The notes below the pieces were generated by a model. It did no database searches. It was not told the DNA's origin and saw only the letters and a list, made by a program, of their open reading frames with translations. A stretch of DNA of 64,000 nt from an uncultured Planctomycetales bacterium (lineage in GTDB: Bacteria > Omnitrophota > Gorgyraeia > Zapsychrales > CAYRXT01): NCBI GenBank assembly GCA_964428315.1, contig CAYRXT010000004.1:4382-68381 (forward strand), written 5' to 3'. Position numbers and translations under genes: made by a program. The number at the start of each line of letters is the position of its first letter. The stretch's first letter is position 1. This document shows, piece after piece, positions 1 through 64,000 of this stretch.

Positions 1-569
1 ACAGAATCACAGATTTTCCTGAATTCCTTGAAATCAATGATGCGCGAATAGGCGGAAGCCCCGGCAAGAATCATCTTCGGCCGGTGGACATGGGCGAGTT
101 TGCGGATCTCGTCATAATCGATCAGTTCGGTCTTGCGGTTGACCCCGTAAGTCACGAAGTTATACGTCCGGCCCGAAAAATTCAGCTTGTGCCCGTGGGT
201 CAGATGTCCGCCGCAGGCGAGATCAAGCGCCAGAACCCGGTCGCCCGATTTTAGCGCGGTCAGATAGACGGCCATGTTCGCCTGGGAACCCGAATGCGGC
301 TGCACGTTGACATGATCGCCCCCGAATATCTTTCCGGCACGTTCGACAGCCAGGCGTTCAACGACATCCACGTTCACACAACCGCCGTACCAGCGGCGGC
401 CGGGATATCCTTCGGCATATTTATTGGTCATGACGCATCCCTGGGCCTCCAAGACGGCCTCGGACACGAAGTTTTCTGACGCGATCAATTCGATATTTTC
501 GTTCTGCCTTTCGATCTCCCGGCAGACGGCCTTAAAGACCTGTGGATCTGTCTTCTTGAGGTGTTGCAT
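1..569 (-). CDS. glyA: Serine hydroxymethyltransferase, N-terminal ~190 aa (C-terminal part lies beyond the window start)
   Basis: Reverse-strand translation from ATG at 569 reads [36 protein letters not shown]...[14 protein letters not shown]...[12 protein letters not shown], a classic SHMT N-terminus; GGAGG SD upstream; no stop before the window edge. Confidence 0.9.
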
Positions 570-720
570 ATTTCCTCCACAACAGTTGTTTTTGCAACCT
601 ATCGCTTATTTTTTGACGACCTTGTCCCGGGGTTTATTCTTCCCGCCGTTCAGGTGTTCTGGTCCGGAGGTCCATTGCGAAGTCAAGGGCAGGAATGTTG
701 TCAAAAATTCCCCAACCCTC

Positions 721-1209
721 TCATTTTTTTAAAAAAGACTTTTCGATTTTTTTGATCTGATTGACGCGGCGGGAATGCCGCCCCCCTTCGAAGGGTGTCC
801 TGAACCACTCTGTGATTATGGCAAACAGCGCCCTCTGCCCGGAGACAAAGCGCGCGCCCAGCACTAAAACATTGGCGTCGTTATGGGCCCGTGAAAGCCT
901 GGCGGCCGTCCTATTGTAACAAAGGGCGGCCCGAATGCCAGGTATTTTGTTCGCCGCAATCGTATGGCCGATGCCCGTCATACAGACCAAGATCCCCCTG
1001 GCCCCCTTGTGCCGGGCGACATGGACGGCCACCTTCCTGGCGTACCGCGGATAGTCGCAGTTGACACCTTCTTTGCCGATGCCCATATCGATGACTTCAA
1101 AATCTCTTTTCCGAAGAAAATCGATGACAGCGCCTTTCAGCCGGAATCCCCGGTGGTCGGCCCCGATAAACACGGCAGGGCGTTCATGATTATTTTTTAT
1201 TTTCTTCAT
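721..1209 (-). CDS. rpiB: Ribose-5-phosphate isomerase B
   Basis: 162 aa, RpiB/LacAB family pattern (VFIGADHRGF...GIGHTIAANKIPGIRAALC); typical size. Confidence 0.85.
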   Translation of the reverse strand: MKKIKNNHERPAVFIGADHRGFRLKGAVIDFLRKRDFEVIDMGIGKEGVNCDYPRYARKVAVHVARHKGARGILVCMTGIGHTIAANKIPGIRAALCYNRTAARLSRAHNDANVLVLGARFVSGQRALFAIITEWFRTPFEGGRHSRRVNQIKKIEKSFLKK

Positions 1210-1228
1210 GATTCAAGGATATCCCCTT

Positions 1229-2293
1229 TTAAACGAGATTCATGATTTTTCCTACGGCTTTCTTGATGATCCAGACACACTCTTCGTAAACCGGATAGGG
1301 CCTGCCGATAGGATCGGGGATATCCAGATCGTCCCCCACGGCCTTCGCGTCTTCGGCAAATTCACGAAGGCAATAAACACGCTTTTCAACCGAGGGGGCC
1401 ATATGCAGGATCTGTTCTCGGTGCCCCCGGGTCATGACAAAGATGAGGTCCGCCTTTTTCAGCATGATACGGTCGACGGGCTGCGAGCGGTGAGAAGATG
1501 CATCGATGCCCTCTTTGCGCAGGACACTCAGCGTGTCGGAACTGGCCCCTATCGGCACGTACACGCTCGTTCCGGCGGAGAGGATTTTGACATCGCCTCG
1601 CGATCCGAGCTTTGACCGCAATAAATACTCCGCCATCACCGACCGGCAGCTGTTTCCAGTACAAACAAAAAGCACGACCTTCTGGTTCACTGCCTCAAGG
1701 ATTTCATCCTCCGGCACCGGGCCTTCCCGCACCACCGCAAACGGGTCTCTCGTCGTGTCCAGGACGGTTGACTCCTTCCTTAAAAGGCATGGACCTCCTT
1801 CGATGGCGATTTCCACTTTTCCGTCCAAATCGTTCAGGGCTTCACGACAATCCACAGGAGGCCGCCGGCCGGAAATATTGGCCGACGGGGCGGCCAGAGG
1901 GCATCCCGAGGCCGAGGCCAGATGGAGAGCGATCGTGTTATCCGGCATCCTCACGCCGACTTTGGCATCCTCCTCCCTGCCCTTCACGAGAAGTGTCAGC
2001 GGGCCGGGCCAGAACCTGTCAATAAGCTTATACACGCCACTCCCCAGGTCGCCGCTTAGAGAATCAATCTCTTCTCTCATTCCGATCAGCGCGCTGAAGG
2101 GTTTTCCCTCAGGCCGGTTCTTGACCTCCCTCAACCGCGCCACCGCCCTGGGATTAAGGTAATCCGCCGCTACCCCGTATACCGTCTCCGTCGGAAATAT
2201 CACCAGACCGCCGCGCCGGATGACCGCGGCGCATCTTTCCATTTTTTCTTTTTCGGGAAACGTCGGATGAACATTCAGGACTTCTGTCTTCAA
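1229..2293 (-). CDS. Fusion protein: L-threonylcarbamoyladenylate synthase (TsaC/YwlC/Sua5 domain) + low-molecular-weight protein phosphatase (YwlE-like)
   Basis: N-terminal half has the YrdC/Sua5 fold motifs (IFPTETVYGVAAD...SANISGR); C-terminal half carries the LMW-PTP P-loop VLFVCTGNSCRSVMAEY (CX5R) and a DP motif; 4-bp overlap with purE. Confidence 0.8.
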   Translation of the reverse strand: MKTEVLNVHPTFPEKEKMERCAAVIRRGGLVIFPTETVYGVAADYLNPRAVARLREVKNRPEGKPFSALIGMREEIDSLSGDLGSGVYKLIDRFWPGPLTLLVKGREEDAKVGVRMPDNTIALHLASASGCPLAAPSANISGRRPPVDCREALNDLDGKVEIAIEGGPCLLRKESTVLDTTRDPFAVVREGPVPEDEILEAVNQKVVLFVCTGNSCRSVMAEYLLRSKLGSRGDVKILSAGTSVYVPIGASSDTLSVLRKEGIDASSHRSQPVDRIMLKKADLIFVMTRGHREQILHMAPSVEKRVYCLREFAEDAKAVGDDLDIPDPIGRPYPVYEECVWIIKKAVGKIMNLV

Positions 2294-2775
2294 ATATCGA
2301 CCTTTGTGTTACGGATCTTCTCGGCCTGCGCCGAGCGGTACCCGTCCAGCCTTTGAAGTATGTTTTCGTCGGAAAGCCCCAAGATACGCAAGGCAAGAAG
2401 CGCCGCGTTCTTGGCTCCGGCCTTTCCTATCGCCATCGCCGCTACGGGGACCCCGGGAGGCATTTGCGCGGTCGACAAAAGGGAATCCATGCCGTCGAGG
2501 ACCGACTCGATGGGGACACCGATAACCGGTAAAGGCGTATGAGCGGCTATAACCCCCGCCAGCGCGGCCGAACCGCCCGCCCCGGCAATAACGGCCTTAA
2601 CGCCGCGTTCCTGAAGGTGGCTCGCGTAACCGGCGGTTTCGACCGGCGTCCGGTGGGCCGATAGAACCCGCATCTCAAAGGTGACCTGAAAATCCTTCAG
2701 GATCACGCCCGCTTCGCGCATCGTCGGCAAATCGGACTGGCTTCCCATGACAATCGAGACAAGCGGCTTATCCAT
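2290..2775 (-). CDS. purE: N5-carboxyaminoimidazole ribonucleotide mutase
   Basis: 161 aa; PurE signature (VSIVMGSQSD...VIAGAGGSAALAGVIA). Confidence 0.9.
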   Translation of the reverse strand: MDKPLVSIVMGSQSDLPTMREAGVILKDFQVTFEMRVLSAHRTPVETAGYASHLQERGVKAVIAGAGGSAALAGVIAAHTPLPVIGVPIESVLDGMDSLLSTAQMPPGVPVAAMAIGKAGAKNAALLALRILGLSDENILQRLDGYRSAQAEKIRNTKVDI

Positions 2776-2792
2776 TATGTGCGCTCCTTATT

Positions 2793-4082
2793 TTAAGATT
2801 CCATCCTGTTTGATCTGGCCAGGGCCTTTTGGGCGATATCCCTTCGGTAATGGCACCCTTCAAACTGGATTTTTTCCACGCTATTATAAACATTTTTGAT
2901 GGCGCTGGCAATATCCGCCCCCAAAGCGGCCACGCTCAGAACGCGTCCGCCCGCGGTAACCAATCGCCCTTCTTCTTCCCTGGTCCCCGCGTGAAACACG
3001 ATAATATCTTTTACTCCGGCAATGGACTCCAATCCGCTTATCACCCTTCCCTTTCCGTAGCGGCCGGGATAACCCTGCGAACTCATCACGACGCAGACAC
3101 AGGCCCTCTCGTCCCATGTCAGGGTTTTGTCCTTAAGCGTTCCCCCGCAGGCAGACTCCAGGATTTCGACAAGGTCGCACTGAAGACGCGGCAAGACCGC
3201 CTGCGTCTCGGGATCGCCGAACCGGACGTTGAATTCCAGTACGCGCGGTCCGGAATCGGCAATCATCAGTCCGGCATACAAGACGCCGCGGAATGGATGT
3301 CCCTCCGCTTCCATCCCCGCGATAACCGGTTTGATGACTGTCTCTTCAATCTGTCCGGCCATTGTTCCGGTAATGACAGGCGCGGGCGAATATGCGCCCA
3401 TACCACCGGTATTCGGGCCAAGGTCGCCGTCAAAAATCCTTTTGTGATCCTGCGATGATTCAAGCATAACATAATCTTTCCCGTCGCTGACAGCCAGGAT
3501 GGATGCCTCCTCGCCGGTCAGGCATTCCTCGACCACGACACGGTTCCCGGCGTCCTGAAACACCTTCTCTCCCATGATCTTGTGCAATGACCGCAGGGCC
3601 TCTTCCCTCGAAGTGCAGACTGACACCCCCTTGCCGGCCGCCAGGCCGTCGGCCTTAATCACGGCGGGAAAACGAATTTCACCCGTATAGGCCATGGCCG
3701 CATCGACATCCTCGAAACTGCGGAAGGCCGCTGTCGGGATATTGTTCCGGCTCATGAACTCCTTGGCGAATATCTTGCTTCCCTCCAGCTGAGAGGCGAA
3801 CCTGTCCGGCCCAAAAATCTTCAGGCCTTCCTTTTGAAAGACATCCGCTATACCGGCGACGAGAGGGACCTCGGGCCCAACCACAGTCAAGTCGATATTT
3901 TCCTGCCTGGCAAAGCCTTTCAGACCCTGGATATCCTCGGCCTTAATATCCACGCATTCGGCCAAAGACGCTATGCCGCCGTTGCCCGGGGCACAGCACA
4001 ACCTCGTAAGCTTCCGGCTCTGTTTAAGCTTCCATACTAGGGCGTGTTCGCGTCCTCCCGAACCGACAACCAGTATCTTCAC
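2793..4082 (-). CDS. purD: Phosphoribosylamine--glycine ligase
   Basis: 429 aa; MKILVVGSGGREHAL N-terminus and ATP-grasp core typical of PurD. Confidence 0.9.
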   Translation of the reverse strand: MKILVVGSGGREHALVWKLKQSRKLTRLCCAPGNGGIASLAECVDIKAEDIQGLKGFARQENIDLTVVGPEVPLVAGIADVFQKEGLKIFGPDRFASQLEGSKIFAKEFMSRNNIPTAAFRSFEDVDAAMAYTGEIRFPAVIKADGLAAGKGVSVCTSREEALRSLHKIMGEKVFQDAGNRVVVEECLTGEEASILAVSDGKDYVMLESSQDHKRIFDGDLGPNTGGMGAYSPAPVITGTMAGQIEETVIKPVIAGMEAEGHPFRGVLYAGLMIADSGPRVLEFNVRFGDPETQAVLPRLQCDLVEILESACGGTLKDKTLTWDERACVCVVMSSQGYPGRYGKGRVISGLESIAGVKDIIVFHAGTREEEGRLVTAGGRVLSVAALGADIASAIKNVYNSVEKIQFEGCHYRRDIAQKALARSNRMES

Positions 4083-4106
4083 GTTGTCCCTTCCCTCTCC
4101 TTCGCG

Positions 4107-5108
4107 TTATTGAAAATGTATCTTCCGAGCCTTGTCCTTCACCACTTCGCCGATGTCCCGGCAGGGAACCCGCATTCTTTTCATCATGTCCCGAACGCCC
4201 GCGGCATCCTTCCGTGAAACGGCCAGCACCATGCCAATCCCCATATTAAAGACCCTGAACATCTCCCGCGTATCGATATTTCCCTTGTGCTGAATGCGCC
4301 GAAAAATCGGCGGGACTTCCCACGATCCCCGCCTGATCAAGGCACAGCAACCCGAAGGGATAATCTTTGTCAGTTTTTCGTAAAAGGACCCGCCGGTCAT
4401 ATGGGCTATACCCTTAACGGCAAATTTCTCCACCGCCCGCAGGACGGGTTTGACATAAATCCGCGTCGGCTTCAAAAGTTCTTCGGCATGACGTTTTTGC
4501 TCTTTCTCCGAAAAAACCTTCCGCACCAAAGAAAACCCGTTCGAGTGCAGTCCGTTAGATCCTAAACCGATAAGAACATCCCCGGCCTGAATTGTCCTTC
4601 CGTCGATCAGATTCCCTCTCTCCACAACACCTACAACGAATCCGGCCAAGTCGTAATCCTTCCCTTTATACATACCCGCCATTTCCGCGGTCTCCCCTCC
4701 GATCAGACTGCATCCGGCGCTCCGGCATCCGCGGGCGATTCCTGCCATCACCTTCTTTAACACGGCAGGATCAAGCCGGCCGCAGGCAATGTAATCCAGA
4801 AAAAACAGGGGCCGGGCCCCCGAGCAAACCACGTCGTTCACGTTCATCGCGACCAGATCGACGCCCACCGTATCGTGGAGTCCGGCAAGAGACGCTATCA
4901 TAAGTTTCGTCCCCACACCGTCCGCTGAAGACACGAGAACAGGAAACCTGTAGGCCCCGGCATCAAAAGAAAAAAGGCTGCCGAAGCCTCCTTTCTGTTT
5001 GAGAACGGCGCCGCTGTGCGTCGCCGAAACCAGAGAATCGATAGCTTGGATAAAGGCATTCGCCTTTTGAATATCCACGCCGCTTGTTTTATAGGACATT
5101 TTGTTCAT
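4107..5108 (-). CDS. purM: Phosphoribosylformylglycinamidine cyclo-ligase (AIR synthetase)
   Basis: 333 aa; SYKTSGVDI N-terminus and PurM/AIRS fold motifs. Confidence 0.9.
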   Translation of the reverse strand: MNKMSYKTSGVDIQKANAFIQAIDSLVSATHSGAVLKQKGGFGSLFSFDAGAYRFPVLVSSADGVGTKLMIASLAGLHDTVGVDLVAMNVNDVVCSGARPLFFLDYIACGRLDPAVLKKVMAGIARGCRSAGCSLIGGETAEMAGMYKGKDYDLAGFVVGVVERGNLIDGRTIQAGDVLIGLGSNGLHSNGFSLVRKVFSEKEQKRHAEELLKPTRIYVKPVLRAVEKFAVKGIAHMTGGSFYEKLTKIIPSGCCALIRRGSWEVPPIFRRIQHKGNIDTREMFRVFNMGIGMVLAVSRKDAAGVRDMMKRMRVPCRDIGEVVKDKARKIHFQ

Positions 5109-5121
5109 GTCAGGTCATCCT

Positions 5122-5931
5122 CTAAAGAATATGGCGGCGGATGTAATCCACCCCGTTGCGAATAATCAGCGCGCCGTCGCCGAAACGGCGTCTTTTGTCA
5201 TGCCGCGTCCACAACGGATGTTGGGTAGGCCAAAAATGCCTTTCCGGATGAGGCATCATGCCCAAAACGCGCCCCGTCGCATCCGCGATGCCGGCGATAT
5301 GCCCGACCGAACCGTTGGGATTGAAAGGATAATCCGCAGTGGCTCCGCCCGGATCACAATACCGGAAAATCACCCGCCGGTTTCTTTCCAGAGTCCTGAG
5401 AAGCCTAGTCGATGCCGGGACAAACTTGCCTTCCGCATGCGCAACGGGAATAAACAGGACACCCTTGAGACCCTCCGTCCATACGCTGTACCCCTCCGGT
5501 TTTAAAAAGGTCCACCTGTCTTCAAACTTACCGGAGTCGTTGATCATGAGTGTGGCCGTCTGAGCGAACTGCTTCACTTTTGAGGGACGACCCGGGGGGC
5601 CGGGCAAAAGGCCGGCCTTGACCAGAACCTGGAACCCGTTGCAGATCCCGATCACGGCCTTGCCGTCGCTGATGAACTTCCGGACAGGCTTCCCCAGCCG
5701 GAGACGCAGCTCGTTGGCCAGGATCCGTCCCGCCGCGATATCATCGCCATAGCTGAACCCCCCCGGAATAGCCAGGATATGATAATCGTCCAGCTCCTTC
5801 TGGCGGTGAAACAGACGGTTGATATGGACCTCTTCCGCCTCGGCTCCCGCTGCCCGGAAGGCATAAGCGGTCTCCCTGTTGCAATTGGTACCGGCGGTGC
5901 GCAGGACTAAAACCCTGACCTTCTTGGCCAT
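5122..5931 (-). CDS. purQ: FGAM synthase, glutamine amidotransferase subunit
   Basis: 269 aa; class I GATase pattern (GICNGFQ...HPE), typical PurQ size. Confidence 0.85.
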   Translation of the reverse strand: MAKKVRVLVLRTAGTNCNRETAYAFRAAGAEAEEVHINRLFHRQKELDDYHILAIPGGFSYGDDIAAGRILANELRLRLGKPVRKFISDGKAVIGICNGFQVLVKAGLLPGPPGRPSKVKQFAQTATLMINDSGKFEDRWTFLKPEGYSVWTEGLKGVLFIPVAHAEGKFVPASTRLLRTLERNRRVIFRYCDPGGATADYPFNPNGSVGHIAGIADATGRVLGMMPHPERHFWPTQHPLWTRHDKRRRFGDGALIIRNGVDYIRRHIL

Positions 5932-5970
5932 AGTCGCTCTGATCCTTTTTTGCCTTTTTTCACCTGGAAA

Positions 5971-6666
5971 TTAAACGAACTTCTTCTTTTTGACTTTCCG
6001 GATCCCCGTCCCTTTATTATAAAACTCTTTTATAATTGTAATGATTTCTTCCGGAGTATCGACGACGTGAAAGATGTCGAAATCCTTTTCATGGACGCAT
6101 TTTTCTTTCAGCATGGAAGACCTCATCCAGTCTATAAGGCCCTTCCAGTATTTACTGCCGGCGACGATAACCGGGAAACGCTCGTTGCGCCTGGTCTGAA
6201 TGAGGGTCAGGCTCTCAAACAGCTCATCCATCGTCCCGAATCCTCCGGGAAAGATCACAAAGGCCTTGGCGTATTTGACGAACATGACCTTCCGGCAGAA
6301 AAAATAATGAAAATTGATGAGGTTGGTGATATACCTGTTGGGTACCTGTTCAAAGGGGAGTTCGATGTTGAGCCCGACGGACACGCCACGGGCGCGGAAG
6401 GCGCCCCGGTTTCCGGCCTCCATGATACCCGGTCCTCCGCCGGTGATGATGGCGTAGCCTTCCTTCGCCAGAAGATAGGCCGTCTGTTCCGCAAGTTTAT
6501 ACATCTTATGCGACGTCCGAAGCCGCGCCGAACCGAACATCGTCACCGCCGGCCCCACCTGGGACAGCTCACTGAAACCCTCGACGAATTCCGCCATAAT
6601 GCGAAAGACCCGCCACGGATTCTCGATGTCAACATCTTCCGTTATTCCTTTTCGCCTGTTCTTCAT
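5971..6666 (-). CDS. LOG-family (cytokinin riboside 5'-monophosphate phosphoribohydrolase-like) protein
   Basis: 231 aa; both LOG motifs present (GGGPGIMEA and PGGFGTMDE); sits between purQ and purL. Confidence 0.8.
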   Translation of the reverse strand: MKNRRKGITEDVDIENPWRVFRIMAEFVEGFSELSQVGPAVTMFGSARLRTSHKMYKLAEQTAYLLAKEGYAIITGGGPGIMEAGNRGAFRARGVSVGLNIELPFEQVPNRYITNLINFHYFFCRKVMFVKYAKAFVIFPGGFGTMDELFESLTLIQTRRNERFPVIVAGSKYWKGLIDWMRSSMLKEKCVHEKDFDIFHVVDTPEEIITIIKEFYNKGTGIRKVKKKKFV

Positions 6667-6696
6667 AATTGTCCCGTCCTGTTTGACAGTGGTTAT

Positions 6697-9594
6697 TTAC
6701 CAGTCCAGCGTCTTCTTCCACGAACGCTTCAGGTCCCCGATCTTTTCCTCGATGCATAATTGGCCGTTCAGTCCGTAGACGGTCAGTACCGGCTCGTCTT
6801 CCGTGCATCCGACAAGTCCCCACGGGACGCCTTTCATCATTTCTTCAAATGCCTTCTGGTTTTCGGGAAGGATCTCCGCGACAAAACGCGCATTGCTTTC
6901 GGAAAAAAGGACGCAGTCGTTGCGCCAGCGTTTCCCCCGAAAAGGCACCTCGCTCAGAAAAACCGTCGCCCCCTTCCCGCCGCTAAAGGCCATCTCCGCG
7001 AGCGAAACGGCGAATCCGCCTTCCGAACAATCATGGAGAGAACGCACGACACCCGCCTTCACGGCCCGGCTGAGCGCCGAATAGGTCCGCAATCCGGTCT
7101 TCGTGTCCGCCTGAGGCGCATTACTGCCCAAAGCGCCGTAGGTGTCGAGATAAACAGAACCGCCGAGTTCATCAAAAGTTTCGCCTATGATATAAACGAG
7201 GCTGTTCGCGTCCTTAAAATCCATCGTAACCGTCTTTTTCGCGTCGTCGATGATCCCGATAGCCGAGATCAGGAGCGTACCGGGTATGGAGATCGACCTC
7301 CCTTTGTCGGTGTATTCATTGTACAGACTGTCCTTGCCTGAGATGAACGGGACGCCGTAGTCCCGGGCCGCCGCGTAACATCCCTGGGCCGCGCGCACCA
7401 GGGCCCCAAGCCTGTCAGGCTTGTCCGGATTCCCCCAGCAAAAATTATCCAGGATCGCGATCCGTTCCGGGGAGCCTCCCACCGCGACAATCTGACGGAT
7501 CGCCTCATCCACACAGGACACCGCCATCCAAAACGGATCGATCATGCCGTAACGGATGTTGATACCGTTCGAAACGGCAAAACATTTTTTCGACGTCAGT
7601 TTCGGACGGATGACGCTGGCATCCGAAGGGCCGTCGCAGGCCTTTCCCGTCAGCGGTTTGACCACACTTCCACCCTGCACCTCATGGTCATACTGCCGGA
7701 TCACCCATTCTTTGGAACAAACGTTATAATGGCCAAGCACGGCATGGAGTTTCTTCGTCAGATTGACCTTGCGGGGAAGAAGCCATTCGCGCAGTCTCGG
7801 GGCTTTCCACACCGCCTCCTTAGTGACGTTCGGAATGCCGTTATGCAAAAAATCCATTTCCAGGTCAGCGACCCGGGACCCGTTAAAAAAGAGTTCCAGG
7901 CGCCGGGTGTTTGTGAATTCCCCGATCGGGGTCGCTTCGACATTCTCTCCGGAAAAGAGAGCAAGCAATGTTTTCACGTTCTTCTTCGGCACAGCCAGGA
8001 CCATGCGTTCCTGCGACTCCGAGATCCAGATCTCGGTATAGCTCAGTCCAAGATATTTGAGGGGCACCTTGTCCAGGTCCACGCGCGCCCCGATCTTTTG
8101 CCCCATTTCTCCTACGGCGCTGGATAAACCGCCGGCCCCGCAGTCGGTGACGGCCGAACAGAGGTTTTTATCCCTCGCCTGCAGGAGTACGTCCAGGAGC
8201 TTTTTCTCCTGGATGGGGTCTCCGATCTGCACGGCCCCCGACGAGATGCTCTCGGATTCCTGCGTCAGCTCGCCGGAAGAGAAGGTTGCGCCGTGGATGC
8301 CGTCGCGGCCTGTCCTGCCGCCGGCGACAACGATGATGTCGCCGGGACGGGCCTTTTTCTTAACCTTGTTTCTGGGCATAATCCCGACGGTCCCGCAATA
8401 GACCAGGGGATTGCCGACAAAACGCTTATCAAAAAGGATCGCGCCGTTCACCGTCGGTATCCCCATCTTATTGCCGTAATCCCGCACGCCGCCCACCACG
8501 CCCTTCATGACCCTCTTGGGGTGCAGCGTCCCCCCCGGCAAGGCCTCGAATGGCGTATCCGGCGGCGCGAAACAGAAGACGTCCGTATTACAAACGGGCC
8601 TGGCTGAAAGCCCGGTCCCCAGAATATCCCGGATGACGCCTCCTATACCGGTATTGGCCCCGCCGAAAGGTTCAAGCGCCGAAGGGTGGTTATGCGTCTC
8701 GACCTTAAAACACAGATTCGAATCCTTGTCGAATCGTATGACGCCGGCATTGTCATAAAAGACCGATACGCACCACGATCTGTCGATCTCCTTGGTGGCG
8801 CGCATAATCGTGGATTTCAGGAGATTCCGGATCCGTTTGGTCGAACGCCGGCCTCCCTGCTCACAGTGAAACCGGATATCGCCTCGAAAGGTCTTGTGAT
8901 GACAGTGTTCGCTCCAGGTCTGCGCCACGGTCTCCAATTCACAGTCCGTCGGATTTCGTCCTTGGCGCCGAAAGTGTTTTTTTATGGCCAGCATCTCTCT
9001 CTCGTTAAGAAACAGCTGGCCCCGCCGGCTGATTTCCGACAACTTTGACTTGTCCGCCCCCAGGACATCCACCGTCACCACTCGGAAAGTTGAATCAGTC
9101 ACAGGCCGGGAGGCCGGCGCCGTCCGCCCACACCTCACTTCGTGCTGAATGAGTTTATTCGCCAGCACTTTATTGACAATGACCTCTCTTTGCCGGGACG
9201 AGAGCTTCCCCCGTAAAATATACTTCCGGCTTGCCCTGACCGATACCATCTGTGTCACGCCCAGATCGCGGATGCCTTTGAGGGTGGATTCCTCAACCGG
9301 ATCCGTCACCCCTGGATTATAGGCAATCTCGATGACCAGAGGGTTTTTGCTCGTGGGGGGACGGTACTGCTCGAAAGAAAGGAAGGAGAATTCTTGGACA
9401 ACGGGATCAACCAGCAGCTGACGACAGATCTTCTGGATCTCAGTCTTGGCGATTTGTCCCTCGAGGGAATAGACCCACACAACACGGACATCCTTGACGG
9501 AATCGATTCCCAGGTCTTCGATATTCTTGCGAATATCGTCACCCAAGCTGTCAAAAACGCCCTTCTTGTCTTTTATTTCGACTCGCCAAATCAT
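6697..9594 (-). CDS. purL: FGAM synthase II with N-terminal PurS-like domain(s) (PurS::PurL fusion)
   Basis: Tracked ORF runs to 9714, but its first 40 aa are low-complexity; likely start is MIWRVEIK (ATG at 9594). The N-terminal ~160 aa have two PurS-like segments (…KVLANKLIQ); the rest is PurL AIRS/AIRS_C repeats. Confidence 0.85.
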   Translation of the reverse strand: MIWRVEIKDKKGVFDSLGDDIRKNIEDLGIDSVKDVRVVWVYSLEGQIAKTEIQKICRQLLVDPVVQEFSFLSFEQYRPPTSKNPLVIEIAYNPGVTDPVEESTLKGIRDLGVTQMVSVRASRKYILRGKLSSRQREVIVNKVLANKLIQHEVRCGRTAPASRPVTDSTFRVVTVDVLGADKSKLSEISRRGQLFLNEREMLAIKKHFRRQGRNPTDCELETVAQTWSEHCHHKTFRGDIRFHCEQGGRRSTKRIRNLLKSTIMRATKEIDRSWCVSVFYDNAGVIRFDKDSNLCFKVETHNHPSALEPFGGANTGIGGVIRDILGTGLSARPVCNTDVFCFAPPDTPFEALPGGTLHPKRVMKGVVGGVRDYGNKMGIPTVNGAILFDKRFVGNPLVYCGTVGIMPRNKVKKKARPGDIIVVAGGRTGRDGIHGATFSSGELTQESESISSGAVQIGDPIQEKKLLDVLLQARDKNLCSAVTDCGAGGLSSAVGEMGQKIGARVDLDKVPLKYLGLSYTEIWISESQERMVLAVPKKNVKTLLALFSGENVEATPIGEFTNTRRLELFFNGSRVADLEMDFLHNGIPNVTKEAVWKAPRLREWLLPRKVNLTKKLHAVLGHYNVCSKEWVIRQYDHEVQGGSVVKPLTGKACDGPSDASVIRPKLTSKKCFAVSNGINIRYGMIDPFWMAVSCVDEAIRQIVAVGGSPERIAILDNFCWGNPDKPDRLGALVRAAQGCYAAARDYGVPFISGKDSLYNEYTDKGRSISIPGTLLISAIGIIDDAKKTVTMDFKDANSLVYIIGETFDELGGSVYLDTYGALGSNAPQADTKTGLRTYSALSRAVKAGVVRSLHDCSEGGFAVSLAEMAFSGGKGATVFLSEVPFRGKRWRNDCVLFSESNARFVAEILPENQKAFEEMMKGVPWGLVGCTEDEPVLTVYGLNGQLCIEEKIGDLKRSWKKTLDW

Positions 9595-9723
9595 TTTGCG
9601 GGAATAACGGATTGAACAAAACAGCGCTGCGGTTGAACTGACCGCACGGAAAAACGTCCGGTCAGCGACGACAGGTCTCTGCGGGGCGAAAACGGCTTCC
9701 CTTTGCCTGCACAAACGCCGGGA

Positions 9724-10428
9724 CTACTGTGTCACCCGGCTCAACACTTCCTGGTAGGCCTCTTCGATGTCTCCCAGATCACGGCGGAATCTATCCTTAT
9801 CCATTTTCTTGCCGGTGCCCTTTTCCCAGAGACGGCAAGTATCAGGGGAGATCTCGTCCGCAAGGATAATCGAGCCTCTGTAACGGCCGAATTCCAATTT
9901 GAAATCAATGAGATCCAGATTGATCGAGCCGAAAAACTCCTTCATCAAGTCATTGATCTTGAACGTATAGTCCTTGATGACCTTGATTTCTTCGTCGGTA
10001 GCAAGCTCAAGCGCGCGGATATGGTATTCGTTGACCATCGGATCATTGAGGGAGTCTTCCTTAAAACAGAATTCTAGGACGGGACAAGCCATGGCTGTGC
10101 CTTCGGCGATACTCAAAAAACGGCAAAGAGAACCGGCCGCCACATTGCGCACGATGACCTCCAGGGGGACGATGGCCACCCTCTTGATAAGCATCTCCCT
10201 TTCGTTCAAAAGCCGTTCAAAATGCGTCGGTATCCCGGCGGCGGCGAGATATTCGAATATCCTCGCCGATATCTTGTTATTGGCAATGCCCTTTTGGGCA
10301 ATGGTCCCTTTCTTGGCCGCGTTGAAGGCCGTGGCGTCATCCTTAAAATACTGGATCAGCAGATCAGGCGATTCGGTGGCGTAAACGATTTTGGCCTTGC
10401 CTTCATAGATCTTCTCTTTTTTCTCCAT
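9724..10428 (-). CDS. purC: SAICAR synthetase
   Basis: True start MEKKEKIYEGKAKIVY (ATG at 10428); the tracked ORF has a spurious 74-aa extension; PurC motifs throughout. Confidence 0.9.
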   Translation of the reverse strand: MEKKEKIYEGKAKIVYATESPDLLIQYFKDDATAFNAAKKGTIAQKGIANNKISARIFEYLAAAGIPTHFERLLNEREMLIKRVAIVPLEVIVRNVAAGSLCRFLSIAEGTAMACPVLEFCFKEDSLNDPMVNEYHIRALELATDEEIKVIKDYTFKINDLMKEFFGSINLDLIDFKLEFGRYRGSIILADEISPDTCRLWEKGTGKKMDKDRFRRDLGDIEEAYQEVLSRVTQ

Positions 10429-10462
10429 TACCCACCTCTCTCCTTGTACCGTGCTGACGTCA

Positions 10463-11755
10463 TTACAGCCCGACGCGTTTGAATATTTTGTCGCGATGAC
10501 GGATATAATACTTGATGTCGAACAGGATGTCAATCTCGTTGGTTGACAGGTGCTTTCTGATCTTCCGGTCCCTGTAAAGGACATCCTTGAAATCTGATGT
10601 CTCCTGCCAGACCTGCATGGCGCACCGCTGAATAATGGAATACGCCTCATCGCGCGTCAGGCCCTTCTTCATAAGCTCTACCAGAATGCGCTGGGAATAG
10701 ATAAGACCCCTCGTTTTCGTAAGGCTGGTGATCATGTTCTTCGGATAGACAAGCAGACCGTCGAGTATCGGCGTGAACTTCGCGAACATGTAATTCAGCA
10801 CAATCGTGCTGTCCGGAAGAATGACCCTCTCGACGGAAGAATGACTGATGTCCCTTTCGTGCCAAAGATTGATGTTCTCTAAGGCGGCCTGGGCGTTGGC
10901 CCGCAACAGGCGCGAAAGCCCGCAGATGCGCTCGCATGTCACGGGATTGCGCTTGTGAGGCATGGCCGAGGAACCGATCTGCCCTTTAAAAAACGGTTCT
11001 TCGAGTTCCAGGACCTCGGTTTTCTGCAGAAGCCTGATCTCCGTCGAAAACTTTTCCAACGAGGAACCGATCAGGGCGAGGGTCGACAAAAACTGGGCAT
11101 GATGATCCCTCTGGATGATCTGCGTGGCCACATTAGCCGCTTTCAGGCCGAGTTTTTCACAGACATATTCTTCCAGGTACGGATCAATGTTCGCGTAGGT
11201 GCCCACCGCTCCGGAAAGCTTGCCGATGCGCAGGTTTTCCCTGGCCTGTTCAAGCCGGACCAGATTGCGGTTCATTTCGTCATACCAGACGGCCAGTTTC
11301 AGTCCGAAGGTTGTCGGTTCCGCATGAACGCCGTGGGTACGGGCAACGCATACGGTGTCCTTGTATTTTTTGGCCTTCGAACGCAGGACCTTCAGCATTT
11401 TCTTTATATCCCCAATGAGGATGTCGCAGGCCTCGACACATTGAACCGAAAGCGAGGTATCCAGAAGATCGGAGGACGTCAGGCCCATATGCAGATAGCG
11501 TGATTCAGGGCCGAGGTTTTCTCCGATATTCTTAATAAAGGCTACGATATCGTGTTTCGTCTTTTCTTCAAGTCTCTTGACTTCGTCAATATCGTATTTG
11601 GCTTTCTTTTTGATCTTCTCGAGGGCATTCTTGGGGATTTCCCCAAGCTTGGAAAGGGCTTCACAGGCAAGGATTTCGATTTTCAGCATGATGTCGAATT
11701 TGTTCTTTTCTGACCAGATATTCCCCATCTTACTCAGGGTGTAACGGTCGATCAT
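10463..11755 (-). CDS. purB: Adenylosuccinate lyase
   Basis: 430 aa; fumarase/ASL family with the PurB-typical N-terminus MIDRYTLSKMGNIWSEKNKF. Confidence 0.9.
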   Translation of the reverse strand: MIDRYTLSKMGNIWSEKNKFDIMLKIEILACEALSKLGEIPKNALEKIKKKAKYDIDEVKRLEEKTKHDIVAFIKNIGENLGPESRYLHMGLTSSDLLDTSLSVQCVEACDILIGDIKKMLKVLRSKAKKYKDTVCVARTHGVHAEPTTFGLKLAVWYDEMNRNLVRLEQARENLRIGKLSGAVGTYANIDPYLEEYVCEKLGLKAANVATQIIQRDHHAQFLSTLALIGSSLEKFSTEIRLLQKTEVLELEEPFFKGQIGSSAMPHKRNPVTCERICGLSRLLRANAQAALENINLWHERDISHSSVERVILPDSTIVLNYMFAKFTPILDGLLVYPKNMITSLTKTRGLIYSQRILVELMKKGLTRDEAYSIIQRCAMQVWQETSDFKDVLYRDRKIRKHLSTNEIDILFDIKYYIRHRDKIFKRVGL

Positions 11756-11837
11756 AACGCCTCCTTCAAGAATAGTGGATTGGTATTTTTACGTGGATTT
11801 ATAGAGTTATAAGGAGTTGGGGCAAAATAACCTTCAT

Positions 11838-11866
11838 ACTATAGCAAAAATAAAAAATGGGGTCAA
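11838..11866 (-). promoter_or_regulatory. Sigma70-type promoter for purB and the downstream purine operon
   Basis: Minus strand reads TTGACC-17 nt-TATAGT in an AT-rich 200-bp intergenic block, ~80 nt upstream of the purB ATG. Confidence 0.4.
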
Positions 11867-11956
11867 ACAAAATAAAATAATTGGCGGTAAAATTTGACTA
11901 TTTATCAAATTCTTATTCTTTTTATCTCTAATGAGTTACGCGCTATGGCGAGGGGA

Positions 11957-13162
11957 TTACGAGGGAATAACGTCTTTTTGACCCAGCAGGCTCAGTAAAT
12001 CCTCTTCACGAATAAGCCCCATTCTTATAAGGGTCTGGCCAAGCAGTTCGCGGGATGTCCAGTGTTCAAACAAAGCCTCTCTAAGCCGTTTTTCATCCAA
12101 TACTTTTGCTTTAAGCAAAAATTGGCCCAAGGGCAATATCTTTGGCTCCCCGGCCTGCGTATAGTTGCGGTCAAGGAAAAAATTTCCATCCTCCCCTGAC
12201 GAAATATCATCTTCTCCTACTCGCCGATTGATCAGATATTTGCTCCCCGGGATAGACTTGAGATGTGTTTTTATCTCCGAAGCGAGTTCGGTCAATTCGA
12301 TCATGTTATGAATGGTCCGATACCGATTGTTGACAATTGCAATAGAGATGCCCATGATCGGCGCCTTGATGACATTCCTCTGGCGGTCTTTGACCGTAAG
12401 ATAGCCCGTCATACGGTCATTCGTGTCATAATGGTATGGAATCAACCGGTTGAATTCGCGGATAATGGCCCTCGCCAGCCCCTTTTCGCACCCTGGATCC
12501 GTCATGACGACAAAGTCATCTCCTCCCACATGTCCGACAAAATCCTCTTTATTCCCTTTGCGGACGACAGAGTCACTGATGATGCGGGCCGTCTGCATGA
12601 TCACGCCGTCACCGCGGAGATAACCGTACGTATCATTGAAGGCCTTAAAATTGTCGATATCAAGATACATAAAAGAAAACGCGTCTCCCTTGTTGATGCG
12701 CTGGCGGCTGACATATTCGATAGCCTTGTTCCCGGGAAGACGGGTCAAAGAATTGGCGTGCATCTGATGATCCGTCCGGCGCAAGGCCATCTCCAGGCGC
12801 ACCTGGAGATCGATAGGGTCGGGAGGTTTGAAGATGTAGTCATCCACACCCTCCTTGATTTCCAGGAGCTTTTTGCGCAATTGTCTTTTGTCGATCAGAA
12901 GGATAACCGGTATGTAGGAGGTGAGAAAATCCCGCTTTAGTATTTTGCATAATGAAATGCCGTCAACGACCGCGAGGTCGCTGTCGACAATAATGAGATC
13001 CGGGAGCTTCTGGCGGATTTGTTTCAGTGCGTGGGGGCCGTTGTCGGCCACCAGGACTTCGTAACCCATCGGCTTGAGGAACTGGGGAAGGATATCCGCG
13101 ATAACCGATTGCCCCTCGGCCAGAACGATTTTTTTGGTTTTTGCCGCGGCGGGATAGGACAA
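11957..13162 (-). CDS. Response-regulator receiver + GGDEF-type (GGDDF variant) + C-terminal MshEN/T2SSE_N-like c-di-GMP-binding domain
   Basis: REC domain with a phospho-acceptor Asp (LIIVDSDL); GGDEF fold with VGHVGGDDFVVM; C-terminus has two MshEN-type half-motifs (PLGQFLLKAKVLDEKRLREAL and LLGQTLIRMGLIREEDLLSLLGQ). Confidence 0.8.
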   Translation of the reverse strand: MSYPAAAKTKKIVLAEGQSVIADILPQFLKPMGYEVLVADNGPHALKQIRQKLPDLIIVDSDLAVVDGISLCKILKRDFLTSYIPVILLIDKRQLRKKLLEIKEGVDDYIFKPPDPIDLQVRLEMALRRTDHQMHANSLTRLPGNKAIEYVSRQRINKGDAFSFMYLDIDNFKAFNDTYGYLRGDGVIMQTARIISDSVVRKGNKEDFVGHVGGDDFVVMTDPGCEKGLARAIIREFNRLIPYHYDTNDRMTGYLTVKDRQRNVIKAPIMGISIAIVNNRYRTIHNMIELTELASEIKTHLKSIPGSKYLINRRVGEDDISSGEDGNFFLDRNYTQAGEPKILPLGQFLLKAKVLDEKRLREALFEHWTSRELLGQTLIRMGLIREEDLLSLLGQKDVIPS

Positions 13163-13199
13163 ACGGGGCCCCTCGCTTCCTGAAATACATCGATCCGCG

Positions 13200-13901
13200 C
13201 TATTGAGCGCTCTTCAATTTCTGCTCGAAATACATAAGACTTGCCTTGACGCTGTCTTCCATGATCTGGGGGGTTACGCGCAACATCTTCTTTCCTACGT
13301 CACTGCGGTAAAAGGCGACCAGGTCTTCCAGTTCCTCCCTTGTGAAATATTTGTCATATATCGGGACGATCTGCGCGATGACCTCATCGATATCCAGAAT
13401 ACTTTTTAACGTTTCCGCTTCCTCGGGGGAGCCGTCTTGCATGATTTGTTCGAAAGTTTGGACGAGATTGTCCCGAATACCGCTCATATCCATAAGGGTC
13501 ATGATCAGGTCGTCCTTTGACATGCCGGACAGTGAACGGCCTTCAATGGAAGAGAAGGTCTCCTTGCGATGCGCACCGAAGGGCTCAAGCGGTTGGTCCT
13601 GATAACTTTCGAATGGTTGTGGTTGTGCCGGTGCCGGCGTGTCCCTCTGAGACGGCAAGGTTGTCGCGGAATCGTCCGAGAACGCAGCCGGCCTTTCCTC
13701 GCCCTCGATGTATTCGATCTCATCGGAGAAATACGTCAACTCAATGCCTTTGACATTCAGACGCACATGGTCCGCAGACCGCTCGACGATCTCCCCCTCC
13801 ACGACCTTTCCGTTGGTTAGATGAATAACAGCCGCCTGGGCCGCGGCGCACCATACCCACACAAAGCACGTCCCCAAAATAAGGATTTTTTTCAACATCA
13901 C
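13200..13901 (-). CDS. Secreted hypothetical protein with signal peptide
   Basis: 233 aa; N-terminal signal peptide MMLKKILILGTCFVWVWCAAAQA; Pro/Gln-rich linker; C-terminal helical domain of unknown function. Confidence 0.5.
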   Translation of the reverse strand: MMLKKILILGTCFVWVWCAAAQAAVIHLTNGKVVEGEIVERSADHVRLNVKGIELTYFSDEIEYIEGEERPAAFSDDSATTLPSQRDTPAPAQPQPFESYQDQPLEPFGAHRKETFSSIEGRSLSGMSKDDLIMTLMDMSGIRDNLVQTFEQIMQDGSPEEAETLKSILDIDEVIAQIVPIYDKYFTREELEDLVAFYRSDVGKKMLRVTPQIMEDSVKASLMYFEQKLKSAQ

Positions 13902-14028
13902 GTCCCCTTTGCCTTTTCGACAGATTTATGCCTCTCTAAGCTAATTATATACTGATTTTATCAAAACCCCAAAAAAATTGCGCAAATTTACTGTCTGTGA
14001 TAGGATAGACCTTCATTGAACACCCATC

Positions 14029-15129
14029 ATGCGCCTCATGTTAACGAAACTGAGACAACACATCGACATAAGTCTCGTCGAATCACTGGAACAAGTGAAA
14101 AAACGCTATGGCCTGCAGGCCATAGACCCGCTGTTATTTGAGAGCATAAAAGAATACACTCTGCGTAAAGGCAAGCGCATCAGGCCTCTGCTTCTGGTTC
14201 TCAGCTATCTGGGGTATAAGCCTGGTTCTTCCCGGCCGACCAAGGCCATCTATCACGCCTCGACCTGCATGGAACTCCTTCATAACTTTATGCTTATCCA
14301 TGATGACATCATCGACCGTGCCAGTCTGCGCCGCGGCAAACCCACGCTCCATCGCCTTTTGCGCCGCGCGGCCCCCGCCCCCGACCGGGATAAGATGGGC
14401 GCTGATCTCAGCATTATTGCCGGAGATATTGTCTACGCTCTGGCCATCGACGCCTTCCTTGCCATCAAGGAAGAACCCGTGCGCAAGGAAAAGGCGCTCA
14501 AACATTTCATCCAGACCGCCGTCTTTACGGCGATGGGAGAATACATCGATATCATTTTCGGGGCGCGCAAGGTCCAAAGGATCTCTGAAGAAGATGTCTT
14601 CCTCAATTACACGTTGAAGACCGCGTGTTATACATTTGAATGCCCCCTGGTTGTGGGAGCCATCTTGGCCGGGGCCCCGCAGAAGGATATCGACAGCCTT
14701 TCTGACTTTGGTATCCGTGTGGGACAAGCCTTCCAGATCCAAGACGATATCCTGGGTATCTACGGATCCCAGAAGGCCATAGGGAAATCCATTTTAAGCG
14801 ACATCGCGGAATCCAAGAAAACCCTCCTCATCTGCCACGCCTACCGCCAGCTGAAGTCCAAAAGACGCAAGGACTTCCTCCATGTCTTCTCAAAAAGAAA
14901 GAAATCATACCGTGATCTTGTTGCCATTCGCAAGATGCTCAACGAATCGGGAAGCCTTGCCTATTCAATAGAGAAAACAAAAAGGCTATTGGAAGAGGCC
15001 CAATCCATTTCGATGTCGTTGAAGGTCAGAAAAAAATTCAAAAAGACCATATGGGCTTCTCTGATCTCTCTGTTTAACGAAAGCAATCAGATCGCCCGCG
15101 ACAACGGGATAGGCATCCCCGTTCCCTAG
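14029..15129 (+). CDS. Polyprenyl diphosphate synthase (trans-isoprenyl diphosphate synthase family)
   Basis: 366 aa; both DDxxD motifs present (LIHDDIID and FQIQDDILG). Confidence 0.85.
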   Translation: MRLMLTKLRQHIDISLVESLEQVKKRYGLQAIDPLLFESIKEYTLRKGKRIRPLLLVLSYLGYKPGSSRPTKAIYHASTCMELLHNFMLIHDDIIDRASLRRGKPTLHRLLRRAAPAPDRDKMGADLSIIAGDIVYALAIDAFLAIKEEPVRKEKALKHFIQTAVFTAMGEYIDIIFGARKVQRISEEDVFLNYTLKTACYTFECPLVVGAILAGAPQKDIDSLSDFGIRVGQAFQIQDDILGIYGSQKAIGKSILSDIAESKKTLLICHAYRQLKSKRRKDFLHVFSKRKKSYRDLVAIRKMLNESGSLAYSIEKTKRLLEEAQSISMSLKVRKKFKKTIWASLISLFNESNQIARDNGIGIPVP

Positions 15130-15167
15130 AGCGCCTTGTCTCGAAAGATTCCCGGTTTTTTGCTGTC

Positions 15168-15710
15168 TTGCGGAGGCCCGTCAGATATACTTGTATTGAA
15201 AGCCGTACGCCCATGGCCCTTCATCACACAACGTTCGTCTGTCCCAAATGCCAGGGAGACGACCTGGATCCGGTGCCCTATGTCTACCAAATCCTGAGGT
15301 CGGACGCCGCGGGCCGGCGCTTTTTCGCTGATCCAGAGAGCTTTTATCCCGGAGACAAAATGGACAAAAAGCACCGGGAACGCTTGTTACACCGGCTAAC
15401 GCCCCCGCCGGAACCCAAGAAATCCCTTCCGGCCGGAGCGATAGCTATCATGGCCTTCGTTCTCTCCTGGCTGATTACCGGCTCTCTCCTCATCGGCCGG
15501 ATAGGACAAACAGCTTATTTCGTTTCTTCCCTTATTGTCATCCTTTGCACGGCCTTCCCTTTTTACGCCACTCTGCGTTATGTCGACCGGGAATTCCGCA
15601 AATCGGTTGCCCGTTACAACCGTATTAAACCGCTGTGGAACAAACAGTACTTTTGCAACGGATGCCATCACGTCTTCATCCCAAAAAAAGGCGTCTCTTC
15701 CCTATATTAA
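15168..15710 (+). CDS. Membrane protein with N- and C-terminal zinc-ribbon-like CxxC pairs
   Basis: CPKC...CNGC flanking two predicted TM helices; start uncertain (alternative ATG at 15213). Confidence 0.45.
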   Translation: MRRPVRYTCIESRTPMALHHTTFVCPKCQGDDLDPVPYVYQILRSDAAGRRFFADPESFYPGDKMDKKHRERLLHRLTPPPEPKKSLPAGAIAIMAFVLSWLITGSLLIGRIGQTAYFVSSLIVILCTAFPFYATLRYVDREFRKSVARYNRIKPLWNKQYFCNGCHHVFIPKKGVSSLY

Positions 15711-15829
15711 ATCATGCGCGTCCAAATGAGGACCGGATTATCAACGGCGGATTGGAGGTTAGTCATGGAACCATGCCCTCCCCGCACGCTTTTAGCGGGG
15801 GAGACACCATTATTGAAATAGCAATGGTA

Positions 15830-16996
15830 TTAAAGGATGCGCACGCACAATTCATCCAGCACCAGGCGTCCTTTATCCGTAAGACAGACCCGGTCTCCCT
15901 GAGAGGAGAGAAAACCTTCCCTGATGAAATCCTTTACGGCCTCATGCTGGCGTTCCGTCAGCCCGTTTCCGAAACGTTCTTCTAGGCTGGGGATATCGAT
16001 CCCGGCGTTCATGCGCAGACCGAAGACAACGGCCTCGGTCAACCGTTCTCCGGCGCTCAACTGCTCCTCGCCCTCAACAGCCGTTCCTTTTTCCTTTATC
16101 CTCTGCAGATATGTCATGAGACGCGACGTGTTCCAAAAACGCCTCCCCTCGATATGGGAATGCGCCGCAAGGCCCAGTCCGATATAATGACCGCATGTCC
16201 AGTAGATGCGGTTGTGCCGGGACTCCTTACCCGGCATGCAAAAATTGCTGATCTCGTATTGAAGAAACCCTTCGGCCTTAAGTCTATCGCAAATCATTTG
16301 ATAATGCCGGGCCCGGTCATCCCCTTCCTTTAAGGCCAGACGGCGCGCATAAAAACGGCTTCCGCTTTCCACACTCAAATCATAAAGAGAGATATGATCA
16401 ACCGGCAGACGGATGAGCTGGCGGATGTCTTCTTCCGTGTCGCTCTGCCTCTGTCCGGGCAATCCGAACATAAGATCGCAGCTGATGTTTGGGCAGCCGG
16501 CCTCACGCAGGTCAGCAAGAACTCTCTTGGCATCGGATGAAGAATGATTCCTTCCAAGAAAGTTGAGATGTTCGTCATTGAACGTCTGAACCCCCACGCT
16601 GATCCGGTTAAATCCGATGTCCAGACAATGCGCGGCCTTCTCGGCGTCCAGCGATTCGGGATTAGCCTCTAGGGTCCACTCCGCATCATCGTCGACGCTG
16701 AACATTTCCCGGATGATTTCAACCAGCTCCGCGATCTCGGATCTGTCCAGAAGACTGGGCGTTCCGCCGCCGACATAAACGGATTTGACGCGCCTCCCCC
16801 GATAGGCTCCGGCCTCGCGCCGCAGGGCATTCACATAATCACCCCTCCGTTTTTTCTGTCCGACCGCAACGGCAAAAGAACAATAAAAACATTTCTTATT
16901 GCAAAACGGAATATGAATGTACAAGGCGAATGGATGCGATGAATGCGGCATGGACGTGTTAGACAAATTGGTTTCCCCAATCATTTTTCTAAACAT
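15830..16996 (-). CDS. hemW: Radical SAM heme chaperone HemW / HemN-like oxygen-independent coproporphyrinogen oxidase family
   Basis: LYIHIPFCNKKCFYCSF (CxxxCxxC + HemN signature), GGGTPSLL; start codon choice uncertain (16996, 16984 or 16951). Confidence 0.85.
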   Translation of the reverse strand: MFRKMIGETNLSNTSMPHSSHPFALYIHIPFCNKKCFYCSFAVAVGQKKRRGDYVNALRREAGAYRGRRVKSVYVGGGTPSLLDRSEIAELVEIIREMFSVDDDAEWTLEANPESLDAEKAAHCLDIGFNRISVGVQTFNDEHLNFLGRNHSSSDAKRVLADLREAGCPNISCDLMFGLPGQRQSDTEEDIRQLIRLPVDHISLYDLSVESGSRFYARRLALKEGDDRARHYQMICDRLKAEGFLQYEISNFCMPGKESRHNRIYWTCGHYIGLGLAAHSHIEGRRFWNTSRLMTYLQRIKEKGTAVEGEEQLSAGERLTEAVVFGLRMNAGIDIPSLEERFGNGLTERQHEAVKDFIREGFLSSQGDRVCLTDKGRLVLDELCVRIL

Positions 16997-17136
16997 TAGT
17001 ACAATTTATTTTTCATTTCATTATAAACGTTCTTTGATGTCGATCCCATAATTATTTTGTCGACGAGATATTTTGTTTTCCAGGCATTTTTCAAAAATTT
17101 TTACAATTGAATAGTCGAAAATAATTAAATTATTTT

Positions 17137-17164
17137 TTGCATATTGCATTCGGTATGCTAATAT
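17137..17164 (+). promoter_or_regulatory. Sigma70-type promoter in an AT-rich island
   Basis: TTGCAT-16 nt-TAATAT inside a ~200-bp AT-rich block in otherwise GC-rich DNA; followed by AAAGGAGA SD and the ATG at 17207. Confidence 0.4.
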
Positions 17165-17206
17165 AAATTTAGAAATAATAATTTTTTAAAGAAAGGAGAC
17201 TGGAAC

Positions 17207-17293
17207 ATGGCTGTAAAGAAAAAAGCGGCGAAAAAGAAGACAGCAAAGAAAAAGACAACAAAGGAAAAAGCGGCAAAAAAGAAAAAGAAATAA
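17207..17293 (+). CDS. 28-aa lysine/alanine-rich basic peptide
   Basis: MAVKKKAAKKKTAKKKTTKEKAAKKKKK; strong SD (AAAGGAGA, 9-nt spacer), own promoter and a rho-independent terminator right after. Confidence 0.5.
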   Translation: MAVKKKAAKKKTAKKKTTKEKAAKKKKK

Positions 17294-17319
17294 CGCTTGG
17301 CAGCGCAGATTTGAGAAAA

Positions 17320-17348
17320 CCCCCGCATCGAGATGCGGGGGTTTTCTT
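17320..17348 (+). terminator. Rho-independent terminator
   Basis: CCCCCGCATCgagaGATGCGGGGG hairpin followed by TTTTCTT. Confidence 0.6.
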
Positions 17349-17437
17349 ATGTCCGCATTAACTCCCCGCTTCGCGCCTCCCGCCGATGACAGCTTTCTAG
17401 CATTGCATTTTTCTTGAAACGAGGGATAATAAAAACC

Positions 17438-19768
17438 ATGGCAACGAAAAAAGGAACCGAGTTTGCGGCCGCGGCCGTCCTCCTGTTTGGTCTTTTAAGC
17501 CTCTCGTTTTATGATGTCTTCTTCCTCGGCAAGACGTTCAAGGTCACCACGGCCATCGCGCAGACCATGCCTTACGGGCCGTACAATCAAAGTGAAAACC
17601 GTCCGCGGTTCGTGCCCGTTAACGGAACGGACAGCCCGGTCCTGGAGGAGCCGACTTACGCCTTCATTAAAAAGAATCTCCGACGCGGCATTTTGCCGCT
17701 GTGGAATCCGCATCAGGCATGCGGGTTTCCCCTGATCGCCCTGATCCAGGTGGGGATGTTTTTCCCCTTAAATTTCATTCTCTATGCATTCCCGTCCTCT
17801 TTGGCCTGGGACATATTGATCATCAGCCGTTTCCTCCTGGCCGGCCTGCTGACGTATGCCTTTCTGCGGAGACTGCGCATGGACCGCATCTCTTCCGCCT
17901 CAGGCGCGGTCGTCTTTATGCTTACGGGCCCGATGGTTCTTCTGCAATACTGGACGGCCAATGTCGACATCCTCCTGCCGCTTGTTTTGCTGTGCTACGA
18001 GAACATCATCCGCAGTGCCAGCACGCGCGACTTGGGCTTTGGCGCGGCGGCCGTCGGTCTGACGGTCTTGGCCGGACATCCGGAACATGTCTTTCTGGTC
18101 AACGCCCTGGCCGTCGCCTATTTTTGTTTCCGCCTGGCCACAATCCGTCCGCGCGTCAGCTGGAAAAAACGCGCGACATGGCTCGTCACGGCGCTGGTCC
18201 TGGGCGCGGGGATCGCCGCGGTTGTCATCTTCCCTTTCGTCCGCAATTTCACGGCCACGCTCTGGAACGCCCATCCGCTGGGTGTGGGGCTTACAACGGG
18301 TGAACATCAGTACAAATTCATTTCCGTTTTTCTCCCGCACTTTTTTCAGAAGGAACCGCTCACCTATGATTTTCATTTCGCCGGCTGGTGGGGCGGTTAT
18401 ATCGGAATCCTTCCCTTCGCCTTCGTCTTTTTCAGCCTTTTCGGCCGCCAGAGACAGGGTCTCAACACCTTCTTCGCCATCGCCGCCGTTCTTATCATCG
18501 GAAAATGTTACGCCGTACCCATTATCAACTGGATTGGTTATCTCCCCGTTTTCCATAAGATCCGTTTTTATATCCATGCCACACATCTATTCTCATTCTG
18601 TATGGCCGTGCTGGCGGCCATGGGCGTGCGGTCGCTGGGCCTTCACCGCCGTGTTCTTAAGAAGGGGCTCCTCTTTGTCCTGATTGTCTTCGTCCTCGTT
18701 GCCCTTCATCTGCTTTACTTCCAAAAGGCCGACCATTTTCCCCTGTCGATGAGGGCGGCCGCGTTCTGTTTCGCACTCCTGGCGTTTTTTCTATCCTTGC
18801 TTTATTTGAGGGATACGGGACACCTGTCGCGACGTTGCCTCGGCCTTCTGCTGACCGGACTTCTTGTCTTCGAGCTATTTGCCTACATCCACCGCGAACG
18901 GCCGGCACGCTTTGATTCCTTCGGCCGGGTGCCTTATGTGGAATGGTTGAAGGAACGTCCCGGGCGGGACCGTGTCTACGGAATTTTCGGCGCCCTGTAC
19001 CCGAACACGGCATCCGGCTATTTTGTCGACGATCTGGGGATTTTCTTCGGACTCGTGCCCGAGCGATTCGTAAAGTACGTCAACAGCCTGCTCATCGAGG
19101 ATCTTTTCCGCAACAACCTGCGGCCCCCGGCGCTCAGGACGATCCCGGTGACCTTTCTTCCCGATAAAAAGCCCTTTTTAAACATCCTTAATGTCCGCTA
19201 CACGATCGCCCCGAAATCACTGGGCCGCATCATGCCGGTTACCCGTCATCCGGGATTCGCGGATCCGCTCTACGACGAGGAGGTCAAAATCTTTTCCCAT
19301 CCCGAGGCCCTGCCCCGGGCCTACGCTGTCCACCGTGTACTTTTCGAAAGCGACGACGAACGTGTGCTGGAATTGCTCAAAAAGCATAAAAATCTTTTGG
19401 CCTCCATGGCGGTCATATCCGCGGCTCCGGACGATGAGCTCAACCAACGTCTTCTGTCAGCGCCCTTGGTCGATTCCTCCCGCATCGACATTGTCCGGTA
19501 CACGGCCAATGAGGTTTGGCTCGAGGCTCATATGCAAAACGACGGCCTTGTCGTGCTCAGCGACGGATATCATCCCGATTGGAAGGCCTTCGTCGACGGC
19601 CGGCCGGCCCGTATCTATCCGACCAACTATCTGGTGCGTTCGGTGTTTGTCCCCGGCGGCAACCACAAGATCCGGTTCGCCTTCCGTCCCTTCTGGTTCT
19701 ACGTCGGGTCCGCTGTCTCTCTGGTCTGCCTGAGTATTGTTATTTATCTCATCCGTTCCAAATCCTGA
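17438..19768 (+). CDS. Large polytopic membrane protein, YfhO-like
   Basis: ~777 aa; many N-terminal TM helices, large C-terminal soluble region and a final TM helix. ATG at 17438 has a GAGGGA SD; the tracked ORF extends to a TTG at 17414. Confidence 0.5.
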   Translation: MATKKGTEFAAAAVLLFGLLSLSFYDVFFLGKTFKVTTAIAQTMPYGPYNQSENRPRFVPVNGTDSPVLEEPTYAFIKKNLRRGILPLWNPHQACGFPLIALIQVGMFFPLNFILYAFPSSLAWDILIISRFLLAGLLTYAFLRRLRMDRISSASGAVVFMLTGPMVLLQYWTANVDILLPLVLLCYENIIRSASTRDLGFGAAAVGLTVLAGHPEHVFLVNALAVAYFCFRLATIRPRVSWKKRATWLVTALVLGAGIAAVVIFPFVRNFTATLWNAHPLGVGLTTGEHQYKFISVFLPHFFQKEPLTYDFHFAGWWGGYIGILPFAFVFFSLFGRQRQGLNTFFAIAAVLIIGKCYAVPIINWIGYLPVFHKIRFYIHATHLFSFCMAVLAAMGVRSLGLHRRVLKKGLLFVLIVFVLVALHLLYFQKADHFPLSMRAAAFCFALLAFFLSLLYLRDTGHLSRRCLGLLLTGLLVFELFAYIHRERPARFDSFGRVPYVEWLKERPGRDRVYGIFGALYPNTASGYFVDDLGIFFGLVPERFVKYVNSLLIEDLFRNNLRPPALRTIPVTFLPDKKPFLNILNVRYTIAPKSLGRIMPVTRHPGFADPLYDEEVKIFSHPEALPRAYAVHRVLFESDDERVLELLKKHKNLLASMAVISAAPDDELNQRLLSAPLVDSSRIDIVRYTANEVWLEAHMQNDGLVVLSDGYHPDWKAFVDGRPARIYPTNYLVRSVFVPGGNHKIRFAFRPFWFYVGSAVSLVCLSIVIYLIRSKS

Positions 19769-19885
19769 AAAAAAATGGATGCCCGCGGGGTGCTTTGGGC
19801 AGGCTCGGTGTCCCCAGCAGCCTTGACTACGGCCTTCACCTACCGGACGCCCCTCCCTTCGATCCTACAGCCCGTGAGAAAAAAA

Positions 19886-19932
19886 GGCCCCTTCCTGGCC
19901 GTCCGCTCTGAGCGGACGGCCAAGAAGGGGCC
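19886..19932 (-). terminator. Long hairpin terminator with a U-run on the minus-strand transcript (possibly bidirectional)
   Basis: 23-bp inverted repeat GGCCCCTTCCTGGCCGTCCGCTC/GAGCGGACGGCCAAGAAGGGGCC with one mismatch, flanked by an A7 run on plus (a U-run for the minus-strand gene ending at 19948). Confidence 0.5.
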
Positions 19933-19947
19933 TGATCGTGTCAATCG

Positions 19948-20247
19948 CTATTTCTTCTTTGACTTTCCTGCCGGTGTCTTTGACTTTATTTTCTTTTTCC
20001 CGGCATCCTTCTTGCCGGTTCTTCCCGGCTTCCGGGCAGTCTTCTGTTTGGCCTTATGCGCCATATATTTTTCCGGCATATTGTATTTCATCCATCCTTC
20101 AGCATAAAGCCGCAACCACTCATCCATGGCCCTCTCAAAACCGATATTGTAACCCGCCTTCTGACTCTCTATCCACAAATGCTTGTTAATCTCTTCAATA
20201 ACCCGCTTGTCCTTCAGAACTTCTTTCAATTCGTTAATTTTCATCAA
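19948..20247 (-). CDS. Hypothetical 99-aa protein with Lys-rich histone-H1-like C-terminal tail
   Basis: Globular N-terminal ~65 aa (W/Y-rich) then KQKTARKPGRTGKKDAGKKKIKSKTPAGKSKKK. Confidence 0.5.
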   Translation of the reverse strand: MMKINELKEVLKDKRVIEEINKHLWIESQKAGYNIGFERAMDEWLRLYAEGWMKYNMPEKYMAHKAKQKTARKPGRTGKKDAGKKKIKSKTPAGKSKKK

Positions 20248-20344
20248 TCGGCCTCCTCATTGAACATTGTCGGATCTCTGCCCAGATTCAGGAAGTTATT
20301 CTAATGAAACAACAAGGGCATTGCAAGAAAAATTCATTGCCCTT

Positions 20345-21076
20345 TTAAGATCCGTTTCGCCGCGTTCTTTCCCTGTCGAGAACAAAACCCTCGGAAAAAC
20401 GGGAAAGAAAAATGCTCGTTTCATAAAGCAGCCAGAGAGGCACGGCCATCAATATCTGCGTCACGCAGTCCGGCGGGGTTATGAGGGCGCTGACTATCAG
20501 GATAGCCACAACGGCATGCCGTCTTTTCCGGATAAGATATTGCGGCGTGACGATGCCGAACCTTATCAAAAAGGCGACCGCCACCGGCAGCTCAAAGACG
20601 AGTCCGAAACCCAGCGCAAGCGACCCCACGAATCCGATATACTGGCTCACGTTGATCATAGGGACAACGAAGACACTGCGGAACCCGAGTAAAAAATCCA
20701 TGGCCAACGGCGCGATTAGCAACAGGCCGAATACGCTGCCGGAATAAAAGAGAAGAATTGATACGGGAAGATAGATGCCCAGATAACGCCGCTCCCGGGG
20801 AGTCAACCCTGCGCCCGCAAACCGCCACAGCTCAAAGAGGATATACGGCATGCCCGCAAAAAGGGCGGTAAAAAAGGCCACCCAGAGTTCGGCGATAAAG
20901 GCCTCGGCCGGAGAGAAAAAGACAACCCGGCCGACCGGCCGCAAGAGGAAGGGAAGGAGCCTGTCGACAAAACAGTAGGCGAAAATGAAGATAAGGCCAA
21001 AGACGATGATGATCCGTACCAGATGACGGCGGAGGTCTTCCAGATGCGCGAGGAATGGCTTGAGGTCTTCTTTCAT
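20345..21076 (-). CDS. tatC: Twin-arginine translocase subunit TatC
   Basis: 243 aa; six TM helices; TatC N-terminal pattern (FLAHLEDLRRHLVR). Confidence 0.9.
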   Translation of the reverse strand: MKEDLKPFLAHLEDLRRHLVRIIIVFGLIFIFAYCFVDRLLPFLLRPVGRVVFFSPAEAFIAELWVAFFTALFAGMPYILFELWRFAGAGLTPRERRYLGIYLPVSILLFYSGSVFGLLLIAPLAMDFLLGFRSVFVVPMINVSQYIGFVGSLALGFGLVFELPVAVAFLIRFGIVTPQYLIRKRRHAVVAILIVSALITPPDCVTQILMAVPLWLLYETSIFLSRFSEGFVLDRERTRRNGS

Positions 21077-21099
21077 GTCCTCCAGTGATCCGCGGTCCT

Positions 21100-21285
21100 T
21101 CAGGCCGCCCCTTTATCCTCATGTTCCCCTTCATCCAGATCTTTCTTGATCTCTTTGCTTGTCTTGCGGAATTCCTTGATGGCCCTGCCCAGCGCGCCGC
21201 CGATCTCGGGAAGCTTCTTGGCCCCGAACAAAACCAAAAGGATTAAGAAGATGATCAATAATTCCCACATGCCCAGCCGGCCCAT
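21100..21285 (-). CDS. tatA: Twin-arginine translocase subunit TatA/E
   Basis: 61 aa; single TM helix then amphipathic helix (LLIIFLILLVLFGAKKLPEIGGALGRAIKEFRK). Confidence 0.85.
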   Translation of the reverse strand: MGRLGMWELLIIFLILLVLFGAKKLPEIGGALGRAIKEFRKTSKEIKKDLDEGEHEDKGAA

Positions 21286-21297
21286 AACGGCTCCTCC

Positions 21298-21780
21298 TTA
21301 TATGATGTCCCTGATACCGAATTCCTTTTTCACCTTAATCTTGGCTTCGATAAATTCTTTATGGCCGACGCCCAGGAGGCCGGCTATCTTGCGGATCGTC
21401 TCGACCTCCTCGTTATCCAGCTCTTTGTCGGCACAGGCCACCCGGAAGAGATCTTCGATGATCCTAACCTTAACCCCGTAGCGAAGATCCTGTCCCACCT
21501 CCCTGGTGAAGCGGTGCATATCGATTCTCTGGCCCGCGGCCTCTTCCACAGCCTTAAGGACGTAAGGCACCTCCTCATCCGAAAGACGGCAAAAGCGTGT
21601 CAGGACGTCTTTGATCTTCTCTTTCTCCTGGGGAAGGAATTTCTGGTCTGCCTCCGCGACGATTCTCAGCAAGACACCAAAAGCGATCTTGTCGTCGACA
21701 ACCCTCTCCGGCTCCCCTGCCTCGTCTGTTAAGACCGAGGCCGCAACCTTTCTCCTGAACTGATCAAAAATGCCTGCCAT
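21298..21780 (-). CDS. TerB-like (tellurite-resistance TerB / DjlA N-domain-like) protein
   Basis: 160 aa helical protein with TerB-family acidic helical pattern; low specificity. Confidence 0.5.
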   Translation of the reverse strand: MAGIFDQFRRKVAASVLTDEAGEPERVVDDKIAFGVLLRIVAEADQKFLPQEKEKIKDVLTRFCRLSDEEVPYVLKAVEEAAGQRIDMHRFTREVGQDLRYGVKVRIIEDLFRVACADKELDNEEVETIRKIAGLLGVGHKEFIEAKIKVKKEFGIRDII

Positions 21781-21973
21781 GACTCTTTTTCCTCAAAACA
21801 TTATCCTGATGCCGGGGTATTCTACCGCTAAATATTTTTTGAAACAAGGCTTTTCCTTTCAGCGGGGTTTGTCCATATTTTACATCAGCCCAAGAGGATG
21901 GGAAGGACTGCCCCTGCCGTCAATCCTGCGTCCTGGCGCGTTCTCCCTCCAAGAACCCCACCAGAATGGTCGA

Positions 21974-23296
21974 TCACCGACCCTCGCCCTCCCGGCTCCC
22001 CTCCTTCACGCCCGGCCCTTGCCCGCGGAAACGTCTGAGTTGTTGTTTATAAAAGGCGTTATTCGGGTACCGGTAGACCAGATCCTTTTCAATAGCGACG
22101 GCCTCTTCCCGCCTCCCCATTTGATACAGGACCTCGGCCTTTGTGTCGAGGTAGGCCTCGTTCCTGGCATCGTTCCTGAGGGCGCGGTTGACGAGCGCGA
22201 GAGCCTCATCCAGGTTTTTTTGCGCCTTTGCGTAATGCCACGCCAGATCGTTATAGGCCTCATTAAAACCGGGGTCCCGGCGGATGCTTTCCTTCAAAAG
22301 CTCCTGTCTCTGTTGAGGCTTCAGATAATCGTAGAGGATCTGATACCTCATATAGGAAACATTGGACGCCGACAGGATCGGAACGATAATCAACAGCGCG
22401 TTATAAAGGTAGTGCGTGATCGTGCTGGGGATGGCAGACCCTGTCCACGAACGCAATAACGTCAAGCTGAATCCCATAATCGTGATCACGACAATGGCCA
22501 GCCAGTCGCCCCAATACTGTCCGACGTGCAGGTAAGCAAAGATAAGGGATACCGCCGTGATGGCGAAAACCTTACCCTTCATCTTCTCCAGAAAGGCAAA
22601 AAAGTAGCCCCTGAAGACTATCTCTTCCAGGAGCGGGGCCACCAGCACCGCCATCGCGGCAAACACGATCAAGGAGGTCGAAGAGTCCGCCGTTTTTAGC
22701 GCCTCGTCCAGCGGGGTTACGGGTTTATGGGGACGTTCGATGGTGATCCAACTCGACAAGACGCCCAGAATAATTCCAAAGGCCAAGGGGACAAGGACGA
22801 TCTTGACCAACGGCCTCCTGTTTGTCCTCAAAGACACCTTGTCCAGAAAGCCGCCCAGCGTAAACGGCCTGACCGTCATCGCGATCAAAACGACAAACCA
22901 TATGGACGAAAAGGTGCCGAGGATCAGCATCTGGTTCAGCGTGGTTTTCAAAAGAGGGACAAACACCTCCACCGTGACCAGCACCAGAGAGAAGAGACCC
23001 ATTCCCAGGAACCAGGCAATCAGTATCCCCGTGCCTTCCGAAACCAAAGACAACCTTTCCTGCCGCGGATCCCGTTGAAGCCCGGGATCCGGCCGCTGTT
23101 CAAGATCTTTATGAAACTGAAACCGCCGCAAAACGTAAACCGGCCAGACAAACACGGACAGAAGGAACCCGCTGATGAACCAGGCATACGCCGGCCATAA
23201 CAGTCTGCGTTCATAAATCTGACGATCCCGCAGCTGCAGGATCTGCGCGTCCTTATAGAGGATCCAGCTGAAGAAAAGCAGAACGATGAGGCCCAT
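21974..23296 (-). CDS. CPBP-family intramembrane glutamic protease (CAAX protease/Abi) fused to C-terminal TPR repeats
   Basis: EEIVFRGY motif and FAYLH motif in a polytopic membrane domain; C-terminal ~130 aa TPR-like (AYNDLAWHYAKAQK...). Confidence 0.8.
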   Translation of the reverse strand: MGLIVLLFFSWILYKDAQILQLRDRQIYERRLLWPAYAWFISGFLLSVFVWPVYVLRRFQFHKDLEQRPDPGLQRDPRQERLSLVSEGTGILIAWFLGMGLFSLVLVTVEVFVPLLKTTLNQMLILGTFSSIWFVVLIAMTVRPFTLGGFLDKVSLRTNRRPLVKIVLVPLAFGIILGVLSSWITIERPHKPVTPLDEALKTADSSTSLIVFAAMAVLVAPLLEEIVFRGYFFAFLEKMKGKVFAITAVSLIFAYLHVGQYWGDWLAIVVITIMGFSLTLLRSWTGSAIPSTITHYLYNALLIIVPILSASNVSYMRYQILYDYLKPQQRQELLKESIRRDPGFNEAYNDLAWHYAKAQKNLDEALALVNRALRNDARNEAYLDTKAEVLYQMGRREEAVAIEKDLVYRYPNNAFYKQQLRRFRGQGPGVKEGSREGEGR

Positions 23297-23354
23297 AACT
23301 CATTCCAATGTTTCAACCTTTATAAACTGTCGGGGTATCCATGCGGTCATAAGC

Positions 23355-25520
23355 TCAAGCCATTACGCTTTCATGCTTCGAATCACTCAAGAATAACACG
23401 GATGTGTCTACGACGGCAAAGATTTCGCGGATAAAGGTCAAATCCGGTTCCCGGGGCGGCATACCGAACATGTTGACATCGGCCTCCGGCGCCCGGGATA
23501 CGATCTCTCTGAATTGTCCCACCATCACCTTCGGGGTTGCGTTGCCGGGAAGACGAAGCACTTCTTGAAGACGCTGGAGGTACGCCAAAGCCGCCGCCTT
23601 GTGCTCTTCTTGATCGATGACCTGGATCAGGCGGACCGTCCCCTCCCAATTCTTCACCAGTTGCAGGGCCACCAGGATCGACAGATCGGCGTTGGGGCTG
23701 TGTTCCCGGATCCAGAGATTAACCGTTTTAGCCTGCCCCAATCCTTTGCGCGGATGAGACCTGAACACTATAATGCCAAGACCTTCCATTCCGGCTTTTT
23801 TCAGAAAAGTGTTCGTCACCGCGTCGTCCCTCGAATCTTCGTCCAGAAAATAAAACAGGCAGTTCGGGGGCAGGACCATGCCCTTCACGGCCTGAAGGGC
23901 GGCCAGCGCCCCGTCAAAGAATGATTTGGATTCAACGACCGTGGTTTCGACATAGATCTCTTCTTCTCTGAGCGCCTCCACCCCTTTGGCCAATTCGACT
24001 GCCAAATGTTCTTTGGCGCCATGACGCCGGACATCCGTGAACGAAGGATCGCGGACGGATGTCTGCGTTTCGCATACCGCGCAAAAAATACTTCGGCCCG
24101 ACGGATACACGATCGGATGGACCACGGGGATGACCTGCGTGATGTCGGCCAACCGCCGCACGGGGATCAGAAGATTGGGCTTCCATATTTTCGGATGGTA
24201 CGGCAGTTTGGCCGCCGCCTTGGCCATCTGCTCGGCCAGGAACGTCAGCATGCCGCTGCGGACGTCGGGCGAATAAATCCTGGTCTCCCGGCGCATAAGA
24301 AAGGCGTAAATCAAAACGATTACCGTCAGCGAAATCCAGGTAAACCCCGTGTCGATAAGGAACATGACAATGACACAGCCCGCGCTTCCGGCCAGCGGCA
24401 CAAGCCGCGGCACACGGAACGTAGGCCTGAAACTGGGGATCCCCAGCGTCTGTTCGATAAAGACGCTCAGATTCAGGGTGGCATAGGTAATGAGAAAAAA
24501 CATGGTCAGGAGATTCGCGACCTGGTTCAGCGTCCCCAGCATCAGGGTGATCAAACTGATAAGCGCCGTAAACAAAATGGCCGCCCTTGGTTCTCCCTTC
24601 GCGTTCAGGGTGACGAAACTCGACGAAAAAGGGATGACGCTGTTGCGGGCCAGCGCGAACAACGTGCGGGGGGCGGTAACGAACATGTTCAGGGCGGAAG
24701 ACAATGTTGCCCCCATAATTCCCAGGATTATCGGCCACCGCCATCGGCCCAGATCGATGATAAGGGATGTGTTTTCGGCCAGTTTCCCGGCAGGGGCGTG
24801 GGAGGCCAGCCATAGGGCCATGCCGACATAGATCACAAAACTGGTGATGATGGCGCCGAGCGTGCCCCGGGGGATGCTCCTTTTCGGATCGGTAAGCTCG
24901 CCGGACATGGTCACCCCGGCGAGAATACCCGTTACCGCCGGAAAGAAGACCGCAAATACCTTCAAAAATTCCGCGGTGTTCGCGCCGGACCAAAACCTGA
25001 TCTCTCCCGCCGGCAGTCCTTGACCGCCGAATATGGAAATAAGCGATAACACGATAAGGGCCAGGATCCCGAACTGCACACGGAAGGCCAGCCTGGCGCT
25101 GGTCAGAGCGATACCCCACATGACCAGCCATGTGCCGAAATAGATGCCCCAGGGGTTATGGCCGGGGAAGACCGAGATCCAGCATTCACTGAAGCCCACA
25201 ATGTAAAAGGCTACGGATATGGCCTGGGAAAAAAAGAGCGGGATGCCGATCGCCCCTCCGGCCTCCAGCCCCAGTGACTTGGTTATAATAGAGTAGGCGC
25301 CGCCGTGCCCGATGCGGATGTTCGTGACCGTCGAAGAAATGGCAAGTCCCGTGGCAAGACTGATCAGGTTGCTGAGGATAAGGATGACAAGCGCGCCGCC
25401 CAGGCCCACCTGTCCCACGACCCAGCCCAGGCGAAGGTACATGATGACGCCCAGGATGCTGAGCAGGCTCGGGACAAAGACGCCTTCGAAAGTCTTAAAC
25501 CGCTGCATCGTGCGTTCCAT
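23355..25520 (-). CDS. Cation-chloride cotransporter (SLC12/CCC) family transporter with C-terminal cytoplasmic domain
   Basis: N-terminal FEGVFVPSLLSILGVIMYLRLGWVVGQVG closely matches the SLC12 TM1 signature; 12-TM APC fold plus ~250-aa C-terminal domain. Confidence 0.75.
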   Translation of the reverse strand: MERTMQRFKTFEGVFVPSLLSILGVIMYLRLGWVVGQVGLGGALVILILSNLISLATGLAISSTVTNIRIGHGGAYSIITKSLGLEAGGAIGIPLFFSQAISVAFYIVGFSECWISVFPGHNPWGIYFGTWLVMWGIALTSARLAFRVQFGILALIVLSLISIFGGQGLPAGEIRFWSGANTAEFLKVFAVFFPAVTGILAGVTMSGELTDPKRSIPRGTLGAIITSFVIYVGMALWLASHAPAGKLAENTSLIIDLGRWRWPIILGIMGATLSSALNMFVTAPRTLFALARNSVIPFSSSFVTLNAKGEPRAAILFTALISLITLMLGTLNQVANLLTMFFLITYATLNLSVFIEQTLGIPSFRPTFRVPRLVPLAGSAGCVIVMFLIDTGFTWISLTVIVLIYAFLMRRETRIYSPDVRSGMLTFLAEQMAKAAAKLPYHPKIWKPNLLIPVRRLADITQVIPVVHPIVYPSGRSIFCAVCETQTSVRDPSFTDVRRHGAKEHLAVELAKGVEALREEEIYVETTVVESKSFFDGALAALQAVKGMVLPPNCLFYFLDEDSRDDAVTNTFLKKAGMEGLGIIVFRSHPRKGLGQAKTVNLWIREHSPNADLSILVALQLVKNWEGTVRLIQVIDQEEHKAAALAYLQRLQEVLRLPGNATPKVMVGQFREIVSRAPEADVNMFGMPPREPDLTFIREIFAVVDTSVLFLSDSKHESVMA

Positions 25521-25622
25521 TTTTGTATTATACCCAAAGCCCGTGCCTCAAACGAGAACTTTGTCGCGCAAATTCCTGTCTCAGATATTTACAGGCACTT
25601 CCTGTTGCTATAGAATATTGAC

Positions 25623-26195
25623 ATGCGTGGCGCCCTCTCTTCCATCTTCATTTGTCTTTCCGTCTTCCTGACAGGATGCGCCGGTGATGCCCCGGTCAAG
25701 GACATCACACTGGATTACCGCATCGTGGAAGAAGGTGCCTTTACGATGCGCTACCCCACGAACTGGAAGATCATCAGTGAAATCGGCGAATCGATAACCG
25801 GGATGGAGCGAACGTCGTTCCGGTTCTACCACCCCCGCAACCGCAACTGCTGGCTGAGCGTTGAGGTTATCCTGCTTTCGGAAGACGAAACAGAGTCCCG
25901 GGATCAGGTCGATCAGATCCTGGCCCACAAGACGCGCGAGGTTCGGGAAGACTTCGAACGGCGCGGCTTTTATAACTTCCGCGCCCAGACCTTCCAGGCC
26001 AGGCTTTCCGGACGGAACGCCAAAAAACTGAAACTATCCGCCGAATACGAAAATTTTACACGGGAAATCGGCGTTTACACCCTCAAGCATCGAAACCATT
26101 ATTACCTGATCAGCTATCAGTGGCAGGACAACTGGGATGAAGCGGCGAAAAACACCCTCTTACGCCGCCTCCATTCTTTCTCCGTCAGGGGTTGA
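25623..26195 (+). CDS. Hypothetical lipoprotein
   Basis: Signal peptide with lipobox (LTGC); no recognisable domain. Confidence 0.55.
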   Translation: MRGALSSIFICLSVFLTGCAGDAPVKDITLDYRIVEEGAFTMRYPTNWKIISEIGESITGMERTSFRFYHPRNRNCWLSVEVILLSEDETESRDQVDQILAHKTREVREDFERRGFYNFRAQTFQARLSGRNAKKLKLSAEYENFTREIGVYTLKHRNHYYLISYQWQDNWDEAAKNTLLRRLHSFSVRG

Positions 26196-26306
26196 AGTCC
26201 TTTCCCGCGACGTTTAATCCTCCGGGCATGACCACACAATAAGGCCAGCAACAGGCCTTCAGCAGCGGAAAGCGGGGAATTCTATATTCCCGGACGGGCT
26301 TTCATA

Positions 26307-29300
26307 TTAGTTTGAAAGCATTGAGAGGCTTTTTTTCTTCCTCTTGCCGTCGTCAAGTCCGAGAATAAAATTCACGTGGTTGGGGATGAGGTGGAACTGG
26401 AGGATATCGTATTCGAATCCGGGGAAGTTCTGTATCTCGGCGTCCGGGACGGGGATGTCTCCCCACCGGATATCGCCCTTGCCGTCGGAACGCAGCTTTA
26501 TTTCCGTCGTTGTCCAGTCGATACCGCCGGAATTCCCCCTGTCCGCCGGGGGCATTATCGGACTGCCGGATGAGACGGCAACGTGTTCTTGATCCTTTTC
26601 GGGGATCCCCTCCCTCGTTGCCTTTATATCAGCATTGTTTCTCCTTTCCCGCAGATTATAGACGCCCGGTGGTTCGCCAACAACGGATAGTACACCGTTA
26701 GAGGAGCCAGGTCCCGGGGCCTTTAAAGGTCGTGAAATTCCGCCGTGCCCGCTTGAGCCTGATATGCCATTGCTCCTATCCCTCCGGTTTGTTTTCCATT
26801 CCTGGAAAAAGGCATACACCTCCATCGTCAGGACTCCGAACAGCCCAAGGACGGGGAAGAAAAACGCACCCATGTAGAAGAGAGAGATGCCCCATTCCGG
26901 CATATCTCCGGAATAAATGTTACTTAAAAACTTGGCCCGCTTGAAATTGAACTTTTCAAAGAATCCTTTCATGCCGCGACAGGCCATTTTCGAAAACAAA
27001 CCGACCCCGGACGCTATGAGGCGCTGCAGTATGTTCAACCGGCCGTTATCTGCATTTCGCAGTATCTTGACCAACCGGTCATAATAAAAAAATTCGGCCG
27101 ACAGTTTCATTTTCGCGTTAAACGGCTCCAGAAAATGCTTTAGCAATAAATACAAAACACCGACGACCAGAAAAGACGACTGGCCGAAGACAATGGGGAT
27201 TTTCAGCAAGGGGACGAGGGCGACCGCCAGGGAATCGATCCCAACTGACGGCATACCCGTCCATAACGCCATGGCATTATAAAGTGAAAGCGCAAGCGTC
27301 AGACCGACAAGAACCGCGGATATCGATATGCTCCACATCCTCATATTGTTTAAGAAATGATACCCTCCGACGCCGCTGTAATTTGGCGGGAACATATATG
27401 TCATGAACAACTCTTTGGCCCTGCGTCTGAGGCGCCTGCGTTCCGAACTCAGATCTCTTTCCAACGCCGCCTCATCCAGGCTTTCCCCGAACAACGAGGC
27501 CTTCTTATTCTTCAATACCCTCAATTTCTGGATATATTTGTTTATGGCCTTGTATGTATTCAGTTGAAATTCATCGCTGTTGACCTTGATTCCCGAAAGC
27601 CGCCGGTTTAACTTCGCCCAGGGAAAACCCCATTTCATCCCAAATTTATCCGTATCCGGGTAATACCGGCTCTTATAGGAATCGACATTTGAAAAATTCC
27701 CTAAAGCTCCTTTGGCTTCGTTCAATGTCTCGACAAGCGTCAGCAGATATTCGAAACGCGCATGATAGTCATTCTCTTCAGATTTAATGGCCTCTCCTGC
27801 TTTTTCGTAAAGAAACCGACTGAGTTCGGAAGCCATCTTTCTCAATCTGGCGTAGTAGGTATCAAAATCCTTAAATTTCTCGAAGTCCAAAGGATAATTG
27901 TCCATGAAGACTTCAAGACCGGCTATTAAATCATCAAGCTCGGAGATCTGCGGGAGATCTTTTTCCATGAGGATCTTATATCCCCTGTTGAGGACCCCTT
28001 GGAAATCGTCCACTTTGACTGGAAGTTGCAGTTCCCGGTATCTTTTTTCCTGATTGCTATCCCGGAAACGGATTGTGGCCTTACCGTTTCCTTCAGCATC
28101 CCCCAGGGCGTCCTCAACCCTGATGCGGATCTTCGATTCCGGACTAATATCCAACGATATTTTTTCCGGGGGAATACTCCTGCCCCCGACCTTCAAGATT
28201 ACGTCCTCGGTTTCAAGCAGTCTGGCAATCCGCTCGCGAGTCTTTTTGCGAAAACGGTATGTCCCGATAAATCCTTCATTGACAAAGACGATTTCCAGCC
28301 CGCCGTTCATTCGCCGCACCTCCACGCCGGAATATTCTTCTCCTTTCAAAAGGAAAAGGGAAACCGGATTGAACCGGGATGTATTAATGCCCAGTTTTTC
28401 GTTCAAAGTCTTCAAGAATTCGTCTTCGGGTTTGCCTCCGTTCCGGCTGAAGAGGACAGGGTCTCCCTCGGTCCCGTCTCCTTCACTCACCTCCGCACTG
28501 TCTTTCCAGCGACGGTATTCCACGTTGATCTTCCTGTTGATCCACAGCGGCCCAATCAGAGCCCGGAAGGTCATAACCGTTAACAACTGACCGGCCGCTA
28601 GCAAAGCCGCCGGCGGCAATCCAAAAACAAAGAAGAGAAATGCTAACCCGGCGCCCATAGCCGCCATATTGTTAAAAAAGCGAAACAGGCGTTTGTGCTT
28701 GCTCGAAAGAGCGCGTCCGCTTAGATCCAAGGGGGGTTCCTCGATATATTTACGAAAAAGATAATACTCTTTCTCCAACCTGTCTCGTTTCAAAGCACGC
28801 ACAGGCCGCCGACGTCCAAGGATACGGGTCTCCAGGGTGTCTACACGTTCGCTCTGCCGGTAAAACCGGGGAAGAGACCGATGCTTCAAACGCCAGAAAT
28901 ATCTCTTCAACCAGAAATCCGATCCTGAAAGAAGGCGTTTCATTTTATCGATCGGAACGACCCAGCGATCCAGGAATTTCAGTGAAATCTTCAACTTGTC
29001 TTTCTCAGGTAAAAAGTCATGCCGGTAGCCGTATATGCTGGCAACAAGCGAGGCCAGGTGCCGCACCTCATTGCTGAGATCCTTTCTTTCCTTGAAATAA
29101 TGCAAATACTCATCCAGCTTAGCCAGGCACTCGTCACATTGCTGAAGGATCTCCGGTTTCCTGTACCCGGCGGCCGCCGCGCTCTCTCCCGTCAACGATG
29201 TCAGCTCTTCCCGCAAGCCTTTAAGACTTTCCTCATTTCCCCGTCTGTCGTTCTGCCCGGACGATAAGGCTTTCTTATAATTCTTCAGCACCGCCGTCTT

Positions 29301-32300
29301 CTCTTCTAAATGAATGATCGTGCGCCGGGCCAGGTCTCTCAGAATATAAGACTCATGGGCATTGGAGGAAAAGTTTTTGAGTTGAAAAGACATGCCGGGA
29401 TCATCTCGATAGGCGGCGGAGCGGCGCACGATATTTCTGAGTTCTGCCAGAGAGAGAACTTGTCCCCGAAGCCGTTCTTCCCAATAGTCCGATAATTCAT
29501 AAAAACGATTGCGCTTCAGTAAGATATCGAATTTCTGTCTTCCAGCATTTTCGGCCCGGAAAAAAAGATGCATGTATTCCGATCCGCCCATTTCTTTGAA
29601 ACCCTGAAATTTAAATATGATGTTGTTGGAATGGACCTCGAGGCCCCGGAACTGTAACGGAACCGACTTTCCGTTCTTGCGAACAATCCCGATGACGCCC
29701 TGTTCAAAGAGCTCCAGGATATGCCGTTCCATTTCTTTCAAATCGACAAATTTGTTTTTTCTCAAACCCGAATTGGTCAAAAGAATGAGCTTGATTTTAT
29801 TTCCGATGTAATTGGCCTTGATGCCAGTCAACCTGAATTGTTTTTGAACAAGGGGTTTGGAGGGCTGAACGTCGAATGTATTCTTCTTATCCTTCCTCAG
29901 ACTCCCGGATAACCGCCGGAGGAAGACCTCTTCTGCAGTAATGACCTTTTTGCGTGACCTCAGGTTTTTTGAAAGACTACCCGCCAGGCAAATGACCGAG
30001 ATAAACTCGATGATGGGAACGCCAAACTTTGACCACCATCTTCCGAGAGGCGTTTGGATTTTAGGGATATTGGCAATGGCCGGATTCTTGTTGTCTTCGC
30101 CGGTATTGTCTTTCCGCACAGCGGCGGCTCCTGTCTGTAAGTTCCCCGAATGTTCTGTGTTTTGATCTATCGCATCTATCCTTAAGACCCCGAATATCCG
30201 TTTTATCTTTTGCCAAATGCTTGTGACGGAAGAGCCTTCCTTCGTCCCCCCGTTTTCCAAGGCGGCTGTATCCGGGCTGTTCTTCTGATCTTTCAGTACC
30301 GGTAAGCTCTTATCGGACGGCTCTCCCTGCTCTTTTTTTGCTTCCCTGCCTTCCCCGGAAGGGGCCCTGTGCAGTTGGCCCTCTTCCCAAAGGACTTCCA
30401 CGGCGTCGGCAATCGCCGCATCGGAGGTGTCTTTACCGTCAAGGTTCTGATTGCCTCCCTTCCAGGGGATCGGACTGCTGACGATACGTCCGTCCGTAAG
30501 CCGGACATCACCCGTCACCGGGACCTTGTCGTGCAACTGCCGGGCCACGGCGAGGGCCTCGAAGGCAATCCTGGCGGGACGGTCCGGACGGCTCCAGTCC
30601 GTGCGCACCAGCACATCCACCGTATAATTTATATAGTCCTGATCGATGGGGCCGTCCCGGGCCGTCTCCTTCCCTATAAGGACAGCCAGGTAACGGTTCA
30701 GGGTTTTCCTGTCAAAGGGCAGGATCTTCTCTGGCCGGGGTGTTTCCGGTTGCCGGGGCTCATGTTCTTTCCCTGCGGGTTCTCCGGATTTTTCTTTCAC
30801 ATCTTTTCCCGCGGCAGCGTCAGCGGAAACGGTTTCAGCGCGGCGGGCATCTTCCCTCCCGGCGGCCTCATCAGAGACCTCTTTTTCACCGGGCACTTCT
30901 TCATCCACCGCGTCCACCGCCTTTCCCTGTGCTCTTTCGGCCGGATCGCCGGCGGCCAGTTCGACGGGCATCCATGGTTTCATCGCCTCCAGAAGCTGGC
31001 CGCGCTCGTCTTCATCGACCGGCATCCCGTCGATCTCCTCATGGTCCTGAAGGAAGGCGTACATGTCCGTGACGGGGACAAAGCCCGTATTCCCGATGAC
31101 AAAACCCCACTCCTCTTCATACCGGACCATGGGGCCCAGTCGTCCGCGGACGGCGGGATCCCGTTCCAAATGGACGTAATCCTCGGGCGGCCGGTTTTTC
31201 GCCATCTGCCCGTCCAGGTAATCCCTCATAATCTCTTCCAGCATGCCCTCCCCGGCAAGATAACGGGATCCCTGCGAGGCGAGGTACGCCTCCATCTTCC
31301 CCCGCACCTCTTCGAGCCTTCGGCGCTCTCTTTCCAGGTCCTCCATAAGTCTCAGGGTCCGGTCATGCTCGACGGACCGGAGCCGCTCAATCAATACCTC
31401 ATACGCCCTGATCCTTTCGTCAATATCGGCCATAACGCTTCCTTCAACGGTCCTGTGATGTTCATTCTGCCGGTCGGTCTGTTCGGCCAGCACCTTCTCC
31501 CTGGCCTTGTCCTGTTCCTCCCTGTCCCGGGCCTCCCCCATCGCGTCGTCGGGTGGATAACGGAATTCGGCGCGGACACCCGCCGTCTTGTCTTCCGCCA
31601 CGCGGATTCCCAGACGAAGGTTATCATTGACATCGTAATCCATCCCTCCGCTGATAGGTCTTCGGCCGGCGGGGTCATGCCCCTTGTTTTCCTGGTCCAA
31701 CAGATACGGCATACCCCCCTCCGTTATCCCCACCGGCATCTCGAAAACACCGCCCCATCGCCCGCGCCGGTATTCCGCGGCCATCCCGTGTCCCGGCCCT
31801 TCTCCCTGGAACGCGGCGATACGGTATCGCCATAACAGATTGCCCCCGAACAGGTCGGCTCCCACCGGAAAATCCAGGTAGGCGCCGGCCGCGTCCTGAT
31901 AGGGCACGTACACCACGCCCGCCGTCACCGGCACGGCGAATATCCCCCGTCCGCCGCTGCCCATCTGCGCGCTGAGATGCCACACGTTTCCGTCCAAGCG
32001 GTCCCAGTCATCGCCGCGCAGATTCAGGGAAAACCGGAAGGTGTGGCCGATGACCGGCGTCACCGCCCTCAGACTGAATCCGAAATCTTTCCGGGCATTG
32101 TCACCCAGCGCCGTATACCCAATCTCGCCGCCCTCGGAACTGTAACGGCCGACAAGCGAAAATCCCGCGGGGCCCACGTTAAGACCGCTTTCGGTATCCA
32201 CCGTCATCCGTCCCTGTCCGTCATGTCCGGTATAGGCGGCGTCGATACGGACATCCGGCCTGGCCGCGGGGCCTCCCCCGCCCCCCGGATCCAGTCCGCC

Positions 32301-35300
32301 GGCACCGGTCGGGATCTTCACCTTGGTATACATCTCGATCATGTTTTGGGAATCGTGCCCGATGGGTTCCGTGAAGTACCGTCCGCCCCATCCGAAATTC
32401 TCTATCCCGAAAGGATTCTTCAGCTCCACACCGTACTGCCATGCGTATTTCTCCGCCGACATGAACGGCACAATATTTTTGACAAGCGAGGGATCCTCAA
32501 ACTCACGCGTTACCCAGAATTTCCCGGACTTGGCCACATCTCCCATAGGGATGTTCTCTATGGCTCCCGTGTACCGGTTGTCGTTCAAGCGGTCCCCGCC
32601 GATATTGTTCCCGTCCAGCCTCTCCCAGGTAAAACCCACCGTTACCCCGTCCCTGATGAGTTCATACCCCACTTCGATGAGGCCGAAATACACGTTCCCG
32701 TATCCGTCCGTCACCGTCGGAAAATGCGGCCGCAGGATACTGAACTCAACGCTCGTCGACAATCCTCCCGAAAAGGGCGGCGACATGCCGAAATGGAAGC
32801 CCCGGGTTCCATAGCCCTGGTTGATATCCCGCACGACCCCGACGGAATGCGGCCAGGGAATCCAATTTAATGGGGCCTTCCATGTCAGTTGCGCCGAAAG
32901 CGCCCCTTTGTCCGGTTTCGCCTTGATGCCCACTTCGAGGGGCTTTCCCACGAGATCCCCGGCGTCGGCCGTGATTTTCGCCTCTGGGTATTTGTCCTTT
33001 CTCTCAACACCGCCGCCTCCGGCTATCGACCGGCCGCCCTCCGGGATCCAGTGTGACTTTTGTTTGACTTCAGCCTTCTTGATATTAATGTTTGCCATGT
33101 TGAACAAAGAGGGATCGCCTTGTCCCGCCGGCCGGACAACCTCCGCTTGACCGGATTCCGGGGAGGAAGGTTCCGCGATATCACCCTCGTTCCCCGCTGA
33201 TCCCCCGTTGTCTGTCCCGGGAACCGGCAACCCTTTCTTCGGAACGTTGTTTCCCGGCGGACTTCCGTTACCGTTACCGTCGCCGCTGCCGCCGTCCGAA
33301 CCATTACCGCCGCCGGGAACCGCGCCCAAACCGGATCCGGGGAATGAAAGCTCCGCGTCCCCGTCGCCCGGCATGATATCCAAAGGCACCGCCGCGTCCT
33401 GATCCCAGCGCTCCGTGAAATTACCGGTCTTCCACGCAATGTCGTCAAGCGCCTTGCGGAACCATCTCCAAGCGGTCTCATAACGTTCCGGGAACTTCGT
33501 GACCAGGATATTGCCCCCGCCGGGATAAGGGACATTGCTCACGAACTTCCCGTCCACAGGATAGTCGAAGGTCACCATGCCCCTGCCCGCATCCAGTTCG
33601 ACGGCGCCGAAAAGGGCCTCGGCGGCGATTCTCAAATCCTTTATCTCCTCCGTCGTCAACGCGGCGTCGGGATTTTGATAATAGGTTAGCAGGATCCTGG
33701 CCGTATTCCTGATATAGCCATCATTGATGTGTCCGAACTTTTTCAGAGGTTCCAGATACCGGACGATAGACGCCTCATCAAAAGACATATCCTTTTCTAT
33801 CCGGGGCCCGGTCTGCGCGGGAGGGTCGGCGAGAGGCGGATCAACCCTTTCGGGAGAGATTTTTGCCGTCTCTCCGCCGCTGACCTCGGTCTCCAAGGGG
33901 CCGGCCGGATCCCCGGAGCTTGTCGGGAGGATGTCTTCTTCTAAAGAGGTCCCCGTCATGTTTCCCGGTGACCCGGGCTCCAGATAATAATGCTCCGAGA
34001 GATGGACATTGGGCGGCGGGAGCACCGGGAAGAAACCGGCTGCTTGGTATCCATGAACAGCCGTCGGGATAACGTTCAGATGCGGTTCAAGCGGCGAATC
34101 GGAGGGATCCGGCGGCGCCTGTGGGAAAAGGGGCATTTGTGCCGATTCGATAGCGCCGAATATCGTCATCCCGATCATCAGAGCGGCCATATGCGGCAGG
34201 TATTCCCTGGCCTTGCCGCGCATGGAGACGAGGACATTGGGATTGAGCTCAAAACGCGAAGGCGTCAGGTGACGCCGTATAGCGGCATTCCGCATCTTAC
34301 GGCAGAAAACCTCCAGGTCATAAAACGTCACGTGCCTTTTTTCCTGAAGATGAAATTCCCGGTCTCGCAGGGTGAAATAATCCAGGAGTTTCTTCAGGTC
34401 GCTTTTTCTCCTGTCCGCGGAGGAAAAGGCGTGGTGGACCAGCCTCTCGGCCGCCTCGGTCCCAAACTCGTATTGCGCGGCCTCAAAAACCCATGCCTTC
34501 TTTATATTCTGGATGAGGCGGCGGATTTCCAGGACCGCCTCGTGCGCGTCCGTCCTGGGATCCACGAATATCTGCTGTTTGCCGTCGATCTGTTCGATCC
34601 GCACCATTTTGGATCGTTCGTTGTCCGCCACGTCATCGAAACGGGTGACCGTGACATCAAAGCGCCTGTTGAATATCATGTCGCAGGGCGAAGATATCTC
34701 CCGGATCTTCTCTTCAATGAGCTTCCACTCCTGAAAAAGGCCCCTGGCCAGTTCCTTGGCCTCCTGTCTCTGCCGGTCGCGAACGTCCTTTCTCCCGTGA
34801 TAATCGAAATGAAACCTGACGGGAAGGTAAGATGTCCGCAGAAGATAATCAGGCGCATAGGTCTCCAGCGCTCTGCCGATGAAACGGCCAGCCTTGTTCA
34901 GATATTTAATCTTGCGGCCGGACAAGACGACGGCATGCGAATCCGGGCCGTAAACGTACATGCCGCGGTCAACGGAAGTTTGGATGGTCTGCCTGGCCGC
35001 CAGCAGGGCGTCGGCATAGTCATCCTTCCCGTTGGCCAGTAATGCCGCCAGACGTTCGATCTCGCCCAGGGCCTGGCCGATCTGGTCCTCTTTCAATCCG
35101 GGCGTCGTCAGGATATCTGTTATCAGACGGTCCAGCCATCCCATCATCCGCCCGCCCAGGGCATTGATCTGGTCCTTGTTAACGGCCTCCGGCGCGAGGT
35201 CCGAATAAACCAGTTGGTCGATAGCCTCGCCCGTTATATTCCTGTGCGCCGCCTTCAGCCGCCCTCTGGAGCCTTTCAGCAGCCGGGAGATCAAGGGGGA

Positions 35301-36896
35301 CGGCCGCGCGTCCAAAGCCCCGTCGATCTTTTTCAATTGAATAGGGATCTTGTCCTCGAAGAATCCTTCCAGTACGGCCTGAAGGCTGAATAACCTTGCC
35401 ATGGGAAAAAGGATTTGGAGGAGGGCGGAATATCCCAGCACGCCGAAAGGACGCGCGCGGCCCTCCGGTTTGTTCCCGCTCTTCAAGGCATCAGGATCCG
35501 GTGTGGGACCGGCCGGCGTTGAAGGCATGGAAGGTACGGCATCCGGTTCCTCACCCGCGGTTTCGCGCCCAGAGGCCTTACCCAAGGAGGGCTTCGCAGG
35601 TAACGGGCCCATGGCCGTCTTGAGTTTTATGCTCAGTCGGTGAAGCTTCCCGCGGATATGATTCAGCATCTCCCGCCCGACGACGGGGCTTATGCCGGCC
35701 ACCTTGCGGGTCTTGACCCACCTTCGCAGGTTGCCCCATGACATGCCTCCGGAAAAATACCGGCGGTGCACGAAATCTTTTTTGAAGGGGTCATAATCGG
35801 TGCGGATGATGTCATGGGTTCCCTCTTTATAGGCGTCGATATAACGCTCATAGATTTTTTGTTTGGTCTCCCGGTCGTCAAGGTCGACGCCCCGGATCTT
35901 GTTCCTGTCGGCGTAAATGCGGTTCACGACGTTGCGCCTGAGATTAAGCTTGAACCAGGCCGCCAAGATCAGGGAATGGTAAAGCTGACGCAGACCGGTG
36001 AACTGGCGGCCCTCGTTGATCTCCTTCTCGATCTCCGGCAGGATAATCTCCGAGAATATCCTGCTTGACATATTGTGGACCTCGGTCACCTTCTCGGTCT
36101 CCAGGATGTCGGTACCGAGATTTTTGTTCCTGAGATTATTCTTGAGGGCCAGGTAATCCCCTTCCATCATCACCTTGAGCCGGCTCCTGGTCACGAATGC
36201 CTTGTTGCCGATCTCGTAAACAACAGCCTCATCGGGAAGGATCCAGACCTTATTGAACGTGTTGATCGGGAAATCCGTGGTTCCGTAAACGGCGTGCACC
36301 TTCTCATAAATCCGTTCCCAGAACCTGCGGCCGGAGGGTTCCTCGGGGTTGGTCAGCACCGAAGAGAGCTGCTTGAGGAGATAATCCTGGATAAGCAGAT
36401 CTTTTCCCGCGTCCGTGGCGCCGAGATAGTCCGGTATTATGCGGTCCGACTCGTACGGGGAAAGGTTCACCCAAAGGTCTTCTTCGGGCACGGTCAGGAA
36501 GGCCAGAAAATATTTCACTAGCCGCGAGGCCTCTTCTTCGTCGAGAGAGGCCTTGTCACCGGAATCGATGATGAAATCGATCTTAAAAGGGTCCTGGGGG
36601 TCGACCTGAATTCCCCTTAATATCGGCGGGGAAAATACCGTCGAGGACGGCATCACCGCGGAGGGGGCGGGCAGGACAAGCGGCGCCTGCGCCCGCGCGT
36701 AACGCAGTCGCGCGACGTCCAGGGCGATGATGTTTTCGCAAAAGAAGAGCAAAACGGCAAGGGAGAGAACGCGGAATGTCCTGGAGTCGCGACGGAAAGC
36801 GAAAAATCCCGGCCGTCCAGGCGGATATCTTGTCCGGTTCAAACCCGGCCTTCCGTTTCCGTTTTGCTGCGCCCTGTGTCTGGTCGTTCGGGTCAT
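26307..36896 (-). CDS. Giant 3,529-aa envelope-associated protein of unknown function
   Basis: Uninterrupted 10,590-nt ORF. N-terminal Arg-rich segment plus hydrophobic signal/anchor (VLSLAVLLFFCENIIAL...ARAQA). Gly/Asn/Asp low-complexity linker, a ~500-aa Gly/aromatic-rich beta-type segment, an acidic coiled coil, and a Lys-rich C-terminal third with several hydrophobic helices. No P-loop, protease, glycosidase, RTX or cadherin motifs seen. Confidence 0.85.
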   Translation of the reverse strand: MTRTTRHRAQQNGNGRPGLNRTRYPPGRPGFFAFRRDSRTFRVLSLAVLLFFCENIIALDVARLRYARAQAPLVLPAPSAVMPSSTVFSPPILRGIQVDPQDPFKIDFIIDSGDKASLDEEEASRLVKYFLAFLTVPEEDLWVNLSPYESDRIIPDYLGATDAGKDLLIQDYLLKQLSSVLTNPEEPSGRRFWERIYEKVHAVYGTTDFPINTFNKVWILPDEAVVYEIGNKAFVTRSRLKVMMEGDYLALKNNLRNKNLGTDILETEKVTEVHNMSSRIFSEIILPEIEKEINEGRQFTGLRQLYHSLILAAWFKLNLRRNVVNRIYADRNKIRGVDLDDRETKQKIYERYIDAYKEGTHDIIRTDYDPFKKDFVHRRYFSGGMSWGNLRRWVKTRKVAGISPVVGREMLNHIRGKLHRLSIKLKTAMGPLPAKPSLGKASGRETAGEEPDAVPSMPSTPAGPTPDPDALKSGNKPEGRARPFGVLGYSALLQILFPMARLFSLQAVLEGFFEDKIPIQLKKIDGALDARPSPLISRLLKGSRGRLKAAHRNITGEAIDQLVYSDLAPEAVNKDQINALGGRMMGWLDRLITDILTTPGLKEDQIGQALGEIERLAALLANGKDDYADALLAARQTIQTSVDRGMYVYGPDSHAVVLSGRKIKYLNKAGRFIGRALETYAPDYLLRTSYLPVRFHFDYHGRKDVRDRQRQEAKELARGLFQEWKLIEEKIREISSPCDMIFNRRFDVTVTRFDDVADNERSKMVRIEQIDGKQQIFVDPRTDAHEAVLEIRRLIQNIKKAWVFEAAQYEFGTEAAERLVHHAFSSADRRKSDLKKLLDYFTLRDREFHLQEKRHVTFYDLEVFCRKMRNAAIRRHLTPSRFELNPNVLVSMRGKAREYLPHMAALMIGMTIFGAIESAQMPLFPQAPPDPSDSPLEPHLNVIPTAVHGYQAAGFFPVLPPPNVHLSEHYYLEPGSPGNMTGTSLEEDILPTSSGDPAGPLETEVSGGETAKISPERVDPPLADPPAQTGPRIEKDMSFDEASIVRYLEPLKKFGHINDGYIRNTARILLTYYQNPDAALTTEEIKDLRIAAEALFGAVELDAGRGMVTFDYPVDGKFVSNVPYPGGGNILVTKFPERYETAWRWFRKALDDIAWKTGNFTERWDQDAAVPLDIMPGDGDAELSFPGSGLGAVPGGGNGSDGGSGDGNGNGSPPGNNVPKKGLPVPGTDNGGSAGNEGDIAEPSSPESGQAEVVRPAGQGDPSLFNMANINIKKAEVKQKSHWIPEGGRSIAGGGGVERKDKYPEAKITADAGDLVGKPLEVGIKAKPDKGALSAQLTWKAPLNWIPWPHSVGVVRDINQGYGTRGFHFGMSPPFSGGLSTSVEFSILRPHFPTVTDGYGNVYFGLIEVGYELIRDGVTVGFTWERLDGNNIGGDRLNDNRYTGAIENIPMGDVAKSGKFWVTREFEDPSLVKNIVPFMSAEKYAWQYGVELKNPFGIENFGWGGRYFTEPIGHDSQNMIEMYTKVKIPTGAGGLDPGGGGGPAARPDVRIDAAYTGHDGQGRMTVDTESGLNVGPAGFSLVGRYSSEGGEIGYTALGDNARKDFGFSLRAVTPVIGHTFRFSLNLRGDDWDRLDGNVWHLSAQMGSGGRGIFAVPVTAGVVYVPYQDAAGAYLDFPVGADLFGGNLLWRYRIAAFQGEGPGHGMAAEYRRGRWGGVFEMPVGITEGGMPYLLDQENKGHDPAGRRPISGGMDYDVNDNLRLGIRVAEDKTAGVRAEFRYPPDDAMGEARDREEQDKAREKVLAEQTDRQNEHHRTVEGSVMADIDERIRAYEVLIERLRSVEHDRTLRLMEDLERERRRLEEVRGKMEAYLASQGSRYLAGEGMLEEIMRDYLDGQMAKNRPPEDYVHLERDPAVRGRLGPMVRYEEEWGFVIGNTGFVPVTDMYAFLQDHEEIDGMPVDEDERGQLLEAMKPWMPVELAAGDPAERAQGKAVDAVDEEVPGEKEVSDEAAGREDARRAETVSADAAAGKDVKEKSGEPAGKEHEPRQPETPRPEKILPFDRKTLNRYLAVLIGKETARDGPIDQDYINYTVDVLVRTDWSRPDRPARIAFEALAVARQLHDKVPVTGDVRLTDGRIVSSPIPWKGGNQNLDGKDTSDAAIADAVEVLWEEGQLHRAPSGEGREAKKEQGEPSDKSLPVLKDQKNSPDTAALENGGTKEGSSVTSIWQKIKRIFGVLRIDAIDQNTEHSGNLQTGAAAVRKDNTGEDNKNPAIANIPKIQTPLGRWWSKFGVPIIEFISVICLAGSLSKNLRSRKKVITAEEVFLRRLSGSLRKDKKNTFDVQPSKPLVQKQFRLTGIKANYIGNKIKLILLTNSGLRKNKFVDLKEMERHILELFEQGVIGIVRKNGKSVPLQFRGLEVHSNNIIFKFQGFKEMGGSEYMHLFFRAENAGRQKFDILLKRNRFYELSDYWEERLRGQVLSLAELRNIVRRSAAYRDDPGMSFQLKNFSSNAHESYILRDLARRTIIHLEEKTAVLKNYKKALSSGQNDRRGNEESLKGLREELTSLTGESAAAAGYRKPEILQQCDECLAKLDEYLHYFKERKDLSNEVRHLASLVASIYGYRHDFLPEKDKLKISLKFLDRWVVPIDKMKRLLSGSDFWLKRYFWRLKHRSLPRFYRQSERVDTLETRILGRRRPVRALKRDRLEKEYYLFRKYIEEPPLDLSGRALSSKHKRLFRFFNNMAAMGAGLAFLFFVFGLPPAALLAAGQLLTVMTFRALIGPLWINRKINVEYRRWKDSAEVSEGDGTEGDPVLFSRNGGKPEDEFLKTLNEKLGINTSRFNPVSLFLLKGEEYSGVEVRRMNGGLEIVFVNEGFIGTYRFRKKTRERIARLLETEDVILKVGGRSIPPEKISLDISPESKIRIRVEDALGDAEGNGKATIRFRDSNQEKRYRELQLPVKVDDFQGVLNRGYKILMEKDLPQISELDDLIAGLEVFMDNYPLDFEKFKDFDTYYARLRKMASELSRFLYEKAGEAIKSEENDYHARFEYLLTLVETLNEAKGALGNFSNVDSYKSRYYPDTDKFGMKWGFPWAKLNRRLSGIKVNSDEFQLNTYKAINKYIQKLRVLKNKKASLFGESLDEAALERDLSSERRRLRRRAKELFMTYMFPPNYSGVGGYHFLNNMRMWSISISAVLVGLTLALSLYNAMALWTGMPSVGIDSLAVALVPLLKIPIVFGQSSFLVVGVLYLLLKHFLEPFNAKMKLSAEFFYYDRLVKILRNADNGRLNILQRLIASGVGLFSKMACRGMKGFFEKFNFKRAKFLSNIYSGDMPEWGISLFYMGAFFFPVLGLFGVLTMEVYAFFQEWKTNRRDRSNGISGSSGHGGISRPLKAPGPGSSNGVLSVVGEPPGVYNLRERRNNADIKATREGIPEKDQEHVAVSSGSPIMPPADRGNSGGIDWTTTEIKLRSDGKGDIRWGDIPVPDAEIQNFPGFEYDILQFHLIPNHVNFILGLDDGKRKKKSLSMLSN

Positions 36897-37335
36897 GATC
36901 TCAAATGTTTCGGAGAGAGGAATCTTATTGTGCGCAAAGAGATTAAAGACAAAATAAGACTACTCCAAAATAGTTAAGAAATTTTAAAATTCGTATGACT
37001 TTTAGAATAATTAGTTTTCGCGGTAAGGCCGTCGAGCCGACGGCGGTGACCTCAATAGACAGCGTTCCCCATGGCGGAGACAGAGGGGGAATCCGCCTCC
37101 CCTTCTGGGAGGGCCAGGGAGCTATCAGGAAAAGCACACCCGTATAGCCGCCCATCAAGCAAACGGCGCAAAACCCTCTTTTAGCCCAACCAGGATTCTG
37201 TAGAACCTGAATGTTTGACAGCCATCGGAGATCTCTTCAATGTGCATTAGGACGCGCCCGTGTCGTAAAGACCACGGGCGCCGTTTGGGGTGACTGGAGT
37301 GGGACTGTGGCTGGCATGTTTATGAACGGGCACCG

Positions 37336-38271
37336 TCAAATATGGACCGTGCCGCCTTCATTTATCACGGCCTCCTTCTTGTGCTCCCGGCTGTAAAGGT
37401 GATGCTTCCGGATGATCTCATAGGCGTTGTAGGGCAGCGTGGCAAGCCACCGGGGATCCTCTTTGCCCTGGAAAACGCCCCGGATCCTCGTTGAGGACGC
37501 CTCAAAGCCGATTGCCGGCATGATCTCGACCGGCACTCTGGCACGGATCAAACGGCCGATGCCCCCTTGTCTTTCGACAAAGAGCAACGAGACGGTATGC
37601 ATCAGCTCGTTATAATTGTAAAGCCTCCACCGGATATGATCTTCAATCTTTTGGATCGTGTCCTTATTTTGCCCGTCCCGCTGGAAACGCCGGTAATGGT
37701 CGGCTCCCGCGATGTAAAACGCGTCTATCTTCTGTCTGGGATTCAGACGGAGGATGCGGAAGACATTGGTCTCGCCGTCCAGATCCGTACAGCGGGCCAG
37801 AGGCGAATAGTTCAAAAAAGGATCAAAGTTCTTGATGACCGATTGGCTCATACGGTGGCGCATATGTTCATTGATCAAAGAATCTTTCAGCGGGTCTTCT
37901 CCCACCACGATATAGATAACCTTATCAAGCTGATAACTGGCGATGGCACTTAAACCGATAAGCAGGTGCCCCCAGTGGACGGGATTGCCCGAGATAGGAT
38001 AAATCCCGATGCGGTAGACGCGGTTTCCCGTATCAAAATCCTGCACCGGTTCCGCCGTGTTAATCCGGATCCTTGGATCGATCGCCCGGCATTCGATAAG
38101 ACGGATCATTTGCTCGATGATCTCATGGAAGGATTGGGCGATGGTGCGAATCGGTTCCTGCGTGATCTGCATCTTCAACTCATAGGCCATGAGATTAAGT
38201 TCCCAGAACACGCGGCACTTGATAAAATCGGCCAGGATTTTTCCAGACAGATTGGCGCGGGTTTTGTCCAT
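37336..38271 (-). CDS. NadD-like nicotinate/nicotinamide-nucleotide adenylyltransferase with ~95-aa N-terminal extension
   Basis: GIYPISGNPVHWGHL (the (H/T)xGH nucleotidyltransferase motif in NadD context) and C-terminal SSTRIR (NadD ISSTxIR motif). Confidence 0.65.
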   Translation of the reverse strand: MDKTRANLSGKILADFIKCRVFWELNLMAYELKMQITQEPIRTIAQSFHEIIEQMIRLIECRAIDPRIRINTAEPVQDFDTGNRVYRIGIYPISGNPVHWGHLLIGLSAIASYQLDKVIYIVVGEDPLKDSLINEHMRHRMSQSVIKNFDPFLNYSPLARCTDLDGETNVFRILRLNPRQKIDAFYIAGADHYRRFQRDGQNKDTIQKIEDHIRWRLYNYNELMHTVSLLFVERQGGIGRLIRARVPVEIMPAIGFEASSTRIRGVFQGKEDPRWLATLPYNAYEIIRKHHLYSREHKKEAVINEGGTVHI

Positions 38272-38378
38272 AGGTCGCTCCTTTATTTATCGTTCCTCAT
38301 TCATGGCCATCATATCCTGGGATTATTAATGCCTGTTAAAGAGGGGATTAAATTTTCAGACGAATTCAGTTTGGACAG

Positions 38379-38457
38379 TTTCTGCCTATTTGTTTCTTCT
38401 GCCTATTCTAGTGAAGAAAGTCCGGGCTTTTGCTAATGTCCAATTTGAATGTCCAAT
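38379..38457. promoter_or_regulatory. Two pairs of tandem direct repeats upstream of the nadD-like gene
   Basis: TTCTGCCTATT at 38380 and 38397 (17-nt period); AATGTCCAAT at 38435 and 38448 (13-nt period). Confidence 0.3.
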
Positions 38458-38458
38458 A

Positions 38459-39328
38459 TTAAGAATGGATGTGCTTCTTGGGCAGGGGGAGGATCTTCTC
38501 GCGAAGAAGAGGGAAGTTTCTTTCGGAACTGAGCAGATAAAATGCGTTCAGCTTCCAGGGATTGGATGTGCGGTCAAAAAGGGTGAGGTCGATATGATCC
38601 AGGATGCGGCCGTCTTTGAGGGAACGCAGGTCCATCCCCGCCGCGCGCACAACCGGCCAGGCCCCGGCAAAATCCCAGATGTTGCTCCTCAGAAGCGAAC
38701 CGCATGCGCGGCCGATAACCGGCCAGCACAAATCGACCGCCGCGCAGGCCGGGATGATGAAATGACAGTCCTTGTAGTCCCACTGAAAATACTGGAAGAA
38801 ACTGTCGCTGCACAAAAACAGGGACCGGCTGTCGATTTCAACGTCCAAGGGACGGATCAACCTCAACTTTTCCTTATCACCGAACGCGTCCTGGACAAAT
38901 ACGGACTGTTCTCCGTCACAATAGAACAGTTCCTTCAGGGCCGGGAAATAGACCGCCCCGAGCCAGGGCCGAAGGTCTTTGATCAATCCCAGGGAGATGC
39001 CGAAAAGCGGGATGCGGTTGGCATACAACCGCGTACCGTCAACCGGATCCAGGGACCATATGAAGGGTGTGCCTTCCAGGAGGTCCCTGTCCAGATAGCG
39101 GCTCCGGTCGGGTGATTCCTCATCGATAAGGATATGGCCCGGGATCTTCAAGTCATCGCTCAACCGCTCGCGCGCCAGCCGGGTCACCATCTCGTCCGCC
39201 TTGGTGATCACGGAACCGTCTTCCTTCAGCTTCGGCTCGCTGTTATGGAGATGTTCCAGCGCGAGCTTTCCGGCCTCGAGCATGAAATCCAGCATCAATG
39301 AAACATAGTGTTTTCGCATGTCCATCAC
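38459..39328 (-). CDS. Inositol monophosphatase family protein (IMPase/SuhB/CysQ-like)
   Basis: WSLDPVDGT metal-binding motif and overall family pattern. Confidence 0.8.
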   Translation of the reverse strand: MMDMRKHYVSLMLDFMLEAGKLALEHLHNSEPKLKEDGSVITKADEMVTRLARERLSDDLKIPGHILIDEESPDRSRYLDRDLLEGTPFIWSLDPVDGTRLYANRIPLFGISLGLIKDLRPWLGAVYFPALKELFYCDGEQSVFVQDAFGDKEKLRLIRPLDVEIDSRSLFLCSDSFFQYFQWDYKDCHFIIPACAAVDLCWPVIGRACGSLLRSNIWDFAGAWPVVRAAGMDLRSLKDGRILDHIDLTLFDRTSNPWKLNAFYLLSSERNFPLLREKILPLPKKHIHS

Positions 39329-39708
39329 AAAAAATTGAGCCCCACGCGGACGGTGCCTTTTTCGGGATCCGCGATCCTGCGGAAGGCCCCTTTGGTCAGA
39401 TCGACAATCCGCCCCTCCCGGACATAACGCCAGGCCGGTCCCCTGTCGTTGATGCGCACCACGACCGAACGTCCGTTCTCACGGTTGGTGACCTTCACCT
39501 TTTTGCCGAAGGGCACATTGCGCATGGCCGCCGTCATGGCCCGGTCGTTGAACCGCTCGTTGCTGGCCGTGCGCTTTGTCGTTCCCGGCGTTCTTCGTGA
39601 ATACCATGAGGCCCTTCCCGTCATATCATACTTTCTGGCGTCGCTGTTGTCGCGCACAACGGAAACGGCAAGAAACAGGAGCACGAGAAAAATGACGAAT
39701 TTTTTCAT
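39325..39708 (-). CDS. RlpA-like double-psi beta-barrel (DPBB) lipoprotein/septal-ring protein
   Basis: Signal peptide; ASWYS...TASNERFN...VKVTNRENGRSVVVRINDRGP closely parallels the E. coli RlpA DPBB domain. Confidence 0.8.
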   Translation of the reverse strand: MKKFVIFLVLLFLAVSVVRDNSDARKYDMTGRASWYSRRTPGTTKRTASNERFNDRAMTAAMRNVPFGKKVKVTNRENGRSVVVRINDRGPAWRYVREGRIVDLTKGAFRRIADPEKGTVRVGLNFL

Positions 39709-39709
39709 T

Positions 39710-39997
39710 TTACCCTATAGGCCGGCGTGGCCGGACAATGATTTCTTTATAGGCCGCCGTCTGTGTCGGGGAGGCGCACAGCAGGGCCGCCCGGGCGACG
39801 TCTTCCGGCTGGATGTAATCCGCGGCCTCGCCCCCTGCTGCCCGGATTTCTTCACGGACCTCGTCCAGTTTCTTTTCCCGGCGGGCCAGCAGTGCTACCC
39901 GTACTCCCTCCCGTCCGAAGGCCAGGGCGATGCCCCTTCCGATCCCGCTCGAGGCGCCCGTGACCACGATGTCCTTCGTTTTGAATCCCTCACCCAT
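39710..39997 (-). pseudogene. Internally deleted short-chain dehydrogenase/reductase remnant
   Basis: 95-aa ORF: N-terminal Rossmann TGASSGIG...ARR joined directly to an SDR C-terminal tail (EDVARAALLCASP...); the whole catalytic core with S-Y-K is absent. Confidence 0.5.
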
Positions 39998-40006
39998 CGC
40001 CCTCTC

Positions 40007-40549
40007 CTATCCGGATTGTCTCGTGCCGCTCAGGAGTCTCTCCCGCCGGACGACCGCGACGATCATAAGCGCCAGCGCCCCGCTGATGGCGTTCACCACG
40101 ACGTCCCGGACGTCGTAATAACGGCTGGGCAGAAGATACTGGATCCCTTCGTCCCCCCAGCCGATGAGGGCCGTGACCACGAACGCCAGGGCATAGAGGC
40201 GCCAGCCGCCCGTCGAAAACTGCATGGCCCGGTAAAAAAGATACGCCATGACCCCGTACTGGATAAAATGGATCTTCTCTTCCGGGATCTTTAAAGCGAA
40301 GAGGCCGTAGGCGTAGACCGCGCCGATCATCGCCATAAAAAGGTACGAACTCACGAGCCGCAGTCGAAATTTCTTGATCAAAATAAGAATCAGCAGCGCG
40401 AAAACAAGGACAAGTGTCGTATTGACCACGGGGGCAAACGGCAGCCGGGCGCGCAAAAAAGAACAGACGGGACGCACGACCGAGAGCGTCGAATAGATAA
40501 GCGCGACCCACCCGAAGGCATACAGCCACCGTTTTTTCTGTTCAGTCAT
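40007..40549 (-). CDS. VanZ-like family membrane protein
   Basis: 180 aa, 4-5 TM helices, VanZ-like topology; weak. Confidence 0.5.
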   Translation of the reverse strand: MTEQKKRWLYAFGWVALIYSTLSVVRPVCSFLRARLPFAPVVNTTLVLVFALLILILIKKFRLRLVSSYLFMAMIGAVYAYGLFALKIPEEKIHFIQYGVMAYLFYRAMQFSTGGWRLYALAFVVTALIGWGDEGIQYLLPSRYYDVRDVVVNAISGALALMIVAVVRRERLLSGTRQSG

Positions 40550-41417
40550 CGTCGGTCCTGACGGTTTGCCCGTCGCTCACAAAGGTTATCGTGCCGTCCC
40601 GGTCCGTGCGCAGAAGACGCCCCTTGAGCTGTTCCAGCTGCGCCTCTTTCGGCATCCCGAAGGCGTTCTCCCCGGTGGACACGACGAAGATCTTGCCTTC
40701 CATCTCTTTGACAAAGAGAGGGCTCACCGCCCCGCCGTGGTGCGGGACCTGGACGACCTGCGCCTCTTTGACCCGAGGAAACAGCCGGAGGATGTCATCC
40801 TGCTGCGGGGGCAGGATGTCGGCGGTTAACAGGAATCCCGTCTCCCGGTACGTGATCCAAAGCACGAGCGAATTCTCATTGGCCGATCCGTTCAGCTCAT
40901 CGGGGTGCAGCGCCTTTATCGTCACGCCGGCAGGTCCATTAAGGATGACGTCGCCCCGTCTCACCGTCTCGAAGGGAACGCCCCTCCCGCGGATCTCACG
41001 CACAAGCTCCCCGTAACCCGGCTCGGCCCGCCGATCGTCCCCGTTGAGATAAAAGGCCTCCACCGGCAGGCGTTCAAGAACGGCCGGGAATCCACCGAAG
41101 TGGTTCTCGTGGGGATGGGTGGCGATGCAGGCATGCAGCCGTTCGATGCCCCGTCGGGCGAGATAGTCCCTTAACGCCGGCGCCGTCCCGGCCGACCCCG
41201 CGTCGACCAGGATGTTCTTGCCGCCGGGGGTCTCGACCAGGATACTGTCTCCGTATCCCGCGTCGATGAAATGCACGCGCAATCCTTCCCGAGGAACCCC
41301 CGAAAAGACCGCGGACGTCAAGACAATGAGCATCGCGAGGGTGCAACAAAATTGAAATGTCTTCATTCCCTGTCTTCGCATGATGATGAAGGCCTTCGGG
41401 AAAGTATTGTAATTCAC
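40542..41417 (-). CDS. Secreted MBL-fold metallo-hydrolase (ComEC C-terminal-domain-like)
   Basis: Signal peptide; HACIATHPHENH metal-binding motif; beta-lactamase fold pattern. Confidence 0.75.
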   Translation of the reverse strand: MNYNTFPKAFIIMRRQGMKTFQFCCTLAMLIVLTSAVFSGVPREGLRVHFIDAGYGDSILVETPGGKNILVDAGSAGTAPALRDYLARRGIERLHACIATHPHENHFGGFPAVLERLPVEAFYLNGDDRRAEPGYGELVREIRGRGVPFETVRRGDVILNGPAGVTIKALHPDELNGSANENSLVLWITYRETGFLLTADILPPQQDDILRLFPRVKEAQVVQVPHHGGAVSPLFVKEMEGKIFVVSTGENAFGMPKEAQLEQLKGRLLRTDRDGTITFVSDGQTVRTDDD

Positions 41418-41482
41418 GCGGGGATACTTTGCAAATGTTTAGGCCGGGTTCGAGGATCCGCGCCGGCACGGGGGAATCCTCT

Positions 41483-41911
41483 TTATGCCTCTTGACGAGC
41501 CAGCCACCCGGCGACGGCCTGCTTAATCTGGTCTTTGATGCGGCGGGTTCCGGCCATGATCTCTTCCCGGGACCCCGTCAGGGCCGAGGGATCCGGGAAG
41601 CTCCAGTGGATCCTCTTGTTGACGCCCGGGAAGACCGGACAGCGTTCGGCGGCGGACTCGTCGCACACCGTGATGACATACTTGAACATCCTCCCCGCCT
41701 TGAACAGGCCGAACACGCTCTTCGTCTCTTTGCCGGTTATGTCGACGCCCTCTTCTTTCAGGACGTCGACGACGGCCGGGTTGAGCGTCCCGGGTTCTAA
41801 TCCCGCACTCTCAACCTCAAAACGGTCGCCCGCCAGTTTGCGCAGGAGCTCCTCGGCCATCTGGCTTCGCGCGGAGTTGTGGACGCACACAAACAAGACT
41901 TTTTCTTTCAC
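41483..41911 (-). CDS. arsC: Arsenate reductase, thioredoxin-coupled LMW-PTP type
   Basis: [13 protein letters not shown]-loop (CX5R) plus downstream VCDE...CP cysteines, collinear with B. subtilis ArsC. Confidence 0.85.
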
Positions 41912-41920
41912 GGAATCCCC

Positions 41921-42880
41921 CTAGGTTAAGAGAATCTGACACCAGTTGAAGAGATACCCGGTAAAGACGATGCCCGCCGTCGTGACCCCGAAAAAGAGCA
42001 CGATCAGTTTCAGGCGCATGGCCCGACGCAGCATCACCGCCTCGGGCAGGCTGAGGGCCGCGGTGGCCATCATAAAGGCCAGCGCCGTCCCCAGGGGGAT
42101 CCCCTTGTTGAACAGGACAACCGCCACCGGAACGATCGCCGCGCAGCTGCCGTACATCGGCACGCCGAGGGCCGTCGCGACGGGCACGGACATGACCCCG
42201 GTCCGGTCGATGATCCCCTGAACGGCCTCCTGGGGGACGTAGTTGTGAATGAGCGAACCGACGCCGACGCCCACCAGGACCCAAACCCAGACCTTCCTCA
42301 CGATGGAGGACGCCTCGCCTAGACCGAAGGCCAGCCTTCTCCTGAAACCGCGGTTTTTGTCTTCCTCAACCGACCGCGCCTGCCGGGTGACCAGGTCCCG
42401 GACAAGATGACGGTCCAGGCGCATGCGGCCCAGTACCCACCCGGCGAGGATCCCGATCAGGATTCCGCTGAGCACATAAATAACGGTGATCTTCCAGCCG
42501 AAAAACCCCAGCATCAGGACGACCAGGTACTCGTTGATCAACGGCGAGGTGATGAGAAACGAAAACGTCACGCCCAGCGGGACGCCAGCTTCCAGAAAAC
42601 CCAGAAAGATCGGGATGGACGAACAGGAACAAAACGGCGTCAGCGCCCCGAACAGGGACGCCGCGCCGTGCCCCGCGAGCCCCTTTTTCCCCAGCCAGTA
42701 TTTCACCTTGTCCTGCGGGAGAAACGTCCTCAGGAAACCGATGGCCAGGATCATAACATAGAGGAGGACCAAAATCTTGACCGTGTCATAGATAAAAAAA
42801 TGGAGCGCCCCGGTCCAGCGGGCGGCGGGATCCAGTCCGAGGATGCCGTAAACCAGGCGGTCTACCGCTAACTGCAGCAT
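41921..42880 (-). CDS. arsP: Organoarsenical efflux permease ArsP
   Basis: 8-TM permease with the diagnostic [10 protein letters not shown] motif; sits between arsR and arsC. Confidence 0.8.
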
Positions 42881-42994
42881 GAACCGTCACCCTTTTGGGA
42901 ATCACCGCCGCAGCACGAACCCCGAGATGTCCGCGCCTTCTCTTCCAGGGCCCTGTCGAGTCTCCTCATCCATCCGGTGAAGAACTTTTTGATT

Positions 42995-43393
42995 TTACTT
43001 TCTTTTTTCGAACCGTTTTCCTGAACCATGTCGACCTCCCTTTTTCTTTTCCGGTTTACAACAAATCACATCCCGGTTAATGCGTCCGGCCCGCCTCCGG
43101 TCCCGGACGATCACCTGGTCGTCGTTAAGCCGCGTCTTGATAAAGGCAAGCAGTCGGGCCGAACATCCGTCAACCGGACGGGAAAGGGCGTAATTCGTCC
43201 AGAAACTGTCCTGCTCTTCGGCGATGAGACCGACGGCCTTCATCTTCTTCAAATGACGGGAGACGCTGGGCTGGGCGATCCCGATGATGCCGGCCAGTTC
43301 GCAGACACACATCTTCCTTTTTTCCAGGAGCTTGACGATCCGGATCCGGTTTTTGTCTCCCAGGATTTTGAAGAGGGCCTCGAGTTCTTGCAC
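42995..43393 (-). CDS. arsR: ArsR/SmtB-family metalloregulator
   Basis: Winged-HTH with CVCELA metal-binding site. Confidence 0.85.
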   Translation of the reverse strand: MQELEALFKILGDKNRIRIVKLLEKRKMCVCELAGIIGIAQPSVSRHLKKMKAVGLIAEEQDSFWTNYALSRPVDGCSARLLAFIKTRLNDDQVIVRDRRRAGRINRDVICCKPEKKKGGRHGSGKRFEKRK

Positions 43394-43513
43394 GGGTACC
43401 GCCTTATTTATTTAGCCGTTTCGCTATATAGTTTACATGGATCGCAAAGGTTGTCAAGCGCCTTGTTATCAAGCGCCTTTCTTTTTTGCCGCCTTCCTTT
43501 TATAATAGGGGTG

Positions 43514-44008
43514 ATGAAGACGCTGCTGCTATTAAGACACGCCAAATCGAGCCGGGATGATCCCGCGCTGAAGGATCATGACCGCCCGCTGAACCCGCGC
43601 GGCGAGCGCGACGCCCCGCGCGTGGGACGGCTCATTAGAAAGGAAAACATCGTGCCGGAACGCGTGGTCAGCTCAACGGCCCTGCGGGCCAGGCAGACCG
43701 CCGAGGCCGTGGTCAGGGCCTGCGGCTGTGGAGGAGAGACGGTCTATTCCCAAAAGATCTATCTCGGCGGGCCCGAGGATTATCTCGCGGCCCTGAAAGA
43801 ACTCCCGGATTCGTGTTCCCGCGCGATGATCGTCGGACACAATCCAGACTCGGAATCCCTCCTGGAGCGGTGGACGGGACGATATCACAAACTGCCCACC
43901 GCGGCGCTGGTCCACCTTGAACTGCCGGTCGCCCGCTGGCGGGACCTGAACCTGTCCACAAACGCCCGCGTCCTGAACCTCTGGCGTCCGAAAGAATTAT
44001 CGCCCTAA
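43514..44008 (+). CDS. Histidine phosphatase superfamily protein, SixA-like
   Basis: MKTLLLLRHAKS (RHG-type catalytic motif), ~165 aa. The tracked 326-aa ORF 43028-44008 has a spurious N-terminal 160 codons antisense to arsR. Confidence 0.75.
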   Translation: MKTLLLLRHAKSSRDDPALKDHDRPLNPRGERDAPRVGRLIRKENIVPERVVSSTALRARQTAEAVVRACGCGGETVYSQKIYLGGPEDYLAALKELPDSCSRAMIVGHNPDSESLLERWTGRYHKLPTAALVHLELPVARWRDLNLSTNARVLNLWRPKELSP

Positions 44009-44025
44009 CCTCTTCTTTGTCCGGC

Positions 44026-45219
44026 TTAATAGACCGCCCCTTTCAAGGCCGCCGGAAAGACCGTCCATTCCCCCTCCCTGCGGTTGATGCGGTCGACGCA
44101 CTTCAAAAGCCTGTCCCGACGGGTCTGGGACTCGAAAAGATACAGAGGATCCGCCCGCGTCAGATTGGACACGCTCACGCCCAGGACCCGGGCGCAGATC
44201 TTTTTGAGGCCCATCAATCCCGCGATACGCAGACAGCGGCGGTATATTTCCCGGCCGTCGTAGGTGGGCTCGTAAAAGGTCTTGCGTTTGGAAAAGCCGC
44301 CGGTAAGTTCATCGCTGATGGTAAAACACACGGTCCGGCCCCAGAGATTCTTCCGCCGCAGGCGGAAACCCACCATCTCCGAAAGGAGATAGATCCATTC
44401 CCTGATATACCTCCCATCGGCCGTGGCCTCCCTCAGGGTCTGGGAATGGCCGACGGATTTAGGGGGCCCGTCCTTGTCCGCATAACAGCCGATACCCCCG
44501 GAATCCTCCGCCCGGCAGGCCGCCTTGAGCCACAGGCCGACCACCCCGAAATGTTCTTTGAGGAGGCCGTCGGGATATTCCCCCAGCTGGCCGCAGGTGC
44601 GGATCCCGAGGCTGTTAAAGCGTTCCTGCAGGCGGCGGCCGATGCCGCAGATCTTCTGCACGGGAAGGTCCCGGAGGATGGACAAGGCGTTGTCCTTGCC
44701 GAGGACGACGAGCCCGTCGGGTTTCCTGAGCTTGGCGGCCATCTTGGCGCTGAGCCTGGTCGGCGCGATGCCGACCGAACAGGTGATCCCGAAACGATCC
44801 CTGATTTTTCTTTTAATCATCCGGGCGATCTCTTCCGGCGGCCCCACCGAGCGCCGGCAGCCGTTGACGTCCAGGAAGAACTCGTCGATGGAGAACTTTT
44901 CCACGCGGGGGCTGAAGTGTTTCAGGAGCGCGAAGATGCTGTTGGAGGTGTACACGTACTTGGCCGTGTCCGCCGGGACGAAGACCGCCCGCGGACAGAT
45001 CCTGAGGGCCTTCCAGGAGGGCATGGCGTTGTCCACGCCCATGCGTTTCGCTTCATAAGAAGCGGCGCATATAATGGAGCGGTATTTGTTGTTGCGCCCG
45101 CCGATGATAACCGGCCTGCCGCGCAACGACGGGTTCACCTGCTGTTCGATGGAGGCGAAAAACGCGTCCATGTCGATGTGCATAATCAGTTCGGACACGG
45201 CCATCGGACGATATCTCAC
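44026..45219 (-). CDS. dinB: DNA polymerase IV (Y-family)
   Basis: IMHIDMDAFFASIEQ N-terminus plus palm/fingers/little-finger pattern. Confidence 0.9.
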   Translation of the reverse strand: MRYRPMAVSELIMHIDMDAFFASIEQQVNPSLRGRPVIIGGRNNKYRSIICAASYEAKRMGVDNAMPSWKALRICPRAVFVPADTAKYVYTSNSIFALLKHFSPRVEKFSIDEFFLDVNGCRRSVGPPEEIARMIKRKIRDRFGITCSVGIAPTRLSAKMAAKLRKPDGLVVLGKDNALSILRDLPVQKICGIGRRLQERFNSLGIRTCGQLGEYPDGLLKEHFGVVGLWLKAACRAEDSGGIGCYADKDGPPKSVGHSQTLREATADGRYIREWIYLLSEMVGFRLRRKNLWGRTVCFTISDELTGGFSKRKTFYEPTYDGREIYRRCLRIAGLMGLKKICARVLGVSVSNLTRADPLYLFESQTRRDRLLKCVDRINRREGEWTVFPAALKGAVY

Positions 45220-45503
45220 TCCATCGGCATCACTTTTTCCAGACGCCAGTGGGTGTGCCGGCTGTTGAAATAGATCTGGAAGACATTGCCGCCGTCGGTG
45301 ACGGTGAAATAATGCAGAAGGTCATCCCCCCTTCGGTCTTTCCAGCGGTAGGTGATCTCCCTGACCGCGTATCTGCGCCCCTCCCAGACGAACCAGCGCG
45401 GATAGAGCCGCCCTTTTTTGCAGATAACCCCGACCTCGATGGCCTCGGCGCCGCGGTCCTCGGCGGGGAGGTGTCTGTCCCAGCGGGAATCGTTGGTGAA
45501 CAT
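45216..45503 (-). CDS. Small Trp/Arg-rich hypothetical protein translationally coupled to dinB
   Basis: ~95 aa from MFTNDSRWD (GAGGA SD upstream); stop overlaps the dinB start (ATGA); no known motif. Confidence 0.45.
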   Translation of the reverse strand: MFTNDSRWDRHLPAEDRGAEAIEVGVICKKGRLYPRWFVWEGRRYAVREITYRWKDRRGDDLLHYFTVTDGGNVFQIYFNSRHTHWRLEKVMPME

Positions 45504-45750
45504 GGCCTCTGTCCTCAAACGTTTTTGCCGAATGCTAAGAGATGAGCGATGAGAAGAGACGGGAAAGGAACGGGCGGCCCTGCGCCGCATCAAAGATGCG
45601 GCGCAGGGCCGACCTTCTCCCGAACCGCAACAACTATACCACACGCCTGTGTGGGTGTAAAGATAATTCTTCTCCCTCAAAAAAATATCCCCCCGTCCCC
45701 GCCTGAGGCGGCAACAGGGGGATACAGATCACGGTCAACACAAAACACGC

Positions 45751-46803
<1,053 letters not shown>

Positions 46804-46877
46804 GATAATCACTCCTTTATTAAGCGGATTGTTCGTTAATGGATTGTTTGCGCCCGGCAAGCCCGTGAAATTGACAT

Positions 46878-46906
46878 ATGATACAACATCCAGCGTCCTT
46901 GTGCAA
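46878..46906 (-). promoter_or_regulatory. Sigma70-type promoter for fbaB
   Basis: Minus strand TTGCAC-17 nt-TATCAT, ~80 nt upstream of the fbaB ATG. Confidence 0.4.
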
Positions 46907-47049
46907 ATGAAAAAACCGAATTACCGGAAAATCGGGCGGGAAAAGATGAGGATATCATCACAACTCAATGCGTAAGATATGCATATGCCCTTTGGGAATT
47001 CTTTCTAAAGGCGGCATGTCAATCTGTCCGGATCCAAACACAAAACGGG

Positions 47050-48246
47050 TTATGTCTTGCCTTCTTTCGCTCTCTGAGCTTCAAGCCATATAAACAAGTA
47101 CTGGAGATCACTGGTAAACTTATATCCTCCCCGGTCGGCCTCCTTATCCTCCATTAGCACTCCCAATTCTTTCATCTTACGCAAAAAATTATCAAAAACT
47201 CTCGCCTCTTCCGCTTTAAGGTTGTTAACGGCATCCTTTCTCCTGAATTGAGTTTCAAAGGGTCTGTTGGCCAATTTGCGCAATATCGTCCGATACTTCT
47301 GACTCCGAATGGCGTTATAAACCTGCGGTTCAATATATTTCTGGCCGATAACATCCGCCGCTCTTAAAACACCCTGAAGCGCATCTTGATCATCAATCCG
47401 GTCATCTTTATCAACTTTGAAAACGGCATCTCCTATTTCATGAGCTAAAACAGGATACCCCCCGGAAAATTTGCACAGCGTGTTCAGGGCCTGAGGATCG
47501 ATCTCAACACCAACTTTCAAAAAAGATTGTTTAAAAAATTCAGCGGTTTCTTCTCGTGACAACTTTTGAATCTCAATGGGATCAAATACTCTTGCCAGAG
47601 ACGGCTGGCATTTGAACAGCTGCATTCTGCGTTCCGGCAGACCGACCAAAACAAGGAGCACGGGCAGAGGCAGATCCGATGTGGCGACTTCATCTACTAA
47701 ACTCTTCAACCAGTTTGCAAATTCCTCGGAGCAAGCCATGCCATTAATATCATCCAAAACCAGCACAATGCCCTTCTTGCCGTTACCAAGCTGTTGGATA
47801 AGGCGGCGCATAGACGAGGCAAAATGATTAACCAACGGATTCAAATCCTTTGCATCAGCGCTAAATTCCACGGTCACTCCAAACAGTCCCACTTCCCGAA
47901 CATGTTCCCCGAGAAAAGATTTGATTTTCTGATACCAAGGGCGATCAATACTGTCTCTTAATATCTTTTCAAAAATTCTTCTGACCATTTCCTGCAACGA
48001 ATTGACTCCGCCAAGAAAGACATGGACACCGAAGACTCCGGAGTCTTTTTCGGCAATAACCCTTCCAATATGGCACAATGAACTCTTGCCGATCCCTCTG
48101 TCTCCATAAACAAAAATACGCTCAATCCGTCCTTCAGAAGCAGCCTTAGCCTTATCCGCAATAGACCTGACCTCCTGGGCCCTGCCGACAAAAAAGTCCA
48201 CCGGGACAGGGACTCCGGGGGTAAAAGGGGAATATTCTTTGGGCAT
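47050..48246 (-). CDS. Orphan AAA-type ATPase (archaeal-ATPase-like family) in a low-GC island
   Basis: FFVGRAQEV...YGDRGIGKSSL Walker A, LVLDDI Walker B; gene and flanks are markedly A/T-rich versus surrounding DNA. Confidence 0.75.
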   Translation of the reverse strand: MPKEYSPFTPGVPVPVDFFVGRAQEVRSIADKAKAASEGRIERIFVYGDRGIGKSSLCHIGRVIAEKDSGVFGVHVFLGGVNSLQEMVRRIFEKILRDSIDRPWYQKIKSFLGEHVREVGLFGVTVEFSADAKDLNPLVNHFASSMRRLIQQLGNGKKGIVLVLDDINGMACSEEFANWLKSLVDEVATSDLPLPVLLVLVGLPERRMQLFKCQPSLARVFDPIEIQKLSREETAEFFKQSFLKVGVEIDPQALNTLCKFSGGYPVLAHEIGDAVFKVDKDDRIDDQDALQGVLRAADVIGQKYIEPQVYNAIRSQKYRTILRKLANRPFETQFRRKDAVNNLKAEEARVFDNFLRKMKELGVLMEDKEADRGGYKFTSDLQYLFIWLEAQRAKEGKT

Positions 48247-48445
48247 TTTTTATCTCCTGCGACCGTAAGTCTTCCAAAAAACTGTTTTATTTTAACATAC
48301 CTGCCTGAAACTTATGAAATAATTTTCAATTCCTTTCTTTTTAAACCGGAGCGGATTCACTGGATTCATAGAAAAAAGAGCGCCTCTGCCAAATTATGCG
48401 TGTCAAAATTAGGAATGCAATGTCGAGGAGAACTCGTCTTAGAGA

Positions 48446-48586
48446 CATGGAGCCCAACGGGCAAGCCCGTGATCCCTCTCTTATCCGACTTCGTAAATCT
48501 TCAGGCGCAATCCGACGAAGCGCCACGGCTTTTAGTCCGCATTCATCCACGGCTAAAAGCCGTGGTATTCTGCGAAGTCGGATAAA
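48446..48586. repeat. 141-bp structured repeat, copy 1 (REP/MITE-like)
   Basis: ~95% identical to 56513-56653, same orientation; contains hairpins CACGGGCaaGCCCGTG, GGCGC...GCGCC, CCACGGCTTTTAG...CTAAAAGCCGTGG, enclosed by TATCCGACTTCG...CGAAGTCGGATA. Confidence 0.7.
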
Positions 48587-48632
48587 CCGCCGTCACGCCC
48601 AGGACTATTGTCCAGCGGATCTCTTTCATATC

Positions 48633-49319
48633 CTATTTCCGGTAAGAGGAATAGACAATCCTCACTTTTTCCGACAGGACGAGATCGTGGGGAACTATCA
48701 TTCGCCGCTCCAGGGGCAGTTCACCTCCGGCAAGCATGCGGATAAAATCCTCATAAGGCCGCCAGTTCAAATCCCCAAGCCGCTTCAAGCCGGCGAGACG
48801 GATTCCCGCCCCGAACATTGACGCCTTGTAGATCAGCTCTGAACAGTAGATCTTCCGGTCATCCATTTCATAGAGGACATCGTACGGCCTGCCGAGGTAA
48901 CGGTAGGCGGCGGCAACAACGGCGGGGATCGCCGGTTTATAGGCATCTTTCAGACGGACAACGGTGCATTTCTGACCGATCCCGAAGGCGATCCATTGAT
49001 TCAACGGCGTCTCTTTCACGGGCCCCACCGCCTCCAAGACATAATAGCCGCCGCTTTTTTGGATGATGATGCCGCAGTGGTTGTAACGGCTGGCCGTCAC
49101 GCCGGAGATCACGTCCAAGAGATCGCCGGGCAACTGCTGAAAAATGAAATCGCCGTGGCGGACATCCATGCCGCGCGTGTAATTGATGAACCGTGCGCGG
49201 AAAAGCGCCGCGAGATAAGATGTCTCGTTGACGGCAAGAATATAAATGATCCCGACGATAAAAACGAACCAAAGGCAGATTGTTCTGATGCGGTCATGCT
49301 GCGGCTTCATGAAAGGCAC
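48633..49319 (-). CDS. Permuted papain-fold amidase, YiiX/YaeF (C92) family
   Basis: N-terminal TM/signal; His-then-Cys order (NHCGIII ... YCSELIY) typical of the permuted family. Confidence 0.65.
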   Translation of the reverse strand: MPFMKPQHDRIRTICLWFVFIVGIIYILAVNETSYLAALFRARFINYTRGMDVRHGDFIFQQLPGDLLDVISGVTASRYNHCGIIIQKSGGYYVLEAVGPVKETPLNQWIAFGIGQKCTVVRLKDAYKPAIPAVVAAAYRYLGRPYDVLYEMDDRKIYCSELIYKASMFGAGIRLAGLKRLGDLNWRPYEDFIRMLAGGELPLERRMIVPHDLVLSEKVRIVYSSYRK

Positions 49320-49328
49320 CGGTCGTGT

Positions 49329-49601
49329 TCAGCGGTCTTTTCGCCCCGTGTCCCGTAACTGACACTGTCCCAGGGCAAAGGCCAAGAGGGAGCCGAACAG
49401 GATCATCCACGGCAGATCGAAATGCCCTCTCTGCCGCAGGGAAAGATAACCCGTAAAGACAAAAAACGCGCCCCAGAGGACCTTCCGGCCGGGCTTTAAG
49501 CCGAAACCGTCACAATAGGAGAAATACATATAAAGCACGTAAGCTCCCAGCGCCAGCCATTCCAGAAAGATGTCCTCTGAAGAACAGGCTACCGCCATCA
49601 A
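49329..49601 (-). CDS. Small hypothetical membrane protein
   Basis: 90 aa, two hydrophobic helices. Confidence 0.45.
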   Translation of the reverse strand: MMAVACSSEDIFLEWLALGAYVLYMYFSYCDGFGLKPGRKVLWGAFFVFTGYLSLRQRGHFDLPWMILFGSLLAFALGQCQLRDTGRKDR

Positions 49602-49957
49602 TCATATCCTCCCTTGGAAAGCAGGTTATGAATAAATCTCTTTATCCGGCTCTCTCCTCCCAGTTTCCCGTGAACCGACTGCAGTTTGCTCTCCATGGTC
49701 AGGGGCTTGTCCTTGCGGTCATCCAGTTCGATGAAGGTCACGATCCTGTCGCTGGATTCGAGGGCGGCGCGGTGCATCTTTCCCGCCACCGTAAAAAGCT
49801 GTTCGATAGTTTCACCCTCGACGATCGTCCCCATCGGCGTCGTCTGGTGGGATGTGTCTTTTTCTTCATCCAGCGCTTTCAGGGCAGGAATAATCTTGTC
49901 GCTCACCGAAGCCGTCTTTGTGCCCAGAGGCAGAATCTTGATTTCCATAATCGGCAT
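49598..49957 (-). CDS. MTH1187/YkoF-family (UPF0045) small ligand-binding protein
   Basis: ~115 aa, MEIKILPLG...ASVS N-terminal pattern typical of the family. Confidence 0.6.
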   Translation of the reverse strand: MPIMEIKILPLGTKTASVSDKIIPALKALDEEKDTSHQTTPMGTIVEGETIEQLFTVAGKMHRAALESSDRIVTFIELDDRKDKPLTMESKLQSVHGKLGGESRIKRFIHNLLSKGGYD

Positions 49958-50203
49958 GATTGTTCCTCCTCGTCTCGTTCCCCCGGCCCCTCAAGGACCG
50001 GCACCTTCTTTAAATATTTTTCCTCTCATCATCCTGCTGTTTCTCATCATACCAAGTCACTTTCTCTCTGTCTATTCTTCTTCTTTAAATGTTGCCCCAT
50101 CCCCCCTCGTTCTGCCGCCCTCCGGCCATATTGACCCCCCGGGGGACTAATGATAGAATGATTTCCCCCGGCCAGGACTCCCTGGCCTCACGGAGAAGAC
50201 GCG

Positions 50204-50770
50204 ATGAGACACAAAAAACCGACAAGATTAGTCTGCCTCTTCATAGGGTTCGCCTTCTTCTTCGAAGGATGCGCCTCTCTCCCGGGACAGCCTCCCCCGT
50301 CCGTAAAAAAGACCGTTGTCAGCGGGTCCTGGGATCCCGCCGACGCGCGGGTCATCGCCTATGAACTGGTGAGCGACTGCCTGGGAAGCTCCTGGCTTCT
50401 GGAATTCAATGCCGAACATCAAAGGGAACCTGTCGTCACCGTGGGACCCGTCCTGAACCAGACCTCCGAAAAGATCGACATGACCCTCTTTATGGAAAAC
50501 CTCAGCCGGGACCTTCTCCGGCCGCGGGAAATCATCGTGAAAGATTTCGCCGATCCCGCCGCCGGGGACGCGCCCGGGGAGGCCGGCCCGGATTTTATCC
50601 TCCGGGGAAGCCTTCACGCCTTTCAGGAACCGTCCGGCGGACAGCCGGTGAACGTCTATCGGGTCAATCTGGAACTGGTGGAGGCGGCCGGCGGGAATAT
50701 CGTCTGGCTTGGGGAAACCGAATTGAGGAAACAAACACGTAAAACAGAATATCGTCACCTGTCGCTATAA
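50204..50770 (+). CDS. Lipoprotein, LpoB-like (penicillin-binding-protein activator) fold suggested
   Basis: Signal peptide + Cys; segments TVGPVLNQT and NVYRVNLELVEAAGGNIVWLGETEL parallel E. coli LpoB; weak. Confidence 0.4.
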   Translation: MRHKKPTRLVCLFIGFAFFFEGCASLPGQPPPSVKKTVVSGSWDPADARVIAYELVSDCLGSSWLLEFNAEHQREPVVTVGPVLNQTSEKIDMTLFMENLSRDLLRPREIIVKDFADPAAGDAPGEAGPDFILRGSLHAFQEPSGGQPVNVYRVNLELVEAAGGNIVWLGETELRKQTRKTEYRHLSL

Positions 50771-50796
50771 AACCGCTGACCCTTCCCTCTGCCGCC

Positions 50797-52179
50797 TCAC
50801 GAACAGTCGCGGATCAGAGGCGCCATGCGGGCCGCCTGACATACCGCCTTTTCTTCCATGCAAAGATAAAGATAAACTTTCGGGGCGTGCCGCCGTATCC
50901 ATCCCTTCATCTTTGTGAACATCTCCGTTCGTAATTTCCGGGGATAGCGGTATTTCCCGTCGTAGCCGGTCACGAGCGGTCCGTCGAGAAGGGTGTTGCG
51001 TGGAAAACGGTTCTCGATGACCCTTTTGACTCCGGCCGTCATTCGCAACGCGCCGAGACTGACCCAGGCCAGCCGGGATGGATCAATCCGCGAAAAGACG
51101 CGGTCCACGGTCTCCTCATAGTCTTTCTCCCAGTTGTCGTAAACAATCACGGGATCGAAATGAAAGCCCACCCTGTAACCCGCCCGGACGCAAGCCTCAG
51201 CTGCCTTGATCCTCTTTTCAAGCGGGGCAGTGAAAAGCTCGTTTTCCTCGACCATGCGCGGGGGGTTGACCGACCAGGACACGACAATGTTGTCGGACCC
51301 GGGGATCTTTAACAGGTTATCGATGTTATCGCTCTTGGTCTTGAATTCGAAGGTGCTGCCCGGGAAATCCCGGAAGAACCGGACGATGGGAACGGAGAAT
51401 TCCGTTATGTGGTCGAACACCAGCGAGTCCGTGAGCTCGCCCGAACCCAGCCGGATATCCTGTTTATACCGGCGGAAGGCGTCAAAGAAATCCCCAAGGT
51501 TCGCCGGGATCGTAATCCCCGGAGCGTTGATATATCCCTGGAGAAAACAGTAGGAACATTCAAACGTGCAGCCGGCGCCCAGGTTGACGTTATGGTAACC
51601 GCAGGAGACCGTCTTGAGCGAACACGGACAGGGCCGGAAAAAATCGTATTTCTCCCGGATAATATAGAACGTGTCGGGCCGGCCGTTATAATCCCCGATC
51701 GTAAACCGTTTTTCTTTCACGGTTGTTTTATAGGAATCTATTTCGGTGAATTCGCACCGAGAGCCGAAACGCCGTTTCAGGCGGGCCACAAAGTCCGTGC
51801 GGGCAACGGACCGCTCCACGACAAAACGCCTGGGCAAGGAACGCGGAGGCCTCTTCCCCGTCACCTCCATGCCTGCGCGGACATCCAGTCCGGGAAGGAT
51901 GTGGCCGCTGATTTCTTGGGAGGCCAGACCGGGAAAGCGCCGTTTCAAAAGAGAGGACTTGATATCCTCGAACCGCCCGGCGGTTTTTTCTGGACCGAGG
52001 ATCTGCCGAAAGTCGCTGTTTTCTTTCTTGGCGATCTCGAAGACCAGACGCGCGATCTGGTTCCGGCGGTTCGGCCCGAAGCGGGAGAAACGCTCCGAAA
52101 CAAAGACTCGGACGGCTTGGGCCAAATGCGCGGCGTCGGGTTGCGCGCGTCGACTATCGTGCTTGCAGTCCGTCGTCAT
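50797..52179 (-). CDS. Radical SAM protein, spore-photoproduct-lyase (SplB) family
   Basis: GCTFECSYCFLQ vs SplB GCMGHCHYCYLQ; FEFKTKSDNIDNLL and PLEKRIKAAEACVRAGYRVGF blocks collinear with B. subtilis SplB. ~100-aa N-terminal extension or a later start (MEVTG, ~51870). Confidence 0.75.
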   Translation of the reverse strand: MTTDCKHDSRRAQPDAAHLAQAVRVFVSERFSRFGPNRRNQIARLVFEIAKKENSDFRQILGPEKTAGRFEDIKSSLLKRRFPGLASQEISGHILPGLDVRAGMEVTGKRPPRSLPRRFVVERSVARTDFVARLKRRFGSRCEFTEIDSYKTTVKEKRFTIGDYNGRPDTFYIIREKYDFFRPCPCSLKTVSCGYHNVNLGAGCTFECSYCFLQGYINAPGITIPANLGDFFDAFRRYKQDIRLGSGELTDSLVFDHITEFSVPIVRFFRDFPGSTFEFKTKSDNIDNLLKIPGSDNIVVSWSVNPPRMVEENELFTAPLEKRIKAAEACVRAGYRVGFHFDPVIVYDNWEKDYEETVDRVFSRIDPSRLAWVSLGALRMTAGVKRVIENRFPRNTLLDGPLVTGYDGKYRYPRKLRTEMFTKMKGWIRRHAPKVYLYLCMEEKAVCQAARMAPLIRDCS

Positions 52180-52200
52180 AGTGTTATAATTCTATCATAA

Positions 52201-52941
52201 TTGATCCTTTTGGAAAGACGTCCTGATATGATCGCGTTCAAAAATCTCTTCGGCGTCCACGCGCCGGAGATCAAGAAGACCTGTGTGATCACCCCCTTTT
52301 TGACGAAAGGGCTGACCCGGGATCTGGGTGTCGGCGATCTTGCCAGGGGCAGGCCTTTCACGACCGGACAGGGCGAGCACTTCACGTTCATCCTCTCCCA
52401 GATCGGCTCTCCGCTTGTCGGGGACTGCGTGCTCTACCTTCAGGAAACATTCTGCGAGAACGTGATCCTGCTCGGGGCCTGCGGTCTGATCGAGGAAAAA
52501 CCGGGCCTGGCGCTGGGATCGGTGGTCACCCCTTCCCGGGCGCTGGCACTGGAAAGTTTTTCCTGCCTGGTGAAAGGACGGTTATCGGACGAGGAATGGG
52601 CTGAGGCGGACCGTCCCCTTCTGGATCAACTTAAACAGTCGGCCCAAAAGGCCCCGCCCAGGGAGGTCTCCTGCGCCACGTTAGGCTCGATCAAACTTGA
52701 GACGCTCTACAGGGAGTTTTTCAAGAGAAACGGCGTTGATGTCCTGGAAATGGAATGCTCCGCGTTTTTCAACGCGGCCCGGCATATCCGCGCGCGCGCG
52801 GCAGGAGTCTTTTACGTCAGCGACATCCTCGAAGGCCGCCACGTCTTCGAACCGTCCAGCGAAGCATACCTCCAGGACATGAAGAAGGCGCAGCAAACCG
52901 CCTGCCGGATCATCCGGGAGTTCGCCCGGTCCATCGTGTGA
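52201..52941 (+). CDS. PNP/UDP-phosphorylase-fold nucleosidase/phosphorylase (MTA-nucleosidase/futalosine-hydrolase-like)
   Basis: EMECSAFF motif region typical of the PNP_UDP_1 family; start may be at 52228. Confidence 0.6.
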   Translation: MILLERRPDMIAFKNLFGVHAPEIKKTCVITPFLTKGLTRDLGVGDLARGRPFTTGQGEHFTFILSQIGSPLVGDCVLYLQETFCENVILLGACGLIEEKPGLALGSVVTPSRALALESFSCLVKGRLSDEEWAEADRPLLDQLKQSAQKAPPREVSCATLGSIKLETLYREFFKRNGVDVLEMECSAFFNAARHIRARAAGVFYVSDILEGRHVFEPSSEAYLQDMKKAQQTACRIIREFARSIV

Positions 52942-52950
52942 GTCACGGCC

Positions 52951-53622
52951 ATGAAAAAGCACATCCTTATCTTTGATTTCGACGGCACCATCGCCGACAC
53001 GCACCGGTTTCTCCTGGAAATCTACAACCGGCTCTGCGCCGATTTCCATTACCGGGCCGTCGACCAGGAGGAAATCGCGCGGTTCAAGAATATGACTCCC
53101 CGCGAGATTATCGCCGAACTCAAGATCCCCTTATTGAAGATTCCCGTCATCCTCAACCGCGTAAGGAAAGAATATGTCAAAGGCATCTCGCGGGTCCGGC
53201 CGGTGGACGGCGTCAAAGAGGCCCTCTTCGCCCTCAAGGGGCCTTCGGTGCTTCTGGGCATCCTCTCCTCCAACGAACGCGGAAACATCCGCGCCTTTTT
53301 GGAAAATCACCGGATGGGATTGTTTGACCTGGTGCACACGACAAAGAACATCCTCTCCAAACACATCGCCCTGGCGCGTGTCATCCGGACAAACGGCTGG
53401 TCAAAAAACGAAATCATCTATGTCGGAGACGAGATCCGGGACATCACGGCGGCGAGGAAACTCGGCATCCGGATCGCGGCGGTGACCTGGGGCTACAACT
53501 CGGCCCAGGCCCTGCGCAAACATAATCCGGATTTTCTTTTTGACAGGCCGGAAGAGCTCCGCGATCTCCTCGGCCCCGATGTCCGGGGGGATGTTCAAGC
53601 GGGCGGGAGACCGAGCAGATAA
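52951..53622 (+). CDS. HAD-superfamily hydrolase
   Basis: ILIFDFDGTIADT motif I, VGDEIRDI motif IV. Confidence 0.8.
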   Translation: MKKHILIFDFDGTIADTHRFLLEIYNRLCADFHYRAVDQEEIARFKNMTPREIIAELKIPLLKIPVILNRVRKEYVKGISRVRPVDGVKEALFALKGPSVLLGILSSNERGNIRAFLENHRMGLFDLVHTTKNILSKHIALARVIRTNGWSKNEIIYVGDEIRDITAARKLGIRIAAVTWGYNSAQALRKHNPDFLFDRPEELRDLLGPDVRGDVQAGGRPSR

Positions 53623-54383
53623 TCCGTCTTGATGTTCCTCAGGGCGCCGAAGATATTTTTCACGACATCCTTGTTGTCTTTTTCTAATCGCGCGACAAGC
53701 CTTTTGATGGCCATACGCCGGGTGTTCCCCTCATGGGGACAGGGGTCTCCCGTCATCCCCTCCAGGCCGAGATTCCGGGCCAGACGCATGAGGTCCCTCT
53801 CTCTGACATAACACAGCGGCCGGATGATCGTCACCTTGCCGTCAAAAAGTTCCTGGCGTGGTTTCATGGCGCCGATCTCCGCGCGGTAGAACAAATTCAT
53901 CAAGATCGTCTCGACAATATCGTCCATGTGGTGGCCGAGGGCGATCTTATTGCAGCGTTCCGCGTCCATGAGCCGGAAAAGCGCCTTGCGCCTGTTCCAG
54001 GAACACCAGAAGCAGTCGATATCCTCCCAATTTTTACCGTCGAGAAAATCGGTCTTCTCGATACGGTGATCAAAGCCTTCCTTTTCAAAATGTTTCTTCA
54101 GTCTTTCCTGGTCAAGGCCGGGCGGGCCGCCGTCGATGTGGACGGCCAGGATGTCGAAACGGACAGGGGAGATCTTCTGCCGGTCCCTCATCAGGTGCAA
54201 AAGAGAGAGGCTGTCTTTCCCGCCGGATACCGCGACCATTACCCTGTCGCCTTCTTCCAGCATGCTGAAATCCATGATCGCCCTGCCGGCCTGTTTGGAG
54301 GCAGACGTAAATTCCGGGATGCTTTTTTCAGCGGCTTTCACGCGTCTCGTCCTCGAAGTCGACCATCTGCGGATAGACCACAA
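53595..54383 (-). CDS. ttcA: tRNA 2-thiocytidine(32) synthetase TtcA-like PP-loop ATPase
   Basis: VAVSGGKDS PP-loop, CFWC and CPH cysteine motifs, collinear with E. coli TtcA. Confidence 0.8.
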   Translation of the reverse strand: MWSIRRWSTSRTRRVKAAEKSIPEFTSASKQAGRAIMDFSMLEEGDRVMVAVSGGKDSLSLLHLMRDRQKISPVRFDILAVHIDGGPPGLDQERLKKHFEKEGFDHRIEKTDFLDGKNWEDIDCFWCSWNRRKALFRLMDAERCNKIALGHHMDDIVETILMNLFYRAEIGAMKPRQELFDGKVTIIRPLCYVRERDLMRLARNLGLEGMTGDPCPHEGNTRRMAIKRLVARLEKDNKDVVKNIFGALRNIKTDYLLGLPPA

Positions 54384-54403
54384 AACATTTCTGATCTTGG
54401 GTG

Positions 54404-55453
54404 TTAATCTGTCTCGATATGCACCGACCGGGCCACCCGGCGGAGTATGGCCGCGTCCTCTTTTTGCCGGTCAGGCGTGGTATCAAGCTGGAGGGAGATG
54501 ATCCTGTCACTCAACAAAAACTGATACGCGGCCCTGTAACGGTCATTCCCCCTATCTTCCATCTCGACAAAGGAGGCATAATGCCCGTTGATCCTGACCA
54601 GCCGGGGTTCGGAGACCGCCATGGAAGGGAAGGTCTTCCGCATATAAGCCTTGATATGTCTAAGGAATTCCTCCGGCGATCTCATCCCGGCCTGGGCGTA
54701 TTCCTTTGTGACGGTGATAACCGGAAGGGAGCCGTCTTCCCCCGGCGTATAAAAAAGAAAGGCCTTGTCCGGCTGGCCTTCCCGGTTGGCGGCCGCGACC
54801 CAGTCCCGGGGACCGTCGAGATAAATCTGGGCGGATTCGAACATGACCGCGTCATCATCCGGACCGACGATGCCGATCCCCTCTTTGTGCAGGGCCCTGA
54901 TCATCTCGCCCACGGAATTGTATCCGTTCCAGTCAACGGCCTCCGGCAGTCTTCCTTTATACTGTTTTTCTGCCAGTGTCTCCAGCATCGTCTTGAATCC
55001 CCGGGCCATCGCGTCATCCTCGTCCCTGCGCACGGCCTCTTCGACGGCCGCATAGCTCTTCTGCAGCTGGCCCGCATAATAATAGGCAGCGGCCAGCATG
55101 GTATAGGCCCGATGAGAAACGGCGAATTCCGGCGCCACCTCCATGGCCGTCTTGATATGAGAGACGGCCTCGGGGCCTTCGCCTTCCGAAAGGTACAGGG
55201 CCGCCAGCTGCATGTGGGCCTCGTAATTTTGCGGATCGTCCCGCAGGATCATATAATGGCTCAAGAGCCATTCATCGCGGTCGATCCTTTCGAGTTCGGT
55301 GAACGGTTCATCCTGCAGCAAAGTTTCCTTCCCGAAGGAAAGGCCCCCCGCTCCGGTTTCCTGTGCTACGGCCAAAGGCAAACCCCCGAGAGACAGACCG
55401 GCGACCCAATTCATGATAAGAAACATCCTTGTGTATGTTCGGCGCAATGTCAA
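54404..55453 (-). CDS. Secreted TPR-repeat protein
   Basis: Signal peptide (MFLIMNWVAGLSLGGLPLAVAQ, likely start ~55426); TPR-like helical repeats. Confidence 0.6.
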   Translation of the reverse strand: MTLRRTYTRMFLIMNWVAGLSLGGLPLAVAQETGAGGLSFGKETLLQDEPFTELERIDRDEWLLSHYMILRDDPQNYEAHMQLAALYLSEGEGPEAVSHIKTAMEVAPEFAVSHRAYTMLAAAYYYAGQLQKSYAAVEEAVRRDEDDAMARGFKTMLETLAEKQYKGRLPEAVDWNGYNSVGEMIRALHKEGIGIVGPDDDAVMFESAQIYLDGPRDWVAAANREGQPDKAFLFYTPGEDGSLPVITVTKEYAQAGMRSPEEFLRHIKAYMRKTFPSMAVSEPRLVRINGHYASFVEMEDRGNDRYRAAYQFLLSDRIISLQLDTTPDRQKEDAAILRRVARSVHIETD

Positions 55454-55519
55454 CTCCCTTCTCGCAAGGACAGTTCGAAAAACCCTTGTTTTAAAAGACA
55501 GATTATATATAATTCACTC

Positions 55520-55915
55520 ATGCACAAACTGGCCATATCTACCGGCAAACGGGAAGAAATCACCGACATCACCGGACGCATCCGGGACTTTATCGAAAAA
55601 AACAAATGCCGTTCGGGCCTCCTGGCCGTCTACTCGCCGCATACGACGGCAGGCATATCGGTGAATGAAAATTACGACCCGGACGTCAAGAGAGATATCA
55701 CCGCCTACCTCAACGCAACGGTGCCCGCCGATTTCGGATTCCGCCACGCCGAAGGCAACTCCGACGCCCATATCAAAGGGGCCCTGGTCAATTTCTCCCA
55801 GGTCTTCATCGTCGAGGACGGGCAGATCCGGCTGGGCACCTGGCAGGGCGTCTTCTTCATGGAGTTCGACGGCCCCCGCCGCAGAGAGGTCTGGCTTCAG
55901 TTCATCCCCGCTTAA
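55520..55915 (+). CDS. yjbQ: YjbQ/UPF0047 family protein
   Basis: 132 aa; C-terminal LGTWQGVFFMEFDGPRRREV matches YjbQ TGTWQGIWLGEHRIHGG. Confidence 0.8.
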   Translation: MHKLAISTGKREEITDITGRIRDFIEKNKCRSGLLAVYSPHTTAGISVNENYDPDVKRDITAYLNATVPADFGFRHAEGNSDAHIKGALVNFSQVFIVEDGQIRLGTWQGVFFMEFDGPRRREVWLQFIPA

Positions 55916-56039
55916 TACCGCGGACCGACAGCCGCACAAAGAGCCGTTCACAACCCGTCCTCCGCAGGAAACCGCAGTCATGCCGCGTCTCGCGTTACAG
56001 TGCGACAATCATAATATTTTTCGGATAAAACGGCAAGGA

Positions 56040-56468
56040 TTATTTGTCAGGCCCGGCGGACTTTTCATTCCCGGCCAGGACATCGTAAAGCAGGGCGAAC
56101 AGCGATCCGCCAACGGCCCCGGCGACGGCCCCGATGACAGGTCCCGTGACGGGAAAAGACCGGAAAATGATCATGTCATTGACCATCCCCGTCACCACGC
56201 CGGCCGCAAGACCGGCGAGGACGCCAAAGCCGATACGTCTCGTCTTTTCAAGTTTATTGAGCATCCAGGAGGCCGCCACGGCGGCGCAGAGAGCTCCCCA
56301 GCCTAAGCCCCAAAGATTCGCCAAAATGAAATGCGCTCCATAGTAGTAGGCTGAAAGGCGCATCAGGCCAAAGCCGAGCATAAAGAACATCCAGCTCACG
56401 GCCCCGCCGGACAAGATACACATCACGAACACCGCATGCCGCGCGATGAGTCTGCGTTTATCCGGCAT
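56040..56468 (-). CDS. Hypothetical Gly-rich membrane protein
   Basis: 142 aa from MPDKRRLIARH; glycine-zipper-like TM segments; last gene of the lepB operon. Confidence 0.5.
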   Translation of the reverse strand: MPDKRRLIARHAVFVMCILSGGAVSWMFFMLGFGLMRLSAYYYGAHFILANLWGLGWGALCAAVAASWMLNKLEKTRRIGFGVLAGLAAGVVTGMVNDMIIFRSFPVTGPVIGAVAGAVGGSLFALLYDVLAGNEKSAGPDK

Positions 56469-56500
56469 CGGACGCCTCCTTTCCTTTCCTGACGGGCCGG

Positions 56501-57283
56501 TCAAGGGCCCAGCATGGAGCCCCACGGGCAAGCCCGTGTCCCCTCTCTTATCCGACTTCGTAAATCTTCAGGCGCAATCCGACGAAGCGCCACAGCTTTT
56601 AGTCCGCATTCATCCACGGCTAATAGCCGTGGTATTCTGCGAAGTCGGATAAAAAAGAGCCAGCGCGTATAAATCAAGGTCACGAACGCCCCCCAGGCGA
56701 CGCCCCAGATGTCCCACGCCGGATTGGCAGACTGCCTGACGCCTCCGTCCAGATAGGAATAGTGATAACCGCTCATGAATCCCGCCCAGAGGTAATCACG
56801 GCTGACCGCGGCGCTGTAAGCGGCCGCCCCCAAGTAGATAACGGAACGCAAGACATTCCGCCTCCTCGGGTCAAACGCAAGTTTGGAAATATATCCCTTG
56901 GGCGGGACATCGATCAGCATGAAAAGGTTAGAGGCAACCAATCCGTTTATCGCTCCCGGATACGCACCAAAGACTAAATGTTTCCAGTATCCGGCAGATA
57001 GAAGCTCTCCTCTCAACAATCCCCCCAAGACCATGATACCGGCCCCGCACAACGCCGCCAGGGCCATGCCGTAGATGATATTTCTTTTTTCTTTCAGAAC
57101 CCAGACCATCAGCCAGGCGAAGAATAGTCCCGTGAGTCCGCCCAAAGACCAGGGCAAAATACGGGTAAATACAAAAGAATCCGGAGCATTGTTGTGGACA
57201 AAAAGCATAAAGAGATAACTGTTCGTCAAGATCATATAGACATAAACGACACCGGCCGCCGCCTTTGTTATCCTCTCATTCAT
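56501..57283 (-). CDS. Hypothetical polytopic membrane protein; C-terminal ~45 codons encoded by the 141-bp repeat
   Basis: Start MNERITKAAAG at 57283 (8-bp overlap with the radical SAM gene); the ORF reads into repeat copy 2, giving tail ...LLAVDECGLKAVALRRIAPEDLRSRIREG, which is also translatable from copy 1. Confidence 0.55.
   Translation of the reverse strand: MNERITKAAAGVVYVYMILTNSYLFMLFVHNNAPDSFVFTRILPWSLGGLTGLFFAWLMVWVLKEKRNIIYGMALAALCGAGIMVLGGLLRGELLSAGYWKHLVFGAYPGAINGLVASNLFMLIDVPPKGYISKLAFDPRRRNVLRSVIYLGAAAYSAAVSRDYLWAGFMSGYHYSYLDGGVRQSANPAWDIWGVAWGAFVTLIYTRWLFFIRLRRIPRLLAVDECGLKAVALRRIAPEDLRSRIREGTRACPWGSMLGP
56513..56653. repeat. 141-bp structured repeat, copy 2
   Basis: See copy 1; lies inside the 3' end of the CDS 56501-57283. 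Confidence 0.7.
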
Positions 57284-58511
57284 TGTTGTCTTCTCCCTCT
57301 TTCCATCCCAGCTGTTTGTAGAATTCCGGTATCCCGCCCTGGGAACACCGGGCGCACAGCGCCAGGGATTCGTCATAACCCAGCGGCAGCTTCCCCTTAA
57401 AGGCGGCCCGGATTTTATCGGCATTGGAAAGGATAAAGCATTGCCCCCGGGGCCGGCCGAAGGCCTTGTGCAGGCGGGCGAAAGGCGTCTCAAAACCTTC
57501 CTCTTTCAGGTTGCCGAAGGACAGCGGCGTGAAATCGCACGGGCAGAGGTTCCCGAAGGCGTCGACGTACATGTGCTGGACCCCGGCGCCGCAGCCGTAA
57601 AGGTCCTCGTCCTCGATATAGGCAAAGGCCACCACCTTCGGCATATCTTTGACCTTTTTCGTCTTGATGTGATACTCTTTGAGAAGCTGCCGCTCCTTTT
57701 CCCCGAAAAGCGCCTCCCCGCGGACCTCCATCAGTCTGCCCGTCGGCATCGGCTCCACCAGGCGGATCTCCTGCGCGCCGAGCTCCCGCACAAAACCGAT
57801 AAACCGGTCCATTTCCCCGTCGGACATAAGGTCCTTTGTCGCCGTCAACTGGACGGCCGTATAAAACCCGCCGGCCAAAGCCGTCCTGATCGCGCGGACG
57901 GCGGTATCGAAGGCCTTTGGCGACCCGCGCAGCCGGTTGTGTTTTTCCGGGTCATAATGGTCAAGGCTGATCGCCACATACGTCAGACCGGCTTCCTTCA
58001 ACCTCCCGGCCCGCTCGTCGGTCAGCCCGTCGCCGGTCGAAAACAGTATCGTCGCGGAGCGTTCGTCGATCGAACGGACGATCTCTTCCAGGTCCCTGCG
58101 CCACAACGGCTCGCCGCCGGTAAAACCGATCAGGCAGATCCCGTGGTCCTGAAGCTCGCGCGCGACGCGGATCCATTCTTCCGTCGTCAATTCCTTTCCT
58201 TCACGCAGTTCTTTACTGCAGTGCCAGCACCGGAACCCGCATCGGTCGGTCAGGGACAGGTACGTGGAATACGGGGCCGCGCGGCCTTCATAAATGGCCG
58301 CGGTCGTCCTAGTCAGCTGTTCAAAGGCCCGGCCGGGAAAGGGCGGCAGGAAGGTATGGATCACGTACCGGCCGTCCATCCGGGTAAGCTTTTCGTGCCG
58401 GAAGGTGCTGTTGAGATAAGCCTGCACACTGAGCGGAAGCTTGCGGACATACCCGGTGCGCGCGCGCACGGCGAGGATAACATCTTTCTTGAATCCCGTG
58501 ATATGTTTCAT
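57276..58511 (-). CDS. Radical SAM enzyme with C-terminal SPASM/twitch-type Cys cluster and ~90-aa N-terminal extension
   Basis: CGFRCWHC (CxxxCxxC) at ~residue 90; C-terminal CGAGVQHMYVDAFGNLCPC...CARC auxiliary-cluster cysteines. Confidence 0.8.
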   Translation of the reverse strand: MKHITGFKKDVILAVRARTGYVRKLPLSVQAYLNSTFRHEKLTRMDGRYVIHTFLPPFPGRAFEQLTRTTAAIYEGRAAPYSTYLSLTDRCGFRCWHCSKELREGKELTTEEWIRVARELQDHGICLIGFTGGEPLWRRDLEEIVRSIDERSATILFSTGDGLTDERAGRLKEAGLTYVAISLDHYDPEKHNRLRGSPKAFDTAVRAIRTALAGGFYTAVQLTATKDLMSDGEMDRFIGFVRELGAQEIRLVEPMPTGRLMEVRGEALFGEKERQLLKEYHIKTKKVKDMPKVVAFAYIEDEDLYGCGAGVQHMYVDAFGNLCPCDFTPLSFGNLKEEGFETPFARLHKAFGRPRGQCFILSNADKIRAAFKGKLPLGYDESLALCARCSQGGIPEFYKQLGWKEGEDNNE

Positions 58512-59398
58512 TGTCTTTGCGCGATCCCGGCGGCATATTTGTGGGACACCGTTATGCCCTCTGCCGTTTTATAGTCGCGTTCCATGATCTCGACAAAGGC
58601 GGCGTCACACTGCGCCCGGACCGCCGGATCCATCATGCGGTCGAACCCCGCGCTCGCGCCGGTGCGCATGACCCACTCGAGCACTTCTTTCCCGTCTTTA
58701 AACAGAAAATCGATCCGGCCCTGCCAGAGTGTCAGCGGTCTTAATCCCGCCTTCCGAAACCATCCCCCCAGCTCTTCTTTATCTTTCGGCAGGCGCTGTG
58801 TGAGGACCATCAGGCCCTGGATGTGATTCGGGAAGCGGCGCATCACCTTGAGTCCCGTCTCGCGCAAAGGGGCCAGTGTATCCTGGCGGTTTTCTATTAT
58901 GCCTACCCTTCCTCCCGGTTTGAGGTTGGCCTTGATCTGTTTCAAGAGCGCATGCGGCCTCGCGTATCCGATGGCCCACCCGCAGGTCACGAAGTCAAAG
59001 GTGGCCTTGGGGAAACGCTGGACGGCCGCGGCCATATCGGCCTCGACAAACTGCACGTCTCCCTTCACTTTATGCCTTGCCGACTCCAGCATACCCCTGG
59101 AGGCATCGACCGCGACGATCCTGCCGCGGCCGCCCAGTATGATATCGACCGCGGAGGTGATGTTTCCCGTCCCGCAGGCGAGGTCCAGGACGCTGGCCCC
59201 GCGGTGGATGTTCATTTTCTCAATGAGTTTATGGGCGTGAGGCCGCGTGAAACGGGCGAAGCATTCATCGTAACCGCGGGCCAGCCTGTCGTAATCCTCG
59301 ATGACGACAGAGGCCGGGATGACCTTCCGGCTCAGGAAAAGCCGAAGAATGCGCCGGTAAAAAACCGCTGACCGCATCAGATCTTCTATACGCGCCAT
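58508..59398 (-). CDS. Class I SAM-dependent methyltransferase
   Basis: True start MARIEDL (ATG at 59398); VLDLACGTGN motif I; 4-bp overlap with the radical SAM gene. Confidence 0.8.
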   Translation of the reverse strand: MARIEDLMRSAVFYRRILRLFLSRKVIPASVVIEDYDRLARGYDECFARFTRPHAHKLIEKMNIHRGASVLDLACGTGNITSAVDIILGGRGRIVAVDASRGMLESARHKVKGDVQFVEADMAAAVQRFPKATFDFVTCGWAIGYARPHALLKQIKANLKPGGRVGIIENRQDTLAPLRETGLKVMRRFPNHIQGLMVLTQRLPKDKEELGGWFRKAGLRPLTLWQGRIDFLFKDGKEVLEWVMRTGASAGFDRMMDPAVRAQCDAAFVEIMERDYKTAEGITVSHKYAAGIAQRQ

Positions 59399-59417
59399 AT
59401 GACAATTCCCGCCATGA

Positions 59418-60245
59418 TCATTGCGGCCTCCAGATGGGATAACCCTTGCCCTTGATCGCTTCCCTCGGGACGAACCCCCAGATCCGGCTGTCCAGGCTGA
59501 CCGCACTGTTGTCGCCCAGGACATAGTAATAGCCCTCCGGCACTTTGACGGCTTTGCCCTTCCGTCCCAGGGGACCGCGGTTGAAGTAACGGACATTTTC
59601 CGCGCCCGGGATTTCGGTCCTTTCGCCGTTGATCCAGATGTCCCCGTCCTTGATCTCGACGGTCTCCCCTCCCGTTGCCACGATGCGCTTGACCATATGC
59701 CGGTGGCTGGTCGCCGGCTCATCGAAGACGATCACATCTCCTCTCTGAGGCGGTGATTGCCTGTACACGGCCTTGTCCAAAAGATAGATCCCGAAGGGCG
59801 GAAAGTTCGGCTCCATGGAATTGGAACGTATCGAAAAAATATGGGCCACACTGCCGGTAATCCACCAGCCGAACAGAAACGGCGGGTTGATGAAAATACA
59901 CTGGAACAGGATAAGCGTCAGGATGTAAATCCGCCGGCCGTGGAACGTGAACCGGACGAATTCTTTTGCCTGCCCGATGAGGGGGAATATCTTGATATGC
60001 AGGTCGGTGAAAAACATGATATCGGAGGCGCTGAGGATATGCAGAAGCCACAGCAGGGGCACAAGAATAAAAAGCCAGGCGAGGTCGGTATGGTTGTTGA
60101 CGATAATGCCGGTTAGCGTGAAAAGGAGGCAATAACCGAGGACAAAGGCCAGACCGCGCCAGGGCCGGTGGACGCGGAAATGCCCCAGCCCGGGGATAAT
60201 GAGGGAACGCACGATCATGAGCAGCTGCCGGTCCGTAGGGTTCAC
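59418..60245 (-). CDS. lepB: Signal peptidase I with extended N-terminal membrane region
   Basis: SNSMEP (catalytic Ser box), KR box (HMVKR), GDNSAVSLDSR box. Confidence 0.85.
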   Translation of the reverse strand: MNPTDRQLLMIVRSLIIPGLGHFRVHRPWRGLAFVLGYCLLFTLTGIIVNNHTDLAWLFILVPLLWLLHILSASDIMFFTDLHIKIFPLIGQAKEFVRFTFHGRRIYILTLILFQCIFINPPFLFGWWITGSVAHIFSIRSNSMEPNFPPFGIYLLDKAVYRQSPPQRGDVIVFDEPATSHRHMVKRIVATGGETVEIKDGDIWINGERTEIPGAENVRYFNRGPLGRKGKAVKVPEGYYYVLGDNSAVSLDSRIWGFVPREAIKGKGYPIWRPQ

Positions 60246-60460
60246 GGAATCAATTATATATGAAAAAATGGGGCTTGACCATATCCTGCCGGAACTTTTC
60301 GAGACGGGACATCCTTAACATTATTAAGCACATAAACCTTTTAAGCGGATTACAGGTCAGGCACGTTTTGTGGCTTTACCCTGTTGCCCAAGGTTCCCAT
60401 TGCGGGCGGGGCTAAGCCCGGCGAGGACCCCGAAGAAAGGGCAATGTGACGGAACAATCG

Positions 60461-60925
60461 CTACGGCTGTTCCTCTTCTGATCCCGCGGCCTCCGTCGGA
60501 GAGGTCAGGCTTTCCCGGACCGTCTCTCTTAACGCGTCCATATCCCGCCGCAGCCGCTGTTGACTGTCTTCAAGGCCATTCAACCGCGACCTTAACCCGG
60601 GTTCCAATCCGGCATCGGTTCCGGTTTCCTTCAGTGCCGAAAGGGTTTTCTCGAGCTCCGCCAGCCTGTTTTCCATTTTCCTGATGCGGACCAGCATGCC
60701 TTCGTCGGGATCATCGACGATGATCTGTCCGCCGATCTTCCTGACCTTCGTCCCCTCCGGGACGATAACCTTGTACCCCTCCGTCACGTGGATGGTCTCC
60801 ATGCCTTCGGGGGCATCCGCCTCCATGGGGGAAGATCCCTGCTGGGCGCCCGCCACGGAAAAGGCAGTTAAGGCCGAAATCCCAACGAAGAAGCCAATCA
60901 AGATGACACGTATCCATTTTTCCAT
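60461..60925 (-). CDS. Secreted coiled-coil hypothetical protein
   Basis: 155 aa from MEKWIRVILIGFFVGISALTAFSVAGA (signal peptide; AAGGA SD); C-terminal heptad-type helices. Confidence 0.55.
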   Translation of the reverse strand: MEKWIRVILIGFFVGISALTAFSVAGAQQGSSPMEADAPEGMETIHVTEGYKVIVPEGTKVRKIGGQIIVDDPDEGMLVRIRKMENRLAELEKTLSALKETGTDAGLEPGLRSRLNGLEDSQQRLRRDMDALRETVRESLTSPTEAAGSEEEQP

Positions 60926-61194
60926 GATTTTTTCCTTTTTGGTTTTTATTGTACCACCTGCCAATAACATGCCAATGAAAAATTGAGGGAAACCCTGTAT
61001 ATCTAAAGCTGTAAAACATGACATTGTGTCAGAATCATTCATGTTGGATCCCTGCTTCAAGCTTGCCCCAAAAGGAGCCGGCCCCTAAGGAGGGCCAACG
61101 GCGGGGACGACAACAACCAATGGCATACCCGCAGGCGTGCAGGTAACATGGCGGCCCGGCGCCAAACTGACTTGTGCTCTTGTTTCAAAAGACA

Positions 61195-61234
61195 GGCCGG
61201 GGGGCCGGTCCCGCTTTGCGGGACCGGCCCCCCG
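61195..61234 (-). terminator. Strong GC hairpin downstream of the SpeE-like gene
   Basis: 15-bp perfect stem GGGGGGCCGGTCCCG/CGGGACCGGCCCCCC with loop CTTTG; the minus-strand read gives a following TCTTTT. Confidence 0.35.
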
Positions 61235-61453
61235 TCTGAGGCTGGGTTATCAGACGCGGAATAAAGGCTTTAAAAGCCTTTGGGGGATAAGTGGGATAAA
61301 TGAACCCTGCTAAGTGTTTTTACTTTATCGAAAATCCCCGTATTTGAGAATGGGTATTTCCCCCCATTTATTGACTTTTTCCCCCTTACGCGATCCTCTT
61401 ATCACAAACCGGAGCATCCCGGCCGATAAGGTTTGGGCCATAAAGATATATCT

Positions 61454-63646
61454 TTACCAGCGAAGGTAGTCAAAACCGGTAAGCTCTTCGACAAAATCCT
61501 TGAGCCGGATGACAGGCAGGAGATTGGTGTATTGATCCGTCCACGGCCGGATACCCTCTTTAAACCGCGGCGTATTCCATTGGAGGCGGCGCCGCAGCCT
61601 TTCTGTTTTACTTCTATCCCAGCTCACGGCGGCCCAGAGCGAGAAAAAGGCGTCGTCCTCTTCGCCTTGTTTGCGGTAGAATTTGACGCTGCATTCCGCG
61701 CCGAGGTGACGCGCGTTGACGGCCACCACCGGCACAAGGTCCAGATAAAGATTGGAGACATGAAAGAGGATCAGCCCTCCGGGGCTGAGATGCCGGCGGT
61801 ATTCGGCGATCGCCTCGACGGTCAAGAGATGGACAGGCACCGAATCGCCGCTGAAGGCGTCGATGATAATAAGGTCATAGTGGTTTTCGGGCATTTGCCG
61901 CAAGGTGAGACGGGCATCCCCGAAGACAAAACGCAGTCTGCCCCGGGCGTCGCGCAGGTAGGTGAAATGCCGCCCGGCCATCTTATAGACATCGGGGTCG
62001 ATCTCGAAGAAATCCATATACGTCCGCGGCGAGGTATACCGCGCCAGGGTCCCGGTCCCCAGTCCGACAACCGCGACCCTCGTGAACCGGAAAAGGTCCG
62101 ACGTCAACACCTCGCCGACCGGCGCGCGCCGGTGGAAGTAGGCCAGCGCGATCTTCCTTTTCGCCTGTTCGATGTACTGGACGCCGTGGATGGTGGCCCC
62201 GTGCATCAGATGGACCTTCCCCCTCTCGCAGTACACCTTATAGATGCCGTAATAATTGCGGTGTTTGTCGATAAACATTTTCTGCGTCCAGAGGAGTTCC
62301 AGCAGGGAAATCAGCAAGATCACGGGGATCAGGCTTAAGAAAAGAGCCTGGGGGTTCTTTTTCAAATGGCCGTAGATAATCCAGAAGGCCGCTGTGATAA
62401 CGATGAGACCGATCAGGCTGTATTGACGGAAGACCATCGGCCATAAGACCAGAAAGAGCACAGCGTACACGATCCACCGGATATCCTCCCCCCTGACCCC
62501 GGCCCACGGCCGGCGTTTGATCAAGGCCGATGTCAGGACGGCGAGCCCGATAAGAAATTCGGCCATCGTTTTCGACAGAAGCGGGATCACCCAGCTGACC
62601 AGGACCCCGCCGGCGAAACCGCCGAAGGCTATCCACAGATAATACGTCGTCAAACGGCTGACGTCCGCCGGACGGCGCCTGTACAATTCCCTTTGACAAA
62701 ACATGCACAGCACAAAAAGCAGGATCAGGAAAGCGGCTACTTCCAGCAGATAAGGCAGGATGCGCTTCTGGGCCAGGAAAAAGAGGACTACGCCCAGGCC
62801 CATGAACTCGGGCATCCTGTTTGTCATCCATAACGGACATAACGGCGGATCGCGAAAATTCAGTGCATAGGATAGAAGATAAATACACAATGGCACGACC
62901 CATAAAAGCGGGACCGGGGCGACTTCATAGGTGAGGATGTTGGTCACCGACAAAAACAGGACCGGGCCCGCCGCGGCCAGCAGGAACCACTCCCTCGCTT
63001 CGTGTTGCGGCGCGGCCGGCTCAAAACGGCGCCTACCCTCACGGTTGTCTTTTTCAGTTCTGACCAACAGGAAGACAACCCCGAACAAGATCAGCAACAC
63101 GGTATAGCCCCACCGCCAGAGGATAAGCTGACGGCCAAGGTCCAGCCGGGCCTCAAACACAAAGGGGTAGCTTAACAAGGCGGCGAATGAACCAAAATTG
63201 GAGACCGCGTAGAGAAAATAGGGGCTGTGCCGGCCCGGTAATCGGGACGCGGCCGTCCAGTCCTGCATAACGACGCTCATCGTGCTCAGGACAAAGAAGA
63301 CCGGCCCGACGGTGACCAGCAGTAAGACAAAGACGTCGGCCGCCAGGGGCAAAGACGCGTGGGGCGATATGTCCGGTAACGGTCGTCCCGGGAAAAAAAG
63401 AAGGGGAACGCCCATCAGCAGAAAATGAAACGGACGGTATCGGTCAATGCCCTGTTTTCTGAGGACCAGATGGGCATACAGGTATCCCCCAAGCAGCATC
63501 CCCTGAAAGAAGGCCACACAGGCCCCCCACACCAGATAGCTCCCGCCGAACTCGGGCAGAAGGAGCTTGGCCATGATCAGCTCGATCTGGAAGAGCAGGA
63601 ACGCGGCGAGAAGGACAACGGCGCCGGTTATCCAAAGGAGGATCAT
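61454..63646 (-). CDS. Spermidine-synthase-family (aminopropyltransferase-like) domain fused to a large polytopic membrane domain
   Basis: ~13 TM N-terminal region; C-terminal VVGLGTGTLARY...DLIIIDAFSGDSVP SpeE-like Rossmann motifs. Confidence 0.75.
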   Translation of the reverse strand: MILLWITGAVVLLAAFLLFQIELIMAKLLLPEFGGSYLVWGACVAFFQGMLLGGYLYAHLVLRKQGIDRYRPFHFLLMGVPLLFFPGRPLPDISPHASLPLAADVFVLLLVTVGPVFFVLSTMSVVMQDWTAASRLPGRHSPYFLYAVSNFGSFAALLSYPFVFEARLDLGRQLILWRWGYTVLLILFGVVFLLVRTEKDNREGRRRFEPAAPQHEAREWFLLAAAGPVLFLSVTNILTYEVAPVPLLWVVPLCIYLLSYALNFRDPPLCPLWMTNRMPEFMGLGVVLFFLAQKRILPYLLEVAAFLILLFVLCMFCQRELYRRRPADVSRLTTYYLWIAFGGFAGGVLVSWVIPLLSKTMAEFLIGLAVLTSALIKRRPWAGVRGEDIRWIVYAVLFLVLWPMVFRQYSLIGLIVITAAFWIIYGHLKKNPQALFLSLIPVILLISLLELLWTQKMFIDKHRNYYGIYKVYCERGKVHLMHGATIHGVQYIEQAKRKIALAYFHRRAPVGEVLTSDLFRFTRVAVVGLGTGTLARYTSPRTYMDFFEIDPDVYKMAGRHFTYLRDARGRLRFVFGDARLTLRQMPENHYDLIIIDAFSGDSVPVHLLTVEAIAEYRRHLSPGGLILFHVSNLYLDLVPVVAVNARHLGAECSVKFYRKQGEEDDAFFSLWAAVSWDRSKTERLRRRLQWNTPRFKEGIRPWTDQYTNLLPVIRLKDFVEELTGFDYLRW

Positions 63647-63672
63647 TATGTTCTTGTCCTGTTAAACAAACA

Positions 63673-63717
63673 AGGGCGTCCCCGCGCCCCCATCTTTGAT
63701 GGGGGCGCGGGGACGCC
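63673..63717 (-). terminator. Rho-independent terminator for the gdh-like gene
   Basis: 19-bp perfect inverted repeat GGGCGTCCCCGCGCCCCCA/TGGGGGCGCGGGGACGCCC; the minus-strand read is followed by TTGTTTGTTT. Confidence 0.6.
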
Positions 63718-63758
63718 CTCGCGTCTATGTCAATCCCTGCCTGTCATGCATGAAACTC

Positions 63759-64000
63759 TCACACCCAGCCGCGGGCCTTCATCGCCTCCACGACCCTCTT
63801 GACGGCAACGACATAGGCGGCCTGACGCATGTCGATCTTGAACTTCTCCGAGGTATCGCAAACCGCCTGATAAGCCATCGTCATCTTCCGGTCGAGACGC
63901 TCATGGACCTCGTCCTCATACCAGTAATACATGTTGTAATTCTGAACCATCTCGAAATAGGACACCGTGACACCCCCGGCGTTGGCCAGGAAATCCGGTA
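63759..64000 (-). CDS. Glu/Leu/Phe/Val dehydrogenase family, C-terminal fragment (gene continues beyond the window end)
   Basis: C-terminus ...AAYVVAVKRVVEAMKARGWV resembles the GdhA C-terminus; reading frame is open to position 64000. Confidence 0.55.
   Translation of the reverse strand, partial: PDFLANAGGVTVSYFEMVQNYNMYYWYEDEVHERLDRKMTMAYQAVCDTSEKFKIDMRQAAYVVAVKRVVEAMKARGWV

What the first reader, a model, noticed from the sequence alone, without database searches (positions are those of the whole stretch)
56040..60245. Tight operon: signal peptidase I - SAM methyltransferase - radical SAM/SPASM enzyme - two unknown membrane proteins (candidate protein/peptide maturation system)
Five minus-strand genes with 4-8-bp overlaps or gaps of at most 32 bp, so they are translationally coupled. 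LepB has SNSMEP and GDNS...DSR boxes. The class I methyltransferase has VLDLACGTGN. The radical SAM gene has CGFRCWHC preceded by a ~90-aa N-terminal extension (possible substrate-recognition domain) and followed by a C-terminal auxiliary Cys cluster (CGAGVQHMYVDAFGNLCPC...CARC). Two polytopic or Gly-rich membrane proteins of unknown family follow. A secreted 155-aa coiled-coil protein with a cleavable signal peptide lies immediately upstream on the same strand (60461-60925). Radical SAM/SPASM enzymes paired with a methyltransferase and a dedicated peptidase are typical of RiPP or protein post-translational-modification pathways, but no recognisable precursor (Cys-rich or Gly-rich leader peptide) or sulfatase substrate is present. 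The substrate and the product are therefore unknown.
Basis: partly seen in the sequence, partly recalled or inferred. Interest (0 to 1): 0.6.

Follow-up and report, generated by a model that had tools for sequence, protein, structure and literature searches.

The report
Conserved methyltransferase–radical SAM membrane cassette
The five genes form a real operon, but only the methyltransferase, the radical SAM enzyme and the small membrane proteins recur in relatives; in a sister lineage this uncharacterised cassette follows a tiny unannotated gene (a signal peptide plus Cys-Gly-Pro-Ile/Val/Leu), which points to a new kind of very small modified peptide or lipopeptide.

Summary
In detail: genes, motifs, overlaps and gaps are as described, and a promoter-like site precedes LepB.

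- **Conservation.** A class I methyltransferase (MT) sits directly upstream of the radical SAM (rSAM) gene in about 70 of 82 related loci from many anaerobic bacterial and archaeal phyla. MT–rSAM fusion proteins exist.
- **Membrane proteins.** memb2 belongs to a tiny family found beside the pair in all Omnitrophota-type loci. memb1 is a distant paralogue.
- **Not conserved.** LepB and the secreted 155-aa protein occur in no related locus.
- **The rSAM.** It is not an anaerobic sulfatase-maturing enzyme (anSME). It has a twitch-like domain (three invariant auxiliary Cys plus one mostly conserved), not a full SPASM domain. No RRE was detected. The closest solved structure is the sactipeptide synthase SkfB.
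- **The MT.** Its fold is closest to carboxyl O- and thiol S-methyltransferases.
- **New.** In a sister clade an unannotated 20–33-codon ORF precedes the MT, with its stop overlapping or within 4 nt of the MT start in the eight junctions read. It encodes a lipoprotein-like signal peptide followed only by C-G-P-[I/V/L]. It is present in 11/14 genome loci and 38/54 metagenome loci.
- **This window.** No such ORF exists here or in 20 same-clade loci, so the substrate remains inferred.

Best reading: a membrane-associated maturation cassette for a small Cys-peptide or lipopeptide (confidence about 0.4).

The parts
60253..60281 (-). Sigma-70-like promoter match (TGGTCA-17-TATAAT) just upstream of LepB; the likely start of the operon.
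   Evidence: 10 of 12 matches. This is a consensus match only. The 215-nt intergenic region upstream is seen.
59418..60245 (-). Signal peptidase I (LepB). The catalytic S26 domain spans residues about 120-270. An N-terminal hydrophobic, probably multi-spanning extension of about 120 aa precedes it. It is co-transcribed, but it is a lineage-specific addition to the cassette.
   Evidence: PF10502 at 121 bits; TIGR02227 at 123 bits against a cut-off of 47. The Ser box SNSMEP, the Lys box VKRIVA and GDNS..DSR are read. No homologue in 84 related loci.
58508..59398 (-). Class I SAM-dependent methyltransferase with a conserved C-terminal lid. Residues Y36, Y43, W141, Y145, N170, W242 and H286 are conserved across the family. 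There is no conserved Cys.
   Evidence: generic class I domains; best match BioC at 63.6 bits against a cut-off of 185; conservation; model pLDDT 93.9; nearest solved folds are BioC, TmtA/GtmA, Tam, JHAMT and LahSB; directly upstream of the rSAM gene in about 70 of 82 loci.
57276..58511 (-). Radical SAM enzyme. It has a CxxxCxxC cluster (C91, C95, C98) and a twitch-like auxiliary domain (C307, C325 and C358 invariant; C386 mostly conserved). It also has a family-specific 80-aa N-terminal domain with an EK-TR...FLPPFP motif.
   Evidence: AlphaFold model pLDDT 93.6. Closest solved relatives are SkfB, PqqE, MoaA and BlsE. No NCBIfam equivalog cut-off is reached.
56501..57283 (-). memb1: a 260-aa polytopic membrane protein. 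It is a distant, partly duplicated paralogue of the memb2 (c9) family.
   Evidence: a c9 profile hits it at E = 7e-7, in two partial domains that share the WGxxWGA motif. No Pfam or NCBIfam family. It overlaps the rSAM stop by 8 bp.
56040..56471 (-). memb2: a 143-aa Gly-rich membrane protein with 3-4 predicted transmembrane helices, of the small 'c9' family. Invariant residues are S26, F29, WG..WG, VN and several Gly. It is the conserved third partner of the cassette in Omnitrophota-type loci.
   Evidence: present beside the MT–rSAM pair in all 7 related Omnitrophota-type genome loci; also in L093; only about 8 representatives among 1.8 billion representative proteins.

Best explanation
The core of the operon is MT, rSAM, memb1 and memb2. 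It is a member of a widespread, uncharacterised, membrane-associated tailoring cassette. I think its substrate is the short Cys-containing tail of a small signal-peptide-led peptide or mini-lipoprotein.

**Shown**
- The MT and rSAM are an obligate pair. They are adjacent across phyla, fused in some proteins, and overlap by ATGA here.
- In Omnitrophota-type loci a c9-family membrane protein always accompanies the pair.
- In the sister clade the pair is immediately preceded by a 20-33-codon ORF. Its stop overlaps the MT start in six of the eight junctions read and lies 1-4 nt upstream in the other two.
- That ORF encodes a positively charged start, a hydrophobic segment, small residues, and then Cys-Gly-Pro-Ile/Val/Leu followed by the stop.

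**Inferred mechanism**
1. In the cytoplasm or at the inner membrane face, the twitch-type rSAM abstracts a hydrogen from the tail.
2. By analogy with its nearest solved relative SkfB, it most plausibly forms a Cys-S to carbon thioether across the Gly-Pro turn. Epimerisation or another C-H functionalisation of the last residue is an alternative.
3. The BioC/Tam/LahSB/TmtA-like MT methylates the C-terminal carboxylate, or the thiol.
4. The small membrane proteins hold or translocate the product.
5. A signal peptidase removes the hydrophobic leader.

In this genome a type I signal peptidase gene has been recruited into the operon. The precursor is not encoded in the operon, so it must lie elsewhere or differ in form.
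For: **MT–rSAM pairing**
- tblastn finds the MT next to the rSAM in 66 of 84 loci. Clustering finds it in 70 of 82.
- A 697-aa MT–rSAM fusion protein exists, P0046.

**c9 family**
- It lies beside the pair in all Omnitrophota-type loci. memb1 is a paralogue.

**The mini-ORF**
- It occurs in 11 loci from Verrucomicrobiota, Lentisphaerota, Elusimicrobiota, Desulfobacteraceae, a Cyanobacteriota MAG and an Alphaproteobacteria MAG. It is always just upstream of the MT.
- A scan of whole loci on both strands for a hydrophobic stretch followed by x-G-P-x(1-2)-stop gave 13 hits. Ten of them are these ORFs.
- Most have Shine-Dalgarno-like sequences. Of the eight peptide/MT junctions read, six have the stop overlapping the MT start (ATGA, GTGA or TAATG) and two have the MT start 1-4 nt after it.
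- In an independent metagenome set it occurs in 38 of 54 loci: 21 end in I, 11 in V and 6 in L.
- The ORFs weakly match only lipoprotein signal-sequence models.

**Clades A and B share chemistry-relevant residues**
- H97, C323 and D317 in the rSAM are shared by these two clades only.
- All the MT lid residues are shared across the family.

**Closest characterised relatives**
- rSAM: SkfB at 110 bits with the family profile, then PqqE; the fold search gives SkfB, BlsE and SuiB.
- MT: fold nearest to carboxyl O- and thiol S-methyltransferases, including the RiPP C-terminal methyltransferase LahSB.

**Recurrent lipoprotein, peptide-export or acyl-repair neighbours**
- An Lnt–MT fusion protein next to the rSAM.
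- LplT-Aas in 4 loci, with PlsY also beside the cassette in the one locus where it was annotated.
- Two FtsX permeases plus an ABC ATPase.
- OEP–MFP–MacB.
- A palmitoyl-thioesterase-like lipoprotein and an M28 peptidase.
Against: - No mini-ORF of this or any similar type exists in the 64-kb window or in 20 same-clade loci. The substrate here is therefore extrapolated from a sister clade at about 40% rSAM identity.
- The largest clade (Firmicutes, CPR bacteria, DPANN archaea; two MTs plus the rSAM) also shows no peptide.
- Some homologues sit in clearly non-peptide contexts. One is a ketosynthase / polyketide-cyclase cluster in Desulforamulus ruminis. Others are TusA fusions with YeeE and a cysteine desulfurase.
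- No RRE is present.
- Topology problem: the rSAM and MT are cytoplasmic, while a signal-peptide tail of 3-4 residues would end up outside the cell. Modification would have to precede export.
- The excess of membrane proteins immediately downstream across the whole family is only marginal: 16/38 against 83/316, p = 0.054.
- LepB adjacency is seen in one genome only.
- The clades come from average-linkage clustering, not from a proper phylogeny.
Confidence: 0.4

Rival explanations
1. The MT–rSAM pair tailors a non-peptide substrate, such as a membrane lipid, a lipid head group or acyl chain, or a small metabolite. The chemistry might be C-S bond formation followed by S-methylation, or carboxyl methyl-ester protection followed by radical chemistry and de-esterification. 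Under this reading the membrane proteins are scaffolds or flippases. The mini-ORF of the sister clade is then an acceptor, a small subunit or a regulatory leader rather than the defining substrate.
For: - Most loci have no peptide gene.
- Lipid-metabolism neighbours occur: LplT-Aas and PlsY, a CdsA-like gene plus Methyltransf_20, an Aas-like gene, UbiA, and a ketosynthase cluster.
- An alpha/beta hydrolase lies just downstream in 7 of 59 neighbours. This would fit a BioC/BioH-like protect-and-deprotect logic, and BioC is the best MT match.
- TusA-fused paralogues sit with YeeE, a cysteine desulfurase and an Se/S-carrier protein, which hints at sulfur chemistry.
- The cassette is present in both archaea and bacteria, including CPR and DPANN lineages.
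Against: - The sister-clade mini-ORF is tightly coupled to the MT gene and has an invariant C-G-P tail. That is hard to explain unless it is a substrate or a stoichiometric partner.
- The closest characterised rSAM relatives modify peptides (SkfB, PqqE, MftC, StsB).
- None of the known lipid rSAM families matches. HpnH scores 49 bits and Tes about 40 bits, both far below cut-off. A 2026 review of lipid-modifying rSAM enzymes (PMC13459092) has no section on an enzyme of this type.
- Neighbourhoods are highly variable.
Confidence: 0.3
2. All five genes, possibly with the upstream secreted 155-aa protein as substrate, form one dedicated RiPP or protein-maturation system. LepB is its leader peptidase and the rSAM N-terminal extension is an RRE.
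For: - Tight co-transcription under one promoter-like site.
- LepB carries all the catalytic boxes.
- A signal-peptide-type leader in the sister clade would need a signal peptidase.
- Other peptidases (M28, M20, an Rce1-like protein, and a weak below-cut-off M50B-like match) occasionally neighbour the cassette.
Against: - LepB and the 155-aa protein are absent from all 84 related loci. These include 7 Omnitrophota-type loci, and also the two closest metagenome contigs.
- The 155-aa protein has no Cys and no conserved tail.
- No PqqD/RRE signal was found, and the N-terminal secondary-structure order differs from that of an RRE.
- From general knowledge, housekeeping lepB genes often share operons with unrelated genes.
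Confidence: 0.1
3. The rSAM enzyme is an anaerobic sulfatase-maturing enzyme (anSME), or an anSME-like formylglycine generator acting on a C-x-P-x motif.
For: - The sister-clade tail C-G-P-x resembles the first four positions of the sulfatase C/S-x-P/A-x-R motif (the sulfatase motif is from general knowledge).
- anSMEs modify signal-peptide-bearing substrates before export (general knowledge).
Against: - With the family profile, anSME scores only 33 bits against 110 bits for SkfB.
- anSME is not among the 25 NCBIfam matches shown.
- Only 3-4 conserved auxiliary Cys are present, where anSME has two auxiliary clusters.
- No sulfatase gene is nearby. The Arg of the sulfatase motif is missing because the peptide ends there.
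Confidence: 0.03

Closest known systems
Sactipeptide / ranthipeptide maturases, especially SkfB (twitch-domain rSAM thioether synthase)
   Same: SkfB is the closest solved structure and the best sequence-profile match (110 bits; Foldseek E = 1e-15). Both have a CxxxCxxC core plus a C-terminal twitch-like auxiliary cluster domain. In the sister clade there is a Cys-containing short peptide gene in the operon.
   Different: Only about 22% identity, and far below the SkfB equivalog cut-off (58 bits against 300). No RRE; a different, family-specific N-terminal domain. The candidate core is only 4 residues long. The leader looks like a Sec or lipoprotein signal peptide. An obligatory class I MT partner is present. 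No precursor is found in this window.
PQQ and mycofactocin pathways (PqqA/PqqE, MftA/MftC)
   Same: A small peptide (about 20-30 aa) whose conserved C-terminal residues are the substrate of a SPASM/twitch rSAM enzyme, so that the peptide is a scaffold for a very small product. PqqE and MftC are among the best NCBIfam matches (97 and 83 bits).
   Different: Scores lie far below the cut-offs of 381 and 265. There is no PqqD/MftB RRE partner. The leader here is hydrophobic and signal-peptide-like, and the core is C-G-P-[I/V/L].
Bacterial lipoprotein pathway (Lgt, LspA, Lnt, LolCDE, with LplT-Aas repair)
   Same: The sister-clade mini-ORFs have a positively charged start, a hydrophobic segment and a lipobox-like [A/L/V..][A/S/T][G/A/S]-C. 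They weakly match lipoprotein signal-sequence models. The family's neighbours include an Lnt fusion, LplT-Aas and a LolCDE-like ABC system.
   Different: The mature part would be only four residues long. Lipidation is untested, and the same residues also fit a type I signal-peptidase site. The operon here carries a type I, not a type II, signal peptidase. No lipoprotein-pathway step is known to use an rSAM enzyme or an MT (general knowledge).
Agr autoinducing-peptide maturation (AgrD/AgrB plus type I signal peptidase SpsB)
   Same: From general knowledge: a small peptide with a membrane-targeting N-terminal leader is cyclised through its Cys, and its leader is removed by a type I signal peptidase. 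This is a functional analogy for an operon that contains LepB.
   Different: There is no homology to AgrB or AgrD. The cyclisation chemistry here would be radical, not a thiolactone made by a protease. The analogy rests on inference only.
BioC/BioH-type carboxyl methyl-ester masking; LahSB C-terminal methylation of RiPPs
   Same: BioC is the best structural and NCBIfam match for the MT. The carboxyl methyltransferases Tam, JHAMT and LahSB follow. Alpha/beta hydrolases recur downstream in some clades.
   Different: BioC scores 63.6 bits against a cut-off of 185. The thiol methyltransferases TmtA and GtmA match equally well. The atom that is methylated is unknown.

Membership tests
Signal peptidase I (S26, TIGR02227) | Score above the curated cut-off, plus the Ser/Lys catalytic boxes | tested here: met
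   TIGR02227 at 123.4 bits against a cut-off of 47; PF10502 at 121 bits. SNSMEP, VKRIVA and GDNS..DSR are read in the sequence.
Anaerobic sulfatase-maturing enzyme (anSME) | Sequence membership (equivalog-level similarity to anSME) | tested here: not met
   Not among the 25 NCBIfam matches shown. With the family profile, anSME structures score 33 bits against 110 bits for SkfB.
Anaerobic sulfatase-maturing enzyme (anSME) | Two auxiliary [4Fe-4S] clusters from a full seven-Cys SPASM motif, and a sulfatase substrate with C/S-x-P/A-x-R | tested here: not met
   Only C307, C325 and C358 are invariant and C386 is mostly conserved. No sulfatase was seen in the surveyed neighbourhoods of related loci. 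The genes flanking the operon here are HAD, PP-loop, TPR, UPF0047 and MFS/spermidine-synthase genes.
SPASM domain (PF13186) | Full-length match with the CX2CX5CX3C block that binds two auxiliary clusters | tested here: not met
   22.7 bits against a cut-off of 21.5, covering only profile positions 1-40 of 67. No CX2CX5CX3C block is present in the sequence. The domain is best described as twitch-like.
RRE (PqqD-like leader-recognition element) in the rSAM N-terminal extension | PqqD-family sequence signal, or a three-strand then three-helix winged-helix topology | tested here: not met
   No PF05402 hit at E < 0.01. In the model the order is strand, three helices, two strands, helix. The profile match to SkfB begins at residue 76 and excludes the extension. 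A dedicated structural comparison of the isolated domain was not run.
Sactipeptide / ranthipeptide maturase | An rSAM core plus an auxiliary-cluster domain related to known sactisynthases | tested here: met
   SkfB is the best solved relative. StsB, SkfB and AlbA models match at 49-87 bits, all below their cut-offs.
Sactipeptide / ranthipeptide maturase | A Cys-containing precursor peptide gene in the same locus | tested here: not met
   None in this window or in 20 same-clade loci. The feature is met in the sister clade: 11/14 genome loci and 38/54 metagenome loci.
Sactipeptide / ranthipeptide maturase | A thioether (Cys S to carbon) in the product | not testable with these tools
   Requires mass spectrometry or NMR of the product.
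BioC (malonyl-ACP O-methyltransferase) | Equivalog-level score | tested here: not met
   TIGR02072 at 63.6 bits against a cut-off of 184.95. The fold is nevertheless closest to BioC.
ArsM-type arsenite methyltransferase | Conserved As(III)-binding cysteines | tested here: not met
   No Cys is conserved across the 54 aligned MT sequences. ArsM models score at most 37 bits against cut-offs of 500 or more.
Bacterial lipoprotein precursor (applies to the sister-clade mini-ORFs) | A positively charged start, a hydrophobic segment, and a lipobox [LVI][ASTVI][GAS]C | tested here: inconclusive
   Position -1 is always G, A or S, position -2 is mostly small, and position -3 is A, L, V, I, M, F, S or T. 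There are weak hits to lipoprotein signal-sequence models, below their cut-offs. The same residues also fit a type I signal-peptidase site. Lipidation cannot be tested here.
Known anti-phage defence systems (PADLOC) | A match to a defence-system protein model beyond generic domain similarity | tested here: not met
   Only generic matches were found: rSAM core to pVip at 36 bits, and MT domain to mad2.

The most novel reading that the evidence does not exclude
The MT–rSAM cassette family defines a new class of ribosomal natural product. Its precursor is essentially a signal peptide plus a four-residue core, C-G-P-[I/V/L]. The product would be either the smallest known lipoprotein, tailored before export, or a released cyclic and methylated tetrapeptide signal. 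The family is widespread in uncultured anaerobes, including organisms found in human-gut metagenomes. The window's operon would then be a member whose precursor is encoded elsewhere in the genome and which has recruited its own type I signal peptidase and duplicated membrane partners.
Probability: 0.3. Interest if true: 0.85.

Novelty: new variant of a known kind. Interest (0 to 1): 0.6.

Why it matters
**Scale of the unknown.** This rSAM family has at least 1,756 homologues at E <= 1e-10. It is spread over many anaerobic phyla of both domains. It has no equivalog model, no solved structure and no paper that I could find.

**A concrete starting point.** An obligatory MT partner, fusion proteins, and an unannotated mini-gene with an invariant C-G-P tail in one clade together give a testable way to learn what the family does.

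**If the peptide reading is right.** It would add a RiPP-like class with three unusual properties:
- the leader is a secretion or lipoprotein signal peptide;
- the core is only four residues long;
- no RRE is involved.

Standard RiPP genome-mining would miss all three. In one public assembly the mini-ORF lies under an MT gene whose start was called too far upstream, in another frame.

**Relevance.** Tiny lipopeptides are potent innate-immune ligands (general knowledge). The gut-metagenome members would therefore be of interest beyond enzymology.

**If the lipid or metabolite reading is right.** The family would still be a new and widespread anaerobic tailoring reaction.

Tried and rejected
1. 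**anSME, PqqE, MftC, MoaA, AhbD/NirJ, HpnH or Tes membership.** All matches lie far below their curated cut-offs.
2. **ArsM/ArsS-type organoarsenic chemistry.** The MT has no conserved Cys.
3. **Anti-phage defence system.** Only generic PADLOC and PHROG domain matches were found.
4. **Riboswitch or other RNA element upstream.** Nothing reaches an Rfam threshold.
5. **A conserved third enzyme.** Pfam profiling of 59 downstream and 51 upstream same-strand neighbours shows highly variable content. The commonest family is alpha/beta hydrolase, in 7 of 59.
6. **A precursor in this window or clade.** I scanned for C-G-P tails, for a lipobox followed by a tail of up to 12 residues, and for hydrophobic mini-ORFs of 14-60 aa. 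I also clustered small ORFs by BLAST. Nothing consistent emerged.
7. **Homology between the Omnitrophota c9 membrane proteins and the Verrucomicrobia c12 membrane proteins.** The profile-profile probability is only 26%, so this is unresolved.
8. **Enrichment of membrane proteins just downstream across the whole family.** Marginal, p = 0.054.
9. **Literature.** Searches combining radical SAM with methyltransferase, lipid, Omnitrophota, DPANN, Patescibacteria, lipobox, precursor peptide, twitch or methyl ester found no description of this cassette.

Full report
**1. The observation**

- LepB, 59418-60245;
- methyltransferase (MT), 58508-59398;
- radical SAM enzyme (rSAM), 57276-58511;
- memb1, 56501-57283;
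- memb2, 56040-56471.

The junctions, read from the sequence, are:
- a 19-nt gap between LepB and the MT;
- a 4-bp ATGA overlap between the MT and the rSAM;
- an 8-bp ATGAATGA overlap between the rSAM and memb1;
- a 29-nt gap before memb2, with a GGAAAGGAGG ribosome-binding site.

A sigma-70-like promoter match lies just upstream of LepB at 60281-60253. No Rfam family reaches its threshold in 55-62 kb.

Pfam and NCBIfam confirm the following:
- a catalytically complete signal peptidase I (TIGR02227 at 123 bits against a cut-off of 47);
- a generic class I MT;
- an rSAM enzyme (84.5 bits);
- no family at all for the two membrane proteins.

The SPASM hit is marginal and partial: 22.7 bits against 21.5, covering profile positions 1-40 of 67.

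**2. What is conserved**

The rSAM protein has at least 1,756 homologues at E <= 1e-10. The closest are at 55-60% identity, and those that carry a source name are from Omnitrophota. More distant ones come from Kiritimatiellia, Lentisphaerota, Verrucomicrobiota, Elusimicrobiota, Clostridia, CPR bacteria, DPANN archaea, Thermoplasmatota and others.

I fetched 80 species-representative genome loci and compared them with the window.
- An MT homologue is found in 66 of 84 loci by tblastn, almost always ending at the rSAM start.
- ORF clustering finds the MT in 70 of 82 loci.
- A 697-aa MT–rSAM fusion protein exists, P0046.
- LepB, memb1 and the upstream secreted 155-aa protein have no homologue in any of these loci. 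memb2 was detected in only one by tblastn.
- A profile built from the small membrane proteins next to the pair (the 'c9' family) detects memb2 at 153 bits. It finds a c9 member beside the pair in all seven Omnitrophota-type genome loci.
- The same profile detects memb1 as a distant, partly duplicated paralogue (E = 7e-7; shared WGxxWGA motif).
- One of the two closest metagenome contigs has MT–rSAM–c9; in the other the c9 gene is broken by frameshifts. Neither has a LepB.
- The c9 family is tiny: about 8 representatives among 1.8 billion representative proteins.

The conserved unit is therefore MT–rSAM everywhere, and MT–rSAM–c9 in this lineage. LepB is a one-genome addition. It is co-transcribed, but conservation gives no support for a functional link.

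**3. The enzymes**

*The rSAM.*
- Across 30 diverse family members the invariant Cys are C91, C95 and C98 (the SAM cluster) and C307, C325 and C358.
- C386 is conserved in most sequences. C323, H97 and D317 are conserved only in the window's clade and in one neighbouring clade.
- There is no CX2CX5CX3C block. The C-terminal domain is therefore twitch-like, probably binding one auxiliary cluster, and not a full SPASM domain.
- No NCBIfam equivalog is approached. The best matches are MoaA at 108 bits (cut-off 284), NirJ2 and AhbD at about 105 (cut-off 500), PqqE at 97 (cut-off 381), MftC at 83 (cut-off 265), StsB at 82 (cut-off 625) and SkfB at 58 (cut-off 300).
- With a family profile, the closest solved protein is the sactipeptide thioether synthase SkfB (110 bits, E = 8e-31). 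PqqE, MoaA and BlsE follow. anSME scores only 33 bits.
- A confident AlphaFold model (pLDDT 93.6) gives the same neighbours by Foldseek: SkfB, BlsE, SuiB, MoaA and viperin.
- The 80-residue N-terminal extension carries a family-specific motif, EK.TR..G.YV.NSFLPPFP.AF. It has no PqqD hit. Its secondary-structure order (strand, three helices, two strands, helix) is unlike that of an RRE. It lies outside the region that aligns with SkfB.

*The MT.*
- It has no conserved Cys, so it is not of the ArsM type.
- It has a conserved aromatic and His-rich lid: Y36, Y43, W141, Y145, N170, W242 and H286. These residues are shared by all clades.
- Its model (pLDDT 93.9) is closest to BioC, the thiol S-methyltransferases TmtA and GtmA, trans-aconitate methyltransferase, juvenile-hormone-acid methyltransferase and the RiPP C-terminal methyltransferase LahSB.

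**4. A candidate substrate in the sister clade**

Clustering of small ORFs turned up tiny ORFs immediately upstream of the MT gene in 11 genome loci. These come from Verrucomicrobiota, Lentisphaerota/Victivallales, Elusimicrobiota, Desulfobacteraceae, a Cyanobacteriota MAG and an Alphaproteobacteria MAG. Examples are MKNNLTLSIITLAVLIASVLSGCGPV, MKKFFTILALIALISACGPI and MRNPWFLLLLALAAFAGCGPI.

Each has the same layout:
- a short, positively charged start;
- a hydrophobic stretch;
- small residues;
- an invariant Cys-Gly-Pro;
- one aliphatic residue, and then the stop.

Evidence that these ORFs are real:
- A scan of whole loci on both strands for a hydrophobic stretch followed by x-G-P-x(1-2)-stop returned 13 hits. 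Ten are these ORFs, all at the same position relative to the rSAM gene.
- Most have Shine-Dalgarno-like sequences. I read eight of the peptide/MT junctions. In six the stop overlaps the MT start (ATGA, GTGA or TAATG), and in two the MT start follows within 1-4 nt.
- In one abundant Verrucomicrobiota cluster the ORF lies under an MT gene whose start was called too far upstream, in another frame.
- By average-linkage clustering of rSAM identities, these loci form one group, and 11 of its 14 members have the ORF. This group lies next to the window's groups.
- An independent scan of metagenome contigs with this clade's rSAM found the ORF in 38 of 54 loci that had enough upstream sequence. Of these, 21 end in I, 11 in V and 6 in L. 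Thirteen near-identical contigs, most labelled as human-gut metagenome assemblies, carry MKKILIALSFIIFTAACGPI.
- The peptides weakly match only lipoprotein signal-sequence models such as LptM, below their cut-offs.
- The residues before the Cys fit a lipobox in most cases. They fit a type I signal-peptidase -3/-1 site equally well.
- A search of the paper library for 'lipobox' together with 'radical SAM', 'precursor peptide' and 'RiPP' listed no paper that contains 'lipobox' among the 15 best-ranked results.

**5. No such ORF in this window**

Scans of all 64 kb, and of 20 loci of the window's clade, found nothing consistent. The scans covered C-G-P tails, a lipobox followed by a tail of up to 12 residues, and hydrophobic mini-ORFs.

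The largest clade has two MTs before the rSAM gene and often an alpha/beta hydrolase after it. It comprises Firmicutes, CPR bacteria and DPANN archaea, and it also shows no peptide.

The substrate of the window's enzymes is therefore inferred, on two grounds:
- the MT lid residues are shared by all clades;
- the rSAM residues H97, C323 and D317 are shared specifically with the mini-ORF clade.

**6. Neighbourhood themes**

Neighbours are variable overall, but several recur and relate to lipoproteins, peptide export or acyl repair:
- An apolipoprotein N-acyltransferase (Lnt) fused to the MT, next to the rSAM gene, in a Nanobdellota archaeon.
- An LplT-acyltransferase-acyl-ACP-synthetase fusion (Aas-like) directly after the rSAM gene in four Kiritimatiellia/Verrucomicrobia loci. 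Three of these also carry a large lipoprotein (c20), and one is followed by PlsY.
- An Aas-like gene upstream, and OEP–MFP–MacB downstream, in one of the closest contigs.
- Two FtsX permeases plus an ABC ATPase, a LolCDE/MacB-like arrangement, directly after the rSAM gene in a Victivallales locus.
- A palmitoyl-protein-thioesterase-like lipoprotein, and in another locus a CdsA-like gene with a second MT upstream and an M28 peptidase downstream.
- Other peptidases appear sporadically: M28, M20, an Rce1-like protein and a weak, below-cut-off M50B-like match.

Some contexts point the other way:
- a ketosynthase / polyketide-cyclase cluster in Desulforamulus ruminis;
- TusA-fused paralogues with YeeE, a cysteine desulfurase and an Se/S-carrier protein.

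Across the whole family, the excess of membrane proteins directly downstream is only marginal (p = 0.054).

**7. Mechanism**

The reading I commit to, at a confidence of about 0.4, is that the cassette tailors the very short Cys-containing tail of a membrane-targeted peptide.

The rSAM enzyme has a SkfB-like architecture. The Gly-Pro pair would favour a turn that brings the Cys close to the final aliphatic residue. Together these make a Cys-S to carbon thioether the most economical proposal. Epimerisation or another C-H functionalisation of the last residue is an alternative.

The MT, by its fold relatives, would methylate either the C-terminal carboxylate or the thiol. Because the rSAM and MT are cytoplasmic, modification must precede export. 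The c9 proteins (c12 in the sister clade) would hold or translocate the product.

Leader removal depends on the fate of the thiol:
- if the thiol is consumed, a type I signal peptidase is needed, and this operon encodes one;
- if the thiol stays free, the Lgt/Lsp/Lnt route would give a four-residue lipopeptide.

Every step after 'the genes are coupled' is inference.

The main rival, at about 0.3, is a non-peptide substrate such as a lipid or a small metabolite. It explains the many loci without a peptide gene and the lipid-type neighbours. It does not explain the tightly coupled, invariant C-G-P mini-ORF.

**8. Comparison with known systems, and novelty**

The system resembles sactipeptide, PQQ and mycofactocin logic: a small peptide whose conserved C-terminal residues are the substrate of a twitch/SPASM rSAM enzyme. 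It meets no family's curated threshold. It lacks an RRE. It has an obligatory MT partner. Where a precursor is visible, the leader is of the signal-peptide type and the core is four residues long.

I rate it a new variant of a known kind, namely rSAM-dependent peptide tailoring, resting on an uncharacterised enzyme family. For this particular window the operon is real and interesting. Its substrate and product are still unknown, and its most eye-catching gene, LepB, is not part of the conserved system.

Noticed in passing
window 26307-36896 (-): A single 3,529-aa ORF with no Pfam match at E < 1e-4. A 2026 preprint on Omnitrophota genomes (10.64898/2026.06.07.730766, listed) mentions very long proteins in its title. 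This may be one of them.
   Followed up: partly
window 61454-63646 (-): A 730-aa polytopic membrane protein with a C-terminal spermidine-synthase-like domain (NF037959, fused MFS/spermidine synthase, 59.6 bits against a cut-off of 40). It is followed by a perfect 17-bp GC-rich hairpin terminator at 61234-61198.
   Followed up: partly
window 60461-60925 (-): A 154-aa protein with an N-terminal signal-like segment, no Cys, and a coiled-coil-like C-terminal half. It has its own promoter-like site at 60975-60948. It is absent from all related cassette loci, so it is probably unrelated to the operon.
   Followed up: yes
L085 6001-7479 and L086 416-1894 (also L036, L039, L048): A Thermoplasmata-type branch of the same rSAM family has a C-terminal TusA domain. 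It sits with a YeeE-type transporter, free TusA proteins, a cysteine desulfurase and a DUF3343 Se/S-carrier protein, without an adjacent MT. This suggests a sulfur- or selenium-handling paralogue.
   Followed up: partly
L087 3698-6007 (= L030 5557-7866): In a Nanobdellota (DPANN) archaeon, a 769-aa protein fuses an apolipoprotein N-acyltransferase (LNT_N plus CN_hydrolase) to the cassette's MT. It lies between a short MT and the rSAM gene, and an alpha/beta hydrolase follows further downstream.
   Followed up: partly
L024 5108-13250: An Elusimicrobiota locus carries three paralogous rSAM genes of this family plus one MT. A UbiA-family prenyltransferase lies directly upstream and a DUF2062 protein downstream.
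   Followed up: no
L003/L004 1-8089 (Desulforamulus ruminis): The homologue in a cultured Firmicute sits in a cluster with two ketoacyl synthases, a short MT, a weak (marginal) Caroten_synth-family match, an NAD-dependent epimerase, a polyketide cyclase/SRPBCC protein and a putative cyclase. This looks like a lipid or polyketide pathway rather than a peptide one.
   Followed up: no
L089-L092 6033-7004: The public gene call for the MT (323 aa) starts too far upstream and in a different frame. It runs over the 31-codon mini-ORF MKTAVARFWMTCCLWLLAGLVLLFAAGCGPL at 6064-6159, so the mini-ORF is not called as a gene.
   Followed up: yes
L093 7658-8173, L094 6710-7225, L005 9264-9797: A conserved 171-177-aa Cys-containing protein (motifs ECPY...YCxFQC...EC) follows the cassette in three of the closest Omnitrophota-type loci. 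It is absent from this window, and the one copy scanned against Pfam (L005) gave no match.
   Followed up: partly
L094 6268-6720: The c9 (memb2-family) gene of this close relative is broken by frameshifts. This is either a pseudogene or an assembly error.
   Followed up: no
window 53595-54383 (-), 55502-55915 (+), 52951-53622 (+): The flanking genes are ordinary: a PP-loop ATPase (possibly of the TtcA/TilS type), a UPF0047/YjbQ-family protein on the opposite strand that separates the operon from the next minus-strand gene, and a HAD hydrolase.
   Followed up: yes
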